52,276 nucleotides of DNA. Source: Minisyncoccota bacterium. GTDB taxonomy: Bacteria; Patescibacteriota; Minisyncoccia; Phycocordibacterales; UBA1550. The position numbers and the translations under genes are program-made. The stretch lies in NCBI GenBank assembly GCA_028712595.1, contig JAQTPS010000003.1, positions 1-52,276 of the forward strand, in the 5' to 3' direction. Positions 1 through 52,276 of the stretch are shown piece by piece. The notes under the pieces are model-generated. The model worked only from the letters and a program-made list of their open reading frames with translations. It searched no databases and was not told where the DNA came from. The first letter of the stretch is position 1. The number at the start of each line of letters is the position of its first letter.

Positions 1-123
1 GCTGGTAGGATTTGGGACGCGTTAGACCGAAAAGCAAGCCGTGAACTGTTGAAAGAAGAAATGATTCGACAGCAAAAAGTTAAGGCACGGCTTTCTACGC
101 CCCGACAATTGGCTCTTTTTTAA
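1..123 (+). CDS. Partial CDS: last 40 codons of an unidentified protein that starts outside the window
   Basis: Frame +1 is open from the window edge to TAA 121-123. No recognisable motif. Confidence 0.3.
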   Translation, partial: AGRIWDALDRKASRELLKEEMIRQQKVKARLSTPRQLALF

Positions 124-145
124 GAATCCAGTTAAATAATCGACG

Positions 146-184
146 AGCGCCTAATACCACCAACGTGGTTGCGGGCGCTTTTCT
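146..184 (+). terminator. Intrinsic-terminator-like stem-loop
   Basis: AGCGCC (146-151) pairs with GGCGCT (174-179), with an inner CAAC-GTG-GTTG hairpin, followed by TTTTCT. Further hairpins lie at 241-269 and 285-306. Confidence 0.45.
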
Positions 185-342
185 ATATTACCAAAGCGAG
201 GCTTTGGAAAATGTCCCCTTAATAAACCCTTTGTTACCAAGCCCTAGGGAGGAAGTACCTTCCTAGGGCTTGAATCTATTGGGTTAAAAAAGGCCGGGCC
301 TTTTTGTTTCCACGCCATCGCCCTGTCAAAACACTGCTTCGG

Positions 343-371
343 TTGACTTTTGCCCGCAAGGGTGCTATAGT
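343..371 (+). promoter_or_regulatory. Sigma70-type promoter, TTGACT-17-TATAGT with TGC-extended -10
   Basis: TTGACT 343-348 and TGCTATAGT 363-371. The same architecture recurs more than 15 times in the window. Confidence 0.6.
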
Positions 372-471
372 CACAACCTAGCGCGCAATTAGGTGTTCGT
401 TCTTACATTTTTTAGTTCTTTCCAAAAACACCGACTGCGTCCTAACTTCTATCATTTTCACCCCATTCTCT

Positions 472-666
472 ATGGCTAATAAAGCCAATAGTAGGTCTCG
501 AAGGAATCCTAAATCTTCCCGACCTCGGACCAAGAAATCCAAGAAGGGCTCGTGCAAGAAACATTATCGGGTAGTCCAGGAAAAATCGGAAGGAGTTCAG
601 GCATTTGAATTCCTTGAAGGAATTTTCAACGCCTGCGGAAAGGCGGGCCGATTTCAACCGGCGTAA
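472..666 (+). CDS. Small, highly basic protein (64 aa), function unknown
   Basis: ATG 472 is preceded by the pyrimidine box TTTTCACCCC 7 nt upstream. It has its own promoter (343-371) and terminator (684-717). The N-terminal half is K/R/S-rich. Confidence 0.5.
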   Translation: MANKANSRSRRNPKSSRPRTKKSKKGSCKKHYRVVQEKSEGVQAFEFLEGIFNACGKAGRFQPA

Positions 667-683
667 AAAGGTTCTGAAGAAAA

Positions 684-717
684 AGCCAGCTCCATGACAA
701 GGAGTTGGCTATTTTTG
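684..717 (+). terminator. Intrinsic terminator
   Basis: GCCAGCTCC / GGAGTTGGC stem (685-709) followed by ATTTTT. Confidence 0.6.
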
Positions 718-718
718 T

Positions 719-927
719 ACCCAGCGGGGTGGTGGGTTCTGGTGGCGATACAATACTGAAATGTATCACGTATAATTCTATAAGGTTCAATCTACTCTAA
801 ATTACTACGTCGGGTTCACCACCAACATAAATTTTCACTACAGTAAAATAATACAACTTTGTGCCAATCGCTAAAATAACCCCACCAAATAAGAACTTGG
901 TGGAGAATCCACCACCCCCGCTGGGTT
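719..927. repeat. Inverted-repeat-bounded structured element, copy A (~208 nt)
   Basis: 5' ACCCAGCGGGGTGGTGG pairs with 3' CCACCACCCCCGCTGGGT. Internal boxes are CTGGTGGCG, TCACCACCAAC, CCCCACCAAA and TTGGTGGAGA. The 3' end abuts the -35 of the next promoter. Related copies lie at 5128-5334 and 40193-40294. Confidence 0.6.
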
Positions 928-953
928 GACTTTTTGGGCGTTAGTGCTAAATT
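926..953 (+). promoter_or_regulatory. Sigma70-type promoter, TTGACT-16-TAAATT (TGC-extended)
   Basis: TTGACT 926-931 and TGCTAAATT 945-953. Confidence 0.55.
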
Positions 954-1015
954 GGGAACCGGCCTCGGGGAATTTTTTATTTCCCAAATTGTTCATTCAC
1001 AAAAACCCACTATTG

Positions 1016-1065
1016 TCGCTTTAGCCAAAAGATGCTTATTCCTAGGCATTTCTTGGTTATAGCGA
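1016..1065 (+). promoter_or_regulatory. Conserved leader hairpin, copy 1
   Basis: TCGCTTTAGCCAAAAGATGCTTA-TTCC-TAGGCATTTCTTGGTTATAGCGA. It shares an invariant core with copies at 1530, 2132, 42763 and 44044. Confidence 0.6.
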
Positions 1066-1110
1066 TTCGTGTGTCGCTATATTTTTTATTTTTTTTCTTC
1101 TCACTCACAT

Positions 1111-1371
1111 ATGAAGAATCACCGACAAAGGGAAATGGAAAATAAGCTTAGGATGTACTTCCGGCGCAATAGGGGACAACTACTGACCAAAGCCGGGAAA
1201 AAAGATCTTTACGAATATATCTTCCGTCTCCTTTGTAAAGGACTGACAAAGAACTCTCTGTTCAAGGTGATCAAAGAAGAATGTTGTGAGTCTTGTCGAG
1301 AGACAAGAGCAATCTACGATGAGATAGGGATGGACGCCCATGAAACACAGAAGAACGAGTGCTTCCAGTAA
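1111..1371 (+). CDS. Small Cys-containing protein (86 aa), function unknown
   Basis: The ORF-track start 1069 was trimmed to ATG 1111 because the upstream part covers leader RNA. A pyrimidine-rich tract precedes the ATG and a terminator follows at 1385-1419. Confidence 0.5.
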   Translation: MKNHRQREMENKLRMYFRRNRGQLLTKAGKKDLYEYIFRLLCKGLTKNSLFKVIKEECCESCRETRAIYDEIGMDAHETQKNECFQ

Positions 1372-1384
1372 TCAAGAGTAACAA

Positions 1385-1419
1385 AAAGCCAATCCGATAC
1401 ACGGCGGATTGGCTTTTTT
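1385..1419 (+). terminator. Intrinsic terminator
   Basis: AGCCAATCCG / CGGATTGGCT stem followed by TTTTTT. Confidence 0.7.
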
Positions 1420-1430
1420 AGTGTTTACGC

Positions 1431-1458
1431 TTGACTTTTTCTGTGTATATGCTATAGT
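1431..1458 (+). promoter_or_regulatory. Sigma70-type promoter, TTGACT-16-TATAGT (TGC-extended)
   Basis: TTGACT 1431-1436 and TGCTATAGT 1450-1458. Confidence 0.6.
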
Positions 1459-1529
1459 GACCTCCAGACCGTTTGGAGGTTTTGTACTTCCACTAAAAAA
1501 TAGGTTCTTTACAAAAATTCACTTAATAA

Positions 1530-1592
1530 TCGCCATAGCCAAAAGATGCTTAATCAGACCCGTTCAAGTTAGGCCTTTCTTGGCTATGGCGA
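1530..1592 (+). promoter_or_regulatory. Conserved leader hairpin, copy 2
   Basis: TCGCCATAGCCAAAAGATGCTTAA...TAGGCCTTTCTTGGCTATGGCGA, with a 17-nt variable apical region. Confidence 0.65.
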
Positions 1593-1657
1593 ATTGCCAT
1601 GCATTTTCTATTTCCGCGAAATCCTTTGGATCTCGCTTCCTTTTTCCCCTCCTTCCT

Positions 1658-1981
1658 ATGGCAAAATGCCACCAAGACGCTTGTACTTCTTACTACAATG
1701 GATGCAAGAAAAAAGTAAGAAAGAATCTTATGGATTATCTTCTTAAATTGGAAGAGTCCTACAAAGCCGGCAAAATCGAACTTAAAAAATTCAAAGTTTG
1801 CGTCCAGATAAACCTCGACACTCTTGATGTAGCCTGTGGTGTCTGGATAAAATCTCCGGAAGAAAGTATGTTGCGCAATCTTTCTTTTGCCAGAATGACA
1901 GAGCTAGATTGCGAGCGCATTGACGACGAGCTCTTTCTGGACGAATTCCCGAAAGTGAATTTAACGAGCACGAACCGATAA
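1658..1981 (+). CDS. Small Cys-containing protein (107 aa), function unknown
   Basis: The ORF-track start 1409 runs through the promoter and leader hairpin, so it was trimmed to ATG 1658. TTTTTCCCCTCCTTCCT lies immediately upstream and a terminator lies at 1999-2032. Confidence 0.55.
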   Translation: MAKCHQDACTSYYNGCKKKVRKNLMDYLLKLEESYKAGKIELKKFKVCVQINLDTLDVACGVWIKSPEESMLRNLSFARMTELDCERIDDELFLDEFPKVNLTSTNR

Positions 1982-1998
1982 ATACAGCTTTATGCTGG

Positions 1999-2032
1999 GC
2001 GGTGATCCTTTGGGTCACCGCTTTATTTTTTT
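1999..2032 (+). terminator. Intrinsic terminator
   Basis: GCGGTGA / TCACCGC stem followed by TTTATTTTTTT. Confidence 0.65.
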
Positions 2033-2039
2033 CTACCCA

Positions 2040-2067
2040 TTGACTTTTTTTATATATATGCTATACT
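2040..2067 (+). promoter_or_regulatory. Sigma70-type promoter, TTGACT-16-TATACT (TGC-extended)
   Basis: TTGACT 2040-2045 and TGCTATACT 2059-2067. Confidence 0.6.
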
Positions 2068-2131
2068 AACCCCCAGGTTGTTTGGAGCTTTTATGCTTCA
2101 ACTAAAAAACAGGTTCTTTGTAAAAAAGAGC

Positions 2132-2209
2132 GTGTCGTCGTAGCAAATAGATGCTTGAACGAACAAGGTTCTGTTAAAAACCTTAGGCATTTGTTTGCTG
2201 TGACGACGC
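2132..2209 (+). promoter_or_regulatory. Conserved leader hairpin, copy 3
   Basis: GTGTCGTCGTAGCAAATAGATGCTTGA...TAGGCATTTGTTTGCTGTGACGACGC. AGCAAA/TTTGCT covaries with AGCCAA/TTGGCT of the other copies. Confidence 0.65.
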
Positions 2210-2256
2210 ACTTTTATGCATCGCCAGTATTTCTCATTTCCTTCCCATTTTTTCTT

Positions 2257-2661
2257 ATGAAACAGTTCCGTTACTCAACTGATATCTCGCGTCAGACAAT
2301 TGACGACGTTGAGAATTTCCGCCCTCTTGTAAAAATTTGTTTTGAGCTCTGGAAAGAGTTCCAAGAGCACAAGAATAAACGCGCGAGCTCGTCGTGCAAA
2401 GAATTGGAAGGATTGCTGGAATATGCATATGAGAAGCTCAAGAAAATTGGAGAAAATCTAAATTACGATAGGTACTATGGAGATTACGAGCGAGCTCAGG
2501 TCTATGAGCATTGTTTAGAGCTTCGTTGTTGCGAAGAGAAAAGAGTCATTGACCATGCTTGCGCCGGCATACGCGCATTTCTGCGACCGCCCAGAAGGGA
2601 GGTTACAGAATTACGTGGTGTGCCGATAAGAGTAGTAGAGAGAAGTCTTGTTTTTGCATAA
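2257..2661 (+). CDS. Small Cys-rich protein (134 aa), function unknown
   Basis: The ORF-track start 2155 lies inside the leader hairpin, so it was trimmed to ATG 2257, which is preceded by TTTCCTTCCCATTTTTTCTT. Confidence 0.55.
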   Translation: MKQFRYSTDISRQTIDDVENFRPLVKICFELWKEFQEHKNKRASSSCKELEGLLEYAYEKLKKIGENLNYDRYYGDYERAQVYEHCLELRCCEEKRVIDHACAGIRAFLRPPRREVTELRGVPIRVVERSLVFA

Positions 2662-2689
2662 TTGCTTTGCAAAGAAAGCAAGCCGTCGT

Positions 2690-2716
2690 CGCCCCCGAAC
2701 CGAAAGGTGAGGGGGC
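2690..2716 (+). repeat. 27-nt GC-clamped hairpin repeat, copy 1
   Basis: CGCCCCCGAACCGAAAGGTGAGGGGGC folds as GCCCCC/GGGGGC stem, tandem GA/GA, ACC/GGT and a GAAA loop. An identical copy lies at 3167-3193. Confidence 0.8.
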
Positions 2717-2734
2717 GTTGTCATCTAAACAGCA

Positions 2735-2762
2735 TTGACTTAGAACAGCGGAGTGCTAGTGT
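2735..2762 (+). promoter_or_regulatory. Sigma70-type promoter, TTGACT-16-TAGTGT (TGC-extended)
   Basis: TTGACT 2735-2740 and TGCTAGTGT 2754-2762. Confidence 0.5.
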
Positions 2763-2799
2763 AACGGTAGAAACTTTATTCTTTTCCACCCCAAACTAT

Positions 2800-3132
2800 A
2801 TGGTTCCTTTCCCGCGTCAGAGGCCGTACTTTCCGATTGATGCTAAAACAAAAGAGATACTGAAGCGTTTTAGAAATTTGAATGTTGAGGTTAGTGATGC
2901 GGAACTCGCTTCCTTTGACCCAAGGCATTGCATTGCCATGATCCATTCGCTGGCAACAGCGCTGAAACAGAGCAACGATACGCTTGACATCATTCTTGAG
3001 GACGTTCCTCACGACCTAGAGTGCGATGGAGATCAAGCGGGAGGAGAATGCGAATGTCACAAAGAGCGCTGCGTCAAACAAAAAAAGTTGAATGAGTATG
3101 TGTTGGGCGAGCGAGAAGATCCGAATGACTAG
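2800..3132 (+). CDS. Small acidic Cys-containing protein (110 aa), function unknown
   Basis: The ORF-track start 2662 covers the repeat and promoter, so it was trimmed to ATG 2800, preceded by TTCTTTTCCACCCCAAACTAT. Confidence 0.55.
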   Translation: MVPFPRQRPYFPIDAKTKEILKRFRNLNVEVSDAELASFDPRHCIAMIHSLATALKQSNDTLDIILEDVPHDLECDGDQAGGECECHKERCVKQKKLNEYVLGEREDPND

Positions 3133-3166
3133 AAAATCATGTTAAGGTTTAACCTTGGCATAGAAA

Positions 3167-3193
3167 CGCCCCCGAACCGAAAGGTGAGGGGGC
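3167..3193 (+). repeat. 27-nt GC-clamped hairpin repeat, copy 2
   Basis: Identical to 2690-2716. Together they bracket the 2800-3132 cassette. Confidence 0.8.
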
Positions 3194-3210
3194 ATTGTTA
3201 TATGTTTTGC

Positions 3211-3238
3211 TTGACTTATTTCCATTTTGTGGTAAAAC
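3211..3238 (+). promoter_or_regulatory. Sigma70-type promoter, TTGACT-16-TAAAAC
   Basis: TTGACT 3211-3216 and TGTGGTAAAAC ending at 3238. Confidence 0.45.
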
Positions 3239-3328
3239 TTGTTGAGAGAAGTTCTAAGGTTCGTTGAATAATTATAAAATCTCTTTTTTATCTTGCCGGC
3301 GTAGAGAACTGGCTTTCACTCCTTCACC

Positions 3329-3598
3329 ATGAGAGTAGATTCTCTTTCTCTCAAAAAACTTCGGCCTGAAGTTAGAAACTTACTAAATGCAATCAGCCAG
3401 AGAGCTTTTATACAGCCACTTCCAAGATGCAGAGGGAAAGTAATGTATCCCGACAAAAAGACGGCACAGACAGTGCTGAACAATAGAAAATACAGCCATA
3501 ACGGCGTATTGTTGAAAAAATATTTTTGTCCGCTTTGCGGAAAATGGCACTTGGCCAAAAATAAGCATTGCCACCCCACAGAAACCGGTTGGACGTAG
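3329..3598 (+). CDS. Small zinc-ribbon-like protein (89 aa), function unknown
   Basis: A PRCRGK...CPLCGKWH arrangement of Cys/His ligands. Basic composition. Confidence 0.55.
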   Translation: MRVDSLSLKKLRPEVRNLLNAISQRAFIQPLPRCRGKVMYPDKKTAQTVLNNRKYSHNGVLLKKYFCPLCGKWHLAKNKHCHPTETGWT

Positions 3599-3676
3599 TC
3601 GCAGTCATATCAAGGCTTCCCCTTGATAAAGAGAAAGTTCAATGTTCTTTCCAAATTTCTTTCCCCACATATCTTT

Positions 3677-3907
3677 ATGAAAAATACAGTTAGAGAGCTC
3701 GAGGAAGAGCTCTTGAGGGTTGTTAGAAAGTGGCGTAAGGCGCGTCGCAATGGCATCGCAGAAGGGAATTGTTATGAAGAATTTTTTCTCTTACTGCGTG
3801 CATTAAAGATGCATTCACGTCAATGGAGAAAACGAATTCCAAAAGGCGAGATTCTTACACTGGAAGCATTTCTTGGTGGAAGAAAAATTCCGTGGTTGCA
3901 AAAATAG
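3677..3907 (+). CDS. Small basic helical protein (76 aa), function unknown
   Basis: Trimmed to ATG 3677, preceded by TTTCTTTCCCCACATATCTTT. No promoter is evident, so it is probably co-transcribed with 3329-3598. Confidence 0.5.
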   Translation: MKNTVRELEEELLRVVRKWRKARRNGIAEGNCYEEFFLLLRALKMHSRQWRKRIPKGEILTLEAFLGGRKIPWLQK

Positions 3908-3921
3908 TTCTTTGTGTTTTG

Positions 3922-3955
3922 AAACAGCGAGCCCTCAAAAGTTCGCTGTTTTTTG
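3922..3955 (+). terminator. Intrinsic terminator
   Basis: AACAGCGA / TCGCTGTT stem followed by TTTTGTTTT. Confidence 0.65.
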
Positions 3956-4013
3956 TTTTATTTTTATTGTTATCCACGTCGTATTCGTGTACACAATCGG
4001 AAGATGAGGTATA

Positions 4014-5129
4014 ATGAAAAGGATGGACAATATTCCAACACCTCAAAAACCTACCACTCCAGTCGCGCCCGTACCACCCAAAGAAACTCCAAAAGAATAT
4101 CTTGGGTTTACTCCTAAAGTTATTCGCACAATGAGAAGCGATATGGTGGAAGCAATCAAAGGTCAAAATGGAGTCAGTGGTTCTTCGGTTGCTCCAGCTG
4201 ACGCAAAAAGGATAGCGATACCACCACGTCCCCAGATTCCACAAGCGCCAAAAGCGCCCCAAGCTCCAGCATCTGCTGTCTCCGCTCCTGTTCCCACCCC
4301 AGCCCGTCCCTCTGCCCCAGTAATAAAAGTTGCGATAGAACAATCTACTCCTTCGCATTTTTTGAAAAGAACGATGATAGTGATGTTGGTCCTTTTGATT
4401 TTAATTGGTGGCGGATGGGCTACATATAAATATATATTCCCAAGATTGACTGCAGTAAACTTTTCAAGCATATCGTTCCCAACTTTTGGTTTTGGAAAAA
4501 CGCCAGAGCCGATAACCCCTGTGCCACTTACTCCGGTAGTTGTGACTCCACCTCCACCACTTATCGTTTCACAATCTGAAAAACGTTTTACGGTAAACAG
4601 TCAACCTTCGCAGGATTTGTTCTCGATGGTGTCTACCGAGCGCACGCTAGGCGGTTCTCCAGACGAAATTAAAAATCTCGATTTTGTAGAAGAAGTTTCT
4701 GGCGCTCAAGGCATCGAAACAAAAACAGTTCCTTTAAGTCGAATAATTACATTGTCGGGTGTTTCTACTCCGGACATACTTGTGCGTTCCATAGAAAAAT
4801 CTATGGTTGGACTTCTGGGAGAAAATACTTCGTACACTCCGTTTATAGTACTTAAAGTTTCCGCATATGACACAGGGTTTGCTGGAATGCTCGCATGGGA
4901 ACAAAATTTGCCACGCTTTTTTGATGCAGTATTCGGAACAAGAATTGCATTCCAAGCCACAGCTAAACTTAAGTTCCGCGATGTTGTCATTGCAACGCAC
5001 GATGCTCGAGTTCTTGGAGGAACACCGGACTTAACTGTCGCATATATGTTTGTAGATCCTGAAACTATAATCGTCGCAGGATCGACCACTGCCCTTGAGA
5101 AATTGGCACCTTTGGTGTCGACAAAGTAA
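4014..5129 (+). CDS. Membrane-anchored protein with a Pro-rich N-terminal region (371 aa), function unknown
   Basis: GAGG lies 6 nt upstream of the ATG, one of the few SD-like sites here. PQxPKAPQAP repeats, a single TM helix (MIVMLVLLILIGGGWATY) and a C-terminal globular part. Confidence 0.8.
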   Translation: MKRMDNIPTPQKPTTPVAPVPPKETPKEYLGFTPKVIRTMRSDMVEAIKGQNGVSGSSVAPADAKRIAIPPRPQIPQAPKAPQAPASAVSAPVPTPARPSAPVIKVAIEQSTPSHFLKRTMIVMLVLLILIGGGWATYKYIFPRLTAVNFSSISFPTFGFGKTPEPITPVPLTPVVVTPPPPLIVSQSEKRFTVNSQPSQDLFSMVSTERTLGGSPDEIKNLDFVEEVSGAQGIETKTVPLSRIITLSGVSTPDILVRSIEKSMVGLLGENTSYTPFIVLKVSAYDTGFAGMLAWEQNLPRFFDAVFGTRIAFQATAKLKFRDVVIATHDARVLGGTPDLTVAYMFVDPETIIVAGSTTALEKLAPLVSTK

Positions 5130-5334
5130 CCCAGCTAGGTGTTGGGCTCTTGGTGGTGTTTACATTATAAAATAAAGTTAATCATATGTGAGATGTGCTT
5201 TTTTCTTACGGTGTGCCACCAAGGTATCACCACCAATATAAAACCTTGACCGTATTGAGGTATTTAAACCTTGTGCAGATTTCTATCAGATAGCGTTTGG
5301 AACAATTGGTGGAGAGCCCTAACCTAGCTGGGTT
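5128..5334. repeat. Inverted-repeat-bounded structured element, copy B (~207 nt)
   Basis: 5' AACCCAGCTAGGTGTTGGGCTC pairs with 3' GAGCCCTAACCTAGCTGGGTT. It carries the same internal boxes (TTGGTGGTG, GCCACCAAGG, TCACCACCAAT, TTGGTGGAGA). It starts at the stop codon of the upstream gene and ends at the -35 of the next promoter. Confidence 0.6.
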
Positions 5335-5361
5335 GCATTTAAGGTTGGGCGTTGTTAAACT
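5333..5361 (+). promoter_or_regulatory. Promoter TTGCAT-17-TAAACT driving a leaderless dksA-like mRNA
   Basis: TTGCAT 5333-5338 and TAAACT 5356-5361. The ATG at 5369 lies 7 nt after the -10. Confidence 0.45.
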
Positions 5362-5368
5362 AACTCAT

Positions 5369-5728
5369 ATGGTAAATATTCCTGAAATCAAAAAAACACT
5401 TCTTGAAGAAAAGGCGCGTCTCGAAGGCGAACTTGCCGAAGTTGGACACAAAAATCCCGAGATAAAAGGGGACTGGTCTCCATCTGCCCCAGACCTGAAC
5501 AATCCTACCGCTGACCCTGCTGACAACGCCGATAGCATTGAAGAATTTGAGAAAAATGCCGCTCTCGAAGTTGAGCTCGAGGCGATGCTTATGGAAGTAG
5601 ATGTCGCGTTAAACAAAATAGAGGCGGGAACTTATGGCAAGTGTCGTGTTTGCAAAGCGCCAATTGAAGAAGCGCGCCTAAAAGCAAATCCTTCCGCGCA
5701 AACTTGCATCGCCCACCGCGAGGGATAG
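5369..5728 (+). CDS. DksA/TraR-family zinc-finger protein
   Basis: A coiled-coil N-terminus plus the C-terminal CRVCKAPIEEARLKANPSAQTCIAH zinc finger. The ORF-track TTG start at 5297 lies inside repeat B, so it was trimmed to ATG 5369. Confidence 0.75.
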   Translation: MVNIPEIKKTLLEEKARLEGELAEVGHKNPEIKGDWSPSAPDLNNPTADPADNADSIEEFEKNAALEVELEAMLMEVDVALNKIEAGTYGKCRVCKAPIEEARLKANPSAQTCIAHREG

Positions 5729-5734
5729 GCACTC

Positions 5735-7270
5735 ATGCAATTTTCAAAAATTTTCTCAGCACAAACTGTCGGTCTCTCTGCGCATATTATTGATGTTGAG
5801 GTGGACCTCTCTCGAGGGCTCCATGCTTTTTCTTTAGTAGGACTGCCAAGCGCATCAGTCGACGAGTCTCGCGATCGCGTAAGCGCCGCAATAAAAAACT
5901 CCGGCTTCACCTCGCCAAAACAAAAAAATCAAAAAATAGTTATCGCGCTTGCACCAGCAGAGCTCAAAAAAGAGGGTTCTCATTATGACCTTGCGATTGC
6001 GCTCGCATATTTGATGGCGTGCGATGAAATTAAATTTGACCCTGCTGGAAAAATTTTTCTCGGGGAACTGTCTCTCGACGGAAAACTGCGTCCAATTCAC
6101 GGAACGCTTCTTCTCGCGCAGGTTGCGCTTAGGGCTGGGTTTAAAGAAATTTTTGTACCAGAAGAAAATGCTCGCGAAGCATCTCTCGTCGCCGGAATTA
6201 CTGTGTATGGCGCGCGAACTCTGACAGAAGTCATTGAGCATCTTCGAAAAGAAAAGCCAATGTCTATGTCTCCTTATGTGCGAGAAAACTCATTAGAAAA
6301 AGGCGAGTCGAAAGAACTGCTCGTTGACCTTTCGCATATCAAAGGACAGGGTTTTGCAAAAAGAGCTCTTGAAATATCTGCTGCAGGCAAACACAATCTA
6401 GCAATGTGGGGACCGCCCGGCACGGGAAAAACAATGCTCGCGCAAGCTTTTTCGCATCTTCTTCCAAAACTTTCCGACGAAGAAATGCTCGAGGTAACCG
6501 GTATTCACTCTGTCGCGGGAACACTCCGCGGAGAAATAATTGTGCATCCACCTCTTCGCGCTCCCCACCACACGGCATCATATCCTTCAGTAATCGGGGG
6601 AGGAGCCACACCAAAGCCGGGCGAAATTACTCTCGCGCACCGCGGAGTGCTTTTTCTCGACGAATTTCCAGAGTTTGACCGACGAGTAATAGAATCCTTG
6701 CGTGAACCGCTTGAAGAAGGGCACATCCGCATTTCCAGAAGCAAAGGCCACGACACTTTCCCGGCTCGATTTATTTTGATTGCCGCAATGAACCCGTGTC
6801 CCTGCGGAAAGTACGGAAGCGAGGAGCGTTGCACTTGTATGCCGGGTACGCTTTCAGGATATCAGCGAAAACTTTCGGGTCCAATCGTTGACCGCATTGA
6901 CCTTTGGGTAAAAGTTTCGAAAATAAGCCACAACAAACTTTCTGATATTAAAAAAGATGAGTCGAGCGAGAATGTTCGCGCACGAATACAATCAGCGCGG
7001 GATTTACAAAAAACACGATTCAAAAACCACCCTAGAAAAATTACAACGAACAACGAAATGCGGGCGGATGATATAGAAAAATATATAATTCTTCCACCAA
7101 AACTTCGCGCACTTTTCAATACTTCGGCAGAAAGACTAAAACTTTCTCCTCGCGCTTACCATAAAGTCCTCAAAGTTGCTCGTACTGTTGCCGACCTTGA
7201 TTCTGCTCCCGATATTCTCGAAAAACATATATTGGAAGCTCTTGCGTATCGCCCGACGGATTTGCGTTAA
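5735..7270 (+). CDS. comM: Mg-chelatase-like AAA+ ATPase, ComM/YifB family
   Basis: Lon-protease-like N-domain, Walker A GPPGTGKTM, Walker B VLFLDEFPEF, and typical family length of 511 aa. Confidence 0.9.
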   Translation: MQFSKIFSAQTVGLSAHIIDVEVDLSRGLHAFSLVGLPSASVDESRDRVSAAIKNSGFTSPKQKNQKIVIALAPAELKKEGSHYDLAIALAYLMACDEIKFDPAGKIFLGELSLDGKLRPIHGTLLLAQVALRAGFKEIFVPEENAREASLVAGITVYGARTLTEVIEHLRKEKPMSMSPYVRENSLEKGESKELLVDLSHIKGQGFAKRALEISAAGKHNLAMWGPPGTGKTMLAQAFSHLLPKLSDEEMLEVTGIHSVAGTLRGEIIVHPPLRAPHHTASYPSVIGGGATPKPGEITLAHRGVLFLDEFPEFDRRVIESLREPLEEGHIRISRSKGHDTFPARFILIAAMNPCPCGKYGSEERCTCMPGTLSGYQRKLSGPIVDRIDLWVKVSKISHNKLSDIKKDESSENVRARIQSARDLQKTRFKNHPRKITTNNEMRADDIEKYIILPPKLRALFNTSAERLKLSPRAYHKVLKVARTVADLDSAPDILEKHILEALAYRPTDLR

Positions 7271-7279
7271 CCAAAACCA

Positions 7280-7323
7280 AAAAAGACCGACCTTAAGAAT
7301 TTAGAAAAGGTCGGTCCTTTTTG
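7280..7323. terminator. Bidirectional intrinsic terminator between convergent genes
   Basis: AAGACCGACC / GGTCGGTCCTT stem flanked by an A-run and a T-run. Confidence 0.7.
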
Positions 7324-7332
7324 GTTTTATTA

Positions 7333-8310
7333 TTAAAATGGATTCTTTGCTCCGTGTATTTCGAAATGCAAGTGTGGACCAGTCGAACGGCCTGTTGAAC
7401 CCTCTGAACCAATCACTTCGCCTTGAGCAACTTGCGAGCCTTCTGTCGCATATACTGTGTTCATATGTCCGTAAAGTGTTTGGGTGCCATTACTGTGGTC
7501 GATGATTACATAATTTCCGTAACCTCCGTTCCATCCATAACGAGCCACCACTACAGTACCGGATGCCGAGGCGTAAATACTACTACCTTTTGACGCAGCA
7601 AGGTCTATGCCGTTGTTTGCATGAATACCTTGTGTTTTCCTTCCGTTGGGAAGAGGATTGATATAAAAACCATCATACAAAGGATAATTTGCGATTATTC
7701 GCGCGCGGGATGTTGTTAATCCAGTAGTCGTGGTGGTTCCCGTGGTTGTTGTAGTTTCAACACCATCAGGAATGAGAATAACATCTCCGACAGAGAGAAT
7801 ACTTCCAGACGTAAGGTCGTTAAAGGAAAGGATTTCTGCTACATCTCCTTTGTATTTCTTGGCGATACTTTGAATAGTTTCTCCCTTTTTCACTGTATGT
7901 TGAACACCGCTCATAGGGAGGATGACGAGTGACTGGCCTACCTTAAGTGTAGCTTTTGGGTTAAGGTCGTTCGCCCAAACTATTGTATTGACGCTGACGT
8001 CATACATTTTGGCAATCTGTGGGAGCGTGTTGCCCGGTTTTACCACATACAAACTCACAATGCCTTGGTGCTTTTTGGATGCTAAATCAGCAACCCCCGC
8101 GATATCAGGGCTGACAGCGCTGTCGTCAACTATATTAATATCACCGCCCCCAGTTGCTGGGTCAGCGGTGTAAGAAGGGCCAACCTCCATAAGTGAAATA
8201 GTCTGAGAAGAACGTGTTTCCTTTGGTTCAACTCCTTTGGCCTCTGCTGGAGTGTTGAATAGATAAGAAAGGATGCTGGCTTGCGCCATAAGGGGGAAAA
8301 AGGCCCCCAT
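7333..8310 (-). CDS. LysM-repeat / M23-family peptidoglycan endopeptidase
   Basis: Two LysM-like repeats (YVVKPGNTLPQIAKMYDVSVNTIVWANDL and HTVKKGETIQSIAKKYKGDVAEILSFNDL). M23 motifs GIDLAA and GPHLHFEIH. The start is uncertain; see findings. Confidence 0.85.
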   Translation of the reverse strand: MGAFFPLMAQASILSYLFNTPAEAKGVEPKETRSSQTISLMEVGPSYTADPATGGGDINIVDDSAVSPDIAGVADLASKKHQGIVSLYVVKPGNTLPQIAKMYDVSVNTIVWANDLNPKATLKVGQSLVILPMSGVQHTVKKGETIQSIAKKYKGDVAEILSFNDLTSGSILSVGDVILIPDGVETTTTTGTTTTTGLTTSRARIIANYPLYDGFYINPLPNGRKTQGIHANNGIDLAASKGSSIYASASGTVVVARYGWNGGYGNYVIIDHSNGTQTLYGHMNTVYATEGSQVAQGEVIGSEGSTGRSTGPHLHFEIHGAKNPF

Positions 8311-8594
8311 ACTTGAAAAAACCCAGACAAACCCGATGGTTCCGAGTCTTGCAAAATATGAGTATTTCGCCCACGGGGAAAAGGAGTTTCTTCCGTTGGG
8401 GTCCTTGAATTGAGTAGAAATAAGCCTAAATTTAATGGGTTTTTTGTCGGTCGTACGGTCAGGACGGTAAAAAAGGGTTATCTTTTGGGTAAATCATTGG
8501 TTTACCCTCTGGATCTAAAAATGGTAGCACATTAGGGGGTAGGTTCCAAGGGTCGGGGAAGATACCTGTGGATAACTAAAAGGGGTCAAAATCC

Positions 8595-8622
8595 TTGACT
8601 TTTTAGATTACTGTGATACAAT
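8595..8622 (+). promoter_or_regulatory. Sigma70-type promoter, TTGACT-16-TACAAT (TG-extended)
   Basis: TTGACT 8595-8600 and TGATACAAT 8614-8622. A perfect DnaA-box 9-mer (TGTGGATAA, 8567-8575) lies just upstream. Confidence 0.6.
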
Positions 8623-8706
8623 GCCACTTAGATAAACGACTTACTTGCGGTTCCTTGTCAGAGTATCTTCAATAGAAATTCTTCTACTTCTTTTCTCCCA
8701 TTCAAC

Positions 8707-9459
8707 ATGCGTACCCTCGCATTTTTCTGTCCATCATCGGCTAAAACTCATAGAAAGTTTTGGAAATGGGTTGTGTTCACTTTAGCAGTACTAGTTGGAG
8801 TTTTCTCGTTGGTAGGATGTAGCAATACATCATCGCCGACAGCGGAACTCGTTGAACCGGCACAAGCCCAAAACCAAAAAGAAGTTACAGCCCCTGCGCC
8901 CAATGGTAGCCCAGCACAACAGCAGACAGTAAAGGCCGGTTTGGCCAATACACTAAAAGCTGAGCCAATCCTACCAGGTACAAATATTCCTCCACAAAGA
9001 GCAGACGTCTTGGAGGCAACAAAGGTAAAAGCTGTTTCGGTTAATGCGCCCAGGGTCAGCCCTATTGTGCCCCCCGAAGACGTCGGTCTTCCAGTCCAAA
9101 TACACCCAGTCGGCCTTCCAGAACTTTTGCCACAATACGGTGCTAAGCCAAACTTTAGGGTCATCCATACGAGCAATCGAAATGAGCTGGAGCGTAGTAA
9201 TAGTACTTCTCCAAAAGACACCGTAGAGTTATTTGGTTACAACTTCGGAGAAGATACAGTCGTTGTTCTTATTGACGTCCGGACGTCGGGGGTGACGACA
9301 ATAATTCCAGATAAATACACCAGCACCGCCCTTCGTTTTATCGTTCCTCTTGGTGTCTGTTTTAATGAACGCCTTTGTCAAAAATCTATCTTTGTACGAC
9401 AGGGGGATTCAAAAAAACATTCTACCAACGGGGCACTAATGGGTTTCTGGAATGATTAA
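8707..9459 (+). CDS. Putative lipoprotein (250 aa) with an Ig/IPT-like C-terminal region
   Basis: Signal peptide ending in the lipobox-like LVGC. A pyrimidine box (TCTTTTCTCCCATTCAAC) precedes the ATG. Confidence 0.75.
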   Translation: MRTLAFFCPSSAKTHRKFWKWVVFTLAVLVGVFSLVGCSNTSSPTAELVEPAQAQNQKEVTAPAPNGSPAQQQTVKAGLANTLKAEPILPGTNIPPQRADVLEATKVKAVSVNAPRVSPIVPPEDVGLPVQIHPVGLPELLPQYGAKPNFRVIHTSNRNELERSNSTSPKDTVELFGYNFGEDTVVVLIDVRTSGVTTIIPDKYTSTALRFIVPLGVCFNERLCQKSIFVRQGDSKKHSTNGALMGFWND

Positions 9460-9476
9460 GAATTTCACCAACTTTA

Positions 9477-9505
9477 AGGGCCGCCCACGTGGACGGCCTT
9501 TTTCT
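9477..9505 (+). terminator. Intrinsic terminator
   Basis: GGCCG / CGGCC stem followed by TTTTTC. Confidence 0.55.
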
Positions 9506-9558
9506 TTTGTCAAAAAAACGTTCATAAAGTTTCTGTAGATGATATAATGTTGGAAAGT

Positions 9559-10863
9559 ATGAACGAGCTCACGTCGACAGAAAAAGAAGTTCTCAAAACT
9601 TCTCCCGAAATTTCTACGGGAGAGTCAAAAGAACCACGTGGAGGACGGGGGAGCAAGGGAGATCCTGCTTCGATACGAGAATCTCTGCAGGAGGCGACAA
9701 AAACCGAAGAAACCCCAGAGATGAGCCTCGAGAAAGCAGAGCAAGAAAAAGAAACTCTACTTAGGGAACTTGCGCGTCTTCGAGTGCGTGAAGCGAAATA
9801 CGACCAAGAAAGATTGCCAACAGAAGAAATCCTAAAAAGTGTTCGTGAAGTTCAAAAAAAACTTTTTCAAATCAATCGTCGGTTGCCGAATGTTGACCCG
9901 CTGGCAGATCAAAAGCGCGTTAGACAAATGATGGAAACGATTGCGCCAGCACCAACACCACAAACTCCAGCCCCAGTTCCAATCGAAACACCGCCAGAAA
10001 ATGTTGCTCCGAGAGCACCAGTGGCGGAAGAAGTGATAGTTCCGGCGGAGACGCCCAGAGTAGAAATGGCTTTGCCAGAAACACCAATTCCAGAAGAGAT
10101 TCCGGTAGTTGTGACCGATATCCAAGAACCTATTAAAGAAGAAGTATCAAAAACTGTGACTGGGGAGGCGCAAGCACCAGTTGCCGCCGAAGAAGTTGCG
10201 CCAGTTGTGCCCGAGACACAAGAAACAACCAAAGAAGAACCGGCGCCTGAAATACCTGCTACTCCAGAAACCGCGCCCAAAGAAGTTCCCCCAGCCGAAC
10301 CTCCTGCCACAGAACCTGAAGTTTTGAGGGGCGCATACGAAAAAGCTATGAGGCGTCTTCAAAAAAACAAAGAACAAGAAAATTCTGCGCAAAAAACATC
10401 CGAAGAACCTGTTGCAAAAAGGGAGGGGGCGCCCACACCTTCGCGAGTCCCTGGGTTGATGCAAGCTCCGACAATGATGCCCCAAGAAATTGTTCCCGTT
10501 GATCCACAAATACTTGCTGTAGCTGTCCAAACCTTGAACGGAGATATGGATACTCTGTTTACTACTCCGGGGTTTCTTGGTTTAGGCTCAAAAAAAGGTT
10601 CCGAATCAGCTCATTGGAAAGACCATCGGGTGGGATTTGCAAGACAAAGCGTTGAGGGTGTGTTAAATATGGGACGAGATTCTTTTCCGTCGGACAATGG
10701 TCGGCATTTTGGAATTGAAGACCCGGTTGCAACAAGAAAAATGAAAAATTATTTGATGCAGGTTTCTCAACAAGCTGGAATGATTGCAGACCCCGGAGAA
10801 AAGATAGCCGATTATATAAAACGAGCTGTTATGTCACTTGTCATTAGATCGCTTAATAAATAA
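9559..10863 (+). CDS. Glu/Pro-rich protein (434 aa), function unknown
   Basis: The ORF-track ATG 9547 overlaps the TATAAT -10 (9543-9548). The next in-frame ATG, 9559, fits a near-leaderless mRNA. Confidence 0.75.
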   Translation: MNELTSTEKEVLKTSPEISTGESKEPRGGRGSKGDPASIRESLQEATKTEETPEMSLEKAEQEKETLLRELARLRVREAKYDQERLPTEEILKSVREVQKKLFQINRRLPNVDPLADQKRVRQMMETIAPAPTPQTPAPVPIETPPENVAPRAPVAEEVIVPAETPRVEMALPETPIPEEIPVVVTDIQEPIKEEVSKTVTGEAQAPVAAEEVAPVVPETQETTKEEPAPEIPATPETAPKEVPPAEPPATEPEVLRGAYEKAMRRLQKNKEQENSAQKTSEEPVAKREGAPTPSRVPGLMQAPTMMPQEIVPVDPQILAVAVQTLNGDMDTLFTTPGFLGLGSKKGSESAHWKDHRVGFARQSVEGVLNMGRDSFPSDNGRHFGIEDPVATRKMKNYLMQVSQQAGMIADPGEKIADYIKRAVMSLVIRSLNK

Positions 10864-10876
10864 TTAATACAAAAAC

Positions 10877-11191
10877 ATGAAAAATGAGGTTCTTCGCACA
10901 ACTTTAATAAAAGAATTGGGAATAACAGAGCTTCCAAAAAATGTGCAGGACGAAATTATAGTAAGGCTCGGAGAAATAGTTTTAAAATCCGCCACACTTA
11001 CAATTTTCGACAAACTTTCTCCTGCCGATCGTGAAGAATTTGAAAAAATCAGCAAGGCGGGGAATCACAAACACGTTCAAGAATTTTTGGAGCACACGGT
11101 TCCTGACATTTCAACCATTATGGAAGAAGAACTGAAAAAGACAATAGAATCTTTCAAAAAAGGGGAACGGTTGCTCGAGAATTCTAAATAA
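10877..11191 (+). CDS. Small helical protein (104 aa), function unknown
   Basis: Clean ORF followed by the terminator at 11206-11236. Confidence 0.65.
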   Translation: MKNEVLRTTLIKELGITELPKNVQDEIIVRLGEIVLKSATLTIFDKLSPADREEFEKISKAGNHKHVQEFLEHTVPDISTIMEEELKKTIESFKKGERLLENSK

Positions 11192-11205
11192 ATTTGTTTT
11201 ATAAA

Positions 11206-11236
11206 AATGACGTAGAAATTTTTCTACGTCATTTTG
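11206..11236 (+). terminator. Intrinsic terminator
   Basis: ATGACGTAGAAA / TTTCTACGTCAT stem followed by TTTGTGTTTT. Confidence 0.65.
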
Positions 11237-11261
11237 TGTTTTATGCTAAACTACGACCTAC

Positions 11262-13208
11262 ATGGAGCATCTAAAAAACCTAAACGAAATGCAAAAGAAG
11301 GCCGCAACCCACAAAGAAGGGCCTCTTCTCATTATTGCCGGAGCAGGAACAGGAAAAACTAGCACCCTCACGCACCGCATTCTCCACCTCATAAAAGAAG
11401 GGGTCGCTCCGTCTGAAATTCTTGCCATAACATTCACAAACAAAGCCGCAAAAGAAATGGAGGAACGAGTTGGTACGCTTTTGCAAAAACACGGCTTTGA
11501 TGCCGGGCTTCGTTACGGAGATCCGCGTCCTTTCATCGGTACTTTTCATTCTCTCGGCGTTCATATTCTTCGCGAACATCCGGAAATTTTTGGCCTTACA
11601 AAACATTTTAGTATCGTGGACAAAAATGGAGCAAACACGCTGATGAAAGAAGCCGTTAGGGAAGCTGGTCTTGATTCTAAACAGTTTTCTCCTGAACGAA
11701 TTGCAAATGTTATTTCGCGACAAAAAGGGAATCTCGTTACCGTAGAGGAATATCGCAAAGAAGCTGGCAATTCTTATTTTCCAAAAATTGTTGCGGATGT
11801 GTGGGGAAGATACGAGAACCTTCTCAAACGTGAAAGCGCGCTCGATTTTGATGACCTTATTTTAAAAACAGTGATTCTTCTTCGCAATCATCCAGAAATT
11901 CTCAAAAAATATCAAAAAAAATGGAAGTATATTCACATTGACGAGTATCAAGACACAAACGGAGTGCAATACGAACTCGCGCGACTGCTTGCTGGAGAAA
12001 ATAAAAATATTTGCGCTGTCGGAGACGGCGACCAAAATATTTACAGCTGGCGCGGAGCTAATATTCAAAATATTTTGAACTTCGAAGAGGACTTCGTGGG
12101 CGCGCAAACGATACTTCTCGAAGAAAATTATCGTTCGACAAAAATAATTCTCGAAGCCGCAAATGGAATCATAAAAAAGAACAAGATTCGTAAAGAAAAA
12201 AATCTTTTCACAGAAAATAAACAGGGAGAAAAAATCGGACTCATAGAAAGCTATGACGAGGGAGGGGAAGCGCGTGCGCTGGGAGAAAAAGCCAAAAACC
12301 TCATTAAAAACGGGGTGAAACCAGAGCATATCGCAATACTTTATCGCGCAAATTTCCAATCTCGCGCTCTTGAAGAAGCGTTTCTTTTGATGGAAATTCC
12401 ATATCAAGTTCTCGGTGTGAGATTTTTTGAACGCAAGGAAATCAAAGACGTTCTTTCGTACATCAGGGCTGGACTAAATCCGGAAAGCTTTTCGGACATA
12501 AAGAGAATTATTGACTGCCCTCCTCGTGGAATTGGGAAAACAACTCTTCTCAAAATGTTTGCAAAGGATGAGCCCAGTTTGCCCCCTGCGCAGCAAAAGC
12601 GCGTGGCGGATTTTTGGAAATTGTTGGGAGATATAAAAAAATATGCATTGACTGAAAAAACTTCCAAGCTTATTAAATTTGTTTCTGAAAAAACAGGAAT
12701 AGAAAATTCGCTCCGGTCTGGAATAGAAGAAGACAACGAGCGACTTGAGAACATTCACGAACTTGTTACACTCGCGACCAAGTACGATATTCTTCCGCCG
12801 GAGGAAGCCGTTGAAAAACTTCTCGGTGACGCAGCACTCGCGACCGACCAAGATTCTTTGATCAAAAATGAGCATGCCGTAAAAATGATGACGGTGCACG
12901 CCGCAAAAGGGCTTGAGTTTCCTTATGTTTTTGTGGCAGGGCTCGAACAAGATTTATTTCCACATCGACGAATGAGCGCAGAAAATGTTTCAAAAGAAGA
13001 CGAGGAAGAGGAGCGACGACTCTTTTATGTTGCGGTGACGCGAGCAAAGAAAAAACTTTTCTTGTCGTATGCATCTGTTCGCACAATTTTTGGCCAACGA
13101 CAAGTAAATGTTCCCTCGGAGTTTCTTTCTGACATAGACGACTCACTCACCGAACAAGAAGAAAGCGCTGATAGTGATGAGGAGCCAGTAATTCGTCTTG
13201 ATTGGTAG
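11262..13208 (+). CDS. pcrA: UvrD/PcrA-family ATP-dependent DNA helicase
   Basis: Walker A AGAGTGKT, DEYQDT (motif II), ENYRS, and TVHAAKGLEFPYVFV plus RRLFYVAVTRAK (motifs V/VI). Confidence 0.92.
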   Translation: MEHLKNLNEMQKKAATHKEGPLLIIAGAGTGKTSTLTHRILHLIKEGVAPSEILAITFTNKAAKEMEERVGTLLQKHGFDAGLRYGDPRPFIGTFHSLGVHILREHPEIFGLTKHFSIVDKNGANTLMKEAVREAGLDSKQFSPERIANVISRQKGNLVTVEEYRKEAGNSYFPKIVADVWGRYENLLKRESALDFDDLILKTVILLRNHPEILKKYQKKWKYIHIDEYQDTNGVQYELARLLAGENKNICAVGDGDQNIYSWRGANIQNILNFEEDFVGAQTILLEENYRSTKIILEAANGIIKKNKIRKEKNLFTENKQGEKIGLIESYDEGGEARALGEKAKNLIKNGVKPEHIAILYRANFQSRALEEAFLLMEIPYQVLGVRFFERKEIKDVLSYIRAGLNPESFSDIKRIIDCPPRGIGKTTLLKMFAKDEPSLPPAQQKRVADFWKLLGDIKKYALTEKTSKLIKFVSEKTGIENSLRSGIEEDNERLENIHELVTLATKYDILPPEEAVEKLLGDAALATDQDSLIKNEHAVKMMTVHAAKGLEFPYVFVAGLEQDLFPHRRMSAENVSKEDEEEERRLFYVAVTRAKKKLFLSYASVRTIFGQRQVNVPSEFLSDIDDSLTEQEESADSDEEPVIRLDW

Positions 13209-13251
13209 TTCCATCGTCTCGGCCGATGTAGTGGTATACTTTGAATAAAAT

Positions 13252-14031
13252 ATGTACGCGAAAAAATCACTGGGGCAAAATTTTTTAAATTCAAAAACAG
13301 TTGCAAGCGAGATTGTTCGCGCTGGGGAACTTTCGCCTACCGATACCGTTCTCGAAATCGGGCCGGGGAGGGGATTTTTGACCGAAGAACTTTTGGGAAC
13401 CGGCGCGCATGTGGTTGCCATCGAAAAAGATGACCAATTAATTCCGTTTCTTTCCGAAAAATTTGCCGATGCAATCACAAAAAAGCAATTTACTTTGGTT
13501 CACGGCGATATTGTAGAACTTCTTGAAACAAAAAAACTTGTAGTGCCTAGTCCTTACAAAGTTATCGCTAACATTCCGTACTACATCACCGGATTTATTC
13601 TTCGCGCATTTCTTGAAGCCGAAAAGAAACCAGAGCGAATGGTTTTGATGTTGCAAAAAGAAGTTGCTGACCGCATTGTCGCACGCGATAAAAAAGAAAG
13701 TATTCTCTCTATCGCAGTAAAAGCATATGCAACACCACGCATGGTGAAAAAAGTACCAGCTAGGTATTTTACTCCGGAGCCAAAAGTTGATTCCGCCGTG
13801 CTTTCCCTTGAAAATATCTCTAGCAAAAACTTCTTAAATCCGTCCGCTGAAGCAGTTTTTTTCGACATTCTTAAAAAAGGCTTTGCCCATAAGCGTAAAA
13901 AACTCGCCGGAAATCTAAAAGAACTCTTTGGCGACAAGACGGTTCCGCTACTCAAGCAAGCGGGGATTGACCAAAACGCTCGCGCCGAGGATGTTTCTCT
14001 CGACCAGTGGCTTCTCCTCGCTCGCCCATAA
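13252..14031 (+). CDS. rsmA: 16S rRNA (adenine1518/1519-N6)-dimethyltransferase RsmA/KsgA
   Basis: LGQNFL N-terminal motif, SAM-binding VLEIGPGRGFLT and NIPYYIT. Confidence 0.92.
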   Translation: MYAKKSLGQNFLNSKTVASEIVRAGELSPTDTVLEIGPGRGFLTEELLGTGAHVVAIEKDDQLIPFLSEKFADAITKKQFTLVHGDIVELLETKKLVVPSPYKVIANIPYYITGFILRAFLEAEKKPERMVLMLQKEVADRIVARDKKESILSIAVKAYATPRMVKKVPARYFTPEPKVDSAVLSLENISSKNFLNPSAEAVFFDILKKGFAHKRKKLAGNLKELFGDKTVPLLKQAGIDQNARAEDVSLDQWLLLARP

Positions 14032-14205
14032 AAACGTTTGTTTTGACAGGGAGCCCATATCCACAGAAAGTCCATAATTTCTATACCCCTTGCGCTTTTT
14101 ATTTGCTATACTATAAAAGACAATCAGGTTTTGTTTTGAGTTTTAAGAAAACTTTTTTCTATCGCGTTTACATTCTAAATTTCCACCCCTCAAATAACTT
14201 CTAAT

Positions 14206-16836
14206 ATGCGTAATTTCCTCACCAAAAGTACCATAATTCTCCTAGGAGTTGTTTTGCTTTTGGGTGGGGCTCTGCCTGTATTCGCGCAGTTGGTCCTAAG
14301 TAGCAGTAACGACCAAGCGCATACTGGCCCTGGCACCTCAACCTTGACTACAAACCCATCGTCAACTTCGGGCGTTTCGCATGCATTTGATGACGCCGCT
14401 CAAGCAAGCGCAATAGAAAGCACTAAGGGGCCTAGGGGGTCAATTTCAAATCAGGATTTTTATGATCCAGGAACCAACGGAGAACCACCCGTAAATACAG
14501 CTAACTCAATAGAAGACCCGGATGACAATGTTGCCCTTCGTGGCTTGGGTACTATGTGTTCTGCCAACATTTTAGCTTACGGTTTGTCTGCGGGGGCACT
14601 AGCTGGTTTAAATGCTACAGACCTTGGTCTTGTTGGGGCTACCGCCGGAACGGTCGCTCCGGGGACCGAGGCGACAATCCTTGGTACTGGAGGTACTACA
14701 GGGATAGGAAACGTTGCGGCGTTGGTTGAGGGAGGAGCTGGAAGTGTTCTTGACGCAGGACTAACCGTTGCTGCTACGGCGGCTAAGTTTGCTTTTGGCA
14801 AAGCTATGTATTTCACATGTGCTCCAATTGCTATTTACTGGCTAGCATACACACCAGCATCTTTTCTTCTTAGTTTAGCGGTAAGACTTTTTGATTTCTC
14901 CATTTCCCTTAGCATGGATAATGGTTACCTCACTATGCCTTTCATTCAGGATATGTGGACAACCATAAGAGATCTCTCTAATATGTTGTTTATTTTTGTC
15001 CTAGTTTACACAGGAATTAGGACAATGCTTGGAGCAGAGGGTGACTGGAAAAGATCCGTGTTTAAAGTGATAATTATTGCCCTTTTGCTTAATTTTAGTC
15101 TCTTCTTCGCGCAAGTAGCAATTGATGCCGGGAATACTTTTGGAACATGGGTATATAGCAGTATGGGAGCAGACCCAACCGGAGCAGGACAGACAAGAAA
15201 TCTGCACGGTGCTTTTGTTAAATCATTCAAGTTGGGGAATTTCGTACCTTCCGACCAAGGACTTAATACAAACTTCTGGTCGGGGTTTGGTGTAGTCAAT
15301 TCTATATTTTTGTTCCTCCTTGTCGCAATATTAAACATCGTTGCTGCGTGGGTATTTTTGCAAATTGCATTCATTTTTATCGGACGATTGCTGGCTTTTT
15401 GGACATTAATGATTTTAGCCCCAGCTGCTTTCGTTGCAAATACTCTTCCAAAGTTTGAAGGATATTTCAGCGAGTGGTTGAATACTCTTGTGAAGCAGGC
15501 TTCCTTGGCTCCACTCTTCATGATTATGCTCTACATAATCATGAAAATTATGGGGCCAGTACAACAACTCATGAAAAGCACGCCTGCCGCGGATGACATG
15601 TCCTTAGCAGGAACAATTGTCATGCCTCTACTTGGAGCAATCACAGTTTTATTTGCACTCACAAAAGCAAAAGACTTTGCAGTAGACTGGGCTGGGGCTT
15701 TTGGAGAAATAGGGAAGAAGATCGGTGGTACAGTAATGGGTCTTGCTGGCAACACGGCACTTGGAGGAGCCGGGTTTGTTGGACGCAGGGTTGTTGGCGG
15801 AGGAGCCGATGCACTACTAAAAACAGGGGCACTTCAAAAGGTTGCATCTAGCCAAAGCAAATTGCTTCAATATAGTGGTATTACGAGTCTTGCAGGAGGA
15901 AGCGTGGCGGCAGCAGACAAGGCTAGAACAGGGAGTTGGGATGCTCGTAATTCGTCATTGATGAACAACCAGTATGTAAAAAGTGGTTTGAAAGAGGCAA
16001 GGGTTGATTTCGGAAAAGCTGGTGGAAGGGGTGGATACATGCAGGAGGAGAAGGACAATATTAAGGAGGCGAAGGACAAAGGAAAATTGCTGGGAGTTAC
16101 AGACAAAGAAAAAGGAGACAAAGAACAAGAAATCAGGGTTGACGTGGAGAAAGAATTGCAAAAAGCAATGAGTAAAAATCTTGAGAGCGAAGAGAAGCTT
16201 AGGGACGCCGACAAGAAACTACTCGAAGCCAGAGAAAAGACAATAGAGGCAGAAAAGAGTCTCTTGAAGAAAGAGAAAGAGGTGGAAGAGCTTAAAGAAA
16301 AAAATTCTAGAGAAGCGCCGGAGCTTGCCAGAAGGCTCAAAGAAGCCCTGGATAAGGGTGATCAGGAAACCATGGAAGAAATAAGTGGATTCTTAAGGGT
16401 CCGGCACGACGACATGATGAAGGGGAATCAAAATCTCGGCGAACTAAGAGGTAATTTTGAGTCTGCAAGGAAAAAAGAAGCGGTTTTTGGGGTCAATAAA
16501 GAAACTCTTTTGAAAGAATCTACCTTAACGCGCGAGAAGCTAGAAAAACTGAGGAGCCCTAAGGCAGTAGAGAATAGGATAAAAGAATGGGTTAATTCTG
16601 AAAACTTGAGACGCCAGGTGATAGCGGCAGGAGCTACAGCTTCAAGGCATTTTATTGTTTCAAGGTCTTCTCGTATAAAATTTATCAGACAGGCAATTAA
16701 AGATAAAACTTCTCAAGAGAAAGACAAGGAAACGGTAGATAAGGCAATGGAAATTTTGGCCCAGCAAGCAGAAAAAAAGAAACGAGAAGAGGAAGCTTCT
16801 CAGGGGACGGCTTCCAGCGGAGACAAGGGCAATTAA
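14206..16836 (+). CDS. Large polytopic membrane protein with a Lys/Glu-rich coiled-coil tail; VirB6/TrbL-like by topology and context
   Basis: Signal peptide, Gly/Ala/Thr-rich region, several TM helices, then a ~300-aa charged C-terminus. It is the first gene of the T4SS-like block. The pyrimidine box TTTCCACCCC lies upstream. Confidence 0.6.
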   Translation: MRNFLTKSTIILLGVVLLLGGALPVFAQLVLSSSNDQAHTGPGTSTLTTNPSSTSGVSHAFDDAAQASAIESTKGPRGSISNQDFYDPGTNGEPPVNTANSIEDPDDNVALRGLGTMCSANILAYGLSAGALAGLNATDLGLVGATAGTVAPGTEATILGTGGTTGIGNVAALVEGGAGSVLDAGLTVAATAAKFAFGKAMYFTCAPIAIYWLAYTPASFLLSLAVRLFDFSISLSMDNGYLTMPFIQDMWTTIRDLSNMLFIFVLVYTGIRTMLGAEGDWKRSVFKVIIIALLLNFSLFFAQVAIDAGNTFGTWVYSSMGADPTGAGQTRNLHGAFVKSFKLGNFVPSDQGLNTNFWSGFGVVNSIFLFLLVAILNIVAAWVFLQIAFIFIGRLLAFWTLMILAPAAFVANTLPKFEGYFSEWLNTLVKQASLAPLFMIMLYIIMKIMGPVQQLMKSTPAADDMSLAGTIVMPLLGAITVLFALTKAKDFAVDWAGAFGEIGKKIGGTVMGLAGNTALGGAGFVGRRVVGGGADALLKTGALQKVASSQSKLLQYSGITSLAGGSVAAADKARTGSWDARNSSLMNNQYVKSGLKEARVDFGKAGGRGGYMQEEKDNIKEAKDKGKLLGVTDKEKGDKEQEIRVDVEKELQKAMSKNLESEEKLRDADKKLLEAREKTIEAEKSLLKKEKEVEELKEKNSREAPELARRLKEALDKGDQETMEEISGFLRVRHDDMMKGNQNLGELRGNFESARKKEAVFGVNKETLLKESTLTREKLEKLRSPKAVENRIKEWVNSENLRRQVIAAGATASRHFIVSRSSRIKFIRQAIKDKTSQEKDKETVDKAMEILAQQAEKKKREEEASQGTASSGDKGN

Positions 16837-16847
16837 AAATATCGAAC

Positions 16848-17594
16848 ATGAATAACTTATCGGAAATTCTTGAAGAACAACTTAAAAAATTACCGTCAAG
16901 AGTAGTCGACTTCCTTGCATCTTCAAATTGGCAGGAGGTTCTCACGAATATTGGGATATCGTCCCGGCTATCCCCTCAAATAGTTGATGCTTTAGAAAAT
17001 GAGGTGGTGCTCGTCCTTGCAGGGCTTGTGCATCCAGACGCATTTCATGGTGAACTCGTAAGCCAAACCAAGATAGATGAAGTGACGTTAAGCGGGGTTG
17101 TTGCAGAAATAGAAGAAAAGATTTTTGAGCCGGTGCGCCCAGAACTTGTAAAGTTCTATGAGGATCAAACTGCTCTAGAAAATTCTAACGAGCAAGAGGG
17201 TGTAGAGGAGCCGAAGCAAGAAGAGCCAATAGAAGTAACGACTCAAAAAGAAGTTGTGCCCACCATTCCATCCCGTGTATGGGAAAAAGTTCCAGAGGTG
17301 GTTCCGCACAATTTGCCAATAGAAGAGGAGGTGCCACCAGCAGAAACTCCACAAATATTCGAGCGAGATATTATTCCGCAGACAATGAAGCCAGGAATGA
17401 ACGCCCAAACATCCAGCCCCTTTGAGGAAAAAATGAAAAAAGTATTCACGGGAAGACCAACACCAATGAATGACCTCGAGCTTGAAGCGCCACAAACTAC
17501 CTCCACAGAGCCAGCGTCTCCTCAAGTTGCAGAGTACCCAGCAGACCCAATGTCTCGGGCTCGCCACGATCCTTACCGCGAACCAATAGAATAA
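16848..17594 (+). CDS. Acidic Glu/Pro-rich protein (248 aa), function unknown
   Basis: Tightly packed within the T4SS-like block, 11 nt after the upstream stop. Confidence 0.75.
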   Translation: MNNLSEILEEQLKKLPSRVVDFLASSNWQEVLTNIGISSRLSPQIVDALENEVVLVLAGLVHPDAFHGELVSQTKIDEVTLSGVVAEIEEKIFEPVRPELVKFYEDQTALENSNEQEGVEEPKQEEPIEVTTQKEVVPTIPSRVWEKVPEVVPHNLPIEEEVPPAETPQIFERDIIPQTMKPGMNAQTSSPFEEKMKKVFTGRPTPMNDLELEAPQTTSTEPASPQVAEYPADPMSRARHDPYREPIE

Positions 17595-17599
17595 AAAAT

Positions 17600-18043
17600 A
17601 TGCAATTCCACGTACCACAATTCATAGACATAGAGGACAAACTTTTTGGCCCTTTCACATTCAAGCAGGGGATTTATGTCGCTGGTGGATTGGGGGCTTC
17701 GTTTGTAATTTATCGCCTTGTTCCATATCTCATTTTTTCCGCACCACTTATAGCCGGTGTCGGCATCCTTACTTGGGCTCTTGCTTTTTATCCAAAAGAG
17801 AAACTTGGTAAGCCATTCATTGAAATTCTGGAAGCCGGATTAAAATATACGCTGAAAGAAAAGCTATATACATGGAAAAAAACAACGAAAGATCCTAAAC
17901 TAGGTAAGGAGAAAGAGTTTGTTTCGGCTCAAGTTCCAGTGATGCCCTCCGTCCCAAGTGGCGCGCTCGCTTCTTATTCTCTTAAGCTTGAGCGTGGGAG
18001 GCCTCAGGTCGGTAATACGAGCGACAATAAAACTACTCTATAA
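17600..18043 (+). CDS. PrgI/VirB3-like small membrane protein
   Basis: The N-terminus VPQFIDIEDKLFGPFTFKQGIYVAGG is followed by two TM helices, the pattern of Gram-positive PrgI-family T4SS proteins. Confidence 0.65.
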   Translation: MQFHVPQFIDIEDKLFGPFTFKQGIYVAGGLGASFVIYRLVPYLIFSAPLIAGVGILTWALAFYPKEKLGKPFIEILEAGLKYTLKEKLYTWKKTTKDPKLGKEKEFVSAQVPVMPSVPSGALASYSLKLERGRPQVGNTSDNKTTL

Positions 18044-18045
18044 TT

Positions 18046-18705
18046 ATGGCTATCAAATCAAAAGCGGCACAAGATTTTGTTCCGATAAAAGAAATCCGAG
18101 ACGGAGTCCTCATTTTGAAGGACGGCACTATGCGTATGGTGCTTATGGTTTCGTCCATAAACCTTGCGCTCAAATCCGGAGACGAGCAACAAGCCGTGCT
18201 TATGCAATTCCAAAATTTTTTGAACTCGCTGGAATTTTCTACTCAAATATTTATTCAGTCCAGACGACTTGATATTCGTCCATATCTCTCGCGGCTAGAA
18301 GAGCGTCTAAAAGAAGAAATGAACGAGCTTTTGAAAATTCAGATTTTTGAATACATTGGTTTCATAAAAGCTGTCACTACTTCGACAAATATTATGAATA
18401 AGCTTTTCTTGGTTGTTGTACCTTATTCACCGCCAAGACCAGTTACTGCAGATGCTCCAAAAACTTCTGGAATTGGGGGCTTTTTCGGTAAAAAAACCGA
18501 AAACGCAGACCCTGTTTTGACACAAAGCGCCATTGATGCTTTCGAAGAGGCGCGTTCGCAATTAGAGCAACGTTCCGGAATTGTGCGACAAGGCCTGTCG
18601 CGCACTGGTGTTCATATTCTCACACTCGGGAACGAAGAGCTTACGGAACTTTTCTATCATCTCTTTAATCCAGGAGAGGAACAGAAGCAAGCTGTGGTAA
18701 AATAG
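18046..18705 (+). CDS. Protein resembling the N-terminal domain of VirB4/TrsE-type ATPases (219 aa, no NTPase motifs)
   Basis: AQDFVPIKEIRDGVLILKDGTMRMVLMVSSINLALKS...QIFIQSRRLDIRPYL resembles the start of Gram-positive VirB4 homologues. Confidence 0.5.
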   Translation: MAIKSKAAQDFVPIKEIRDGVLILKDGTMRMVLMVSSINLALKSGDEQQAVLMQFQNFLNSLEFSTQIFIQSRRLDIRPYLSRLEERLKEEMNELLKIQIFEYIGFIKAVTTSTNIMNKLFLVVVPYSPPRPVTADAPKTSGIGGFFGKKTENADPVLTQSAIDAFEEARSQLEQRSGIVRQGLSRTGVHILTLGNEELTELFYHLFNPGEEQKQAVVK

Positions 18706-18715
18706 AAGCAGTATC

Positions 18716-18776
18716 TACCGCGGGCAGAGCCCGCCACAAGGAGAAACCTCCTTGTGCACGACAGAGTCGTGCGGTA
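18716..18776 (+). ncRNA. Cloverleaf-like structured element in the intergenic region upstream of virB4
   Basis: The closing stem TACCG/CGGTA encloses three hairpins: CGGGC-AGA-GCCCG, CACAAGGAG-AAAC-CTCCTTGTG and CACGAC-AGA-GTCGTG. Confidence 0.4.
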
Positions 18777-18861
18777 TCATACTCTTATATTAGCCTCCTC
18801 GGCTCGAAAATAAAAATGAGTACATTCTTATTTCCCTCGCTCTACGTCGCAAATAAATAAT

Positions 18862-20685
18862 ATGTTTGACTTTTTTAGCAAAAAAACTGACGCATCTATG
18901 GGGAAAAATACGGTCCCTGTGCTTCCTCAAGAACTTTACAGCGACAAAGGTCTAAACCTTGCTGATGTGATTGCTCCCTCCGCTGTCAAAGTAAATGCAA
19001 AGTTCCTAAATATCGGCGAAAAGGTAGTGCGTTCATTTTTTGTCACTTCGTATCCAAGCACACTTTCCGACAACTGGCTGTCACCACTCATTAACCTCGA
19101 CAAAGTTTTTGATATTGCGATATATGTTCACCCCGTCGACACGGCAGCTATAATGAAAAAGTTTGAGCGTAAAGTTGCGGAGGTACAAAGCCAGATTAAC
19201 ACCCGCGAACAAAAAGGATTCGTCCGCGACCCAATGCTCGAAACCGCATACCGCGACCTCGAGGAGCTTCGTGACCGACTCCAGCAAGTTCAAGAAAAAA
19301 TGTTTGATGTTGGACTATATATTTCACTCTATGCAGATTCCGAAGTAGAGCTTTCAAAAGCGGAAGCAGAAATCAAATCAATGCTTGAGTCCCGACTCAT
19401 TTATGTTCGACCCGCCCTCTTTCAACAAGAAGAAGCGTTCCAAAGTATTATTCCAGTCAACCAAGACCAGCTTCTCGTCACAAAGAAAATTAATTCCGAG
19501 CCGTTGTCGAGCTTTTTCCCATTCGTATCGTTTGACCTCACTTCAGATAGGGGAATTCTCTACGGCATCAACCGCCACAACTCATCTCTCATTTTATTTG
19601 ATAGATTTTCTCTTGAAAACTACAACTCTGTCACGTTTGCAAAGTCGGGCTCTGGAAAATCATACGCGACAAAGCTGGAAATTCTCCGCAGTTTGATGTT
19701 CGATGTTGACGTAATCGTGATTGACCCTGAAAGGGAATACGAATCAATGGCATCAGCAGTAGGTGGACGCTATTTCAATATTTCTCTCAACTCCGAGCAC
19801 CACATAAACCCATTTGACCTCCCAATTCCACGAGAAGATGAGTCGTCTGCGGATGTTCTTCGGGCAAACATTATCGCCCTTGTTGGACTTTTCCGAATAA
19901 TGCTAGGAGGTCTCTCGCCAGAAGAAGATGCTCTCGTAGACCGCGCCATTGCCGAAACATATGCGCTCAAAGACATCACGCCGGATTCTGATTTTTCTGC
20001 AATCGAAGCTCCTCTTCTTTCAGATTTCGAAATGGTGCTAGCAGGAATGAAGGGAACTGAAAATATTTTAGTAAAACTTACAAAATACACTCGTGGTTCT
20101 TGGTCAGGATTCATCAACCAGCCGTCCAACGTCGATATCAACCGCAAGTTTATTGTGTTTTCCGTACGCGATATGGAAGACGATTTGAAGCCTGTTGCAA
20201 TGTACCTAGTAACTCACTTTATCTGGAATGCAATACGACGCACACTCCGAAAACGCCTTCTCGTAGTCGATGAGGCATGGTGGATGATGAAGTCCGAAGA
20301 TACGGCAGCTTTCCTTTACTCGCTTGCAAAACGAGGACGCAAGTATTTCCTCGGCATCGCAACAATCACACAAGACGTTGACGACTTTTTGAAATCTCCT
20401 TACGGACGACCTATTATCACCAACTCCTCCATTCAAATTCTTCTCAAGCAATCCCCAACAGCAATCGCAGCGCTTCAAGATGCATTCACGCTGACCGACG
20501 AAGAAAAATATTTACTTCTTGAGTCCGGAGTAGGGGAGGGTATCTTTTTTGCCGGAGTAAAACACGCTGCTATTCGCGTCATTGCTTCATATACTGAAGA
20601 TCAAATTATTACTTCAGACCCATCTCAACTTTTGGCCATCAAAAAAGCAAAACGAGAACTAGTGGATGCAGAAGGAAGGGCGTAA
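18862..20685 (+). CDS. virB4: VirB4/TraC/TrsE-family type IV secretion ATPase
   Basis: Walker A KSGSGKSY, Walker B RLLVVDEAWWMM, and 607 aa with a VirB4-like N-domain. Confidence 0.88.
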   Translation: MFDFFSKKTDASMGKNTVPVLPQELYSDKGLNLADVIAPSAVKVNAKFLNIGEKVVRSFFVTSYPSTLSDNWLSPLINLDKVFDIAIYVHPVDTAAIMKKFERKVAEVQSQINTREQKGFVRDPMLETAYRDLEELRDRLQQVQEKMFDVGLYISLYADSEVELSKAEAEIKSMLESRLIYVRPALFQQEEAFQSIIPVNQDQLLVTKKINSEPLSSFFPFVSFDLTSDRGILYGINRHNSSLILFDRFSLENYNSVTFAKSGSGKSYATKLEILRSLMFDVDVIVIDPEREYESMASAVGGRYFNISLNSEHHINPFDLPIPREDESSADVLRANIIALVGLFRIMLGGLSPEEDALVDRAIAETYALKDITPDSDFSAIEAPLLSDFEMVLAGMKGTENILVKLTKYTRGSWSGFINQPSNVDINRKFIVFSVRDMEDDLKPVAMYLVTHFIWNAIRRTLRKRLLVVDEAWWMMKSEDTAAFLYSLAKRGRKYFLGIATITQDVDDFLKSPYGRPIITNSSIQILLKQSPTAIAALQDAFTLTDEEKYLLLESGVGEGIFFAGVKHAAIRVIASYTEDQIITSDPSQLLAIKKAKRELVDAEGRA

Positions 20686-20743
20686 TATTAGCGTTCTTCG
20701 GTTTTGTCTTTCACATTCTATAATAATGCGATACAATAATCCT

Positions 20744-21760
20744 ATGAAGAAGCTTTGCACTTTTTTGTTCCTCGCTTTTGCAACTATTCCATTTTTTGTC
20801 TTTGCACAGGGGCTTCCCATAGATGCTTCGTCTTCTGGCTCTCTTGTTCTACAGTCAGTTCCTGCGGCTCCACTTCCTAAAGAGATGGTCACTGTTGTTT
20901 TGTCAGGCCCTGGAATCAACCTGCGAGATGCAACCATAACTTGGTCTATTAACGACAAGGTTGTAGGGATGGGTGTTGGCAAGACAACTTTTTCTTTTAA
21001 AAACGGGGGGTCAGAAGAGACGACAGACATTGTAGCTTCAGTTCTTTTAAATACGGGGGAAGTTTTGAGCAAAAAAATTTCGTTTACACCAGCAGGGTTC
21101 AGTCTACTCTGGGAAGCAAGTACTTATACGCCCCCTTTCTACAAAGGAAAGGCGACAATGACGCCAGAGGCAAATATGCGCGTGTTGGTAGTGCCAGACA
21201 ATTCAAGTACTGCTGACAGAATAGATCCGAGCACGCTTATGTACACATGGCGAAAAGATGGAACTACTCTCCCCGACAATTCAGATTACGGTAAAAACTC
21301 TTTTTCATTTACAGCCCCAAAGCTCGGATATCCTGCCGATATTCAAGTTCAATTGGTTTCACCAGACAGTACTATTGATCAAGGATATGGAATTAAACTT
21401 TCGCCCGGAGTTCCTTTTGTGCTTTTGTATGAAGATGTTCCATTGTTGGGGGTTTGGTACAACAATGCCTTTGGAAATACCGTTACGCTTGACAGGAAAG
21501 AGTTCTCGATTAGCGCCGAACCGTATTTTTTCCCAAGCGAGACGGGGCTAACACCTAACGTTACCTATAGTTGGGCTCTTGATGGAAAACTGCTTCAAGA
21601 AGCTAGTCGTTTTATAACATTTCGCAACGAAACTGAAGAAAAAGTAGATTCTAAATTAAACCTATCGGTCCAAAGCAAAAACAAAGGCTCACAAACAGCT
21701 ACTAGATCTCTTGTGATCCGCTCCGCCGACATCCAATCGTCCGGTTCTTTTATGTATTAA
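20744..21760 (+). CDS. Secreted protein (338 aa), function unknown
   Basis: Trimmed to ATG 20744. Signal peptide MKKLCTFLFLAFATIPFFVFAQG. TACAAT lies 6 nt upstream of the ATG. Confidence 0.75.
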   Translation: MKKLCTFLFLAFATIPFFVFAQGLPIDASSSGSLVLQSVPAAPLPKEMVTVVLSGPGINLRDATITWSINDKVVGMGVGKTTFSFKNGGSEETTDIVASVLLNTGEVLSKKISFTPAGFSLLWEASTYTPPFYKGKATMTPEANMRVLVVPDNSSTADRIDPSTLMYTWRKDGTTLPDNSDYGKNSFSFTAPKLGYPADIQVQLVSPDSTIDQGYGIKLSPGVPFVLLYEDVPLLGVWYNNAFGNTVTLDRKEFSISAEPYFFPSETGLTPNVTYSWALDGKLLQEASRFITFRNETEEKVDSKLNLSVQSKNKGSQTATRSLVIRSADIQSSGSFMY

Positions 21761-21775
21761 CATATTTTTTGTATT

Positions 21776-22897
21776 ATGAAATATATTTCCAAAATTTTAG
21801 CAACCTTAGTTCTTGTTTTTTTAATAACACTCATATCACATATTGCTTTTGCTGACCAAACGCCATTATCATACACTCCGCTCACCACGCTTCCGGGAAT
21901 TACCAAAGAGGGGATAGCTTCTAGTGGTGTTCATAACTACCTCTCGGGGGTGTTTGCCTTGGTTATTGCTCTTGCGGGCGCCCTTGCTGTTTTAATTCTT
22001 GTTGTTGGGGGCGTCCAATATGTGGCCTCTGGAATTACGCCAGACCAAAAAGGCCGAGCAAAGGAGCGTATTAAAAATGCCCTTATTGGACTTGCCCTCA
22101 TCTTGGGCTCTTGGTTAATATTAAATTCAATAAACCCCGCTCTTAAGAGCCCTGCCCTTCAAAGCCTTCCTCCGGTTGGTGTAGAAGCGAGCCTGCAGGC
22201 AATTAAAGACCAGCAGGCCATGAACGAGAAAATTCTCAAGGATTTTGCGGATTTTGCTAAGGAGCAGGCGGATTTTGAAGCATCCGCAGGGCAGCAACAG
22301 AACTTCGTTCCAAGTTATACCGAGAGAACAGGACCTGGAGTAGCTGGGTATGTTTCTCCAGTTCCATCTTCCGGCAATTGCCTTACCCAACCTTTTGGGT
22401 ATACGTCTTACGCCCTCGAATCTGGTATTTATCCTAAAAATTTCCACGATGGAATTGATTTTGGTGTAGGGTCAGGAACGGAAATAAAATCAATAGCAAA
22501 TGGAGAAGTTGTGTATACAGGAAATTGTGGAGATAAAACATTTGGAAAATGGGTTTATATTAAACACGACGACCCCCTCGGAACGTCGGCTTTGTATGCC
22601 CACCTCAAAGACAACAGTATCCCTGTGGGAACCAAGGTGGCTGCTGGGCAGAAAATTGCCCTAAGTGGCAACAGTGGTCCACCAGGAATGGGTTCTCATC
22701 TCCACGCGACTCTATTCAACTCTAGTGCTGTTGGGTTTGGTAGTCCTTCGTGTGGACCAAACTTTCCTCGCGCGTCATACCCAAAAACAAACCCAATAAG
22801 CGCGGAGTATACTGGATATTTAGACATGGAAAAATACCTTGGTGGCCCCCTTACTATGTGTATCAACTCACGCACCGGTAGTCCGTTTGCTAGGTAA
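21776..22897 (+). CDS. Fusion of a TrbC/VirB2-like T4SS pilin module with an M23 peptidase domain
   Basis: Signal peptide, then two hydrophobic helices separated by GGVQYVASGITPDQKGRAKERIKNA (VirB2-type layout). C-terminal M23 motifs FHDGIDF and GSHLHATLF. Confidence 0.7.
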   Translation: MKYISKILATLVLVFLITLISHIAFADQTPLSYTPLTTLPGITKEGIASSGVHNYLSGVFALVIALAGALAVLILVVGGVQYVASGITPDQKGRAKERIKNALIGLALILGSWLILNSINPALKSPALQSLPPVGVEASLQAIKDQQAMNEKILKDFADFAKEQADFEASAGQQQNFVPSYTERTGPGVAGYVSPVPSSGNCLTQPFGYTSYALESGIYPKNFHDGIDFGVGSGTEIKSIANGEVVYTGNCGDKTFGKWVYIKHDDPLGTSALYAHLKDNSIPVGTKVAAGQKIALSGNSGPPGMGSHLHATLFNSSAVGFGSPSCGPNFPRASYPKTNPISAEYTGYLDMEKYLGGPLTMCINSRTGSPFAR

Positions 22898-22995
22898 AAT
22901 CGTTGTAGGCATAAAAATTCTGCTACCTGCGCGTTGGTGCTAAGTTCTTTTAGGAAATCTTTGTGCTTAGTGGTGGCTTCCTGTATAATTACACT

Positions 22996-31785: not shown

Positions 31786-33162
31786 ATGAAAAAAGGAGAC
31801 GAGATTGTGGACATATTAACTCGCGGCGTGGGCGGTTTTGTTGACCCAACCGGAGCTTTTAAGGAAAAGCTTACAAAAAAAGCGAATGGCGAAGATGTGG
31901 GTGAAATTATTATTAAATTTGGCGTTGACCCGACCCGCCCCGACATCCATTTAGGGCATGCGGTTGTGTTTCGCAAGCTTCGCCAGTTTCAAAACCTTGG
32001 TTGCAAGATAATTTTCCTTATCGGTGATTTCACTGTGGCAATAGGGGACCCGACGGGGAAAAGCAAGGTTCGCCCAGAAATAAATCAAAAGGAAGTTGAA
32101 AACAACGTGGCTACTTACTTGGCGCAAGTCGGCAAGATTTTAAAAATTGACGACCCAAAACTCTTTTCGTGGATACGAAACTCTGATTGGTTTACCAGCC
32201 CAATGGACATTTTGGTTCCCGAAAATTTTAAACTAGAAATTAACGGACAAAAAGTTCCATCAAACTCTCTTTTGGCAAAAACAGCTTTTTTTGAAAACAC
32301 AAGAATGCAAAAAACACACCTTGGGAAAGAGGGCGCGATAGGCGTAAATCTTGTAAACATGCTTTGGAACTTGAAACACATAACCGAACCCCAGCTTATC
32401 GAACGAGATATGTTCCAAGACCGCCTCAAGTCCGGCAGTCCTTTGTTTATGCACGAAATGATGTACCCGGTTTTGCAAGGGCTGGACTCAGTGTGCATAT
32501 ACAGGATTTATGGGGGGTGCGATATGGAAATCGGCGGAACTGACCAAACCTTCAATATGCTTATGGGGCGCAACATTATGAAAGCAAATAATCAGCCCGA
32601 GCAAGCGGTTATGAGCATGGAAATCCTAGTTGGAACCGACGGGAAAGAAAAAATGAGCAAGAGCTTGGATAACTACATAGGTATTACCGATGAACCAAAC
32701 AATATGTTTGGCAAAGTAATGTCTATTAATGACAGCTCAATCCCTAATTTCTATGAACTCTGCACCGTAGCTACTCCAGAAAGAATAAAAGAAATAAAAG
32801 CAGAGCTCAAAAAAGGAAAAACAAACCCTCGCGATTTGAAAATGGCACTTGCCGAAGAGATTGTCGCGACATATCACGGCAAAGACAAAGCGATTTCTGC
32901 GCGCGAAGCGTTCATAAATACTTTTCAGAAAAAAGAAATTCCCGACGATGTGATGGAATTCAAGGGAGGGGATGCGCTACTCGGCGACATACTTCACGCA
33001 GAAGAAATTGTTGAATCAAAAACAGAGTGGCGACGACTCATTGACAGAGGAGCAGTGAAACGCTTGTCTCCAAAAGGCGAGCAAAAAATAATTGACCCAA
33101 AGGTTCGCGCAACCCCCGGAGTCTACAAGATCGGCAAGAAAAGATTTATAAAAATAGTGTAA
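31786..33162 (+). CDS. tyrS: Tyrosyl-tRNA synthetase
   Basis: HIGH motif as HLGH, GDFTVAIGDPTGK, an exact KMSKS, and a C-terminal S4-like domain. TAATAT -10 ends 8 nt before the ATG. Confidence 0.88.
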   Translation: MKKGDEIVDILTRGVGGFVDPTGAFKEKLTKKANGEDVGEIIIKFGVDPTRPDIHLGHAVVFRKLRQFQNLGCKIIFLIGDFTVAIGDPTGKSKVRPEINQKEVENNVATYLAQVGKILKIDDPKLFSWIRNSDWFTSPMDILVPENFKLEINGQKVPSNSLLAKTAFFENTRMQKTHLGKEGAIGVNLVNMLWNLKHITEPQLIERDMFQDRLKSGSPLFMHEMMYPVLQGLDSVCIYRIYGGCDMEIGGTDQTFNMLMGRNIMKANNQPEQAVMSMEILVGTDGKEKMSKSLDNYIGITDEPNNMFGKVMSINDSSIPNFYELCTVATPERIKEIKAELKKGKTNPRDLKMALAEEIVATYHGKDKAISAREAFINTFQKKEIPDDVMEFKGGDALLGDILHAEEIVESKTEWRRLIDRGAVKRLSPKGEQKIIDPKVRATPGVYKIGKKRFIKIV

Positions 33163-33167
33163 TAGTA

Positions 33168-33201
33168 AAAAGCCCCACCCCTTTAAGGGGGTGGGGCTTT
33201 T
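33168..33201. terminator. Bidirectional terminator
   Basis: AAAGCCCCACCCC / GGGGTGGGGCTTTT. Confidence 0.75.
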
Positions 33202-33210
33202 AAATTAGTG

Positions 33211-33381
33211 TTAATCCAAAAGTTGCGACCCACCAAAAGAGAAATTAAGCAAACCCTCCTCTTCTTCTTTAATGTCTGGTTCGTCCTCAAGATCTATCTC
33301 CGCATCTAGAGTATCCAGATCGGGCTCTTTTACAAAATCTAGTTCATCCTCATTAATTTCACGTTCGTCTTCGAATGCCAT
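33211..33381 (-). CDS. Very acidic small protein (56 aa), function unknown
   Basis: Manual translation gives MAFEDEREINEDELDFVKEPDLDTLDAEIDLEDEPDIKEEEEGLLNFSFGGSQLLD. It is below the track cut-off and ends at the bidirectional terminator. Confidence 0.45.
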   Translation of the reverse strand: MAFEDEREINEDELDFVKEPDLDTLDAEIDLEDEPDIKEEEEGLLNFSFGGSQLLD

Positions 33382-33539
33382 ATTTGTTTTTGCTATTTAA
33401 ATTTGTAAATTAAGCGCCTGTGAAGGGGCCAGATGCCACAGACTTTCATATGTTGTAGCAAAAAGTTTTTTAATGTGCAATGATTTTCAAAAAAAACTGT
33501 GGATAACTTGTGGAACCCCAGAAAAAGGGCGAGAAGTGC

Positions 33540-34028
33540 TTATAAAACAAGGGTGTTTTGTGGGCGGGCGCAAGCGAAATGCGCAAGGCCAATTGCGATA
33601 GCGTCCATCTCGTCGTCCTGTTTTATGTTGTCTGCGCCAGAAATGAGCTTTTTTACCATTCTAACCATCTCTTCTTTTGTTGCTCTCCCGTATCCAGTGA
33701 TGGAAGTTTTTATTTGAAGTGGCGTGTATTCATAAACAGCAAGTTGAGAAAGGCACGCTTGGTAAAGTATTGCTCCACGAACTTCCGCAACGCGCATTCC
33801 AGTCTTTTGATTGGTAGACATAAAAAGATTTTCAATAGAAAGAGCTTCTGGCTTGAATTCTTTTATCACGCGAGCCACTTCGCGCCCAACAAGTTCAAGT
33901 CTTTCAACAAAAGGTAGATTCGCTTTGGTTTTGAAACACTCCGAAAAAAGAATTTTTTCTTTCTTATCTTTTTCTAGCACAGCAACCCCGAGTCGTTCGT
34001 ATCCAGGATCAATAGCAATTATTCGCAT
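33540..34028 (-). CDS. ruvC: Holliday junction resolvase RuvC
   Basis: MRIIAIDPGYERLGVAVLE N-terminus with catalytic acidic residues, 162 aa. Confidence 0.9.
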   Translation of the reverse strand: MRIIAIDPGYERLGVAVLEKDKKEKILFSECFKTKANLPFVERLELVGREVARVIKEFKPEALSIENLFMSTNQKTGMRVAEVRGAILYQACLSQLAVYEYTPLQIKTSITGYGRATKEEMVRMVKKLISGADNIKQDDEMDAIAIGLAHFACARPQNTLVL

Positions 34029-34076
34029 AAAAATATTTTAGCACTAAACCGCGATGGGTTGCTCCAGTCATTAAAC

Positions 34077-34607
34077 TTATTCCGCGTTTGTATAAACTTC
34101 CTGCACGTCGTCATGGTCATCAAGTTCCTCCATCAGTTCTTCGAGTGCTTTTCCGTCTTCTTCCGAAAGGGCTGTAGTTCCCTTTGGCTCAAAACCCTCG
34201 AATGTTTTTGTAAACGCCCAAGATGCCGCGCCCTGGCCGGCGAGAGCAAGTCCGCGTTTTGATAGGAGATGTTTTATTTCCGCTACTGTGCGGTTTTTGT
34301 TGTCGGTTAGACACTCAATCATGAGGGCGCACCCCCCAGGACCATATGTTTCGTAAAGTACGGCCTCCATTGCGCCAGCATCGGCGCCAGCGCCCTTTTT
34401 AACAGCGCGCTCAATAGCGTCGGCTGTCATATTTTCTTTTTTTGCGCGCTCAATTACCGCGCGAAGCCCAGGAGAAGACATATTTCCACCAGCTTTCTTT
34501 GATTCCATCGAAATAAGCTGGCCAAGCTTGCCAAAAATCTTGCTTTTTTTACCGTCAGTTATGGCTTTTTTCTGCTTAATTTGTGACCATTTATTGTGTC
34601 CGGACAT
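34077..34607 (-). CDS. YebC/PmpR-family protein, short form (176 aa)
   Basis: The MSGHNKWSQIKQKKA N-terminus is diagnostic. It is about 60-70 aa shorter than typical family members. Confidence 0.85.
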   Translation of the reverse strand: MSGHNKWSQIKQKKAITDGKKSKIFGKLGQLISMESKKAGGNMSSPGLRAVIERAKKENMTADAIERAVKKGAGADAGAMEAVLYETYGPGGCALMIECLTDNKNRTVAEIKHLLSKRGLALAGQGAASWAFTKTFEGFEPKGTTALSEEDGKALEELMEELDDHDDVQEVYTNAE

Positions 34608-34683
34608 ATATTTAATAATTATCCTATTTACTTATCAGCATAGCTGAAATTGGGGAAAAAGAAAAATGCCGTTAGGCACCGAA

Positions 34684-34729
34684 GGTATAGGTTGATTCAA
34701 GTTTGGCCAAACTTGAATCAACCTATACC
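34684..34729. repeat. 46-bp perfect palindrome in a divergent intergenic region
   Basis: GGTATAGGTTGATTCAAGTTTGG | CCAAACTTGAATCAACCTATACC with no spacer. ATACCGAGGT (34725-34734) also pairs with ACCTCGGTAT (34787-34796). Confidence 0.9.
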
Positions 34730-34883
34730 GAGGTGTTACAATAGATTATGTTGAAAAATACATTCCGAACCCTCAAAACTTCCATTACCTCGGTATTGTT
34801 TCTTGCTATAAATAATACTTATTTATAGCTTCCCCACGTAGTCTTTTTATCAGCCCAAATAACGCTTTTTAAGTATTAGTACA

Positions 34884-36266
34884 ATGAAAAATATCCTTCA
34901 GACCACCAAAATCATCACCCTCGCCGTCATTCTTTCTCTCGGTCTCTCCTATGTCTACGCCTGGACAGCCCCAACCCAAACTGCTCCAGCGGGAAACGTA
35001 TCTGCGCCGCTAAATACAAGTGGTACCGACCAGACAAAGCTCGGAAGCTTGTCGTTTGCAAGCTTCCTCGACTCAAATAATACAGATTACTTTCTAAACC
35101 CAAACGGGGATTCGGTCTTAAGCAATGTTTTAGTAACTGGTGGTGATGTTTGCACTGGCTGGGATCAAGTAGCCCACGCATGGACTGCATCGAAAAAATG
35201 TTTGAGTACCGCAGGTGGTAGCAGTGGAGGTAGTGGCGTTAATGAATATGGAGATGGTTCGAGTTTGGATGGTGATATTACTTCGAATACTACACTTACA
35301 GCCAACAAGCAATACAACAACCTTAGAATACGGTCGGGTGTTTCGTTAAATACTGGAGGATATATTGTAAAAGTAAAAGGCACCCTTACTTTTGACAGCG
35401 CAACATCAAAAATTATTCTTAATGGAGGGGGCGGAGGCAATGGCGCCAATGCTTCGGGGTCTGGTGGTAATACATGTGGAGCTCCTTGTGGACAATTTCC
35501 TGCCGCCGGCGGTCTTAGTGGAACCCCTGCACCAAGCGCAGTTCTTCCGTTGGCTATAGCAGGCGCCACTGGCGGACTGGGTGGTATGGGAGGAGAACCC
35601 TCAAGCGAGAGTGGGTCGGCGGGAACTTCAAACGCTGGCTCATCTGAGGCTAACGGTATCGGAAGTGGCGGTGTTGTCGGGGTTGCTGGCGCTGGTTCAT
35701 CTTCTTTTGGCGCAGCGACTACCGCTACGGCACCAATCCAAAATATATTAGCAATGCTATTCCAGTTGCCCGTTATTGACAATACTAACCCACCAACCCT
35801 TGCCGGGGGAGGTTCTTCGGGTGGCTCTGGAGGAGGAGGCGGTGGAAATGGAGGTTACTATTGGGGATATTCGGGTGGTCGCGGTGGTGGTGCTGGCGGA
35901 AACGGCGCTAACGGAGGAAATGTTTGGCTTGCTCTGAATGCAGTTTCCGGTGACGGCGTAATTGAAGCCAAGGGTGGAAACGGTGGAAATGGGGGAAACG
36001 GTTCAGACGGAACAACTAATACTTATAGTGGTGGCTCTGGTGGTGGAGGGGCTGGTGGCTCCGGGGGCACGGGTGGAGTTATTGTAATTGTATACAATGA
36101 CCTTTCGGCGTGGACCGGCAGTCGTACAAACGTAAGCGGTGGAACTGGTGGCACAGGAGGACGTCGTGGGTGCGACCCGCCAACTTCTCCCTCAACTTGT
36201 CCAAGACCTTTCGCTAGTTCGGGCAACACCGGCAACACCGGGAAAATTTATTTTATAAAGAGGTAA
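34884..36266 (+). CDS. Secreted or anchored Gly-rich repeat protein (460 aa), function unknown
   Basis: Hydrophobic N-terminus, then WTAPTQTAPAGNVSAPLNTSGTDQTKLGSL, then long GGxGGxG tracts. Confidence 0.75.
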   Translation: MKNILQTTKIITLAVILSLGLSYVYAWTAPTQTAPAGNVSAPLNTSGTDQTKLGSLSFASFLDSNNTDYFLNPNGDSVLSNVLVTGGDVCTGWDQVAHAWTASKKCLSTAGGSSGGSGVNEYGDGSSLDGDITSNTTLTANKQYNNLRIRSGVSLNTGGYIVKVKGTLTFDSATSKIILNGGGGGNGANASGSGGNTCGAPCGQFPAAGGLSGTPAPSAVLPLAIAGATGGLGGMGGEPSSESGSAGTSNAGSSEANGIGSGGVVGVAGAGSSSFGAATTATAPIQNILAMLFQLPVIDNTNPPTLAGGGSSGGSGGGGGGNGGYYWGYSGGRGGGAGGNGANGGNVWLALNAVSGDGVIEAKGGNGGNGGNGSDGTTNTYSGGSGGGGAGGSGGTGGVIVIVYNDLSAWTGSRTNVSGGTGGTGGRRGCDPPTSPSTCPRPFASSGNTGNTGKIYFIKR

Positions 36267-36280
36267 TTATTTAAACACAA

Positions 36281-36318
36281 AAAAGTCCAGCCTTTTAGAT
36301 AAAGGTCGGACCTTTTTG
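36281..36318. terminator. Bidirectional terminator
   Basis: AAAAGTCCAGCC / GGTCGGACCTTTTT imperfect stem. Confidence 0.55.
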
Positions 36319-36444
36319 TTTTCTTAAAGAAGTTTAATTTGTTTATCCCGTTAGAAGCAAAATCCCGAGACTTGCCTAACGAATACTAGATTTTTACTGT
36401 GGAAAATATTGTAACGCGGAGCTGAATCCTCGCTCGCCAAGCTT

Positions 36445-37488
36445 CTAACGGGACTTGTCGGCAGGATAATCAAAACCCAAATGCTCATATGCGCGCGGAG
36501 TTGCGACGCGACCGCGTGGCGTGCGTTCTATTAGACCTAGTTGCATCAAATATGGCTCATTAACTTCTTCAATAGTTGAGACCTCTTCCGAGAGAGCGGC
36601 CGCAATAGTGGAAAGTCCAACAGGTCCGCCGTTATATTTATCAATAATTACTTCCAAGATTTTTCTGTCGAGCGCCGTCAAGCCAAATTCATCAATTTCG
36701 AGGAGCGCAAGGGCTTCTGCGACGAATTTTGCCGACAAATCTCCGCGTTCTACTTGCGCAAAATCGCGAGCTCGTTTCAAAAGATAGTTTGCGGTGCGTG
36801 GAGTCGAGCGACTTCTCTTTGCAATCTCTTTCGCCGCTTCGTTTGAAAGAGGAATTCCCAAAATTTTTGCGGAACGTTTAATAATTTTTTCGATTTCTTC
36901 GTTTGTATAAAATTCCAACCTAAAAGTTCCTCCGGAAAAACGTGAACGCAGTGGCGCGGACAGAAGTGCAACGCGAGTAGTCGCCGCAATCAAAGTGAAC
37001 GGAGGCAAATCGAGCTGTATGATGCGAGCGCTTGGTCCTTTCCCGATAATAATATCAAGAACGCCCGATTCCATAGCGGGGTAGAGAACTTCCTCTATCA
37101 TTTTATTCAGTCGATGAATCTCATCTATGAAAAGAACATCTCCCGGAGAAAGATTGGTCAAAATAGACGCCAAATCACCGACTTTTTCTATCGCCGGACC
37201 CGAGGTATTTTTAATTTGACAGCCCATTTCCTTTGCTATAAGATGCGCCAGGGTTGTTTTTCCGAGTCCTGGCGGACCATAAAAAAGAAGATGTTCTGGT
37301 GGATGTTCTCGCTCCCTCGCAGCTTGAAGTAAAATCTTTAAATTCTTCTTAATTGTCTCTTGCCCTACATAATCCTCGAAACGACCAGGGCGAAGAGCCT
37401 GTTCAATAGAGGAAAATTCCTGAGAAATGCCTTTGTTTTCAGGGGATTTTTCAGAATTATGGAGTTTTTTGGGGGAGGGGCTTGACAT
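36445..37488 (-). CDS. ruvB: Holliday junction branch-migration helicase RuvB
   Basis: Walker [10 protein letters not shown], Walker [11 protein letters not shown], and a winged-helix C-terminus. Confidence 0.95.
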
Positions 37489-37510
37489 AAAAATTGTTTC
37501 GTGCTAGGAT
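37482..37510 (+). promoter_or_regulatory. Plus-strand promoter-like element TTGACA-17-TAGGAT (TGC-extended), overlapping the ruvB start codon
   Basis: TTGACA 37482-37487 and TGCTAGGAT 37502-37510. A hairpin plus T-run follows at 37519-37548. Confidence 0.4.
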
Positions 37511-37557
37511 AGATTCATAGATGGCAAACGGGCCATCTCTGTTTTTTTCAAAAAGAT

Positions 37558-37730
37558 CCTGTATATAAGCCTCTTATGGTTGGGTCCTTCGGGGCTCACA
37601 TGGTTGTGGACGAGGACGTTTCGGTACTTCGCTTTACGCGCTGACCACTGAAACTATCCTTAGACCGCTTCTTCACCCGATTCCTTGTTGAGTTGGGAAC
37701 CACTAGGGGTTTATATATTGGATTTTTTTG
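37558..37730 (+). ncRNA. Candidate structured RNA (~170 nt), class unknown
   Basis: A 16-position closing helix, CCTGTATATAAGCCTC (37558-37573) with GGGGTTTATATATTGG (37706-37721), has 3 G-U pairs valid only on the plus strand. It continues as TGGTT/AACCA. An internal GGGTCC-TTCG-GGGCTC hairpin is present, and a T-run follows the 3' arm. Confidence 0.35.
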
Positions 37731-37783
37731 TTTTCAACCCTATTCGCTTTGTTTAATAGTATCGGGTTTCAGCTCAAATAACA

Positions 37784-37818
37784 AATCTCAGGGAGGACGG
37801 TCCTCCCTGAGATTTTTA
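37784..37818. terminator. Bidirectional terminator downstream of pilB
   Basis: ATCTCAGGGAGGA / TCCTCCCTGAGAT stem with T-runs on both strands. Confidence 0.75.
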
Positions 37819-37825
37819 GTAATGA

Positions 37826-39511
37826 TTATTCTGCCTCAAGGTCTATTGTGCGCTCCACTTCGTCGAACGAAGTTATCCCTGAAAGTATTTTTTCAATTCC
37901 GTCTTCACGCATATTCAAAGTTTCTTGTTTTTTTGCAGCCTCGCGAACCTCTCGCTCACTTGGAATGCCGTCGAGAAGCTTTTCTATCTTTGCATCCATA
38001 AGTATTGCTTCAAAAATACCAATTCGTCCTCTGTAGCCGGTTCCATTACACTTGTCGCACCCAACCGCTCGCCAAATTTTCTTTGTTTGAACCTCGGTTC
38101 CAGTTTTTTCTTTGATTACGAGAGCAACTTCATCAATAATTTTCTTTTCACGCGCGTTTGGAGCATCTTCTTTCCTGCAAACAAGGCAAAGTTTACGAGC
38201 AAGACGCTGGGCGAGGGCAACCGTGAGTGACGAGCCGATAATTTTTGGCGTTACTCCGAGGTCAATCAATCGAGGAATCGTACCAGCGGCGGTATTTGTG
38301 TGGAGTGTCGAGAAAACCATATGCCCAGTGAGAGAAGCATTGATGGCAATCTTTGCCGTCTCGCCATCTCGGATTTCACCAATCATTATTACGTCCGGAT
38401 CTTGACGTACTGCAGCGCGAAGTCCTTCCAAAAATGTATATCCCTTGTCAGAGTCAACTTGCGTTTGAGAAACGCCCTTTAGGTGGTACTCAATAGGGTC
38501 TTCAATGGTCATCATTTTTATCTCCTCTGAATAAACTTTTTTCATAAAGACATACAGAGTTGTAGTTTTACCAGAGCCGGTAGGACCGGTGTTCAAAATC
38601 ATTCCATGTGGCTTTTGTATCTCACGTTCCATTATTGCAAGCAAACGGGGGCTCATTCCGAGGTCTTCCAAAGTGATATTTAGTGATTGTGGGTTCAAAA
38701 GTCGCATAACGATGCCTTCGCCGTACGCGCTCGGAATTACAGAGACACGAATTTCAATCTCAAGGTCAGATATTTTAATACTAAAACGTCCATCCTGACT
38801 TTCTGTGCCGATATTTAGCTTAAGTCCGGAGAGAAGTTTGATGCGTGAACTAAAAAGATGATAAATAGAAAGCGGGAGAATTCCAACATCATGCAAAACG
38901 CCGTCCATTCGATAGCGTAGGCGGATTTCATTTTCTGTTGGCTCGATGTGAATGTCTGACGCGCCGATTCCTATCGCTCCGGCGAGGATAGCGGAGAAAA
39001 TTTTTGAAACATTGCGTGAATCTTTGGACTCAAAAACGTTTTTGAGTTCTTTTTGCACGTCCGAAAGTGTTTTGAAGTGGTCAACCAAATTTTTCATACT
39101 TTCGCCCGAAATATCAATGAGCCCTGCCTCGCTTTTTGTGGAACCAGACAAATCTTTATATTGATTCCAAATTTTTTCCAAACTTGCGTGTGAGGCAAGG
39201 TAAAGCTCTACTATATAACCACGTCCTTCTAGGTAGGAGAGAGCTTCTTTGGTTTTTGGATCTATTGGAGAAAATATTGCAATCCTAACTTTTTTGCCTG
39301 TGAGTTGAAATGGACCCATCATTGCATCGCGCGCGGTCTCTTCTTTGATAATCTCAAGAGCAGAAGCATCGATAGGAACTGTTGCTAGGTTTATGTATGG
39401 AATGTCATACTTTCCAGACATTATCTGCAAAAAATCCTCCTCTTCTTGTTTGCGAAGAGTGGCAAATTGCTCGTCTTTGTTTGTTTCATCAAATTGAACC
39501 ATATTTATCAT
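37826..39511 (-). CDS. pilB: PilB/GspE-family secretion/pilus assembly ATPase
   Basis: Walker A GPTGSGKTTT, Asp/His boxes, and a C-terminal tetracysteine motif CLVCRKE...CDKCNGTGYRGRIGIFE. The start may be the second ATG at 39502, because ATG 39511 lies 3 nt after TATACT. Confidence 0.9.
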   Translation of the reverse strand: MINMVQFDETNKDEQFATLRKQEEEDFLQIMSGKYDIPYINLATVPIDASALEIIKEETARDAMMGPFQLTGKKVRIAIFSPIDPKTKEALSYLEGRGYIVELYLASHASLEKIWNQYKDLSGSTKSEAGLIDISGESMKNLVDHFKTLSDVQKELKNVFESKDSRNVSKIFSAILAGAIGIGASDIHIEPTENEIRLRYRMDGVLHDVGILPLSIYHLFSSRIKLLSGLKLNIGTESQDGRFSIKISDLEIEIRVSVIPSAYGEGIVMRLLNPQSLNITLEDLGMSPRLLAIMEREIQKPHGMILNTGPTGSGKTTTLYVFMKKVYSEEIKMMTIEDPIEYHLKGVSQTQVDSDKGYTFLEGLRAAVRQDPDVIMIGEIRDGETAKIAINASLTGHMVFSTLHTNTAAGTIPRLIDLGVTPKIIGSSLTVALAQRLARKLCLVCRKEDAPNAREKKIIDEVALVIKEKTGTEVQTKKIWRAVGCDKCNGTGYRGRIGIFEAILMDAKIEKLLDGIPSEREVREAAKKQETLNMREDGIEKILSGITSFDEVERTIDLEAE

Positions 39512-39570
39512 TGTAGTATAGCAGAATAAATCAAACAGGGCATCAGTTAGAGTGGGTTTGGCGCTACCCC

Positions 39571-39599
39571 TTGACTTATATCACTTTTTGTGCTATCTT
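39571..39599 (+). promoter_or_regulatory. Sigma70-type promoter, TTGACT-17-TATCTT (TGC-extended)
   Basis: TTGACT 39571-39576 and TGCTATCTT 39591-39599. Confidence 0.55.
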
Positions 39600-39655
39600 T
39601 GTCCTTAGTTGTACAAACACTGCCATTTGGCAGATTCATACCCACATACATACTT

Positions 39656-40147
39656 ATGCGTACGGTTATTTTCTCCACCGGCCTTTTTGTAGCCATTGGG
39701 CTTTCTTTCTCTCTCCCCGTAGTGGCACATGCTACAGGCGGAGAAAGCATTTCTGTTTACGACACAAAGAGCAGAGCGGAAGAAGGAATTCGTCGATGCA
39801 CCCTGACCGTGAAGGTCCCGCTTTCCAAGCTCTCGCTTGCCGAGAAGCCATCGCAGAACATTGCGGTGACCATCGCCGCGAAAGACGGCGTTACTCCCAA
39901 ATGGGTGACTATACTAATCGATGGAAAAATGTTCCGCGCCCGCCCCTTTTGGGAATGGCACCGGTTCCATCTCTCTCCTTCGGACAGAAGGATTGTTGTC
40001 GAGGTCTCTGACGTGCTCAAGGGTTACAAGCCCTCACGGCGACAGAAGAACCTTGAGGTCTCCATTCAATTGGAGCTAAGCGACGGCGCCAGCATCGAGG
40101 GTTTTGATAACCTGAAGATTCTGGATTACCGAAGCCTCGAGAATTGA
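39656..40147 (+). CDS. Secreted protein (163 aa), function unknown
   Basis: Trimmed to ATG 39656. Signal peptide MRTVIFSTGLFVAIGLSFSLPVVAHA. Confidence 0.7.
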   Translation: MRTVIFSTGLFVAIGLSFSLPVVAHATGGESISVYDTKSRAEEGIRRCTLTVKVPLSKLSLAEKPSQNIAVTIAAKDGVTPKWVTILIDGKMFRARPFWEWHRFHLSPSDRRIVVEVSDVLKGYKPSRRQKNLEVSIQLELSDGASIEGFDNLKILDYRSLEN

Positions 40148-40192
40148 TAAATTTGGCACTCGCGTAGTCATGTAGTAAGAAAATATCAAAAC

Positions 40193-40294
40193 ACCCAAGC
40201 GGGGTTCAAATAGTACGAAGGGTATACAAAAACAAAAACACTTAGCGAGCTTGGTCCGTTAGGTGTTTTTTTATTTGCCACCACCCCGCTGGGT
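40193..40294. repeat. Short or degenerate copy C of the inverted-repeat element
   Basis: ACCCAAGCGGGG ... CCACCACCCCGCTGGGT encloses a terminator hairpin (AACAC.../...GTGTTTTTTT). Confidence 0.45.
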
Positions 40295-40307
40295 TTGTTT
40301 GCCTCCA

Positions 40308-40335
40308 TTGACTTTTCTGTGTTTTATGCTAAAAA
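40308..40335 (+). promoter_or_regulatory. Sigma70-type promoter, TTGACT-16-TAAAAA (TGC-extended)
   Basis: TTGACT 40308-40313 and TGCTAAAAA 40327-40335. Confidence 0.55.
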
Positions 40336-40393
40336 GAAAGCCGGCTAACACAAGTTCTTTACAACTCTTTTTCACTTCTTTCCCCAATACTCT

Positions 40394-41284
40394 ATGCCTT
40401 TAAGTAAATCTGACAAGGTTTTTCTCTTTGTTGGAGCAATTCTTGTGGTGTTGTTCTTCGCAGTCTTGGTTTTGTTTAAGTTTGGTGTTGTCGGCGCAAA
40501 AGCAGCGACTCTTGCCCAAGATTCCAAAGCAAATACAGGCGCAGGCGCGCTTTTGGTTGCCGACACAGAGTCGAGCGACCCGTTGTTCTCAAAAAGTTCT
40601 TCTGGCTCGTTCCCAGAATACATAAAAGTTACACATACTTGTAACTGGGAATGGGTCGGAGATTGTGTTATCGCAAGAACCGGTCCGGGCGACGAATACC
40701 CACATGTGACGCTTCTTAATGAAGCAGGAAGACTTAGAAATGGAGCATCATTCCATGTACTTGCATCGGCAAAAGCAAAGGATGACTCCACTTGGTATCA
40801 GTTGGAGGTTTCATCTGCATACGGGCGAATCGTAAGCAAATGGTATGTTAGAGCCGACCAAGTTGAAGAAAAGATATACTCCAGAATAGATCCTGAAAAT
40901 GACGACATAAAAAATATCAGAGTAAATATTGGAGAACAAGCAATCTATTTTTTGGAAGGGGACAACCTTATAAAGTCCTCGCTCATCTCAACAGGAAGAA
41001 ACGACAGTACCCCGCGAGGACAGTTCTACATATCAAAGAAATATCCAGTTAGACTTATGGAGAATCTTCCTAAAAAAGGAGGTCTGCCGTATACATATTT
41101 TGTTCCGGATGCTCAGCAATTTTCTTCGACGTCAGAAGGATATGGTTACTATTTGCATGCGGCGCTTTGGCACAATGATTTTGGAAAGACATATTCTCAT
41201 GGATGCATTAACCTGCCTCCTGATGTTGCCGAATGGGCTTACGACTGGACATCTGGAAGTGGAACCTCCGTGTTCATTAAGTAA
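40394..41284 (+). CDS. L,D-transpeptidase (YkuD domain) with an N-terminal anchor and SH3-like domain
   Basis: Catalytic signature YYLHAALWHNDFGKTYSHGCINL. TM anchor. The pyrimidine box CTTCTTTCCCCAATACTCT precedes the ATG. Confidence 0.85.
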   Translation: MPLSKSDKVFLFVGAILVVLFFAVLVLFKFGVVGAKAATLAQDSKANTGAGALLVADTESSDPLFSKSSSGSFPEYIKVTHTCNWEWVGDCVIARTGPGDEYPHVTLLNEAGRLRNGASFHVLASAKAKDDSTWYQLEVSSAYGRIVSKWYVRADQVEEKIYSRIDPENDDIKNIRVNIGEQAIYFLEGDNLIKSSLISTGRNDSTPRGQFYISKKYPVRLMENLPKKGGLPYTYFVPDAQQFSSTSEGYGYYLHAALWHNDFGKTYSHGCINLPPDVAEWAYDWTSGSGTSVFIK

Positions 41285-41306
41285 TCAAGGAGGAAGAGGA
41301 GAAGCA

Positions 41307-41341
41307 GGGCCGGCGTACCACGGATACGTCGGCCCTTTTTG
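41307..41341 (+). terminator. Intrinsic terminator
   Basis: GGGCCGGCGTA / TACGTCGGCCC stem followed by TTTTTG. Confidence 0.7.
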
Positions 41342-41349
41342 ATATTGCA

Positions 41350-41378
41350 TTGAACATTTTTAATAGGTGTGGTAGAAC
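41350..41378 (+). promoter_or_regulatory. Promoter TTGAAC-17-TAGAAC
   Basis: TTGAAC 41350-41355 and TAGAAC 41373-41378. Confidence 0.4.
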
Positions 41379-41416
41379 GAATCCAGAAGTTCTTCTATTT
41401 TCTCCCCACATTTCGT

Positions 41417-41890
41417 ATGACAACAACTCAAGATGTCGCTACTTGTACTGACGATGAATTTTCTATAATTTTAGCAGAGCTCAAAGACCCCGGAGACGCC
41501 CCGAATCTTTTGAGAGAAGCTTATGGAAACAAAAATCGTCAGTCGCGGATTCTTAAAAGGTGGAACAAACTCTCACACATTGAGTTATCCAAGGCTCCTT
41601 TAGAGAGAGGGCCACTGATAAGAGTTTTTGATAGGTGTCCTCCCGTAGGCACATCGCGAGAAGCTACTAAGGAAAAAATAAACGAGGTGGCATGGCGAAG
41701 TGCCAACAACGCAGACGGCCAACAACAGGGAGCATCTGTTAGGAATATGCCTGGAAGTAGGCAAGCCGGAAACGCGAGCCCTCCAAACAGCGCATCCTAT
41801 CCGCCACTCTGGTTTTATTTGTTGTGCGTCGTGGCGATTGTCGCATTTGCCCTTTTTGTTAAGGCACTTGTTGGGTGGAACTTGCGTTAA
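41417..41890 (+). CDS. Tail-anchored membrane protein (157 aa), function unknown
   Basis: Trimmed to ATG 41417, preceded by TTTTCTCCCCACATTTCGT. A single C-terminal TM helix, LWFYLLCVVAIVAFALFV. Confidence 0.6.
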   Translation: MTTTQDVATCTDDEFSIILAELKDPGDAPNLLREAYGNKNRQSRILKRWNKLSHIELSKAPLERGPLIRVFDRCPPVGTSREATKEKINEVAWRSANNADGQQQGASVRNMPGSRQAGNASPPNSASYPPLWFYLLCVVAIVAFALFVKALVGWNLR

Positions 41891-41911
41891 CTTGTGCCAA
41901 GAACAAAGTAA

Positions 41912-41945
41912 TAGCCACTCCTTCACACGTGGGGTGGCTTTTTCT
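41912..41945 (+). terminator. Intrinsic terminator
   Basis: AGCCACTCC / GGGGTGGCT stem followed by TTTTTC. Confidence 0.6.
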
Positions 41946-41952
41946 ATACCCG

Positions 41953-41980
41953 TTGACATTTTATAGTTTCGTGGTATTTA
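41953..41980 (+). promoter_or_regulatory. Sigma70-type promoter, TTGACA-16-TATTTA
   Basis: TTGACA 41953-41958 and TGGTATTTA 41972-41980. Confidence 0.5.
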
Positions 41981-42028
41981 TGTAGGTAAGCGAACTGTTC
42001 TTTACTTCTTTCTTTCCCCCCATTTTCT

Positions 42029-42217
42029 ATGGCGCACCCTGATGGTCCAGAAGTTTGCCCCTCTTGTATCGCTGGTCGGCGCGAAGCTCCCAGTCCCGCT
42101 GTGAGTAAAATGCGACAAGAATCTTTGTTGAACGCTACGAGAAAATGGGAGGCGCGCAAATTTCAACAAACAAAAGAAAGACAGGAATGCATAAAGCGTA
42201 AGTGCGGAGTACGCTAA
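42029..42217 (+). CDS. Small basic Cys-containing protein (62 aa), function unknown
   Basis: ATG is preceded by CTTTCTTTCCCCCCATTTTCT. A CPSC pair sits near the N-terminus and C..KC near the C-terminus. Confidence 0.5.
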   Translation: MAHPDGPEVCPSCIAGRREAPSPAVSKMRQESLLNATRKWEARKFQQTKERQECIKRKCGVR

Positions 42218-42238
42218 TCAAAGCAGGGAATCATCGGC

Positions 42239-42281
42239 AGGACCGGACAACACAGTTTACTGTGAAGTCCGGTCTTTTTTG
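42239..42281 (+). terminator. Intrinsic terminator
   Basis: AGGACCGGAC / GTCCGGTCT stem followed by TTTTTT. Confidence 0.7.
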
Positions 42282-42287
42282 TATCAC

Positions 42288-42315
42288 TTGACTTTTTATA
42301 TTCTTGTGGTATTTT
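42288..42315 (+). promoter_or_regulatory. Sigma70-type promoter, TTGACT-16-TATTTT
   Basis: TTGACT 42288-42293 and TGGTATTTT 42307-42315. Confidence 0.5.
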
Positions 42316-42358
42316 TGCAAACAAGTAGTCCTTTTTATTCATTTCCCCTTATCTTACT

Positions 42359-42640
42359 ATGGTCGCAATAGATGGAACTGGAACTAGTTCGTCGGCAAAC
42401 CCAAATGCTCAACATCCCGATATTGCAAGACTCGAAAGGGAATGGCAGTTCAGAAAGAAAAAGATGTGGGGCACGATAAGGATGATCGCATGGATATTAT
42501 TTGCGGTCTTTACCTTAACCGCATTGCCGGCCGCCCTACTTCTTGGGGCAGCAGTGCACTCTGTGGTGCCGATTCTGATAGTCCTTGGGATTATCGGGGT
42601 TTGTGTCTGGAGATTTGTGGTCAACTACAGAAATAACTAA
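42359..42640 (+). CDS. Small two-TM membrane protein (93 aa), function unknown
   Basis: ATG is preceded by TTCATTTCCCCTTATCTTACT. Two hydrophobic helices. Confidence 0.6.
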   Translation: MVAIDGTGTSSSANPNAQHPDIARLEREWQFRKKKMWGTIRMIAWILFAVFTLTALPAALLLGAAVHSVVPILIVLGIIGVCVWRFVVNYRNN

Positions 42641-42658
42641 CAAGATTGCCACAACCAT

Positions 42659-42691
42659 CAACACCCTATTCATAGAATAGGGTGTTTTTTG
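42659..42691 (+). terminator. Intrinsic terminator
   Basis: ACACCCTATTC / GAATAGGGTGT stem followed by TTTTTT. Confidence 0.75.
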
Positions 42692-42697
42692 TACCTA

Positions 42698-42725
42698 TTG
42701 ACATTTTTGTTGATTATGATACAGT
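42698..42725 (+). promoter_or_regulatory. Sigma70-type promoter, TTGACA-16-TACAGT (TG-extended)
   Basis: TTGACA 42698-42703 and TGATACAGT 42717-42725. Confidence 0.5.
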
Positions 42726-42762
42726 TCTAGTCAGATAAAGACCTTTGCAAATTCGTTCGAAG

Positions 42763-42815
42763 TTCGCCAAAGCCAAGAGAAGCTTGATAGATAAGCTTTT
42801 GCTGGCTTTGGCGAA
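42763..42815 (+). promoter_or_regulatory. Conserved leader hairpin, copy 4 (variant)
   Basis: TTCGCCAAAGCCAAGAGAAGCTTGA-TAGA-TAAGCTTTTGCTGGCTTTGGCGAA. Same architecture as copies 1-3, with compensatory ATGC>AAGC / GCAT>GCTT changes. Confidence 0.55.
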
Positions 42816-42869
42816 TAGGCACTTATGTCTCCACCGAAGCGCATATTTACTTCCTTCCCCAATACAAAT

Positions 42870-43349
42870 ATGCAAACACAAATTCTTGCCTGGCTCTTCA
42901 AAGACCGTGGCATAGTTGTTAAATGGTTTTCTGCCCTGACTACCACACTTTCAAAAATGTTTGACCTCGTGGCCACTACATTTTCAAAAGTGTCTGAGTT
43001 GGCTTGGTGGGCACTGGCCTTGGCGCTTGTCGTTCTGACCGGCGTGGCAACATTTTCTCTCTACGTTGGCGCAGCCGTCGTCGGCATATTGCTAATCGTG
43101 CTCGTAGCTACTGCCAAATCGGGACTCGGAATGATTCAGACTCTCGGAGGGGCAATAAGCAACGCGGGACACAACAGCGATTTCGCCAGCGCGGATGATA
43201 TTTCTTCGGACGACGAAGAAGTTCCGCTCGAAGACAATGCCGACGCGAACGATGATGAAATAGACGACGAACCAAATGATGGTATGCGACGTGCCGCCGA
43301 AAGGGGAGCACTCGCTGCCGGATTTAGAAGTCGTCGGATTTCTAGATAA
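42870..43349 (+). CDS. Membrane protein with an acidic C-terminal tail (159 aa), function unknown
   Basis: Trimmed to ATG 42870, preceded by ACTTCCTTCCCCAATACAAAT. Two TM helices and a DDISSDDEEVPLEDNADANDDEIDDEPND tail. Confidence 0.6.
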   Translation: MQTQILAWLFKDRGIVVKWFSALTTTLSKMFDLVATTFSKVSELAWWALALALVVLTGVATFSLYVGAAVVGILLIVLVATAKSGLGMIQTLGGAISNAGHNSDFASADDISSDDEEVPLEDNADANDDEIDDEPNDGMRRAAERGALAAGFRSRRISR

Positions 43350-43367
43350 CTTCAAAAAATTGTGCTT

Positions 43368-43405
43368 CAGGGACCTCGCTTCGGCTTGGTCCCTTTCTGT
43401 TTTTA
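43368..43405 (+). terminator. Intrinsic terminator
   Basis: AGGGACC / GGTCCCT stem followed by TTCTGTTTTT. Confidence 0.55.
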
Positions 43406-43409
43406 CCCC

Positions 43410-43437
43410 TTGACATTTCCTGTATATATGCTATACT
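43410..43437 (+). promoter_or_regulatory. Sigma70-type promoter, TTGACA-16-TATACT (TGC-extended)
   Basis: TTGACA 43410-43415 and TGCTATACT 43429-43437. Confidence 0.6.
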
Positions 43438-43491
43438 CTTAATAGTTAGTCAAAAAGCTCTTTTATTTCCTACCTTTTCCAAACAAACAGT

Positions 43492-43818
43492 ATGGAAAAC
43501 ACACAAAAAGTCGTTCTTGCTGTTTTAATTCCAGCGAGCTGCGTTTCTTCATTTATTCTTGGAGTATTCACAGACTCAAACGAATTTCTCAGTATGGCGA
43601 TACTTCTTTCTCTCCTTACTTTTCTCATCGCTTGCTCGACTGCGCAAATAGTCGAGGCGGTCTCGAAGATTGTGAAATTGGTGAAAGCAAAAATTCACCT
43701 TTCCAAGATCGTCAAAAGAATTCAAGCGATGAACCCAGAGTACCAAGAATGCCTCGAAGTTATGGAGGCAAGAAAAGCAAATTACGCTGTTTATTGGAAA
43801 ATGTTGAGTCAAATCTGA
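43492..43818 (+). CDS. Small two-TM membrane protein (108 aa), function unknown
   Basis: Own promoter and terminator. Two N-terminal hydrophobic helices and a basic helical C-terminus. Confidence 0.6.
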   Translation: MENTQKVVLAVLIPASCVSSFILGVFTDSNEFLSMAILLSLLTFLIACSTAQIVEAVSKIVKLVKAKIHLSKIVKRIQAMNPEYQECLEVMEARKANYAVYWKMLSQI

Positions 43819-43854
43819 TTCACATATCAACCGATAACGGCAATACAAAAACAA

Positions 43855-43887
43855 AAAGACCATACACCGAGGTGTTGGTCTTTTTTC
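43855..43887 (+). terminator. Intrinsic terminator
   Basis: AAAGACCA...TGGTCTTTTTT with inner ACACC/GGTGT pairing. Confidence 0.7.
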
Positions 43888-43975
43888 ATATCAGCTCAAT
43901 TCTTTTTCTTGGCTTGCTTCGCCTGTAATGAACCAATGCGCGCCAACGTCTTTTAGGGAAGAGAGAATTAACCCC

Positions 43976-44004
43976 TTGACTTTTTCTTGGGAGTATGCTA
44001 CACT
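43976..44004 (+). promoter_or_regulatory. Sigma70-type promoter, TTGACT-17-TACACT (TGC-extended)
   Basis: TTGACT 43976-43981 and TGCTACACT 43996-44004. Confidence 0.55.
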
Positions 44005-44043
44005 AGCACTTAGATAAGTTAAATATGCTCTTTGAAGTTTTGT

Positions 44044-44113
44044 GGGCTCGTCATAGCCAAAAGATGCTTAATTAGAGCTTGAAATATAGGCATTTGTTGG
44101 CTATGACGACGCC
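44044..44113 (+). promoter_or_regulatory. Conserved leader hairpin, copy 5
   Basis: GGGCTCGTCATAGCCAAAAGATGCTTAA...TAGGCATTTGTTGGCTATGACGACGCC. Confidence 0.65.
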
Positions 44114-44194
44114 ACCTAAACCCTCCGGGTTTTCGTCTCCATAGTATTGGAAGAAGATATTCTTTCCTTTCCCTCAAATTTTCCCCCCAATCCT

Positions 44195-44923
44195 ATGGCA
44201 AACGATAACCCAGTGGTCCTTCATTTGAATCGCAAGTTGGTAAAATTCTTTGTATGGATTGTCGCGATTGCGATAATCCTTTGGCTCCTTTGGCCCTTCT
44301 TTAAGGTCATCTGTGTGAAGTACAAAGGAGAGCTAACTATCGGAGTCAATACTCCGTGCGTTAATTGCGAAGTGAAGAAAGAAGAGCCGAAGCCACAAAA
44401 AAAGACCTATCCTGCTAAGCAGGTAGCATCTCAACCAGCACCAGCTCCTGTGCCAGAGGAGCCAACTTGGTTCGGTAGCCCCATTCCTCTTCCTGTGGTT
44501 GTGAAGAAGCTGGAACCGGTACGAACATATCGACGATATGTTCCGCCCTATAGGCCTTCTTATCCATACAGACCGCCCTACCGTGAGCCCGAAATTGTGC
44601 AACGGTTTTACGATACGACCATTCATAATGGACCGTACCAACCATCGGCGCAACCGGCATCAACGTCGACTACTGTGAATGTGCAGCAGACAACGGTTAT
44701 AAGCAACACCATCTCTGCACAACCAACACAGCCGACGCCGGCACAACAGCCTCCAGTAGGGATTACAAACAACGGGTCTACAGGGAATCCAAACACCGCA
44801 GTTGGAGCTAGTGGAATTACGAACGGAGCAACTACGGGAACGTCACAGCCCCCAGCGGGAATTACGGGTCAAGGAAATGGTTCAACCGCGAACCAAAATG
44901 GTAGTTGGACATTCCACGAGTAA
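44195..44923 (+). CDS. N-terminally anchored Pro/Thr/Gln-rich protein (242 aa), function unknown
   Basis: The track TTG start 44147 was trimmed to ATG 44195, preceded by TTTTCCCCCCAATCCT. TM anchor FFVWIVAIAIILWLLWPFF. YRPSYPYRPPYREP repeats. Confidence 0.65.
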   Translation: MANDNPVVLHLNRKLVKFFVWIVAIAIILWLLWPFFKVICVKYKGELTIGVNTPCVNCEVKKEEPKPQKKTYPAKQVASQPAPAPVPEEPTWFGSPIPLPVVVKKLEPVRTYRRYVPPYRPSYPYRPPYREPEIVQRFYDTTIHNGPYQPSAQPASTSTTVNVQQTTVISNTISAQPTQPTPAQQPPVGITNNGSTGNPNTAVGASGITNGATTGTSQPPAGITGQGNGSTANQNGSWTFHE

Positions 44924-44938
44924 CTTTACGGGAAAAGG

Positions 44939-44978
44939 CAAGTAGTCGATTAAGCCTAGAAACTTAATCGACTACTTG
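44939..44978 (+). terminator. Perfect 16-bp stem-loop after the 44195-44923 ORF (no adjacent U-run)
   Basis: CAAGTAGTCGATTAAG-CCTAGAAA-CTTAATCGACTACTTG. Confidence 0.45.
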
Positions 44979-45002
44979 ACCCGCTCCTGTATTTTTTAAA
45001 GT

Positions 45003-45020
45003 TATGAACCATGGTTCATA
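45003..45020. promoter_or_regulatory. 18-bp perfect palindrome, candidate operator
   Basis: TATGAACCATGGTTCATA, flanked by partially symmetric TTTTTAAA/TTTAAAAA, 28 nt upstream of the -35 at 45048. Confidence 0.4.
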
Positions 45021-45047
45021 GTTTTAAAAAGTAAATTTAAGCAGCAC

Positions 45048-45075
45048 TTGACTAAATTTACATTTGTGATATAAT
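45048..45075 (+). promoter_or_regulatory. Consensus promoter TTGACT-16-TATAAT (TG-extended)
   Basis: TTGACT 45048-45053 and TGATATAAT 45067-45075. Confidence 0.65.
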
Positions 45076-45168
45076 ATAACTTATAGTTATTAGATATCAA
45101 ATTTGTTCTTTATTAGCAACATTATTAGCAATTATCAAAAACCCCCGCTATGCGGGACCAAAAATTAT

Positions 45169-46794
45169 ATGAATATAAATAACATCAAATATTTTGCACT
45201 CACTCTTGCGACAATTGTCGGAGTTTTTGCGAGTGCAGGTTTTGTTTCTGCGCAGAACGTTATCGGAAGCTGTACGACAGCAACCCTTAACGGTACTGTT
45301 ATAACGCATGGAAACACAACCAATGCGTGGTTTGAAATGTCAGCAAGCCAAAGCAGGGTAGACTCTGGTACTGCATCTAGAACACCGACACAAACTTTTG
45401 CCTCGGACTCAAGTATGAGCCAGTTTGTTGACGGTCTTACCGCAAATACCACTTATTATTACAGAATCGTTGTTTCAAATTCTGTGGGTACGAGCAATGG
45501 CGCAACAGTTTCGTTCACAACAGCTTCTTGCGGTGGGGGATATGTTAATCCTACTTACACTCTTCCTTCCGTCTCAACCTACAGCGCAAACAATGTTAGC
45601 GCTAACTCTGCCGACTTCTCGGGTTATGTGAACACGAACGGTTCATCTGACACCTATCGTTGGTTTGAGTGGGGTTCTACTTCTTACACAGGAGGTTTTA
45701 CTCAGACACAACAGTACAGCCAGGGTGGATCTAGTGGAACTTTCTCCGCATCCGTTTATAACTTGGCGCCAAACACTGTTTACTATTTCCGAGCTGCTGC
45801 ACGCAACAGTCAGGGAACAGTTTACGGAAACGTTGTGTCATTTACGACATCTGGCCAGTACTACAATAATTACAACAACGTAATATACAACAACAATACT
45901 GTTGGTGTTCCAGTTGTGACTATTTCTGCAGATCAGACAGTTGTTCGTTACGGTGGAGACACTACTATCCGCTTGTCTGTTGTTAATGCAAGTTCATGTG
46001 TTGCAACAGGTGGTTCTAACGGCTGGGCCGGAACACGCAATACCGGAGTATCTAGTTTCCTCACAGGAGCTTTGACTTCGAGTACGGTTTATACAATCAC
46101 TTGTACCAACGCTAATGGCTCAACAACCAATTCCGCTACAGTGAGTGTTCAAAATCCTACTACAACGGTAACGACAGTAGTACCTACTAACACAGTTAGA
46201 AATGTGACCACAGTTGTTACTCGCGCAATAGGAACCCAGTCTCTCATATCTCTATCAATCGATGGCGGCACAGAAGCTCTTTCTGCAGGCGAAAAGCGCA
46301 CATACAAAATTACTTGGACGAACGACAGTGCACAAACCCTCTCGAATGTTGTTCTTCGTGTAGTATTTCCACAGTCAATGACATTTGACAGTACAACTAC
46401 AGGCGCATTTAGCGCAACTGACAATACTGTGACTGTAGACTTGAAGTCTTTGAACGCCGGCGAAACAGGAACAATGTCTGTTACAGGCGTTGCATACAAT
46501 TCTCTTAAGTCTGGTGAACTTGTGGTTGTAACCGCTAACATCGTTTACACTGATACCAAAGGTCTTCAGGGCTCTACAACCGCATATATAACTCATCGCG
46601 GAGCTGGCGGTGCGGTCTTGGGCGCAAGTATCTTTGGAGCAGGTTCATTCCTTCCAACGACACTCGTCGGATGGTTGCTCCTCTTCATCCTCGTTCTTGC
46701 AATCGTTCTTCTTGTCGACTATTACTATGGTCGCAGGAGAGAGCGAACAGAATCTTGGACAAAGACAGAAACCAGCGGTCCTGTTGCCAAATAA
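45169..46794 (+). CDS. Surface protein with FN3-like repeats and a DUF11/CARDB-like domain, with a C-terminal anchor
   Basis: Trimmed to ATG 45169 (signal peptide ...VGVFASAGFVSAQ). Repeats TTYYYRIVVSNSVGTSNGATVSFTT and NTVYYFRAAARNSQGTVYGNVVSFTT. The C-terminus is FLPTTLVGWLLLFILVLAIVLLV plus GRRRER. Confidence 0.8.
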   Translation: MNINNIKYFALTLATIVGVFASAGFVSAQNVIGSCTTATLNGTVITHGNTTNAWFEMSASQSRVDSGTASRTPTQTFASDSSMSQFVDGLTANTTYYYRIVVSNSVGTSNGATVSFTTASCGGGYVNPTYTLPSVSTYSANNVSANSADFSGYVNTNGSSDTYRWFEWGSTSYTGGFTQTQQYSQGGSSGTFSASVYNLAPNTVYYFRAAARNSQGTVYGNVVSFTTSGQYYNNYNNVIYNNNTVGVPVVTISADQTVVRYGGDTTIRLSVVNASSCVATGGSNGWAGTRNTGVSSFLTGALTSSTVYTITCTNANGSTTNSATVSVQNPTTTVTTVVPTNTVRNVTTVVTRAIGTQSLISLSIDGGTEALSAGEKRTYKITWTNDSAQTLSNVVLRVVFPQSMTFDSTTTGAFSATDNTVTVDLKSLNAGETGTMSVTGVAYNSLKSGELVVVTANIVYTDTKGLQGSTTAYITHRGAGGAVLGASIFGAGSFLPTTLVGWLLLFILVLAIVLLVDYYYGRRRERTESWTKTETSGPVAK

Positions 46795-46814
46795 TATTTT
46801 CAACAAATACAAAA

Positions 46815-46850
46815 AGTGCCCAGCGTCAAAATGACGCCGGGCATTTTTTG
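46815..46850 (+). terminator. Intrinsic terminator
   Basis: GTGCCCAGCGTCA / TGACGCCGGGCAT stem followed by TTTTTG. Confidence 0.7.
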
Positions 46851-46911
46851 TATTTTTTATAACGATTTTTCATCGTTTTCAAGCTTTTTCGCAAAGTGGT
46901 AAGATAGAGTT

Positions 46912-47388
46912 ATGATTCTAGGAAATTCTACAGAAGTAAAGAGTTTGGTGGAATTGCGCGCTTTGGCGGTAAAGTTTTTGGACGGAATTGCCAAAAACGA
47001 GGCAAATAAAGGGGCAACAGTTGTTTGTATGTCTGGGGATTTGGGTGCTGGAAAAACCGCGTTTGTAAAGTGTGTGGCTAGCGTTCTTGGTATCACCGAT
47101 GTGGTGACGAGCCCGACTTTTGTTCTCGAGAAGATTTATACCATTCCTGCCGGCTCTGTTGTTGGCACTCGTTTTTCAAAATTAATTCACATTGACGCAT
47201 ATCGTTTGAGAAGTGGCAAAGAAACAAGCGCTCTTGGTTTTGATGAAATCATTGCAGATAAAAATAATATTGTTTTTATCGAATGGCCGGAAAATATTCA
47301 TGACGCACTGCCAAAAGAAGTAATCAATCTATCTTTTTCTTATGTCGACGGAAATGTGCGACGTGTTGAGGAAAGAATTAGCAGGTAA
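46912..47388 (+). CDS. tsaE: tRNA t6A37 biosynthesis ATPase TsaE
   Basis: P-loop GDLGAGKTAFVK, TSPTFVL and HIDAYRL motifs. TAAGAT -10 ends 6 nt before the ATG. Confidence 0.88.
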   Translation: MILGNSTEVKSLVELRALAVKFLDGIAKNEANKGATVVCMSGDLGAGKTAFVKCVASVLGITDVVTSPTFVLEKIYTIPAGSVVGTRFSKLIHIDAYRLRSGKETSALGFDEIIADKNNIVFIEWPENIHDALPKEVINLSFSYVDGNVRRVEERISR

Positions 47389-47395
47389 TAGTATT

Positions 47396-49765
47396 ATGGC
47401 AAAGAAAGATACTCGGAAAACTCTCATACTGCTGGATGCCCATGCGATTCTTCACCGCGCCTATCACGCGCTTCCGGGGTTTGCTACGAGCTCTGGTGAA
47501 CCGACCGGAGCCTTGTACGGTCTATCTACGATGATTATGAAGATTGTGAAGGACCTAAAGCCCGACTATATTGCAGGATGTTTTGACCTTCCACAACCGA
47601 CATTTCGTCACGAGGCCTACGAGGCGTACAAACTTGGGCGAGCAAAAGCAGAAGACGATTTAGTTCATCAGATAAAACGCGCGCGGGATGTTTTTGAAGC
47701 ACTTAGCATTCCGCAGTACGAGCTTGTGGGTTTTGAAGCCGATGATCTACTCGCAACTATTGTTGAAAAGGTAAAAAATAAAAAAGATTTACGTGTGATT
47801 ATTGCATCCGGAGATATGGATACGCTTCAGCTTGTCGAGGACGATCGCGTACTAGTTTACACACTGAAAAAGGGAATTAACGACACAATTTTGTACGACG
47901 AAGAGGCGGTTGTCGCGCGTTTTGGATTTCCACCGAAACTTTTACCCGACTACAAAGGACTTCGCGGAGATCCGTCCGACAATATTATCGGAATTAAAGG
48001 TATTGGAGAAAAAACCGCGACTATTCTTATCACAAAATTTGGAACCATTGAAAATATTTATAAAAAATTAAAGAAAAGTCCGGAAGATTTTAAAAAAGTT
48101 GGTCTTACCGCGCGCATCATAGACCTTTTGCGCGAAGGGGAAGAGGAGGCGCTCTTTTCTAAAACACTTGCGACCGTGCGTCGCGATGCGCCGATAGAAT
48201 TTTCTCTTCCTCCGAAAGTATGGAGAGAAAACTTTGACCACGCAAAAGTAGAAAAGCTTTTTGCAGAGCTGGAATTCCGCGCGCTTCGTGATCGCCTGCA
48301 CGACCTTTTGGGAATTGACCGACCTACATCGCTTTTTGGTTCTGAAGAAAAGAAATCCGAACCGGAACCAGACCCTGCGGACTTTAAACATGCGCAAATT
48401 GCTCTTTGGATACTAAACTCCGACCTCACTACTCCTTCACTTGAAGATATTTTGCACCATACGCAAAAGACAAAATTCGAAGACGCGTTTGTTGCTCTAA
48501 AAGAAGAAGTTAAAAAGAAAGGTCTTTCTTCTGTGGTCGACGATATTGAGTTACCACTCATTCCTATTATTGAAAAAGCGCAAAATTATGGAATCTTGGT
48601 GGATACAAAGCATCTCGCAAAACTTTCGAAGGATTATCACAAAACTCTTGATGAAATTACTGCTCGCATTTACAAACTTGCCGGAGAAGAATTTAACATA
48701 AATTCTCCAAAACAATTGGGGGAAGTTCTTTTTGACAAACTTAAGCTCGCAACAAAAGGACTCAAAAAAACAGAAGGTGGAGCAAGATCAACTCGCGAAT
48801 CTGAACTTGCTAAACTTCGCGGAGTGCATCCTGTTGTTGATGAGATTTTGTCTTATCGCGAAATACAGAAACTTCTTTCGACCTACATAGACAATCTTCC
48901 GCACTTGATTGGTGACGATGGGCGTTTGCACACTACTTTGAATCAAGCTGGCACGACAACGGGCCGAATGTCGTCTTCAAACCCAAATCTTCAGAACATT
49001 CCTGCGCGAAGTGAAATGGGTTCTGCAATCAGAAGCGCTTTTATAGCTCCGAAAGGTTCAACTTTACTTGCTTTCGATTACTCACAGATTGAAATGCGTG
49101 TTCTTGCGGCTCTTTCGAAAGACCCAAACCTCATTGAAATATTTAAAACAGGAAAAGATGTGCATACTTCTGTCGCGGCGCGCGTTTTTAAAGTTTCCGA
49201 AAAAGATGTAACCCCTGAAATGCGTCGTCGAGCAAAAGTTATCAACTTTGGGATTGTTTACGGCATGGGGGTAAATGCCCTCAAAGACAATTTGGGATCG
49301 ACGCGCGCCGAAGCACAAGAATTTTATGATAGTTATTTCATAACGTTTCCAAAAATCGCAAAATATTTTGAAGATGTGAAATCTGGCGCAAAGAAAGACG
49401 GCTTCACGACCACGCATTTTGGCAGACGACGCTTTTTTGCCGGAATTAAGTCCGCAATTCCGTATATTCGAGCAAGCGCAGAAAGAATGGCGATGAATGC
49501 GCCACTTCAGGGGACAGCCGCGGACATTATCAAGATTGCTATGAAAAAAGCCGAAAATGCCCTTGCAAAAGCTAAGCTTTCTGGAGAAGCGCACCTACTT
49601 CTCCAAATTCATGACGAGCTTCTCTATGAAGTTTTGGACGGAGCCCTCTCAAAAGTGGAAGGTATTGTAAAAAAAGCAATGGAAGGCACCACAGAATTTG
49701 CAGTGCCAATTACCGTAAGTATCAAGAAAGGTCCACGCTGGGGCGAGATGGAAGTTGTGAAATAA
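47396..49765 (+). CDS. polA: DNA polymerase I
   Basis: 5'-nuclease N-terminus (LLDAHAILHRAYHA). Pol motifs DYSQIEMRVLA, RRRAKVINFGIVYGM and QIHDELLYE. The track start 47342 overlaps tsaE, so it was trimmed to ATG 47396. Confidence 0.93.
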   Translation: MAKKDTRKTLILLDAHAILHRAYHALPGFATSSGEPTGALYGLSTMIMKIVKDLKPDYIAGCFDLPQPTFRHEAYEAYKLGRAKAEDDLVHQIKRARDVFEALSIPQYELVGFEADDLLATIVEKVKNKKDLRVIIASGDMDTLQLVEDDRVLVYTLKKGINDTILYDEEAVVARFGFPPKLLPDYKGLRGDPSDNIIGIKGIGEKTATILITKFGTIENIYKKLKKSPEDFKKVGLTARIIDLLREGEEEALFSKTLATVRRDAPIEFSLPPKVWRENFDHAKVEKLFAELEFRALRDRLHDLLGIDRPTSLFGSEEKKSEPEPDPADFKHAQIALWILNSDLTTPSLEDILHHTQKTKFEDAFVALKEEVKKKGLSSVVDDIELPLIPIIEKAQNYGILVDTKHLAKLSKDYHKTLDEITARIYKLAGEEFNINSPKQLGEVLFDKLKLATKGLKKTEGGARSTRESELAKLRGVHPVVDEILSYREIQKLLSTYIDNLPHLIGDDGRLHTTLNQAGTTTGRMSSSNPNLQNIPARSEMGSAIRSAFIAPKGSTLLAFDYSQIEMRVLAALSKDPNLIEIFKTGKDVHTSVAARVFKVSEKDVTPEMRRRAKVINFGIVYGMGVNALKDNLGSTRAEAQEFYDSYFITFPKIAKYFEDVKSGAKKDGFTTTHFGRRRFFAGIKSAIPYIRASAERMAMNAPLQGTAADIIKIAMKKAENALAKAKLSGEAHLLLQIHDELLYEVLDGALSKVEGIVKKAMEGTTEFAVPITVSIKKGPRWGEMEVVK

Positions 49766-49766
49766 T

Positions 49767-50480
49767 ATGATTTATTTAATTTACGGAAACGACAGAGCTA
49801 AAGGGCTGGCTAAATTTCAATCCATTCGTGAAAAGCTTGTGAAGAATGGTACGCAGGTAGAAACTATCAAAGAGGGAAGTATCTCCGGAGCAATGCTCGA
49901 CGAAATTGGAACTGCGCGAGGACTTTTCGATAAATCCACGCTTTTTATTTTTGAAAGTATTTTAGAGAAAAAGACAGAGCAAGAATTGCTCGCATCCTAT
50001 GCGGAAGTGCTAGAAAAATCCGCAAACAGCTTTTTAGTATTCGAGCCGTCTTTCGACAAAGAGCTTGTGAAAGAAGTTTCAAAATATGTGACAGAAATTA
50101 TTGAATGTAGCGCTAAAAAATTTGATGCTCGTCCGGCATTTAACATTTTTTCTTTGGGTGACGCGCTTGGTAAACGAAATAAAAAAGAACTCTGGGTTTT
50201 GTTTCAACAGGCGGTGTCTGCTGGAGCTACACCAGAAGAAATAGCTGGTACGCTATTTTGGTCTGTAAAAAATATGGCGCTTATTAAAATGGCGGAGCCG
50301 AGAGATGACGCGGGGCTCAACCCGTTTGTAGCAAAAAAAACTCGCACATTTGCTAAAAATTATTCTGAAAAAGAAATTGCTGACCTTTCGCGCAATCTTA
50401 TGGCGCTTTACCACGAAGCGCATCGAGGAGGAGAGCCGATGAACATCGCTCTTGAAAAATTTATTTTAAGTTTGAATTAA
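49767..50480 (+). CDS. holA: DNA polymerase III delta subunit (HolA)-like, short form (237 aa)
   Basis: MIYLIYGND N-terminus. Size and position directly after polA. The assignment is moderate. Confidence 0.55.
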   Translation: MIYLIYGNDRAKGLAKFQSIREKLVKNGTQVETIKEGSISGAMLDEIGTARGLFDKSTLFIFESILEKKTEQELLASYAEVLEKSANSFLVFEPSFDKELVKEVSKYVTEIIECSAKKFDARPAFNIFSLGDALGKRNKKELWVLFQQAVSAGATPEEIAGTLFWSVKNMALIKMAEPRDDAGLNPFVAKKTRTFAKNYSEKEIADLSRNLMALYHEAHRGGEPMNIALEKFILSLN

Positions 50481-50781
50481 AAAAAGCCCACAGAGCGCGG
50501 ACTTTTTTGGGCTCAACTTCATATTGAAGGAGCAAAATGTGCTAAAAGATCTTTTGCTTTAGAATTTTTAGATTTTTACTGTTGTGGCGCAGTATATCGC
50601 GCAAAGTACTTTTTGTGTTCGGAAACAAAATTCCAGCTTGGAAGGTCAATGGGTTTGACCACACCTTAAAAATTTATGAACACTTTCTTATCTACACGCA
50701 TTATACTTCTTTTGGCTGTTGACGCCAAGGGAGAGGTGTGGATTTTTACAAAAAAGCCTTATCTGTGCTAGACTTCCAACC

Positions 50782-51609
50782 ATGTCAGTAAAAGCTAAAA
50801 AGGGGGGAAATTTCGGGGTCTTGGGGCCAGAAGGGTCGTATTCTCACGAAGCCAGCATTCAGTATGACAAAAATATACGACCAATCTTTTTTGATACCAT
50901 AGGAGGAATTATCGACGCCATTGCAAACGGAAAACTTTCTCAAGCAATTCTCCCGCTTGAAAATTCTATACACGGAACAGTTTTGGAAACTTTGGACGGA
51001 ATCTTTCACAACAAATTAAAAATTATTGAGGAATCAATTGTTGATATTCGCCACGCACTTGCTGGAGTAGAGAGAATTGTTTCTCCAAAGAATATAGATT
51101 TTATTTATTCTCACTCGCAAGCTCTCGCCCAGTCCGCAAGATATCTAAAAAAACATTACCCAAAGGCGAAACTCGTTTTGACTGAAAGCACTTCAGCGTC
51201 ATTCAAAAAAATAAAAGATGAACAGTTGAAGAATGCTCTTGCAATAGGGCCGAAGCTTGGAGCAAAAATTTATAATTTGAATATTCTTGCTGAAGATATT
51301 CAAGATGAAAAAAATAATCAAACGCGTTTCGCGATTGTTTCCAAGGTTTCAAAAACAAAGAAAATTCTTCCGTACATATTGCTTGTGATCGCCCCAACAA
51401 AAGATAGGCCAGGACTTCTATATGACATCCTTGCAGTATTCAAAGACAATAATGTGAACCTTGCGAAACTCGAATCGCGCCCAACGAGGAATAAGCTCGG
51501 CTCTTACATTTTTTATATAAAAGCGGAGATATCTGGTAAGGATAAAAAGGCAAAAGGAATCCTTAAAAAATTGAATAAGTTTGGAAAGGTGACAGTGATG
51601 ACAAACTAA
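50782..51609 (+). CDS. pheA: Prephenate dehydratase with a C-terminal ACT domain
   Basis: FGVLGPEGSYSHEA, NQTRFAIV and LESRPT motifs. The track TTG start 50719 was trimmed to ATG 50782. Confidence 0.88.
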   Translation: MSVKAKKGGNFGVLGPEGSYSHEASIQYDKNIRPIFFDTIGGIIDAIANGKLSQAILPLENSIHGTVLETLDGIFHNKLKIIEESIVDIRHALAGVERIVSPKNIDFIYSHSQALAQSARYLKKHYPKAKLVLTESTSASFKKIKDEQLKNALAIGPKLGAKIYNLNILAEDIQDEKNNQTRFAIVSKVSKTKKILPYILLVIAPTKDRPGLLYDILAVFKDNNVNLAKLESRPTRNKLGSYIFYIKAEISGKDKKAKGILKKLNKFGKVTVMTN

Positions 51610-51633
51610 AAAAAGTTCAGGTGTTTAGTAGTT

Positions 51634-51666
51634 TAAAAAATGCTTAAAATATTTAAGCATTTTTTA
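51634..51666. terminator. Bidirectional A/T-flanked terminator
   Basis: AAAAAATGCTTAAA / TTTAAGCATTTTTT. Confidence 0.6.
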
Positions 51667-51695
51667 AACCATGAAGAGATTATGAAGATTTTCAC

Positions 51696-51723
51696 TTGAC
51701 TCGATACTTCCTCTAAGTAAAAT
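51696..51723 (+). promoter_or_regulatory. Sigma70-type promoter, TTGACT-16-TAAAAT
   Basis: TTGACT 51696-51701 and TAAAAT 51718-51723. Confidence 0.5.
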
Positions 51724-51769
51724 AATTTATGCTCGTAATAAATATTATAAGTTAATTAATATTATAAAT

Positions 51770-52258
51770 ATGCGTAATTATTTTATTTTTAATTTATTCT
51801 TTATTCCATTAATTTTTGCTTTGCCAGTTTACGCAGAAATTTCAAAGCCTGATATACAAACATACAATACTGCAACCAGCTCAACGGTTATTATTAAAGC
51901 CCCATCTGGCTATAAAAGCCAAGTAGTTTCGACTTATGACGGAGATCAGTTTCATACTACAGCAACATCCACTCCTTTAACGGACGAAGATATACAACAA
52001 ATGAGAGAAAATACGCAGGCACAAATATCTGCGATGCAAAAAATGTTTGAATACCAAGAAGCGATGTTGAGAGAGCAAAGAAAAATGTTCGAAAGTATTT
52101 GGGGTGACGATTTTGATGTTGTTGTTCCAGTTGAAAAAGTCCAAAAATCAAATAGCGCACCAAAAACTCCCAAGAAAGTTCCGGCCGTAAGTACATCCAC
52201 TCCTCCTAGCATAATATCTGCCACAGCTACGCCGACACCAGAGATAACAGAGCCGACC
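51770..52258 (+). CDS. Partial CDS: secreted protein, N-terminal 163 codons; the ORF runs off the contig
   Basis: Manual translation from ATG 51770 gives MRNYFIFNLFFIPLIFALPVYAEISKPD..., with no stop before the window end. It is absent from the ORF track. The track minus-strand ORFs at 51952-52275 are its shadows. Confidence 0.6.
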
Positions 52259-52276
52259 AGATCGGAAGAGCACACG
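52259..52276. other. Illumina TruSeq adapter read-through at the contig end (assembly artefact)
   Basis: AGATCGGAAGAGCACACG matches the first 18 nt of the standard adapter AGATCGGAAGAGCACACGTCTGAAC... Confidence 0.9.

Follow-up and report, generated by a model that had tools for sequence, protein, structure and literature searches.

The RNase III signals of phage T7 (R1.1) are hairpins of about two turns, in which the upper and lower stems are split by an internal loop, and they recur before several unrelated genes of one genome. These sites are intergenic in polycistronic transcripts, and the cut leaves 3' hairpins that stabilise the upstream mRNA. In the cspA leader of S. aureus, a few unpaired nucleotides are followed by a 32-bp helix that is cut by RNase III (PMC3386247). 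After the cut, the leader folds into a smaller hairpin at the 5' end, and the half-life increases from less than 2.5 min to more than 16 min (PMC3386247). In rrn operons, boxA is found 18–19 nt upstream of boxC, and boxC is part of the 5' strand of a helix cut by RNase III (PMC10250234). The essential positions of boxA are G2, C5 and U6 (PMC5725501; PMC3177189).

The stretch of DNA analysed here (the window, 52,276 nt) comes from a Minisyncoccota bacterium and carries five hairpins, hence termed P1, that were noticed in a first-pass annotation. The analysis confirmed that they are genuine and belong to a structured RNA element of CPR mRNA leaders that had not been described. Like the T7 R1.1-type signals, P1 is a split-stem hairpin before several unrelated genes. 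The leader runs from a boxA-like single strand through a spacer of ~10–15 nt to a ~24-bp helix whose central internal loop is fixed in place; beyond the helix lies a segment able to pair anew with its 3' lower strand. The leader looks like an element built for cutting and refolding that controls the use of the message.

P1 hairpins and their cassettes in the window

P1 is a hairpin of 22–26 bp with exactly five copies in the window, all on the plus strand and all at the places first reported. Copy 1 (1015–1066; 61.3 bits by the covariance model) is closed by a loop of 4 nt, and its central mismatch is A·C (1029/1052); copy 2 (1530–1592; 62.9 bits) has an apical region of 17 nt. Copy 3 (2132–2209; 52.3 bits) consists of 26 contiguous pairs and an apical extension with its own small stem. 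The most diverged copy 4 (42762–42816; 62.3 bits) includes a 2×2 internal loop, AG/GC, and copy 5 (44048–44109; 64.9 bits) has an apical region of 16 nt.

The predicted stability of P1 is −26 to −41 kcal/mol, with fold z-scores of −5.7 to −8.0 per copy, and none of 200 shuffles folded as well. The 5' arm motif occurs 10 times in the window at up to 3 mismatches (0.8 expected), and the 3' arm motif 8 times (0.7 expected). The covariance-model search that the first-pass annotation had proposed, run on the window with filters off, returned exactly the five copies. They score 52–65 bits on the plus strand and 30–47 bits on the minus strand; the next match, an unrelated AT-rich palindrome, has 28 bits.

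The basal stems change in sequence between copies and retain complementarity, as had been claimed. In copy 3 the replacement of AGCCAA by AGCAAA is compensated by that of TTGGCT by TTTGCT, a change from C-G to A-U. The five window copies alone contain 7 pairs changed on both sides, and 89% of their cells are paired, compared with 32–50% in slid controls. The claim of fixed non-Watson-Crick positions stood for the G·U at 22/63 (five of five copies) and the U·G at 27/58 (four of five), but not for a constant A·C. The position of this central mismatch is fixed and its bases vary: copies 1 and 2 have A·C, copy 3 has U·G, copy 5 has A·G, and copy 4 has the 2×2 loop. P1 is not a terminator, in agreement with the first reading; no U-run follows it (within 2 nt), and a terminator scan of the window never listed it.

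All five copies are located between a promoter-like site and an ORF, as had been described for the first three. On the plus strand, the promoter-like sites are TTGACT-16-TAAATT (926–953), TTGACT-16-TATAGT (1431–1458), TTGACT-16-TATACT (2040–2067), TTGACA-16-TACAGT (42698–42725) and TTGACT-17-TACACT (43976–44004) for cassettes 1 to 5, respectively. The ORFs on the same strand encode proteins of 86 aa (1111–1371), 107 aa (1658–1981) and 134 aa (2257–2661) in the first three cassettes. Cassette 4 encodes 159 aa (42870–43349) with a hydrophobic segment that suggests a membrane protein, and cassette 5 encodes 242 aa (44195–44923) with an N-terminal hydrophobic segment. The five proteins are mutually unrelated, and none of them matches a Pfam family. 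The distance from P1 to the start codon is 45–95 nt, and the cassettes are monocistronic, each with its own terminator.

The similarity noted between the leaders of copies 2 and 3 extends over 87 nt of promoter and leader at 82% identity. For cassette 5, no homologue of the protein was found in the large protein database searched; an orthologue is present at locus L019. Between the two orthologous leaders (w5 and L019) identity is 83%, and their P1 stems do not differ; the proteins are 32% identical. In this pair, the constraint on the leader is stronger than that on the protein.

Distribution and covariation of P1 in CPR

Using a two-arm pattern, we found about 50 further P1 copies in MAGs of Saccharibacteria, Nomura-, Falkow- and Taylorbacteria and in metagenomes. 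P1 is no peculiarity of one genome but occurs in several CPR phyla. The pattern had no matches in IMG/VR viral contigs, and the covariance model detected no diverged extra copies in the window (filters off) or in 301 kb of related loci. One pattern match, in a Hungatella MAG (L007), has neither the basal stem nor the surroundings of a leader; this hairpin follows a gene, resembles a terminator and was discarded as a chance match.

The search pattern fixed 23 bases, so the conservation of the stem sequence is partly an artefact; the covariation set comprised 49 distinct copies. Covariation is strong in this set, with 91% of cells paired against 29–50% with a slid partner. Ten pairs are changed on both sides, and none of 500 shuffles matched the observed values. 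The best covarying pairs, none of them at a position fixed by the pattern, are 5/74 (GC28 CG10 AU8 GU3), 7/72 (UA37 CG10) and 21/58 (UA19 GC13 UG6 AU5 GU3 CG1). Intermediates with G·U are common, and the model scores 15–25 bits higher on the plus strand than on the minus strand. These data support P1 as a sense-strand RNA structure maintained by selection.

Over the 49 copies the P1 helix has 24 positions, with a 13-bp lower and a 9-bp upper stem around an internal loop at a fixed place; this loop is AA/CC in 36–42 of the 49. The apical region, earlier described as free to vary, is 4–26 nt long in these copies and not conserved in sequence. The possibility of a leader peptide starting from an AUG in the 5' arm (AGATGCTT) was rejected. 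The AUG is not conserved, since its position is that of the best covarying pair and may be occupied by U, G, A or C.

The element had not been recognised as a named RNA family, and no Rfam 15 family was found on P1 at gathering or E-value thresholds. The Rfam scan gave no hits anywhere in the window and only tRNAs and one SSU rRNA in 24 loci, and the E-value mode yielded nothing credible at the motif; a weak RT-9 match in L041 (30.7 bits, gathering score 46.1) lies away from P1. The literature search revealed no paper in which the motif sequence occurs.

Outside the lineage of the window, 31 of the 36 ORFs downstream of P1 cluster with verified DGR variable-protein genes. A TR/VR pair with adenine-specific differences and a nearby RT gene were found at L002, L003, L008, L028, L031 and L041, and RT and Avd genes lie next to P1-bearing genes. 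Between the target gene and the RT gene, the DGR loci contain untranslated TR regions and hairpins that resemble terminators. The window differs in that self-BLAST revealed no TR/VR pair, no RT gene was present among the ORFs scanned against Pfam, and the genes downstream of P1 are not homologues of DGR targets. The DGR surveys searched do not mention leader structures, and the literature searched contains no link between boxA and DGRs.

Alternative pairing and the boxA-like motif

The sequence directly downstream of P1 offers the 3' lower strand of the helix a second pairing partner, which co-varies with it; we refer to the resulting hairpin as Alt. If the 5' arm is taken away, the 3' lower strand, from a point 1–6 nt past the internal loop, pairs with the following 15–40 nt in almost every leader. 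Native partners give −8.2 kcal/mol, compared with −5.5 kcal/mol for partners swapped between leaders (Wilcoxon p = 1.6e-7, a value that overstates independence because the sequences are related). With this conserved downstream partner, the leader is not a single static stem but may adopt either of two folds.

In copy 1, Alt (1058–1081, plus strand) is formed by the 3' basal strand TATAGCGA of P1 and the downstream TCGCTATA; the native pairing has −11.2 kcal/mol versus −5.8 kcal/mol for swapped partners, and 1 of 45 swaps was as good. It is followed by a U-run (1082–1098) and is terminator-like, being the only Alt hairpin with these features of an intrinsic terminator. In copy 2 (1583–1602, plus strand) the P1 3' strand pairs with the downstream GCCATGC, and 0 of 32 swaps was as good; for copy 4 (42803–42843, plus strand) the result was 0 of 45. 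Alt of copy 3 is weak, with 7 of 42 swaps equalling the native pairing. In copy 5 (44100–44145, plus strand) Alt joins CTATGACGA to TCGTCTCCATAG, for which the 30-nt window of the swap test is too short. Most Alt hairpins, including those of canonical leaders, lack a U-run, and the predicted stability of Alt is about −8 to −15 kcal/mol.

Upstream of P1 we found a boxA-like motif, GYTCTTTRANA, at a distance of 7–17 nt in most leaders and of 37 nt in three leaders with an insertion. At least 10 of the 11 positions match in 37 of 46 leaders, with R allowed at position 8 (the BoxA consensus is GYTCTTTAANA), and G2, C5 and U6 are retained. The motif is predicted to be single-stranded, a short distance 5' of the stem-loop. 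In canonical leaders it is located at the 5' end of the transcript, whereas in the window its distance is held to P1 and not to the promoter.

The window motifs, all on the plus strand, are GTTCATTCACA in copy 1 (991–1001; a weak 9/11 match 14 nt 5' of P1), GTTCTTTACAA in copy 2 (1504–1514; 10/11, 15 nt), GTTCTTTGTAA in copy 3 (2113–2123; 10/11, 8 nt) and GCTCTTTGAAG in copy 5 (44027–44037; 10/11, 10 nt), those of copies 2 and 5 being predicted unpaired. In total, three leaders match at 10/11, one at 9/11 and one at 8/11, and none of these matches, copy 1 included, is significant against shuffles of the T/C-rich leaders. Similar GTTCTTTAC motifs are also present in cassettes that have no hairpin. 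A role of the ACUUGCGA motif of the 5' single-stranded region in masking the Shine-Dalgarno sequence was rejected, as the native duplex (−8.2 kcal/mol) hardly differs from the swapped ones (−7.8 kcal/mol, p = 0.77).

Possible functions and comparison with known systems

The first-pass annotation proposed that a protein or an RNase recognises the stem. Such recognition is putative, and our best guess is an RNase III-type site, because the helix spans two turns, the central internal loop is fixed, and Alt starts just 3' of this loop. With 22–26 pairs, the five window copies have the length expected of an RNase III site (about two turns, at least 20 bp). No rnc gene was found among the window ORFs scanned against Pfam. 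We favour, tentatively and as the best of several possible explanations, a role of P1 as a leader-processing helix that is cut by an RNase III-type enzyme, after which the mRNA refolds into a protective 5' hairpin. An argument against this is that RNase III sites rarely require such strong stem conservation, which indicates a more specific partner, although the search pattern accounts for part of this conservation.

P1 would then be the double-stranded core of a modular mRNA leader conserved across CPR/Patescibacteria. The nascent leader would fold into P1, and an RNase III-type double-strand-specific endonuclease would cut at or near the central loop, releasing the 5' part with the boxA-like motif. 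The freed 3' lower strand and the adjacent downstream segment could form Alt at the new 5' end of the mRNA. In this position Alt may shield the message from 5'-end-dependent decay and set the expression level of the downstream gene. The module would be independent of the gene that it serves, which is a DGR variable-protein gene in most CPR lineages and a fast-evolving orphan in the lineage of the window. What the analysis shows is the structure with its conservation and strand, the genomic contexts, the boxA-like motif and the alternative pairing; cleavage, the identity of the enzyme, any binding of Nus factors and the effect on stability are inferred.

A broader form of this scheme seems doubtful to us. 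It would make boxA, P1 and Alt a CPR-wide expression module operating through the rRNA pathway: the boxA-like motif recruits Nus factors, RNase III cuts P1 as a miniature leader-trailer helix, and a programmed refolding stabilises the mRNA. Its recruitment would have been specific to accessory genes that evolve fast, namely DGR-diversified proteins in most lineages and orphans in that of the window. If so, the expression of accessory genes would be coupled to the ribosome-synthesis machinery of the cell.

It is unlikely that the leader instead acts by antitermination without cleavage, in the manner of nut sites or rrn leaders. The boxA-like motif would load NusB-S10, with NusA and NusG, onto the polymerase, and P1 would be a boxB or boxC helix bound next to boxA or by an N-like factor. 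The polymerase would thereby resist Rho, and perhaps intrinsic terminators, over long untranslated stretches. The order of boxA-like motif, spacer and stem-loop is that of a nut site, and the conserved G2, C5 and U6, the predicted single-strandedness and the distance kept to P1 argue in the same direction. So does the NusB-S10 site for double-stranded RNA, contiguous with the boxA site (PMC3177189), and the untranslated regions and hairpins of DGR loci would give antitermination a use. However, N reads the boxB loop and the loop of P1 is not conserved, the conserved alternative pairing is left unexplained, and the boxA-like matches of the window are statistically weak. Antitermination also has no obvious use in the window cassettes, since they are monocistronic with their own terminators.

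We regard as decidedly unlikely that P1 is the operator of a dedicated sequence-specific RNA-binding protein (a translational repressor, a stabiliser or a localisation factor) that reads the conserved stem sequence, the G·U pairs and the A·C loop. The very high conservation of the stem across CPR phyla and the fixed non-Watson-Crick positions favour it, as do the freedom of the apical region and the independence from the downstream gene. Part of the stem conservation, however, comes from the search pattern. Furthermore, no candidate protein could be linked to P1, no conserved neighbour gene is apparent in an unsystematic comparison of the loci examined, and P1 is too far from the window start codons for simple occlusion.

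A two-state attenuator or riboregulator is quite improbable. In this model P1 (1:2) and Alt (2:3) are mutually exclusive, and a factor that holds or masks the 5' strand leads to Alt, which then terminates transcription or alters access to the start region. The 5' strand, the 3' strand and the downstream segment all co-vary with one another, which agrees with it, as does the terminator-like Alt of copy 1 with its long U-run; most Alt hairpins do not have such a run. P1 is transcribed first and is far more stable, so Alt cannot compete unless P1 is removed. In addition, no conserved region resembling a ligand pocket was found, and the 5' region pairs with the start region no better than swapped sequences do.

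It is very improbable that P1 is a DGR-specific cis element, either a binding site of RT or Avd or a mark for mutagenic homing, despite its association with DGR targets in other lineages. The five window copies are present without the DGR features searched for and precede genes that are not homologues of DGR targets. P1 is also located more than 600 nt 5' of VR, and the known homing signals are at the 3' end of VR (PMC6602519). A DNA-level element (a palindromic operator, an attC-like recombination site or a miniature mobile repeat) is scarcely credible. P1 does occur several times as an inverted repeat that is imperfect and variable at its centre, but every copy has the sense orientation between promoter and start codon. 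Read on the opposite strand, its G·U pairs would become C·A mismatches. Apart from copies 2 and 3, in which promoter and leader are duplicated, the copies have unrelated flanks; target-site duplications and viral-contig matches are absent, and the arm spacing of 4–26 nt is unsuited to a dimeric operator. The suspicion of a MITE, REP or attC repeat was not borne out.

The ~55 examples from several CPR phyla represent a new structured-RNA family suited to an Rfam-style model, in organisms for which very few regulatory RNAs are known. As far as the DGR surveys searched extend, P1 is the first conserved non-coding feature linked to CPR DGR target genes. It provides a simple sequence tag for locating DGR targets and other fast-evolving accessory genes in CPR. 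The two-state design offers a concrete, testable mechanism of post-transcriptional control in reduced genomes, and the leader may be of use as a portable expression leader for the genetics of Saccharibacteria.

Among the known systems, the DGR cis elements (IMH, the GC-rich hairpin 3' of VR and the TR-spacer RNA) and the Rfam families RT-1 to RT-19 share loci with P1 in most CPR genomes. Unlike them, P1 is located 5' of the target gene, occurs also without a nearby DGR and matches no RT-x model. In the rrn leader (PMC10250234) and lambda nut (PMC3177189), as in the canonical P1 leaders, a single-stranded boxA-type sequence that has G2, C5 and U6 precedes the conserved 5' strand of a long helix, with a short and rather constant spacing. 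In contrast to rrn, the P1 helix closes on itself by a loop of 4–26 nt, encloses no rRNA and sits on mRNAs; in contrast to lambda nut, no N-type loop is conserved in P1, and Nus binding is putative. The idea that P1 copies the 16S leader-trailer helix was considered and rejected, as no arm like those of P1 is present in the 16S trailer of L054, the one organism and the one rRNA gene covered.

The processing that we favour resembles that of the cspA 5' UTR, where a few unpaired nucleotides and a long near-perfect helix likewise lie upstream of the ribosome-binding region. The shortened leader refolds into a smaller 5'-terminal hairpin, as predicted for the P1 leader, and the start codon is not sequestered. 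Cleavage has been shown for cspA and would be the corresponding step for P1. The cspA helix has 32 bp, is gene-specific and comes without boxA, whereas P1 has ~24 bp and a fixed central internal loop and precedes many unrelated genes in several phyla. Unlike the T7 sites, P1 belongs to monocistronic leaders, where it is accompanied by a conserved alternative 5' hairpin.

Leader hairpins of the gene cassettes

The window covers the dnaA and dnaN region of a bacterial chromosome. It also encodes polA, tyrS, PBP1, ksgA, uvrD, ruvABC, a type IV pilus ATPase, and a type IV secretion-like cluster (14206–24249) comprising an 876-aa TrbL/VirB6-like protein, a TraG/VirB4-like ATPase, and an M23 peptidase to which a T4SS pilin domain is fused. 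The PBP1 ORF as called (29127–31976, minus strand, TTG start) overlaps the opposite-strand tyrS ORF (31786–33162, plus strand) by ~190 nt; its true start is probably further downstream.

Arrays of small single-gene cassettes occupy both window ends; in each cassette, a leader and a small ORF lie between a TTGAC-type promoter and a terminator. Five of them carry a long leader hairpin, P1, at 1015–1066, 1530–1592, 2132–2209, 42762–42816 and 44048–44109 (copies 1–5). The five hairpins reported in the first-pass annotation are confirmed by folding energies of −26 to −41 kcal/mol (z-scores −5.7 to −8.0), by a roughly tenfold excess of the arm motifs over chance, and by a covariance model that, with filters off, matches exactly these five sites in the window (52–65 bits on the plus strand, 30–47 bits on the minus strand). 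In these copies alone, 7 of 26 pairs show changes in both bases, and the paired fraction of cells is 89%, compared with 32–50% in the slid-partner control. The five downstream proteins show no mutual relationship and no Pfam match, and for one of them no homologue was detectable in a large protein database.

No Shine-Dalgarno sequence precedes any window gene (40360–40393, 41997–42028, 44160–44194; compare 26150–26179, 27740–27769), and the leaders are C/U-rich in cassette genes (..TTTCCCC..CT-ATG) and A-rich in housekeeping genes, which together suggest SD-independent initiation in this organism. A G+C-rich terminator hairpin, CGCCCCCGAACCGAAAGGTGAGGGGGCG, is repeated with 94% identity at 2690–2724 and 3167–3201, downstream of two neighboring cassette genes unrelated to each other. 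Two palindromes unrelated to P1 were also observed: a perfect one of 46 nt (34684–34729) upstream of the 34884 ORF and, close to the window end, an AT-rich one (19% G+C, 51627–51674).

Distribution, covariation and the boxA-like motif

A search pattern of two arms with 22–23 fixed bases and a 4–34 nt gap, for which ~0.1–0.4 chance hits are expected, was found at 10 loci in GTDB representative genomes and at 44 loci in metagenomes, with no matches in viral contigs. Eight of the 10 GTDB loci belong to Saccharibacteria, Taylorbacteria, Nomurabacteria or Falkowbacteria MAGs and one to an unclassified bacterial MAG; the Hungatella locus is likely a chance hit. Rfam contains nothing at P1 at either the gathering or the E-value threshold, and the literature search found the P1 sequence printed in no paper. 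The earlier description of an unnamed RNA family stands.

In the alignment of 49 distinct copies, 91% of cells are paired and 10 pairs are changed on both sides; these values were matched by none of 500 shuffles, and slid partners gave 29–50%. Covariation is strongest at positions left free by the search pattern: pair 5/74 (GC28 CG10 AU8 GU3), pair 7/72 (UA37 CG10) and pair 21/58 (UA19 GC13 UG6 AU5 GU3 CG1). G·U variants are common, two G·U pairs hardly vary at all, and all become mismatches when read on the opposite strand. These variants, the 15–25 bit advantage of the plus strand in covariance-model scores, and the unchanging location of P1 after the promoter and before the start codon place the structure in the sense RNA; with the covariation, they uphold the proposed RNA-level element. 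The position of the internal loop is fixed, between 13 lower and 9 upper pairs, and its sequence is AA/CC in most copies. The central mismatch first described as fixed is fixed in position, not in base identity; no other detail of the first description needed correction. The apical loop is free in both sequence and length.

Of 46 leaders, 37 match a boxA-like motif, GYTCTTTRANA, in no fewer than 10 of its 11 positions; it lies 7–17 nt 5′ of the P1 base and is predicted to be unpaired. The motif differs from the γ-proteobacterial boxA consensus (GYTCTTTAANA; PMC5725501) only in allowing G at position 8, and retains G2, C5 and U6, the bases read by NusB (PMC3177189). In the window, its distance from P1 is preserved (8–15 nt in copies 1–5), not that from the promoter; taken singly, the matches (10, 10, 10, 9 and 8 of 11) do not reach significance against the T/C-rich sequence of these leaders, and hairpin-free cassettes contain comparable motifs as well. 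Three canonical leaders (L002, L004, L051) have a 26-nt insertion (CCCAGTAGGC..) that extends the motif–P1 spacing from ~12 to 37 nt. In the leaders of copies 2 (1459–1481) and 3 (2068–2090) and of locus L044, a small hairpin, CCTCCAG..TTGGAGG, stands directly at the predicted start, 5′ of the motif, in the same order as boxB–boxA in rrn leaders; that of copy 2 was flagged as terminator-like by the scan.

Genes downstream of P1

Outside the window, canonical leaders of CPR loci contain, in this order, AGTTCTTTGATA at the predicted transcription start, the ACTTGCGA motif, P1, two or three small hairpins, a Shine-Dalgarno sequence and ATG. The downstream ORFs encode 180–250 aa with hypervariable C-termini. 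At six loci, the last ~120 nt of the ORF are duplicated 350–400 nt downstream; in five of these, mismatches are confined almost entirely to positions with A in the downstream copy (e.g. 16/16, 18/18, 15/15), and in L028 this holds for 12 of 18. This is the template/variable repeat (TR/VR) signature of diversity-generating retroelements (DGRs). An RVT_1 reverse transcriptase (RT) follows in L031 and L003, with a bAvd gene in L031. One BLASTP cluster comprises 31 of 36 downstream proteins, including all five targets taken as verified.

The CPR DGRs of L031 (1–2600), L003 and L041 are arranged as target gene, intrinsic terminator, TR, avd on the opposite strand, and RT. They join a single N-terminal module, MSTEFASAGLTAGQLNAIVKKLGGHD, to differing variable-region families, and an IS66 transposase adjoins the DGR in L041. 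At L054 (1–1560), an ORF with an N-terminal sequence that by eye resembles LAGLIDADG splits the 16S rRNA gene; after the conserved AAGTCGTAACAAGG block, this gene reads ..GGATTATTTC, with no CCTCC anti-SD.

Exceptions to the target cluster include L019, L026 and L044, which all lie on a single 583-kb metagenome contig with the same promoter type and C/U-rich leaders as the window. L019 1014–1710 is orthologous to window cassette 5 (44195–44923): the leaders are 83% identical and the P1 stems identical, and the proteins have only 32% identity. Judging by these identities, the leader is constrained far more tightly than its gene. The window contains no TR/VR pair, and no RT was found among its ORFs scanned against Pfam. 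Therefore, P1 is a portable leader module: in most CPR lineages it heads DGR variable-protein genes, in the window's lineage orphan genes, and it is no DGR homing element in its own right.

Alternative pairing and possible processing

When the 5′ arm is omitted from folding, the 3′ lower strand of P1 pairs with the next 15–40 nt in almost every leader. The strand forming this alternative hairpin (Alt) begins 1–6 nt past the internal loop. In the window, Alt occupies 1058–1081 in copy 1, followed by a U-run, and 1583–1602 in copy 2, and also occurs in copies 4 and 5. The gain is −8.2 kcal/mol for native versus −5.5 kcal/mol for swapped strands (Wilcoxon p = 1.6e-7, optimistic since the sequences are related). 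Because this strand pairs downstream and its partner tracks the lineage-specific lower stem, the leader is predicted to encode two exclusive pairings, 1:2 (P1) and 2:3 (Alt). P1, made earlier and much the more stable of the two, precludes Alt until the 5′ strand has been removed or is being held.

Among the mechanisms considered, RNase recognition has the most support, though it is unproven. The simplest reading, which we hold tentatively, is an RNase III-type processing site followed by refolding, given the two-turn helix, its soft center (AA/CC, A-U, G·U, A-U), the irrelevance of the loop, and the start of Alt at the internal loop. All steps after P1 folding are proposed: cleavage would release the 5′ part carrying the boxA-like motif, and the new 5′ end would fold into Alt as a protective terminal hairpin. 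Such cutting and refolding into a protective 5′ hairpin is documented for the Staphylococcus aureus cspA leader (PMC3386247), and rrn leaders likewise pair boxA with an RNase III helix (PMC10250234).

A nut-like antitermination stem acting without cleavage seems less probable, as P1 has no boxB-type loop. P1 might otherwise be an operator for a specific RNA-binding protein, which we consider improbable, and an attenuator switching between P1 and Alt is more doubtful still, the U-run being present in copy 1 only. A DGR-specific element is very unlikely, and a DNA-level repeat hardly credible.

The hairpin is real and reaches well beyond the initial observation. P1 belongs to no Rfam family and, in agreement with the first description, is not an intrinsic terminator; nor is it a DGR element or mobile repeat. 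In its modeled working, it resembles known RNase III-processed and boxA-containing leaders, yet it falls within no described family: the family is new, its general kind known. What sets it apart is how broadly it occurs among CPR phyla, its association with DGR targets and the refold it encodes.

Follow-up and report, generated by a model that had tools for sequence, protein, structure and literature searches.

A start-codon-locked pyrimidine tract upstream of orphan accessory genes in a Parcubacteria chromosome segment: a candidate element of Shine-Dalgarno-independent initiation

Our analysis revealed a short U/C tract ending in a run of C residues (the box) at a near-constant distance upstream of the start codons of a class of accessory genes in an uncultured member of the Parcubacteria (CPR). 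The window, by which we mean the whole 52,276-nt stretch analysed, is a chromosome segment around dnaA from a Candidatus Yonathbacteria-like member of the Paceibacteria. The box was carried by about 14 monocistronic units, which are distributed over two islands and two outlying units, and all of the roughly 14 instances lie within this one 52-kb window. Our preferred explanation, held tentatively, is that the box is a Shine-Dalgarno (SD)-independent RNA element that acts in cis within the translation initiation region, on mRNAs that are leadered, monocistronic and transcribed from accessory (orphan) genes. A motif that is non-random and locked to the start, a prediction that it is unpaired, and the lack of an SD signal in the window or its relatives all argue for this reading. 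The instances, with their promoters where located, are as follows.

40375..40385, plus strand: CTTCTTTCCCC, 8 nt before the ATG at 40394 (YkuD L,D-transpeptidase, 296 aa)
40308-40335, plus strand: promoter TTGACT-16-TAAAAA of unit 40394
41398..41407, plus strand: TTTTCTCCCC, 9 nt before the ATG at 41417 (157 aa, C-terminal TM segment)
41350-41378, plus strand: promoter TTGAAC-17-TAGAAC of unit 41417
41306-41336: terminator of the unit preceding 41417
42005..42021, plus strand: CTTCTTTCTTTCCCCCC, 7 nt before the ATG at 42029 (62 aa)
41953-41980, plus strand: promoter TTGACA-16-TATTTA of unit 42029
42342..42348, plus strand: TTTCCCC, 10 nt before the ATG at 42359 (93 aa, two TM segments; promoter 42288-42315)
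42850..42860, plus strand: CTTCCTTCCCC, 9 nt before the ATG at 42870 (159 aa, two TM segments; promoter 42698-42725)
44179..44188, plus strand: TTTTCCCCCC, 6 nt before the ATG at 44195 (242 aa, N-terminal TM segment; promoter 43976-44004)
3656..3666, plus strand: TTTCTTTCCCC, 10 nt before the ATG at 3677 (76 aa)
1636..1649, plus strand: CTTCCTTTTTCCCC, 8 nt before the ATG at 1658 (107 aa)
2237..2246, plus strand: TTTCCTTCCC, 10 nt before the ATG at 2257 (134 aa)
2780..2792, plus strand: variant TTTTCCACCCC, 7 nt before the ATG at 2800 (110 aa)
455..464, plus strand: variant TTTTCACCCC, 7 nt before the ATG at 472 (64 aa)
8687..8699, plus strand: weaker box CTTCTTTTCTCCC (TCTCCC), 7 nt before the ATG at 8707 (250-aa orphan lipoprotein, lipobox LVGC; promoter 8595-8622)
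14180..14189, plus strand: weak outlier TTTCCACCCC, 16 nt before the ATG at 14206 (VirB6/TrbL-like, first gene of a type IV secretion cluster)
39635..39643, plus strand: weak instance TTCATACCC(ACAT), CCCACAT, 12 nt before the ATG at 39656 (163 aa)

All of the tract sequences quoted in the original prediction were found where it had placed them, and their frequency exceeded chance. The pattern TCCCC-N7-11-ATG occurred 16 times in the window, compared to 5.08 +/- 2.23 times in 100 dinucleotide-preserving shuffles of it (maximum 11; 0/100 reached 16). Of the nine TCCCC sites in intergenic plus-strand sequence, eight are followed at a distance of 8-10 nt by the first ATG of an ORF encoding 62-296 aa (starts at 1658, 3677, 40394, 41417, 42029, 42359, 42870 and 44195). 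The remaining site is located in a small hairpin loop (TCAAGG...CCTTGA) approximately 60 nt upstream of the 3677 start. Intergenic sequence on the plus strand offers roughly 7950 positions, of which about 120 would fit this register, and we estimate the binomial chance of eight in nine at ~1e-14. The starts chosen by the original prediction are each the first ATG of their ORF at 3677, 40394, 41417, 42029, 42359 and 44195, and two are ambiguous: units 1658 and 42870 have an in-frame ATG upstream, at 1586 (plus strand, within the leader hairpin described below) and 42825 (plus strand), respectively, so that their start is not unique by sequence alone.

The tract was also claimed to be locked to the start codon, and this held: the last C precedes the ATG by 6, 7, 7, 7, 7, 8, 8, 9, 9, 10, 10, 10, 12 and 16 nt in the 14 units, which places 12 of the 14 within 6-10 nt. 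Tracts are 7-17 nt long and consist of U and C only, which bears out the claim that they cannot pair with CCUCC. The final ~20 nt of the leader form a G-poor tract with the consensus YTTYTTTCCCCA(A/C)(A/T)T, in which the C run stops 6-10 nt short of the AUG and position -1 is a U (T at -1 in 13 of 14 units). Among box units, A makes up 7-17 % of positions -17..-13 and C 43-47 % of positions -13..-11. Positions -20..-1 were predicted to be unpaired with a mean probability of 0.64-0.95 in 12 of 15 units, above the rest of the leader.

Each box unit has a near-consensus sigma-70-type promoter (TTGACTTTTT ... TGnTAnnnT), whose -35/-10 pair lies 43-190 nt upstream of the ATG as counted from the -10 element, giving leaders of 30-190 nt. 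The distance from promoter to box is variable (about 25-170 nt), whereas that from box to ATG is fixed, which points to the start codon rather than the promoter as the reference. This argues for a role in the initiation region, the part of the original suggestion of a translational signal that stood; that the box acts in translation is what we infer. It also counts against a signal at the DNA or transcription level, be it a repressor operator, a Rho utilisation (rut) site or a site of cassette recombination whose hairpins resemble attC, which we regard as highly improbable. The tract is C-rich and G-poor, as rut sites are, but at 7-17 nt in a fixed ATG register it is far shorter than a rut site, which spans ~60-80 nt and is not tied to a start codon. 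The islands do resemble cassette arrays of unrelated ORFs, some following imperfect hairpins. However, integron cassettes are promoterless ORFs between attC sites (RYYYAAC/GTTRRRY cores) beside an integron integrase, whereas every unit here has its own promoter and those inspected their own terminator. The hairpin arms do not fit the RYYYAAC/GTTRRRY cores, and a scan of roughly 40 proteins of the window revealed no integrase.

Five leaders contain a conserved 23-bp hairpin, of which the invariant G.U pairs form only in plus-strand RNA, a further point against a DNA-level signal. The copies are as follows.

44047..44110, plus strand: leader hairpin of unit 44195, between promoter and box
42763..42815, plus strand: leader hairpin of unit 42870
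2134..2207, plus strand: leader hairpin of unit 2257
1529..1593, plus strand: leader hairpin of unit 1658
1015..1066, plus strand: leader hairpin of unit 1111, whose pyrimidine-rich leader has no C run

A search of Rfam 15 gave no match at the gathering score and only generic chance matches of hairpin to miRNA (E up to 5). The leaders of 1658 and 2257 share homology across about 190 nt, and five units carry the hairpin, so that leader modules have spread within this genome. It is conceivable, although unlikely, that the box itself does nothing specific. On this view, leaders of pyrimidines that are poor in G and free of stop codons would be a compositional means of leaving the initiation region unfolded, and the C run would have been carried along as a leftover of a promoter-leader cassette that came to be shared by new or acquired genes. 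Consistent with this, units 1111, 3329 and 43492 are leadered and pyrimidine-rich yet lack a C3 run, and codon usage in the box genes is atypical (GC3 0.45 compared to 0.40 in core genes). A relic, however, would not stay 6-10 nt from the ATG as the remainder of the leader diverged in sequence and length, and A or U could give an unstructured leader equally well, as in the core genes. Moreover, the 14 leaders are alignable only at the pyrimidine tract and T-1 and the downstream proteins are unrelated, so the motif is not a relic of gene duplication.

Where this could be judged, the box ORFs are real genes, as indicated by a YkuD domain, a lipobox, TM segments and bracketing promoters and terminators; an intrinsic terminator, strong in most cases, follows most box units and was present in all those inspected. 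The encoded proteins have no common function, and the two that were compared with 5.8 billion proteins had no close homologue among them. A tie between the box and membrane or secreted proteins, as originally proposed, did not survive, since 6 of the 14 box proteins have no hydrophobic segment. What the box genes have in common is better described as orphan accessory status combined with a strong promoter and a terminator of their own.

The restriction of the box to a subset of genes was confirmed. Core genes of the window are leaderless, translationally coupled or preceded by short A-rich leaders, and for that reason would need no box. Leaderless initiation is the dominant mode of the lineage: in the window and its relatives alike, a hexamer resembling TATAAT stands 6-7 nt ahead of the ATG; core genes 13252, 22996, 31786, 34028 (minus strand) and 46912 show a -10 hexamer ending ~6-7 nt before the start codon. 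No box unit has this arrangement. Compared to leaderless genes (GeneMarkS-2 group C), box genes are leadered and distinguished by the box itself. The core genes dnaA and dnaN are leadered and start without a box, which indicates that it is not required for leadered initiation, and the operon-internal genes of the window also have none. An SD signal was lacking from the window and likewise from 160 loci of relatives, which together span 2.4 Mb. GGAG or GAGG occurs at -20..-3 in 4 % of window genes and in 0-10 % of genes in most relatives; the observation that, among core genes, GAGG precedes only 4014 and 5735 was correct on inspection. The box does stand where an SD sequence would sit, but as the whole lineage is without SD signal it cannot be said to 'replace' one in any specific sense. 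No TCCCC peak was seen before starts in the 160 loci, and the nearest relatives with conserved synteny show leaderless starts in place of the box. The box is therefore not a lineage-wide ribosome-binding site.

The box resembles an SD sequence in being short, 6-10 nt upstream of the start, on leadered mRNAs and in a stretch predicted to be single-stranded. It differs in being pyrimidine rather than purine, having the same sense as the canonical anti-SD rather than its complement, and being confined to a minority gene class. Despite its fixed short spacing, it has no GGAGG-like purine core complementary to CCUCC and does not qualify as an SD ribosome-binding site. We considered whether the SD interaction has been re-invented, such that the 16S rRNA has lost CCUCC but exposes an accessible G-rich segment, of the type 5'-UGGGGAAA-3', that pairs with UUUCCCCA. 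This segment would lie either in a 3' tail that has been replaced or in the loop of helix 26, whose conservation is specific to Parcubacteria. The tight, SD-like spacing to the AUG is in keeping with this. Paceibacteria are reported to have lost uL1, Der and, mostly, Era, and Parcubacteria lacking uL1 to be without the CCTCCT anti-SD (PMC9297842, PMC12641178); in Parcubacteria, unusual conservation is also reported for helix 26, the rRNA element in contact with the SD helix (PMC9297842). Altered 16S tails, UCUCC and UCGCC in place of CCUCC, were present in sequences retrieved here from other CPR clades. The 16S gene of this lineage was not found in the window or in any of 213 loci, and none of the matches from two scans of the collection for 16S tails of non-canonical sequence belonged to Parcubacteria. 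We nevertheless judge such pairing improbable: leadered genes across the lineage should use the site, yet none do in 2.4 Mb of relatives, nor do the core leadered genes of the window itself, and turning a pyrimidine tail into a purine one would be a considerable step. If true, it would represent an independently evolved, sequence-inverted SD system in an otherwise leaderless organism, through which newly acquired or newly born accessory genes gain translation.

Under our preferred explanation of an SD-independent initiation element, the tract would serve as a docking or standby site that positions a 30S subunit, or a 70S ribosome, at the start codon, taking the position on the mRNA held by the SD helix in other bacteria. 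The likeliest contact would be a component that binds single-stranded pyrimidines, with ribosomal protein bS1 as a candidate; a G-rich rRNA segment is a less likely one. The S1 of Escherichia coli reportedly binds RNA that is single-stranded and rich in pyrimidines, and the 3' end of 16S rRNA, itself pyrimidine-rich, is among its targets. A short bS1 with 3-4 S1 domains is kept in CPR bacteria (PMC9297842); the window contains no rpsA gene. Like the bS1-dependent enhancers and standby sites of E. coli rpsA, Q-beta and AU/U-rich leaders, the box is a G-poor, pyrimidine-rich tract just upstream of the start, predicted to be unpaired, and would need no SD pairing. Known S1 sites, however, are U/A-rich, further upstream and loosely spaced, and S1-type enhancers usually tolerate variable spacing, whereas the box conserves a C4 run in tight register. 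The absence of a peak in 2.4 Mb of relatives also implies that any general ribosomal partner is not widely exploited. The A-rich motif of Bacteroidota (GeneMarkS-2 group B), which precedes nearly all genes including operon-internal ones (PMC6028130), is likewise non-SD, ~9 nt from the start and found in hosts not using SD pairing. The box is instead C/U-rich, poor in A at -17..-13, and restricted to accessory monocistronic units, with operon-internal genes boxless, and does not belong to this type, which the core leadered genes of the window resemble more closely.

Some weight should be given to another possibility, that the box is an operator at which a trans-acting translational regulator, such as an RNA-binding protein of the KH or CSD type with affinity for single-stranded pyrimidines, or a small RNA whose seed is rich in G, binds beside the start codon and co-regulates (represses or activates) the accessory genes. 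This would explain the confinement of the box to one class, orphan accessory units in two islands and two outlying units, and its absence from core leadered genes and relatives. Like translational operators, the box also overlaps the stretch that the ribosome is expected to cover, and the hairpin common to five units suggests a common regulatory architecture. However, no candidate regulator was found, the genes have no function in common and the motif is short. Intergenic GGGGAA-type complements in the window are the opposite strands of the boxes plus a single site at 34836 (minus strand), which carries no promoter or terminator signature. Sites targeted by CsrA (GGA) or by the Staphylococcus UCCC-loop sRNAs that pair with the SD are comparable in that a short motif lies over the ribosome footprint in a set of unrelated mRNAs, but the polarity here is reversed, with the C-rich motif on the mRNA rather than on the regulator.

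Separately, a box-like sequence was seen at 34656 (minus strand), upstream of a promoter, and is probably coincidental.

Our analysis of the window revealed that the pyrimidine box is a real, position-locked and previously undescribed motif, known from a sample of about 14 instances in 52 kb of one genome. Reading the window recovered the sequences quoted in the original prediction at their positions, and the proposal that the box is fixed relative to the ATG was borne out by register counts of C runs. Among the 17 leadered units, named here by their ATG coordinate, a run of at least three Cs ends 6–16 nt before the ATG in 14 (the box units), and in 12 of those 14 it ends 6–10 nt before it. 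The pattern TCCCC-N7-11-ATG matched 16 times in the window, compared to 5.08±2.23 matches (maximum 11) in 100 shuffles, and the pattern is thus commoner than expected by chance. Outside coding sequence, TCCCC occurs nine times on the plus strand; eight of these sit 8–10 nt 5′ of an ATG that is the first in an ORF of 62–296 aa, and the ninth is part of a small hairpin's loop, ~60 nt 5′ of the 3677 start. The consensus is YTTYTTTCCCCA(A/C)(A/T)T, with variants carrying a one- or two-base insertion (TTTTCACCCC, TTTCCACCCC and TTTCTCCCC), and the −1 position is T in 13/14 box units.

Every box gene forms a separate transcription unit with a near-consensus promoter (TTGACTTTTT, 16–17 nt, TGnTAnnnT) and a leader of about 30–190 nt; in the units whose 3′ side was inspected, the ORF is followed by a G+C-rich hairpin and then a T run. 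The distance from promoter to box spans a roughly sevenfold range, whereas that from box to ATG is nearly constant. The 14 leaders could be aligned solely at the pyrimidine tract and T−1 (alignment A1), and no similarity was found among the proteins encoded by the box genes; on these grounds, duplication was rejected as the cause of the similarity between boxes. In thermodynamic folds, the final 20 nt of the leader are predicted to be unpaired for the most part, and to be more open than sequence further 5′ in the leader. Taken together, the variable promoter distance, fixed ATG distance, unalignable leaders, unrelated proteins and open folds argue that the box is under selection, that its reference point is the start codon and that it acts as single-stranded RNA. 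An origin through base composition or hitch-hiking alone would not easily explain a register that is conserved despite leaders that are otherwise unalignable, and a DNA-level signal, be it an operator, a rut site or a cassette recombination site, fits poorly.

The window is chromosomal and carries the core genes rnpA, yidC, dnaA, dnaN, ruvC, yebC, ruvB, tsaE and polA, together with genes for a class A PBP, a Trp/Tyr-family (class Ib) tRNA synthetase, a PilB-type ATPase, KsgA and UvrD, and a VirB4/VirB6/TraG-type secretion cluster; no rRNA or tRNA genes were found in it. It derives from a landfill metagenome (run SRR22315508), in which its depth is ~7.4. DnaA (26180–27538) shares 85 % identity with DnaA of Candidatus Yonathbacteria MAGs, and the best 80 dnaA loci were all (80/80) from Parcubacteria/Paceibacteria.

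The box genes are orphan accessory genes of one genome, as judged from two proteins tested for homologues. The YkuD L,D-transpeptidase 40394 had no close homologue, only distant YkuD domains, in genome contigs and 5.8 billion clustered proteins, and the lipoprotein 8707 had zero matches among the same 5.8 billion. The N-terminus of the VirB6-like protein was not conserved across 80 VirB4 loci. GC3 is 0.45 in box genes versus 0.40 in core genes, and box-gene codon usage falls beyond the range between random halves of the core genes, the difference being slight. The original prediction had also tied the box to membrane and secreted genes; this link is loose, as hydrophobic segments occur in 8/14 of the proteins and are absent from 6/14.

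Signals at other starts are of a different kind. Only 4 % of starts in the window have GGAG or GAGG within 20 nt, and in most of the 80 dnaA loci from relatives the share is 0–10 %; neither GGAGG nor AGGAG peaked at Shine–Dalgarno (SD) distance in these loci or in 80 metagenome VirB4-orthologue loci. This absence fits the 16S rRNA without a CCTCCT anti-SD reported for Parcubacteria that lack uL1 (PMC9297842), and the reported loss of uL1 and Der, and mostly of Era, in Paceibacteria (PMC12641178). In the window and in relatives, many first genes have a TATAAT-like hexamer 6–7 nt 5′ of the start, indicating that they are leaderless and matching the ‘group C’ pattern of GeneMarkS-2 (PMC6028130), and upstream of operon-internal genes the sequence is rich in A and poor in G. 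The suggestion that core genes are leaderless or A-rich upstream is thereby upheld. The leadered core genes dnaA and dnaN have short, A-rich, box-free leaders in the window and its closest relatives. Synteny with the two closest relatives (VirB4 identity 87 %) extends over the secretion cluster, dnaA and dnaN, and their starts are leaderless throughout. Across the 160 related loci (2.4 Mb), TCCCC showed no peak 6–11 nt before starts, and a lineage-wide ribosome-binding site was therefore rejected; CCC-containing pyrimidine tracts in register in these loci mostly preceded spurious small antisense ORFs. In another CPR bacterium (L094, 1980–6124), three of four protein genes by the rRNA operon have T-rich, purine-poor sequence immediately before the ATG, which hints that pyrimidine-rich initiation regions may exist elsewhere in CPR.

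Non-randomness, register with the ATG, predicted single-strandedness, absent SD usage and limitation to one gene class are thus established for the box. These findings favour a cis element within the translation initiation region, one that belongs with SD-independent initiation-region elements and is limited to one genome's orphan accessory genes. The pyrimidine tract would recruit or position the ribosome. In E. coli, bS1 binds single-stranded pyrimidine-rich RNA. We favour a protein-mediated landing site, by analogy, with bS1 as candidate partner; a short bS1 is retained in CPR genomes (PMC9297842). The leading alternative is an operator common to the gene set and read by a dedicated translational regulator, which would account for the presence of the box on accessory genes only. 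Given its SD-like spacing, the box might instead pair with a G-rich segment of rRNA, but we rate the probability of this as low because neither relatives nor the core leadered genes of the window exploit such a site. No convincing G-rich antisense or sRNA partner was found in the window.

No rRNA genes of the lineage were present in the window or in any other locus analysed. Two whole-collection 16S scans, which used the 1492 site and helix 45 as anchors and required a non-canonical base after GGATCA or after TGG, returned Verrucomicrobia, Gracilibacteria/Peregrinibacteria and eukaryotic 18S sequences and no Parcubacteria. Paceibacteria 16S therefore either keeps ...TGGATCAC or departs elsewhere from the scan pattern. 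Comparing Logan contigs of the source run with a CPR 16S end gave fragmentary mixed-community contigs only, and the 16S contigs of depth ~8.3 were Gracilibacteria-like in appearance. One rRNA-modifying enzyme is encoded in the window:

13252–14031, plus strand, KsgA/RsmA rRNA adenine dimethylase gene, directly 5′ of the secretion cluster

Its presence indicates that modification of the helix 45 GGAA loop is probably retained in the lineage, despite the reported anti-SD loss. Among the 16S 3′ ends from the scans (L084–L123), altered anti-SD tails were seen in Gracilibacteria/Peregrinibacteria (GGATCATCTCCTT) and in a second Patescibacteria clade (GGATCATCGCCTTTTCC; L094, L103, L108 and L111). 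The decoding-centre sequence is GTACTCAC in 10/11 CPR 16S ends, compared to GTACACAC in other bacteria; L108 is too short there.

A long hairpin, whose arms are AGCCAAAAGATGCTTA ... TAGGCATTTSTTGGCT, also recurs in five leaders, each line below being one of the five copies:

1015–1066, plus strand, leader hairpin of unit 1111
1529–1593, plus strand, leader hairpin of unit 1658
2134–2207, plus strand, leader hairpin of unit 2257
42763–42815, plus strand, leader hairpin of unit 42870
44047–44110, plus strand, leader hairpin of unit 44195

A 23-pair stem is common to 5/5 copies, with compensatory changes at six stem pairs and several invariant G.U pairs that can form in the plus-strand transcript alone (alignment A2). 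The motif was absent from the 160 related loci and IMG/VR and has no Rfam counterpart. Candidate roles are 5′ stabilization, RNase III cleavage and binding of a protein. Its five copies precede unrelated genes and show that leader modules have spread within the genome. Homology extends over about 190 nt between the leaders of 1658 (1431–1657, plus strand) and 2257 (2040–2256, plus strand) and takes in a small hairpin immediately after the predicted transcription start; the proteins 3′ of them are unrelated to each other. In the islands at 300–4000 and 40300–45000, the units are monocistronic, their promoters are strong and almost identical (TTGACTTTTT...TGCTATAsT) and their terminators are mostly strong; the products are small membrane proteins and small, soluble proteins rich in Cys. 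A prophage origin of the islands was rejected, as the only phage-protein match was a weak one to a PHROG of unknown function and the hairpin had no match in IMG/VR.

For the large CPR branch lacking uL1 and the anti-SD, it is an open question how ribosomes locate starts on leadered mRNAs when no SD pairing is available; anti-SD loss has been recorded there, and no replacement signal named (PMC9297842). A position-locked C-rich box offers a concrete, mutable handle on SD-free start selection and, if it proves specific to orphan accessory genes, would inform how such genes gain expression signals in reduced genomes. It is also useful for gene-start annotation: ORF finders place box-gene starts too far 5′ (TTG/GTG) because the pyrimidine leaders lack stop codons, and the box likely marks the true starts of its genes.

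Two intergenic regions of the window were also noted. The G-rich, unusually long (about 400 nt) region at 8311–8590, between an M23/LysM peptidase gene and unit 8707, includes GGGGAAAAGGAG and CGGGGAAGA and had no Rfam match. On the minus strand, the long region 5′ of yebC (34608–34883) contains two strong hairpins and the motifs UGGGGAAG at 34836 and UUUUUCCCCAAU at 34656, the latter preceding a 5-codon ORF and sitting upstream of the likely yebC promoter.

Follow-up and report, generated by a model that had tools for sequence, protein, structure and literature searches.

BoxA elements are found in CRISPR-array leaders, and in rRNA operons the RNase III processing stems likewise come after a BoxA. 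CPR bacteria are particularly rich in DGRs, whose known cis elements are located 3' of VR; to our knowledge, nothing is known on the expression of the CPR DGR variable-protein genes. In gamma-proteobacteria the BoxA consensus is GYTCTTTAANA, and the effect of a suhB-type BoxA upon Rho termination or translation is dependent on context (PMC5725501). The NusB-NusE heterodimer reads 8 nt of BoxA (G2, C5 and U6 being critical, with a purine at position 9) and has a dsRNA-binding surface contiguous with its BoxA site (PMC3177189). In the LoaP system, a near-identical hairpin in several leaders is the handle for an elongation factor (PMC12691694).

We examined a leader element within a 52,276-nucleotide stretch of DNA (the window), a cellular, Yonathbacteria-like contig, where an initial annotation had reported that a hairpin found in three copies at 1–2.2 kb recurs as copies 4 and 5 upstream of two membrane-protein genes. 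Copies 4 and 5 belong to a 5'-UTR RNA module that is conserved in Patescibacteria and always lies on the sense strand. It combines a single-stranded, BoxA-like box (GYTCTTTR; GYUCUUUR in RNA) with, 7–17 nt 3' of the box, a hairpin of about 24 bp comprised of a covarying basal stem, a near-invariant core (consensus CAU-AGCCA-AA-AGAKGCUUA / UAGGCMUUU-YY-UGGCU-AUG) and a free apical loop of 4–27 nt. The core contains a weak spot at a fixed position, i.e., a tandem A.C (or A-U/A.G), and its G.U pairs are fixed; the length of the helix across copies is 22–29 bp. Both in the window and at DGR loci the module is situated within monocistronic promoter-leader-gene-terminator units, and the units of copies 4 and 5 are laid out as follows.

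42660–42691, + strand: intrinsic terminator of the preceding unit (gene 42359–42640), a 12-bp stem AACACCCTATTC/GAATAGGGTGTT with a T-run after it, closely upstream of the copy-4 promoter
42698–42725, + strand: copy-4 promoter, TTGACA-16-TACAGT with extended TG, conserved in the ortholog at locus L056
42740–42750, + strand: copy-4 BoxA-like box GACCTTTGCAA, 8/11 vs GYTCTTTRANA, 20 nt 5' of AGCC
42762–42816, + strand: copy-4 hairpin (P1), basal stem GTTCGCCAA/TTGGCGAAT, core AGCCAAGAGAAGCTTGA/TAAGCTTTTGCTGGCT, short loop
42846–42869, + strand: copy-4 pyrimidine-rich, G-poor tract TTTACTTCCTTCCCC... up to the start codon, without a Shine-Dalgarno sequence
42870–43349, + strand: copy-4 gene, 159 aa, ATG at 42870, two TM-like segments by hydropathy and an acidic C-terminal half
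43370–43405, + strand: terminator-like hairpin of the copy-4 unit, GGGACC...GGTCCC then TTTCTGTTTTT, read directly from the sequence and absent from a simple terminator scan
43976–44004, + strand: copy-5 promoter, TTGACT-17-TACACT with extended TG, conserved in L020/L056
44027–44037, + strand: copy-5 BoxA-like box GCTCTTTGAAG, 10/11 vs consensus, 17 nt 5' of AGCC, unpaired in the full-leader MFE fold
44042–44115, + strand: copy-5 hairpin (P1), outer GTGG/CCAC, basal CTCGTCAT/ATGACGAC(G), exact core arms, 16-nt apical loop
44160–44194, + strand: copy-5 pyrimidine-rich, G-poor tract TTCTTTCCTTTCCCTCAAATTTTCCCCCCAATCCT up to the ATG
44195–44923, + strand: copy-5 gene, 242 aa, a single TM-like segment at the N-terminus, tail rich in P/Q/T/N

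Covariance model, arm matches and folding z all place copies 4 and 5 as true members of the family at 1–2.2 kb, as had been proposed. Copy 5 has the exact core on a new basal stem, with 0 mismatches in either arm (AGCCAAAAGATGCTTAA at 44055–44071 and TAGGCATTTGTTGGCT at 44087–44102) and a basal stem unlike those of copies 1–3; its hairpin folds at -37.7 kcal/mol (z = -6.9 vs dinucleotide shuffles) and scores 85.1 bits with the covariance model. The copy-4 arms (AGCCAAGAGAAGCTTGA at 42771–42787 and TAAGCTTTTGCTGGCT at 42792–42807) are the variant that the initial annotation had recognised, in which A-U replaces U-A within the ATGC/GCAT block (now AAGCTT/AAGCTT) and pairing is retained; the corresponding values are -34.4 kcal/mol, z = -6.3 and 70.5 bits. 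The promoter claimed to precede each hairpin, and the pyrimidine tract and ATG claimed to follow it, were located for both copies as extended -10 promoters and C/T-rich tracts, and the description of the downstream genes as membrane-protein genes agrees with their TM-like hydrophobic segments (two for copy 4, one for copy 5). Neither protein belongs to a Pfam family, and the sole match of the copy-4 protein among 5.8 billion proteins is itself (a strict ORFan); by BLAST it is 35% identical to L056 5577–5984, and the copy-5 protein has an ortholog in L020/L056 of about 32% identity. The start of the copy-4 ORF is ambiguous, an in-frame ATG at 42825 also being possible.

The three remaining copies in the window are positioned as follows.

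991–1066, + strand: copy 1, box GTTCATTCACA at 991–1001 (9/11), hairpin at 1015–1066
1504–1592, + strand: copy 2, box GTTCTTTACAA at 1504–1514 (10/11), hairpin at 1530–1592
2113–2210, + strand: copy 3, box GTTCTTTGTAA at 2113–2123 (10/11), hairpin at 2131–2210

The basal stems differ among the copies of one genome yet remain complementary, and the five carrier genes of the window are unrelated small ORFans. In the closest relative (PolA 91% identical), both copies 4 and 5 are present at orthologous positions with compensatory pair changes. The copy-4 hairpin has its ortholog at L056 5081–5143 (52.3 bits), a comparison that shows two compensatory pair changes, and the copy-5 ortholog, at L020 866–942 (= L056 6657–6733), has identical stems and a diverged loop. 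Within these orthologous leaders the promoter, box and stems were kept, the copy-4 box as GACTTTGCAAAT in L056, and the loops and flanks have diverged. The partner genes of the module differ between close relatives.

Chance is excluded as the source of the recurrence, since the 5' arm is matched at ≤3 mismatches 6 times in the window vs 0.32 expected, and 0/100 shuffles reach 6. The covariance model found exactly five copies in the window, at 65–85 bits on the + strand; the same five sites on the - strand score 32–46 bits, and the next best match 22 bits. Pattern-based scans of the collection, on both strands, yielded about 50 non-redundant copies from Saccharibacteria and from Nomura-, Taylor-, Falkow- and Yonathbacteria-like genomes, and every one is in sense (50/50) between a sigma70-type promoter and a start codon. 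The family alignment is based on the clean sense-strand alignment A3, in which the 8-bp basal stem was left unconstrained by the search patterns. In 50 non-redundant copies 91% of cells are paired, vs 29–50% when the 3' partners were slid by 1–3 columns; compensatory changes are found in 11/24 pairs, the observed values being reached by 0/500 shuffles, and among pairs not fixed by the pattern 24/32 (75%) of the non-Watson-Crick cells are G.U/U.G. At every copy the sense strand outscores the antisense strand, and the module never changes its orientation with respect to promoter and gene. This strong covariation and the dominance of wobble pairs argue for an RNA structure and not a DNA palindrome. 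The initial annotation had held that absence of the motif elsewhere in the genome and in relatives, or a placement random with respect to gene starts and strand, would count against a regulon-type element; the module is present in relatives and far beyond, and all copies are sense. Its occurrence in relatives, and in about 50 leaders always in sense, makes it a dispersed cis-acting leader element rather than a local tandem duplication, and to that extent the regulon proposal stands, whereas the one shared trans-acting factor that it implies is something we infer.

The hairpin noticed at the outset is one part of a composite element that includes the BoxA-like box. The box, whose motif in module leaders is GUUCUUUGA, was scored against GYTCTTTRANA within the 32-nt window 5' of the hairpin, and reached at least 10/11 in 36/51 leaders vs 0.6% of shuffles. 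Copies 2, 3 and 5 match at 10/11, and copies 1 and 4 more poorly, at 9/11 and 8/11. In position the box is constant, always between the -10 hexamer and the hairpin; its distance from the promoter varies from about +1 to about +45, and its spacing to AGCC is fixed at 15–25 nt even where the spacer sequence is unrelated (copies 1–5). There are three exceptions to this spacing, and in each the extra length is a self-contained mini-hairpin. In MFE folds of the full leaders the box is unpaired in copies 1, 4 and 5 and partly paired in copies 2 and 3. BoxA-like boxes also follow at least six hairpin-less promoters in the window, so that the box does not depend upon the hairpin. The stretch from hairpin to ATG contains 31% C, 8% G and 41% T vs 21/22/27 for the window, a C-rich, G-poor composition as described for rut sites, and the window's lineage appears to have abandoned the Shine-Dalgarno sequence for C-rich pyrimidine tracts. 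The hairpin-to-start-codon distance is 45–110 nt and the ribosome-binding region is not overlapped. The helix carries an AUG triplet at its 3' base in 43/50 copies, and GUG/UUG in 4 more; a conserved uORF starting from this AUG was considered and rejected, as frame and length vary (3–260 codons) and agreement with the frame of the main ORF is about that of chance.

The main home of the composite element is the leader of DGR variable-protein genes, which the module almost always heads outside the window's lineage. VR/TR pairs were recognised at 13 loci, with mismatches almost all at TR adenines (12/14 up to 18/18); RT or Avd is nearby in 9 loci, and both targets in locus L042 carry the hairpin. 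Many carriers are without RT or TR within 5–12 kb, and tblastn detected no RT on the window contig. Shared by DGR variable-protein genes in other CPR lineages, the module heads unrelated small ORFans in the window's sub-lineage, i.e., it has spread in that lineage to several unrelated small orphan genes. A large DGR survey makes no mention of a promoter, leader or stem-loop upstream of DGR target genes, and our literature search found no published description of the module. No Rfam release 15 family was matched on the window or on the leaders of 7 related loci scanned, the hairpins giving just weak generic miRNA-precursor matches below gathering/E-value thresholds. About 50 members and 11 covarying pairs, together with the lack of any Rfam match, make the module a strong candidate for a new RNA family. 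A phage origin was rejected, the contig being cellular and two search patterns giving nothing in viral contigs. No tRNA or tmRNA genes were found in the window, and no rRNA operon in the window or in the 7 related loci scanned.

By analogy with known leaders, the module may be a nut-like recruitment or loading site that acts co-transcriptionally on nascent RNA, a reading which we favor tentatively, as quite possible though short of probable. The box would be bound by NusB-NusE(S10), and the adjacent helix either by NusB-NusE itself, through its dsRNA surface, or by a separate factor dedicated to the hairpin, in the manner of λ N with boxB or LoaP with the dfn hairpin. The RNA-tethered complex would modify the elongating polymerase and thereby prevent premature termination, the obvious threat in a lineage lacking Shine-Dalgarno sequences being a putative Rho acting on a long C-rich, G-poor untranslated leader; alternatively, the complex might tune translation initiation, as does the Nus complex at suhB. 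The shared handle would place DGR variable-protein genes (most CPR lineages) and fast-turnover ORFan/membrane-protein genes (the window's lineage) under one control. We lean toward this reading because the box fits the BoxA consensus, is near-fixed in its spacing and is unpaired, the leader is rut-like, LoaP provides a precedent, and the orthologs show selection. Against it, the units in the window and at DGR loci are short and monocistronic with their own terminators, so that polymerase would meet neither an internal terminator nor a long untranslated region in any obvious way; the boxes of copies 1 and 4 fit poorly, and boxes also occur without the hairpin; a convincing terminator-like hairpin within the leader is seen in copy 1 only, and the module hairpin resembles neither λ boxB (5-bp stem, pentaloop) nor the UNCG hairpin of LoaP. 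Among the 40 window ORFs scanned there was no Nus factor, NusG paralog (KOW), RNase III, N-like candidate or evident RNA-binding regulator. In DGR-type leaders, the fixed spacing between box and hairpin could be due in part to shared ancestry, or to the cassette having been transferred horizontally as a unit.

The helix may have a different reader, i.e., it may be the post-transcriptional operator of a dedicated RNA-binding regulator, a conserved CPR protein that would control translation or decay, with the box an independent and general leader feature; we judge this somewhat unlikely. The conservation of both arms in sequence across several CPR phyla with a free apical loop would suit such a protein, which could recognise the A.C weak spot, the G.U pairs and the CAU/AUG base (the start-codon-like triplet at the 3' base being AUG in 43/50 copies and GUG/UUG in 4 more), and the restriction of the hairpin to a subset of leaders, together with at least six other window leaders having the box without it, describes two separable modules. 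However, an independent box leaves unexplained why box-hairpin spacing is conserved when spacer sequence is not, the hairpin at 45–110 nt from the start codon is clear of the ribosome-binding region, no candidate protein was present among the 40 window ORFs scanned, and the sequence identity across phyla may stem from transferred DGR cassettes and not from recognition by a protein. If RNase III or another dsRNA endonuclease cut close to the A.C weak spot, the mRNA would lose its 5' box, and its stability or translatability would be set by this processing. In favor of such a site, the helix has at least two turns (22–29 bp, beyond the minimum of about 20 bp of dsRNA), a fixed internal weak spot and an irrelevant apical loop, it resembles the T7 early-mRNA and rRNA processing stems, and generic miRNA-precursor models provide the only weak Rfam similarities; but RNase III substrates normally need less primary-sequence conservation than is seen here, and re-pairing of the 3' arm with a downstream segment after cleavage was not significant, and we regard this role as distinctly unlikely.

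Re-pairing of the 3' arm is also central to a classical attenuator, where the basal stem would be the antiterminator to a downstream terminator re-using that arm. The copy-1 segment 1058–1081 (TATAGCGA...TCGCTATA, then a T-run) does so with p = 0.011 vs shuffles, and strong alternative helices (-13 to -15 kcal/mol) occur in a DGR subfamily, the ATGACTAC type; yet native complementarity in 50 leaders averaged -9.8 kcal/mol vs -7.7 for shuffled and -8.6 for cross-paired leaders, the mean z in the window's lineage was -1.2 vs -0.5 for a decoy with copy 1 alone significant and copies 2, 3 and 5 not, and the leaders of copies 4 and 5 and of DGR type have no U-run. The terminator/antiterminator switch, attractive for copies 1 and 2, is thus very unlikely; not significant family-wide or in the window's lineage, it is largely refuted as a general mechanism. 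An equally improbable role is one specific to DGRs, with the hairpin serving as an Avd/RT binding site or a pairing partner for TR RNA, so that expression of the target would be tied to mutagenic retrohoming. That nearly every copy outside the window's lineage heads a DGR-type variable protein, with A-specific VR/TR mismatches at 13 loci, RT/Avd at 9 and a hairpin on both L042 targets, points this way, but the known DGR cis elements are located 3' of VR (PMC3240598) whereas the hairpin sits in the 5' UTR. Nor is any hairpin segment repeated or complementary elsewhere in 9 DGR cassettes beyond chance (longest shared words 7–9 nt vs a shuffle mean of about 8.5), i.e., the hairpin has no sequence relation to the remainder of those cassettes, and many carriers lack RT/TR within 5–12 kb, those of the window being ORFans on a contig without RT. 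An element acting as DNA, either a palindromic operator, with a dimeric repressor bound there as a roadblock (+40 to +80), or a MITE/REP-like selfish palindromic repeat, might account for the inverted repeat with a 4-bp centre in about 40/50 copies and for the swapping of partner genes between close relatives, but we find it hardly credible: loop lengths in a single genome range from 4 to 27 nt, 75% of the non-Watson-Crick cells hold wobble pairs, which become mismatches once the opposite strand is read and have no meaning in double-stranded DNA, the basal stems of one genome's copies differ yet stay complementary, and orientation is 50/50 sense. A MITE/REP repeat, which should occur in either orientation, was rejected on the last point together with the wobble pairs.

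If the module is a nut-like recruitment site, it may belong to a lineage-specific nut-like system in Patescibacteria, in which the RNA handle and a hypothetical hairpin-binding factor define a regulon of "contingency" genes, i.e., DGR-diversified proteins in most lineages and fast-turnover ORFan/membrane proteins in that of the window; we consider this extension doubtful. Were it true, transcription elongation or coupling would be the step that gates the expression of hypervariable surface and interaction proteins, and BoxA/Nus-type control would be linked to hypervariable genes, possibly for the first time. A leader conserved across several CPR phyla is a handle for finding the regulator of DGR targets, and the window's lineage provides evidence for the portability of the module in its re-use on orphan genes and its partner swaps between close relatives.

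The known systems each resemble the module in part. It occurs in the same cassettes, across CPR bacteria, as the DGR cis elements (IMH, the hairpin 3' of VR, and TR RNA), but occupies the target gene's 5' UTR, is unrelated to TR/VR sequence and is also found on non-DGR genes. RNase III stems of T7 early mRNAs and pre-rRNA likewise have a helix of at least two turns with an internal weak spot, between promoter/BoxA and functional RNA; the module differs in the unusual primary-sequence conservation of its arms. In the suhB and CRISPR-array leaders, too, a BoxA sits within the 5' UTR of an ordinary gene or an array and overlaps pyrimidine-rich, G-poor, rut-like sequence, but those BoxAs have no conserved partner hairpin. 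At suhB the BoxA exerts its effect no further than about 50 nt from the start codon; the module box is 150–170 nt away when the hairpin is present. With LoaP (a NusG paralog; dfn/mln) the module has in common that a shared leader hairpin would define the target set of a trans-acting elongation factor; however, the LoaP hairpin is small (UNCG) and precedes both a leader terminator dependent on NusA and operons that are very long, whereas copies 4 and 5 have no leader terminator and the window has no NusG paralog (40 ORFs scanned). In contrast to the λ nut and rrn systems, module units are short monocistronic mRNAs and not rRNA or long phage operons, with no N-like protein known, and where boxB has a stem of about 5 bp and a GNRA-like pentaloop, the module has a sequence-conserved helix of 24 bp (range 22–29 bp) and a loop of 4–27 nt. 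The resemblance to nut is just one of order and spacing, and consists of a single-stranded box that fits BoxA near the 5' end of the transcript, with a hairpin within about 10 nt.

The initial annotation had described two hairpins (c4 and c5) upstream of membrane-protein genes as further copies of the leader hairpin present three times (c1–c3) at about 1–2.2 kb, and inspection of region 42400–44500 bore this out. As first noted, c5 has the exact core arms (AGCCAAAAGATGCTTAA, 44055–44071; TAGGCATTTGTTGGCT, 44087–44102) on a new basal stem (CTCGTCAT/ATGACGAC) absent from copies 1–3, and c4 (core 42771–42807) carries a single U-A to A-U flip such that both arms read AAGCTT. Both copies lie between an extended −10 promoter (42698–42725 for c4; 43976–44004 for c5) and a C/T-rich tract abutting the ATG (42870 and 44195, respectively), and the proteins encoded after them have TM-like segments. 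Matches to the 5' arm with at most 3 mismatches numbered 6, versus 0.32 expected, and all five window hairpins fold into helices of 22–29 bp (−26 to −40 kcal/mol; z −5.7 to −6.9). A search of the 52-kb window with a covariance model trained on c1–c5 matched only these copies (65–85 bits, + strand); the same sites scored 32–46 bits on the − strand, and the next-best match 22 bits. An extra 5' hairpin (GACCTCCAG...TTGGAGGTT) directly follows the −10 of c2 and c3 (1459–1503 and 2068–2112) and of a copy from the closest relative (L045, ~3700–3745); since these three also have in common a CTAAAAAAYAG stretch 5' of the box described below, their leaders are paralogous over ~120 nt.

Species-representative genomes, metagenome contigs and viral contigs were searched with a degenerate two-arm pattern. 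Nine CPR loci were matched among the species representatives (Saccharibacteria, Nomura-, Taylor- and Falkowbacteria, and one further bacterium), the sole other match there being an unrelated terminator in a Hungatella MAG; metagenome contigs gave 45 further loci and the viral contigs scanned gave none, counts that underestimate family diversity, and overstate core conservation, because the retrieval patterns were fixed. Copies found by the model only (L057, and the c4 counterpart in L056) already depart from the pattern. Aligned in register, all copies are in sense orientation, each with a promoter of TTGACA-17-TGTATAAT type on its 5' side and a start codon on its 3' side, and the motif recurs in relatives; placement was thus not random with respect to strand or gene start, in keeping with the dispersed cis element first suggested. 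The conserved region far exceeds the hairpin, running from promoter through AGTTCTTTGATA and (ACTTGCGA) to the hairpin (GGTCAT-AGCCAAAAGAKGCTTA-loop-TAGGCMTTTCCTGGCT-ATGACC), then ACGGCTCATAGTTCCTCCTCGGATTAGAGGAAAA, a small hairpin abutting the SD, and the ATG. RNAalifold of 17 leaders of this layout gave three helices: P1, which is the leader hairpin; P2, small and invariant; and P3, with covariation visible by eye (GCCC/GGGC, GCGC/GCGC, GGGC/GCCC, ACGC/GCGT). Just upstream of a DGR-target leader on one metagenomic contig (L017) lies a bacterial class A RNase P RNA (246–803, − strand; 113.5 bits), a neighbor that is probably coincidental.

Structure was tested in a sense-strand alignment of 50 non-redundant copies. 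Standard pairs filled 91% of cells, versus 29–50% when the 3' partners were slid; 11 of 24 pairs showed changes on both sides (e.g., pair 21–58: UA 19, GC 13, UG 6, AU 5, GU 3, CG 1; pair 5–74: GC 28, CG 11, AU 8, GU 3), and none of 500 shuffles equalled any observed pairing measure. Because the search patterns fixed the core positions that never vary, the constancy of those positions is in part built in; independent tests come from the orientation, the free positions and the 8-bp basal stem. Outside the fixed pattern, 24 of 32 non-Watson-Crick cells were wobbles, as compared with ~17% expected from a DNA palindrome, and such wobbles become C.A mismatches on the opposite strand. This excess, together with apical loops of 4–27 nt within one genome, rules out an operator in duplex DNA and speaks against a selfish palindromic repeat; a DNA-level element is most improbable. 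The hairpin is therefore an RNA structure, a sense-strand leader hairpin under purifying selection for pairing. Of the 50 copies, 43 have AUG as the first triplet 3' of the conserved 3' arm (alignment columns 69–71, free of search-pattern constraint), 3 have GUG and 1 has UUG (in the window, TTG at 42808–42810 and ATG at 44103–44105); the reading frame beyond this AUG is not conserved, and the triplet may serve as a sequestered start codon or else be no more than a piece of the recognised helix.

The hairpin stands in a fixed spatial relation to a single-stranded BoxA-like box. GYTCTTTRANA was matched at 10/11 or better in 36 of 51 leaders (32-nt window 5' of the hairpin), versus 0.6% of shuffles. 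From the box end to the AGCC of the hairpin arm is 15–25 nt in all leaders but three, where the additional 27 nt is a self-contained mini-hairpin (CCCAGTAGGYRATTNTGYTRAATC; L002, L004 and L052); this was found again upstream of the TR in L002 and looks like a small portable RNA module. In c1–c5 the distance is 17–22 nt in 5/5 despite unrelated spacers, whereas the box lies anywhere from ~+1 (DGR-type leaders) to ~+45 (c2, c3) from the promoter; the box is therefore placed relative to the hairpin and not the promoter. Similar boxes without a hairpin follow other strong promoters in the window, most GYTCTTT boxes of this kind being succeeded by a pyrimidine tract and then ATG.

BoxA-like boxes in the window
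c1, box 5' of hairpin: GTTCATTCACA
c2, box 5' of hairpin: GTTCTTTACAA
c3, box 5' of hairpin: GTTCTTTGTAA
c4, box 5' of hairpin: GACCTTTGCAA
c5, box 5' of hairpin: GCTCTTTGAAG
343–471, hairpin-less box after extended −10 promoter: AGTTCTTTCC
8595–8706, hairpin-less box after extended −10 promoter: GGTTCCTTGTCA
40354–40393, hairpin-less box after extended −10 promoter: GTTCTTTACAA
42288–42358, hairpin-less box after extended −10 promoter: GTCCTTTTTAT
43410–43491, hairpin-less box after extended −10 promoter: GCTCTTTTATT
45048–45116, hairpin-less box after extended −10 promoter: TGTTCTTTATTA

In this window, then, the box belongs to leaders in general, and the hairpin is a module added to some of them. 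The gamma-proteobacterial BoxA consensus is GYTCTTTAANA (PMC5725501); in the NusB-NusE-BoxA structure 8 nucleotides are recognised, G2, C5 and U6 are the critical ones, position 9 is a purine, and a dsRNA-binding surface is contiguous with the BoxA site (PMC3177189). These recognition features (G2, C5, U6, purine 9) are retained in the CPR box. Closer still to it is the Gram-positive rRNA BoxA, UGUUCUUUGAAAA.

The window, a complete contig of 52,276 bp, is cellular chromosome, encoding PolA, UvrD, PBP1, PilB, a ComM-like ATPase, KsgA, YidC, DnaA, DnaN, a class-I tRNA synthetase, RuvB, TsaE and HolA, along with a PrgI/VirB4/VirB6 cluster.

Origin and secretion loci in the window
24327–28870, yidC(−)/dnaA/dnaN origin region
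14206–22897, type IV secretion-like cluster (VirB6/TrbL-like, PrgI-like, VirB4/TraG-like, T4SS-pilin domain fused to M23 peptidase)

PolA identity is 91% with a 583-kb metagenomic contig and 76–80% with MAGs named Candidatus Yonathbacteria or Parcubacteria group, which places the organism within the Patescibacteria (CPR) as Yonathbacteria-like. Of 33 genes in the window, 2 are preceded by SD-like motifs, as are 1 of 19 in the closest relative (L056), versus 16/65 in more distant Yonathbacteria-like relatives (L057–L059), so that the window sub-lineage is essentially without Shine-Dalgarno sequences. A C-rich pyrimidine motif (YUUCCCC-like) lies ~8–14 nt before the ATG of promoter-proximal genes (7/33 in the window vs 0/65 in L057–L059), and the two differences look like a lineage-specific change of translation-initiation signal.

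In the window the module heads five unrelated genes, encoding three soluble Cys-rich proteins (86, 107 and 134 aa) and two membrane proteins (159 and 242 aa); no Pfam family was found in these five, and a search of 5.8 billion proteins gave no homolog of the 159-aa c4 protein. In the closest relative the pattern matched three copies (L020, L027, L045), and both c4 and c5 have counterparts in its syntenic PilB-...-DUF11-TsaE-PolA region (L056, 5081–5143 and 6657–6733). The c5 orthologs have the promoter, a CCATAGTATTGGAA block and identical stems in common; they diverge in loop and flanking sequence. Common to the c4 orthologs are the promoter, GTCAGATAAA start region, box and hairpin, the hairpin having changed at two pairs in a compensatory way (A-U to U-A, A-U to G-C); 3' of it they cannot be aligned at all. 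The gene driven by the L056 leader is another one, an uncalled 84-aa ORF with two TM segments, and the ortholog of the window c4 protein lies further downstream behind its own hairpin-less promoter. No hairpin occurs in this island in L057–L059. The interval from PilB to the DUF11/CLIPPER-domain gene (window 39571–45100; L056 2857–7761; syntenic in L057–L059) is a gene-turnover hot spot, holding 2–6 small ORFans, most of them membrane proteins, under separate promoters and with separate terminators, in a set that differs per relative.

At 13 loci, an association that could be inflated if the captured leaders descend from one horizontally spreading cassette type, the first gene 3' of the leader (~180–250 aa) ends in a segment repeated ~480 bp downstream, the two copies mismatching only, or almost only, where the second has an adenine (18/18, 16/16, 15/15, 14/14, ...), which is the hallmark of a DGR VR/TR pair. 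Eight loci contained reverse transcriptases of DGR type (motif LGNLTSQ), and 36 leader-linked proteins grouped together by BLAST clustering. In the Yonathbacteria MAG L057 (PolA 79%) the hairpin (18267–18331) lies directly 5' of a 201-aa gene followed by bAvd and RT. The simplest history is that the module is ancestral on DGR targets and was copied onto other leaders in the window sub-lineage, where selection keeps it while cargo turns over. Four cassettes (L002, L003, L008, L032) have an extended −10 TGnTAAAAT overlapping the post-target terminator, a conserved structured-looking RNA 5' of the TR, a hairpin and U-run 3' of it, then ~400 nt probably encoding Avd on the opposite strand, and a run of 6–10 G just before the RT start codon.

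Module units are monocistronic, and leaders in the window lineage are C-rich and G-poor (31% C, 8% G). Our tentative preference is for a nut-like loading site, at which box and helix recruit elongation or translation control: the box would be a site for NusB-NusE, whose dsRNA surface, or else a dedicated factor (by analogy with N/boxB or LoaP and its leader hairpin), would contact the adjacent helix, and the modified elongation complex would resist premature (Rho) termination in the long untranslated rut-like leader; alternatively translation may be modulated, as at suhB. Counting against the nut-like site are the lack of obvious downstream terminators to bypass, hairpin-free boxes after at least 6 other window promoters, the weak boxes of c1 and c4, and the lack of a partner gene near the module. 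A sequence-specific RNA-binding regulator acting on translation or decay of the message is rather unlikely, and an RNase III processing or stability site more doubtful again.

A DGR-specific role is highly unlikely: no RT was found on the window contig, and no hairpin segment was repeated or complementary elsewhere in nine cassettes examined. Where a cassette is complete, its target gene forms a unit closed by an intrinsic terminator, which follows the stop codon and overlaps an extended −10; the conserved RNA, the TR and a second terminator come next, so that the leader is not obviously needed for read-through into TR-RT. A classical attenuator, when tested, was unsupported except perhaps at c1, and is scarcely probable for the module. 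Only c1 has a convincing terminator-like hairpin (1058–1095; TATAGCGA...TCGCTATA plus T6AT8), in which the 3' arm of the leader hairpin is used a second time (p ~0.01 vs shuffles); that single leader may be a genuine attenuator.

No family in Rfam 15 matches the module, no description of it was found in full-text literature on DGRs with BoxA/antitermination or on CPR with structured RNAs, and a large DGR survey is silent on any promoter, leader or stem-loop 5' of the target genes; because of this we rate it as a leader RNA element linked to BoxA and a good candidate for a new family of RNAs. Its hairpin does not have the features that define boxB or the LoaP hairpin, and with BoxA it shares sequence and position only; the known systems to which the module would come closest in its working are a nut site or rrn leader, or the LoaP leader hairpin.
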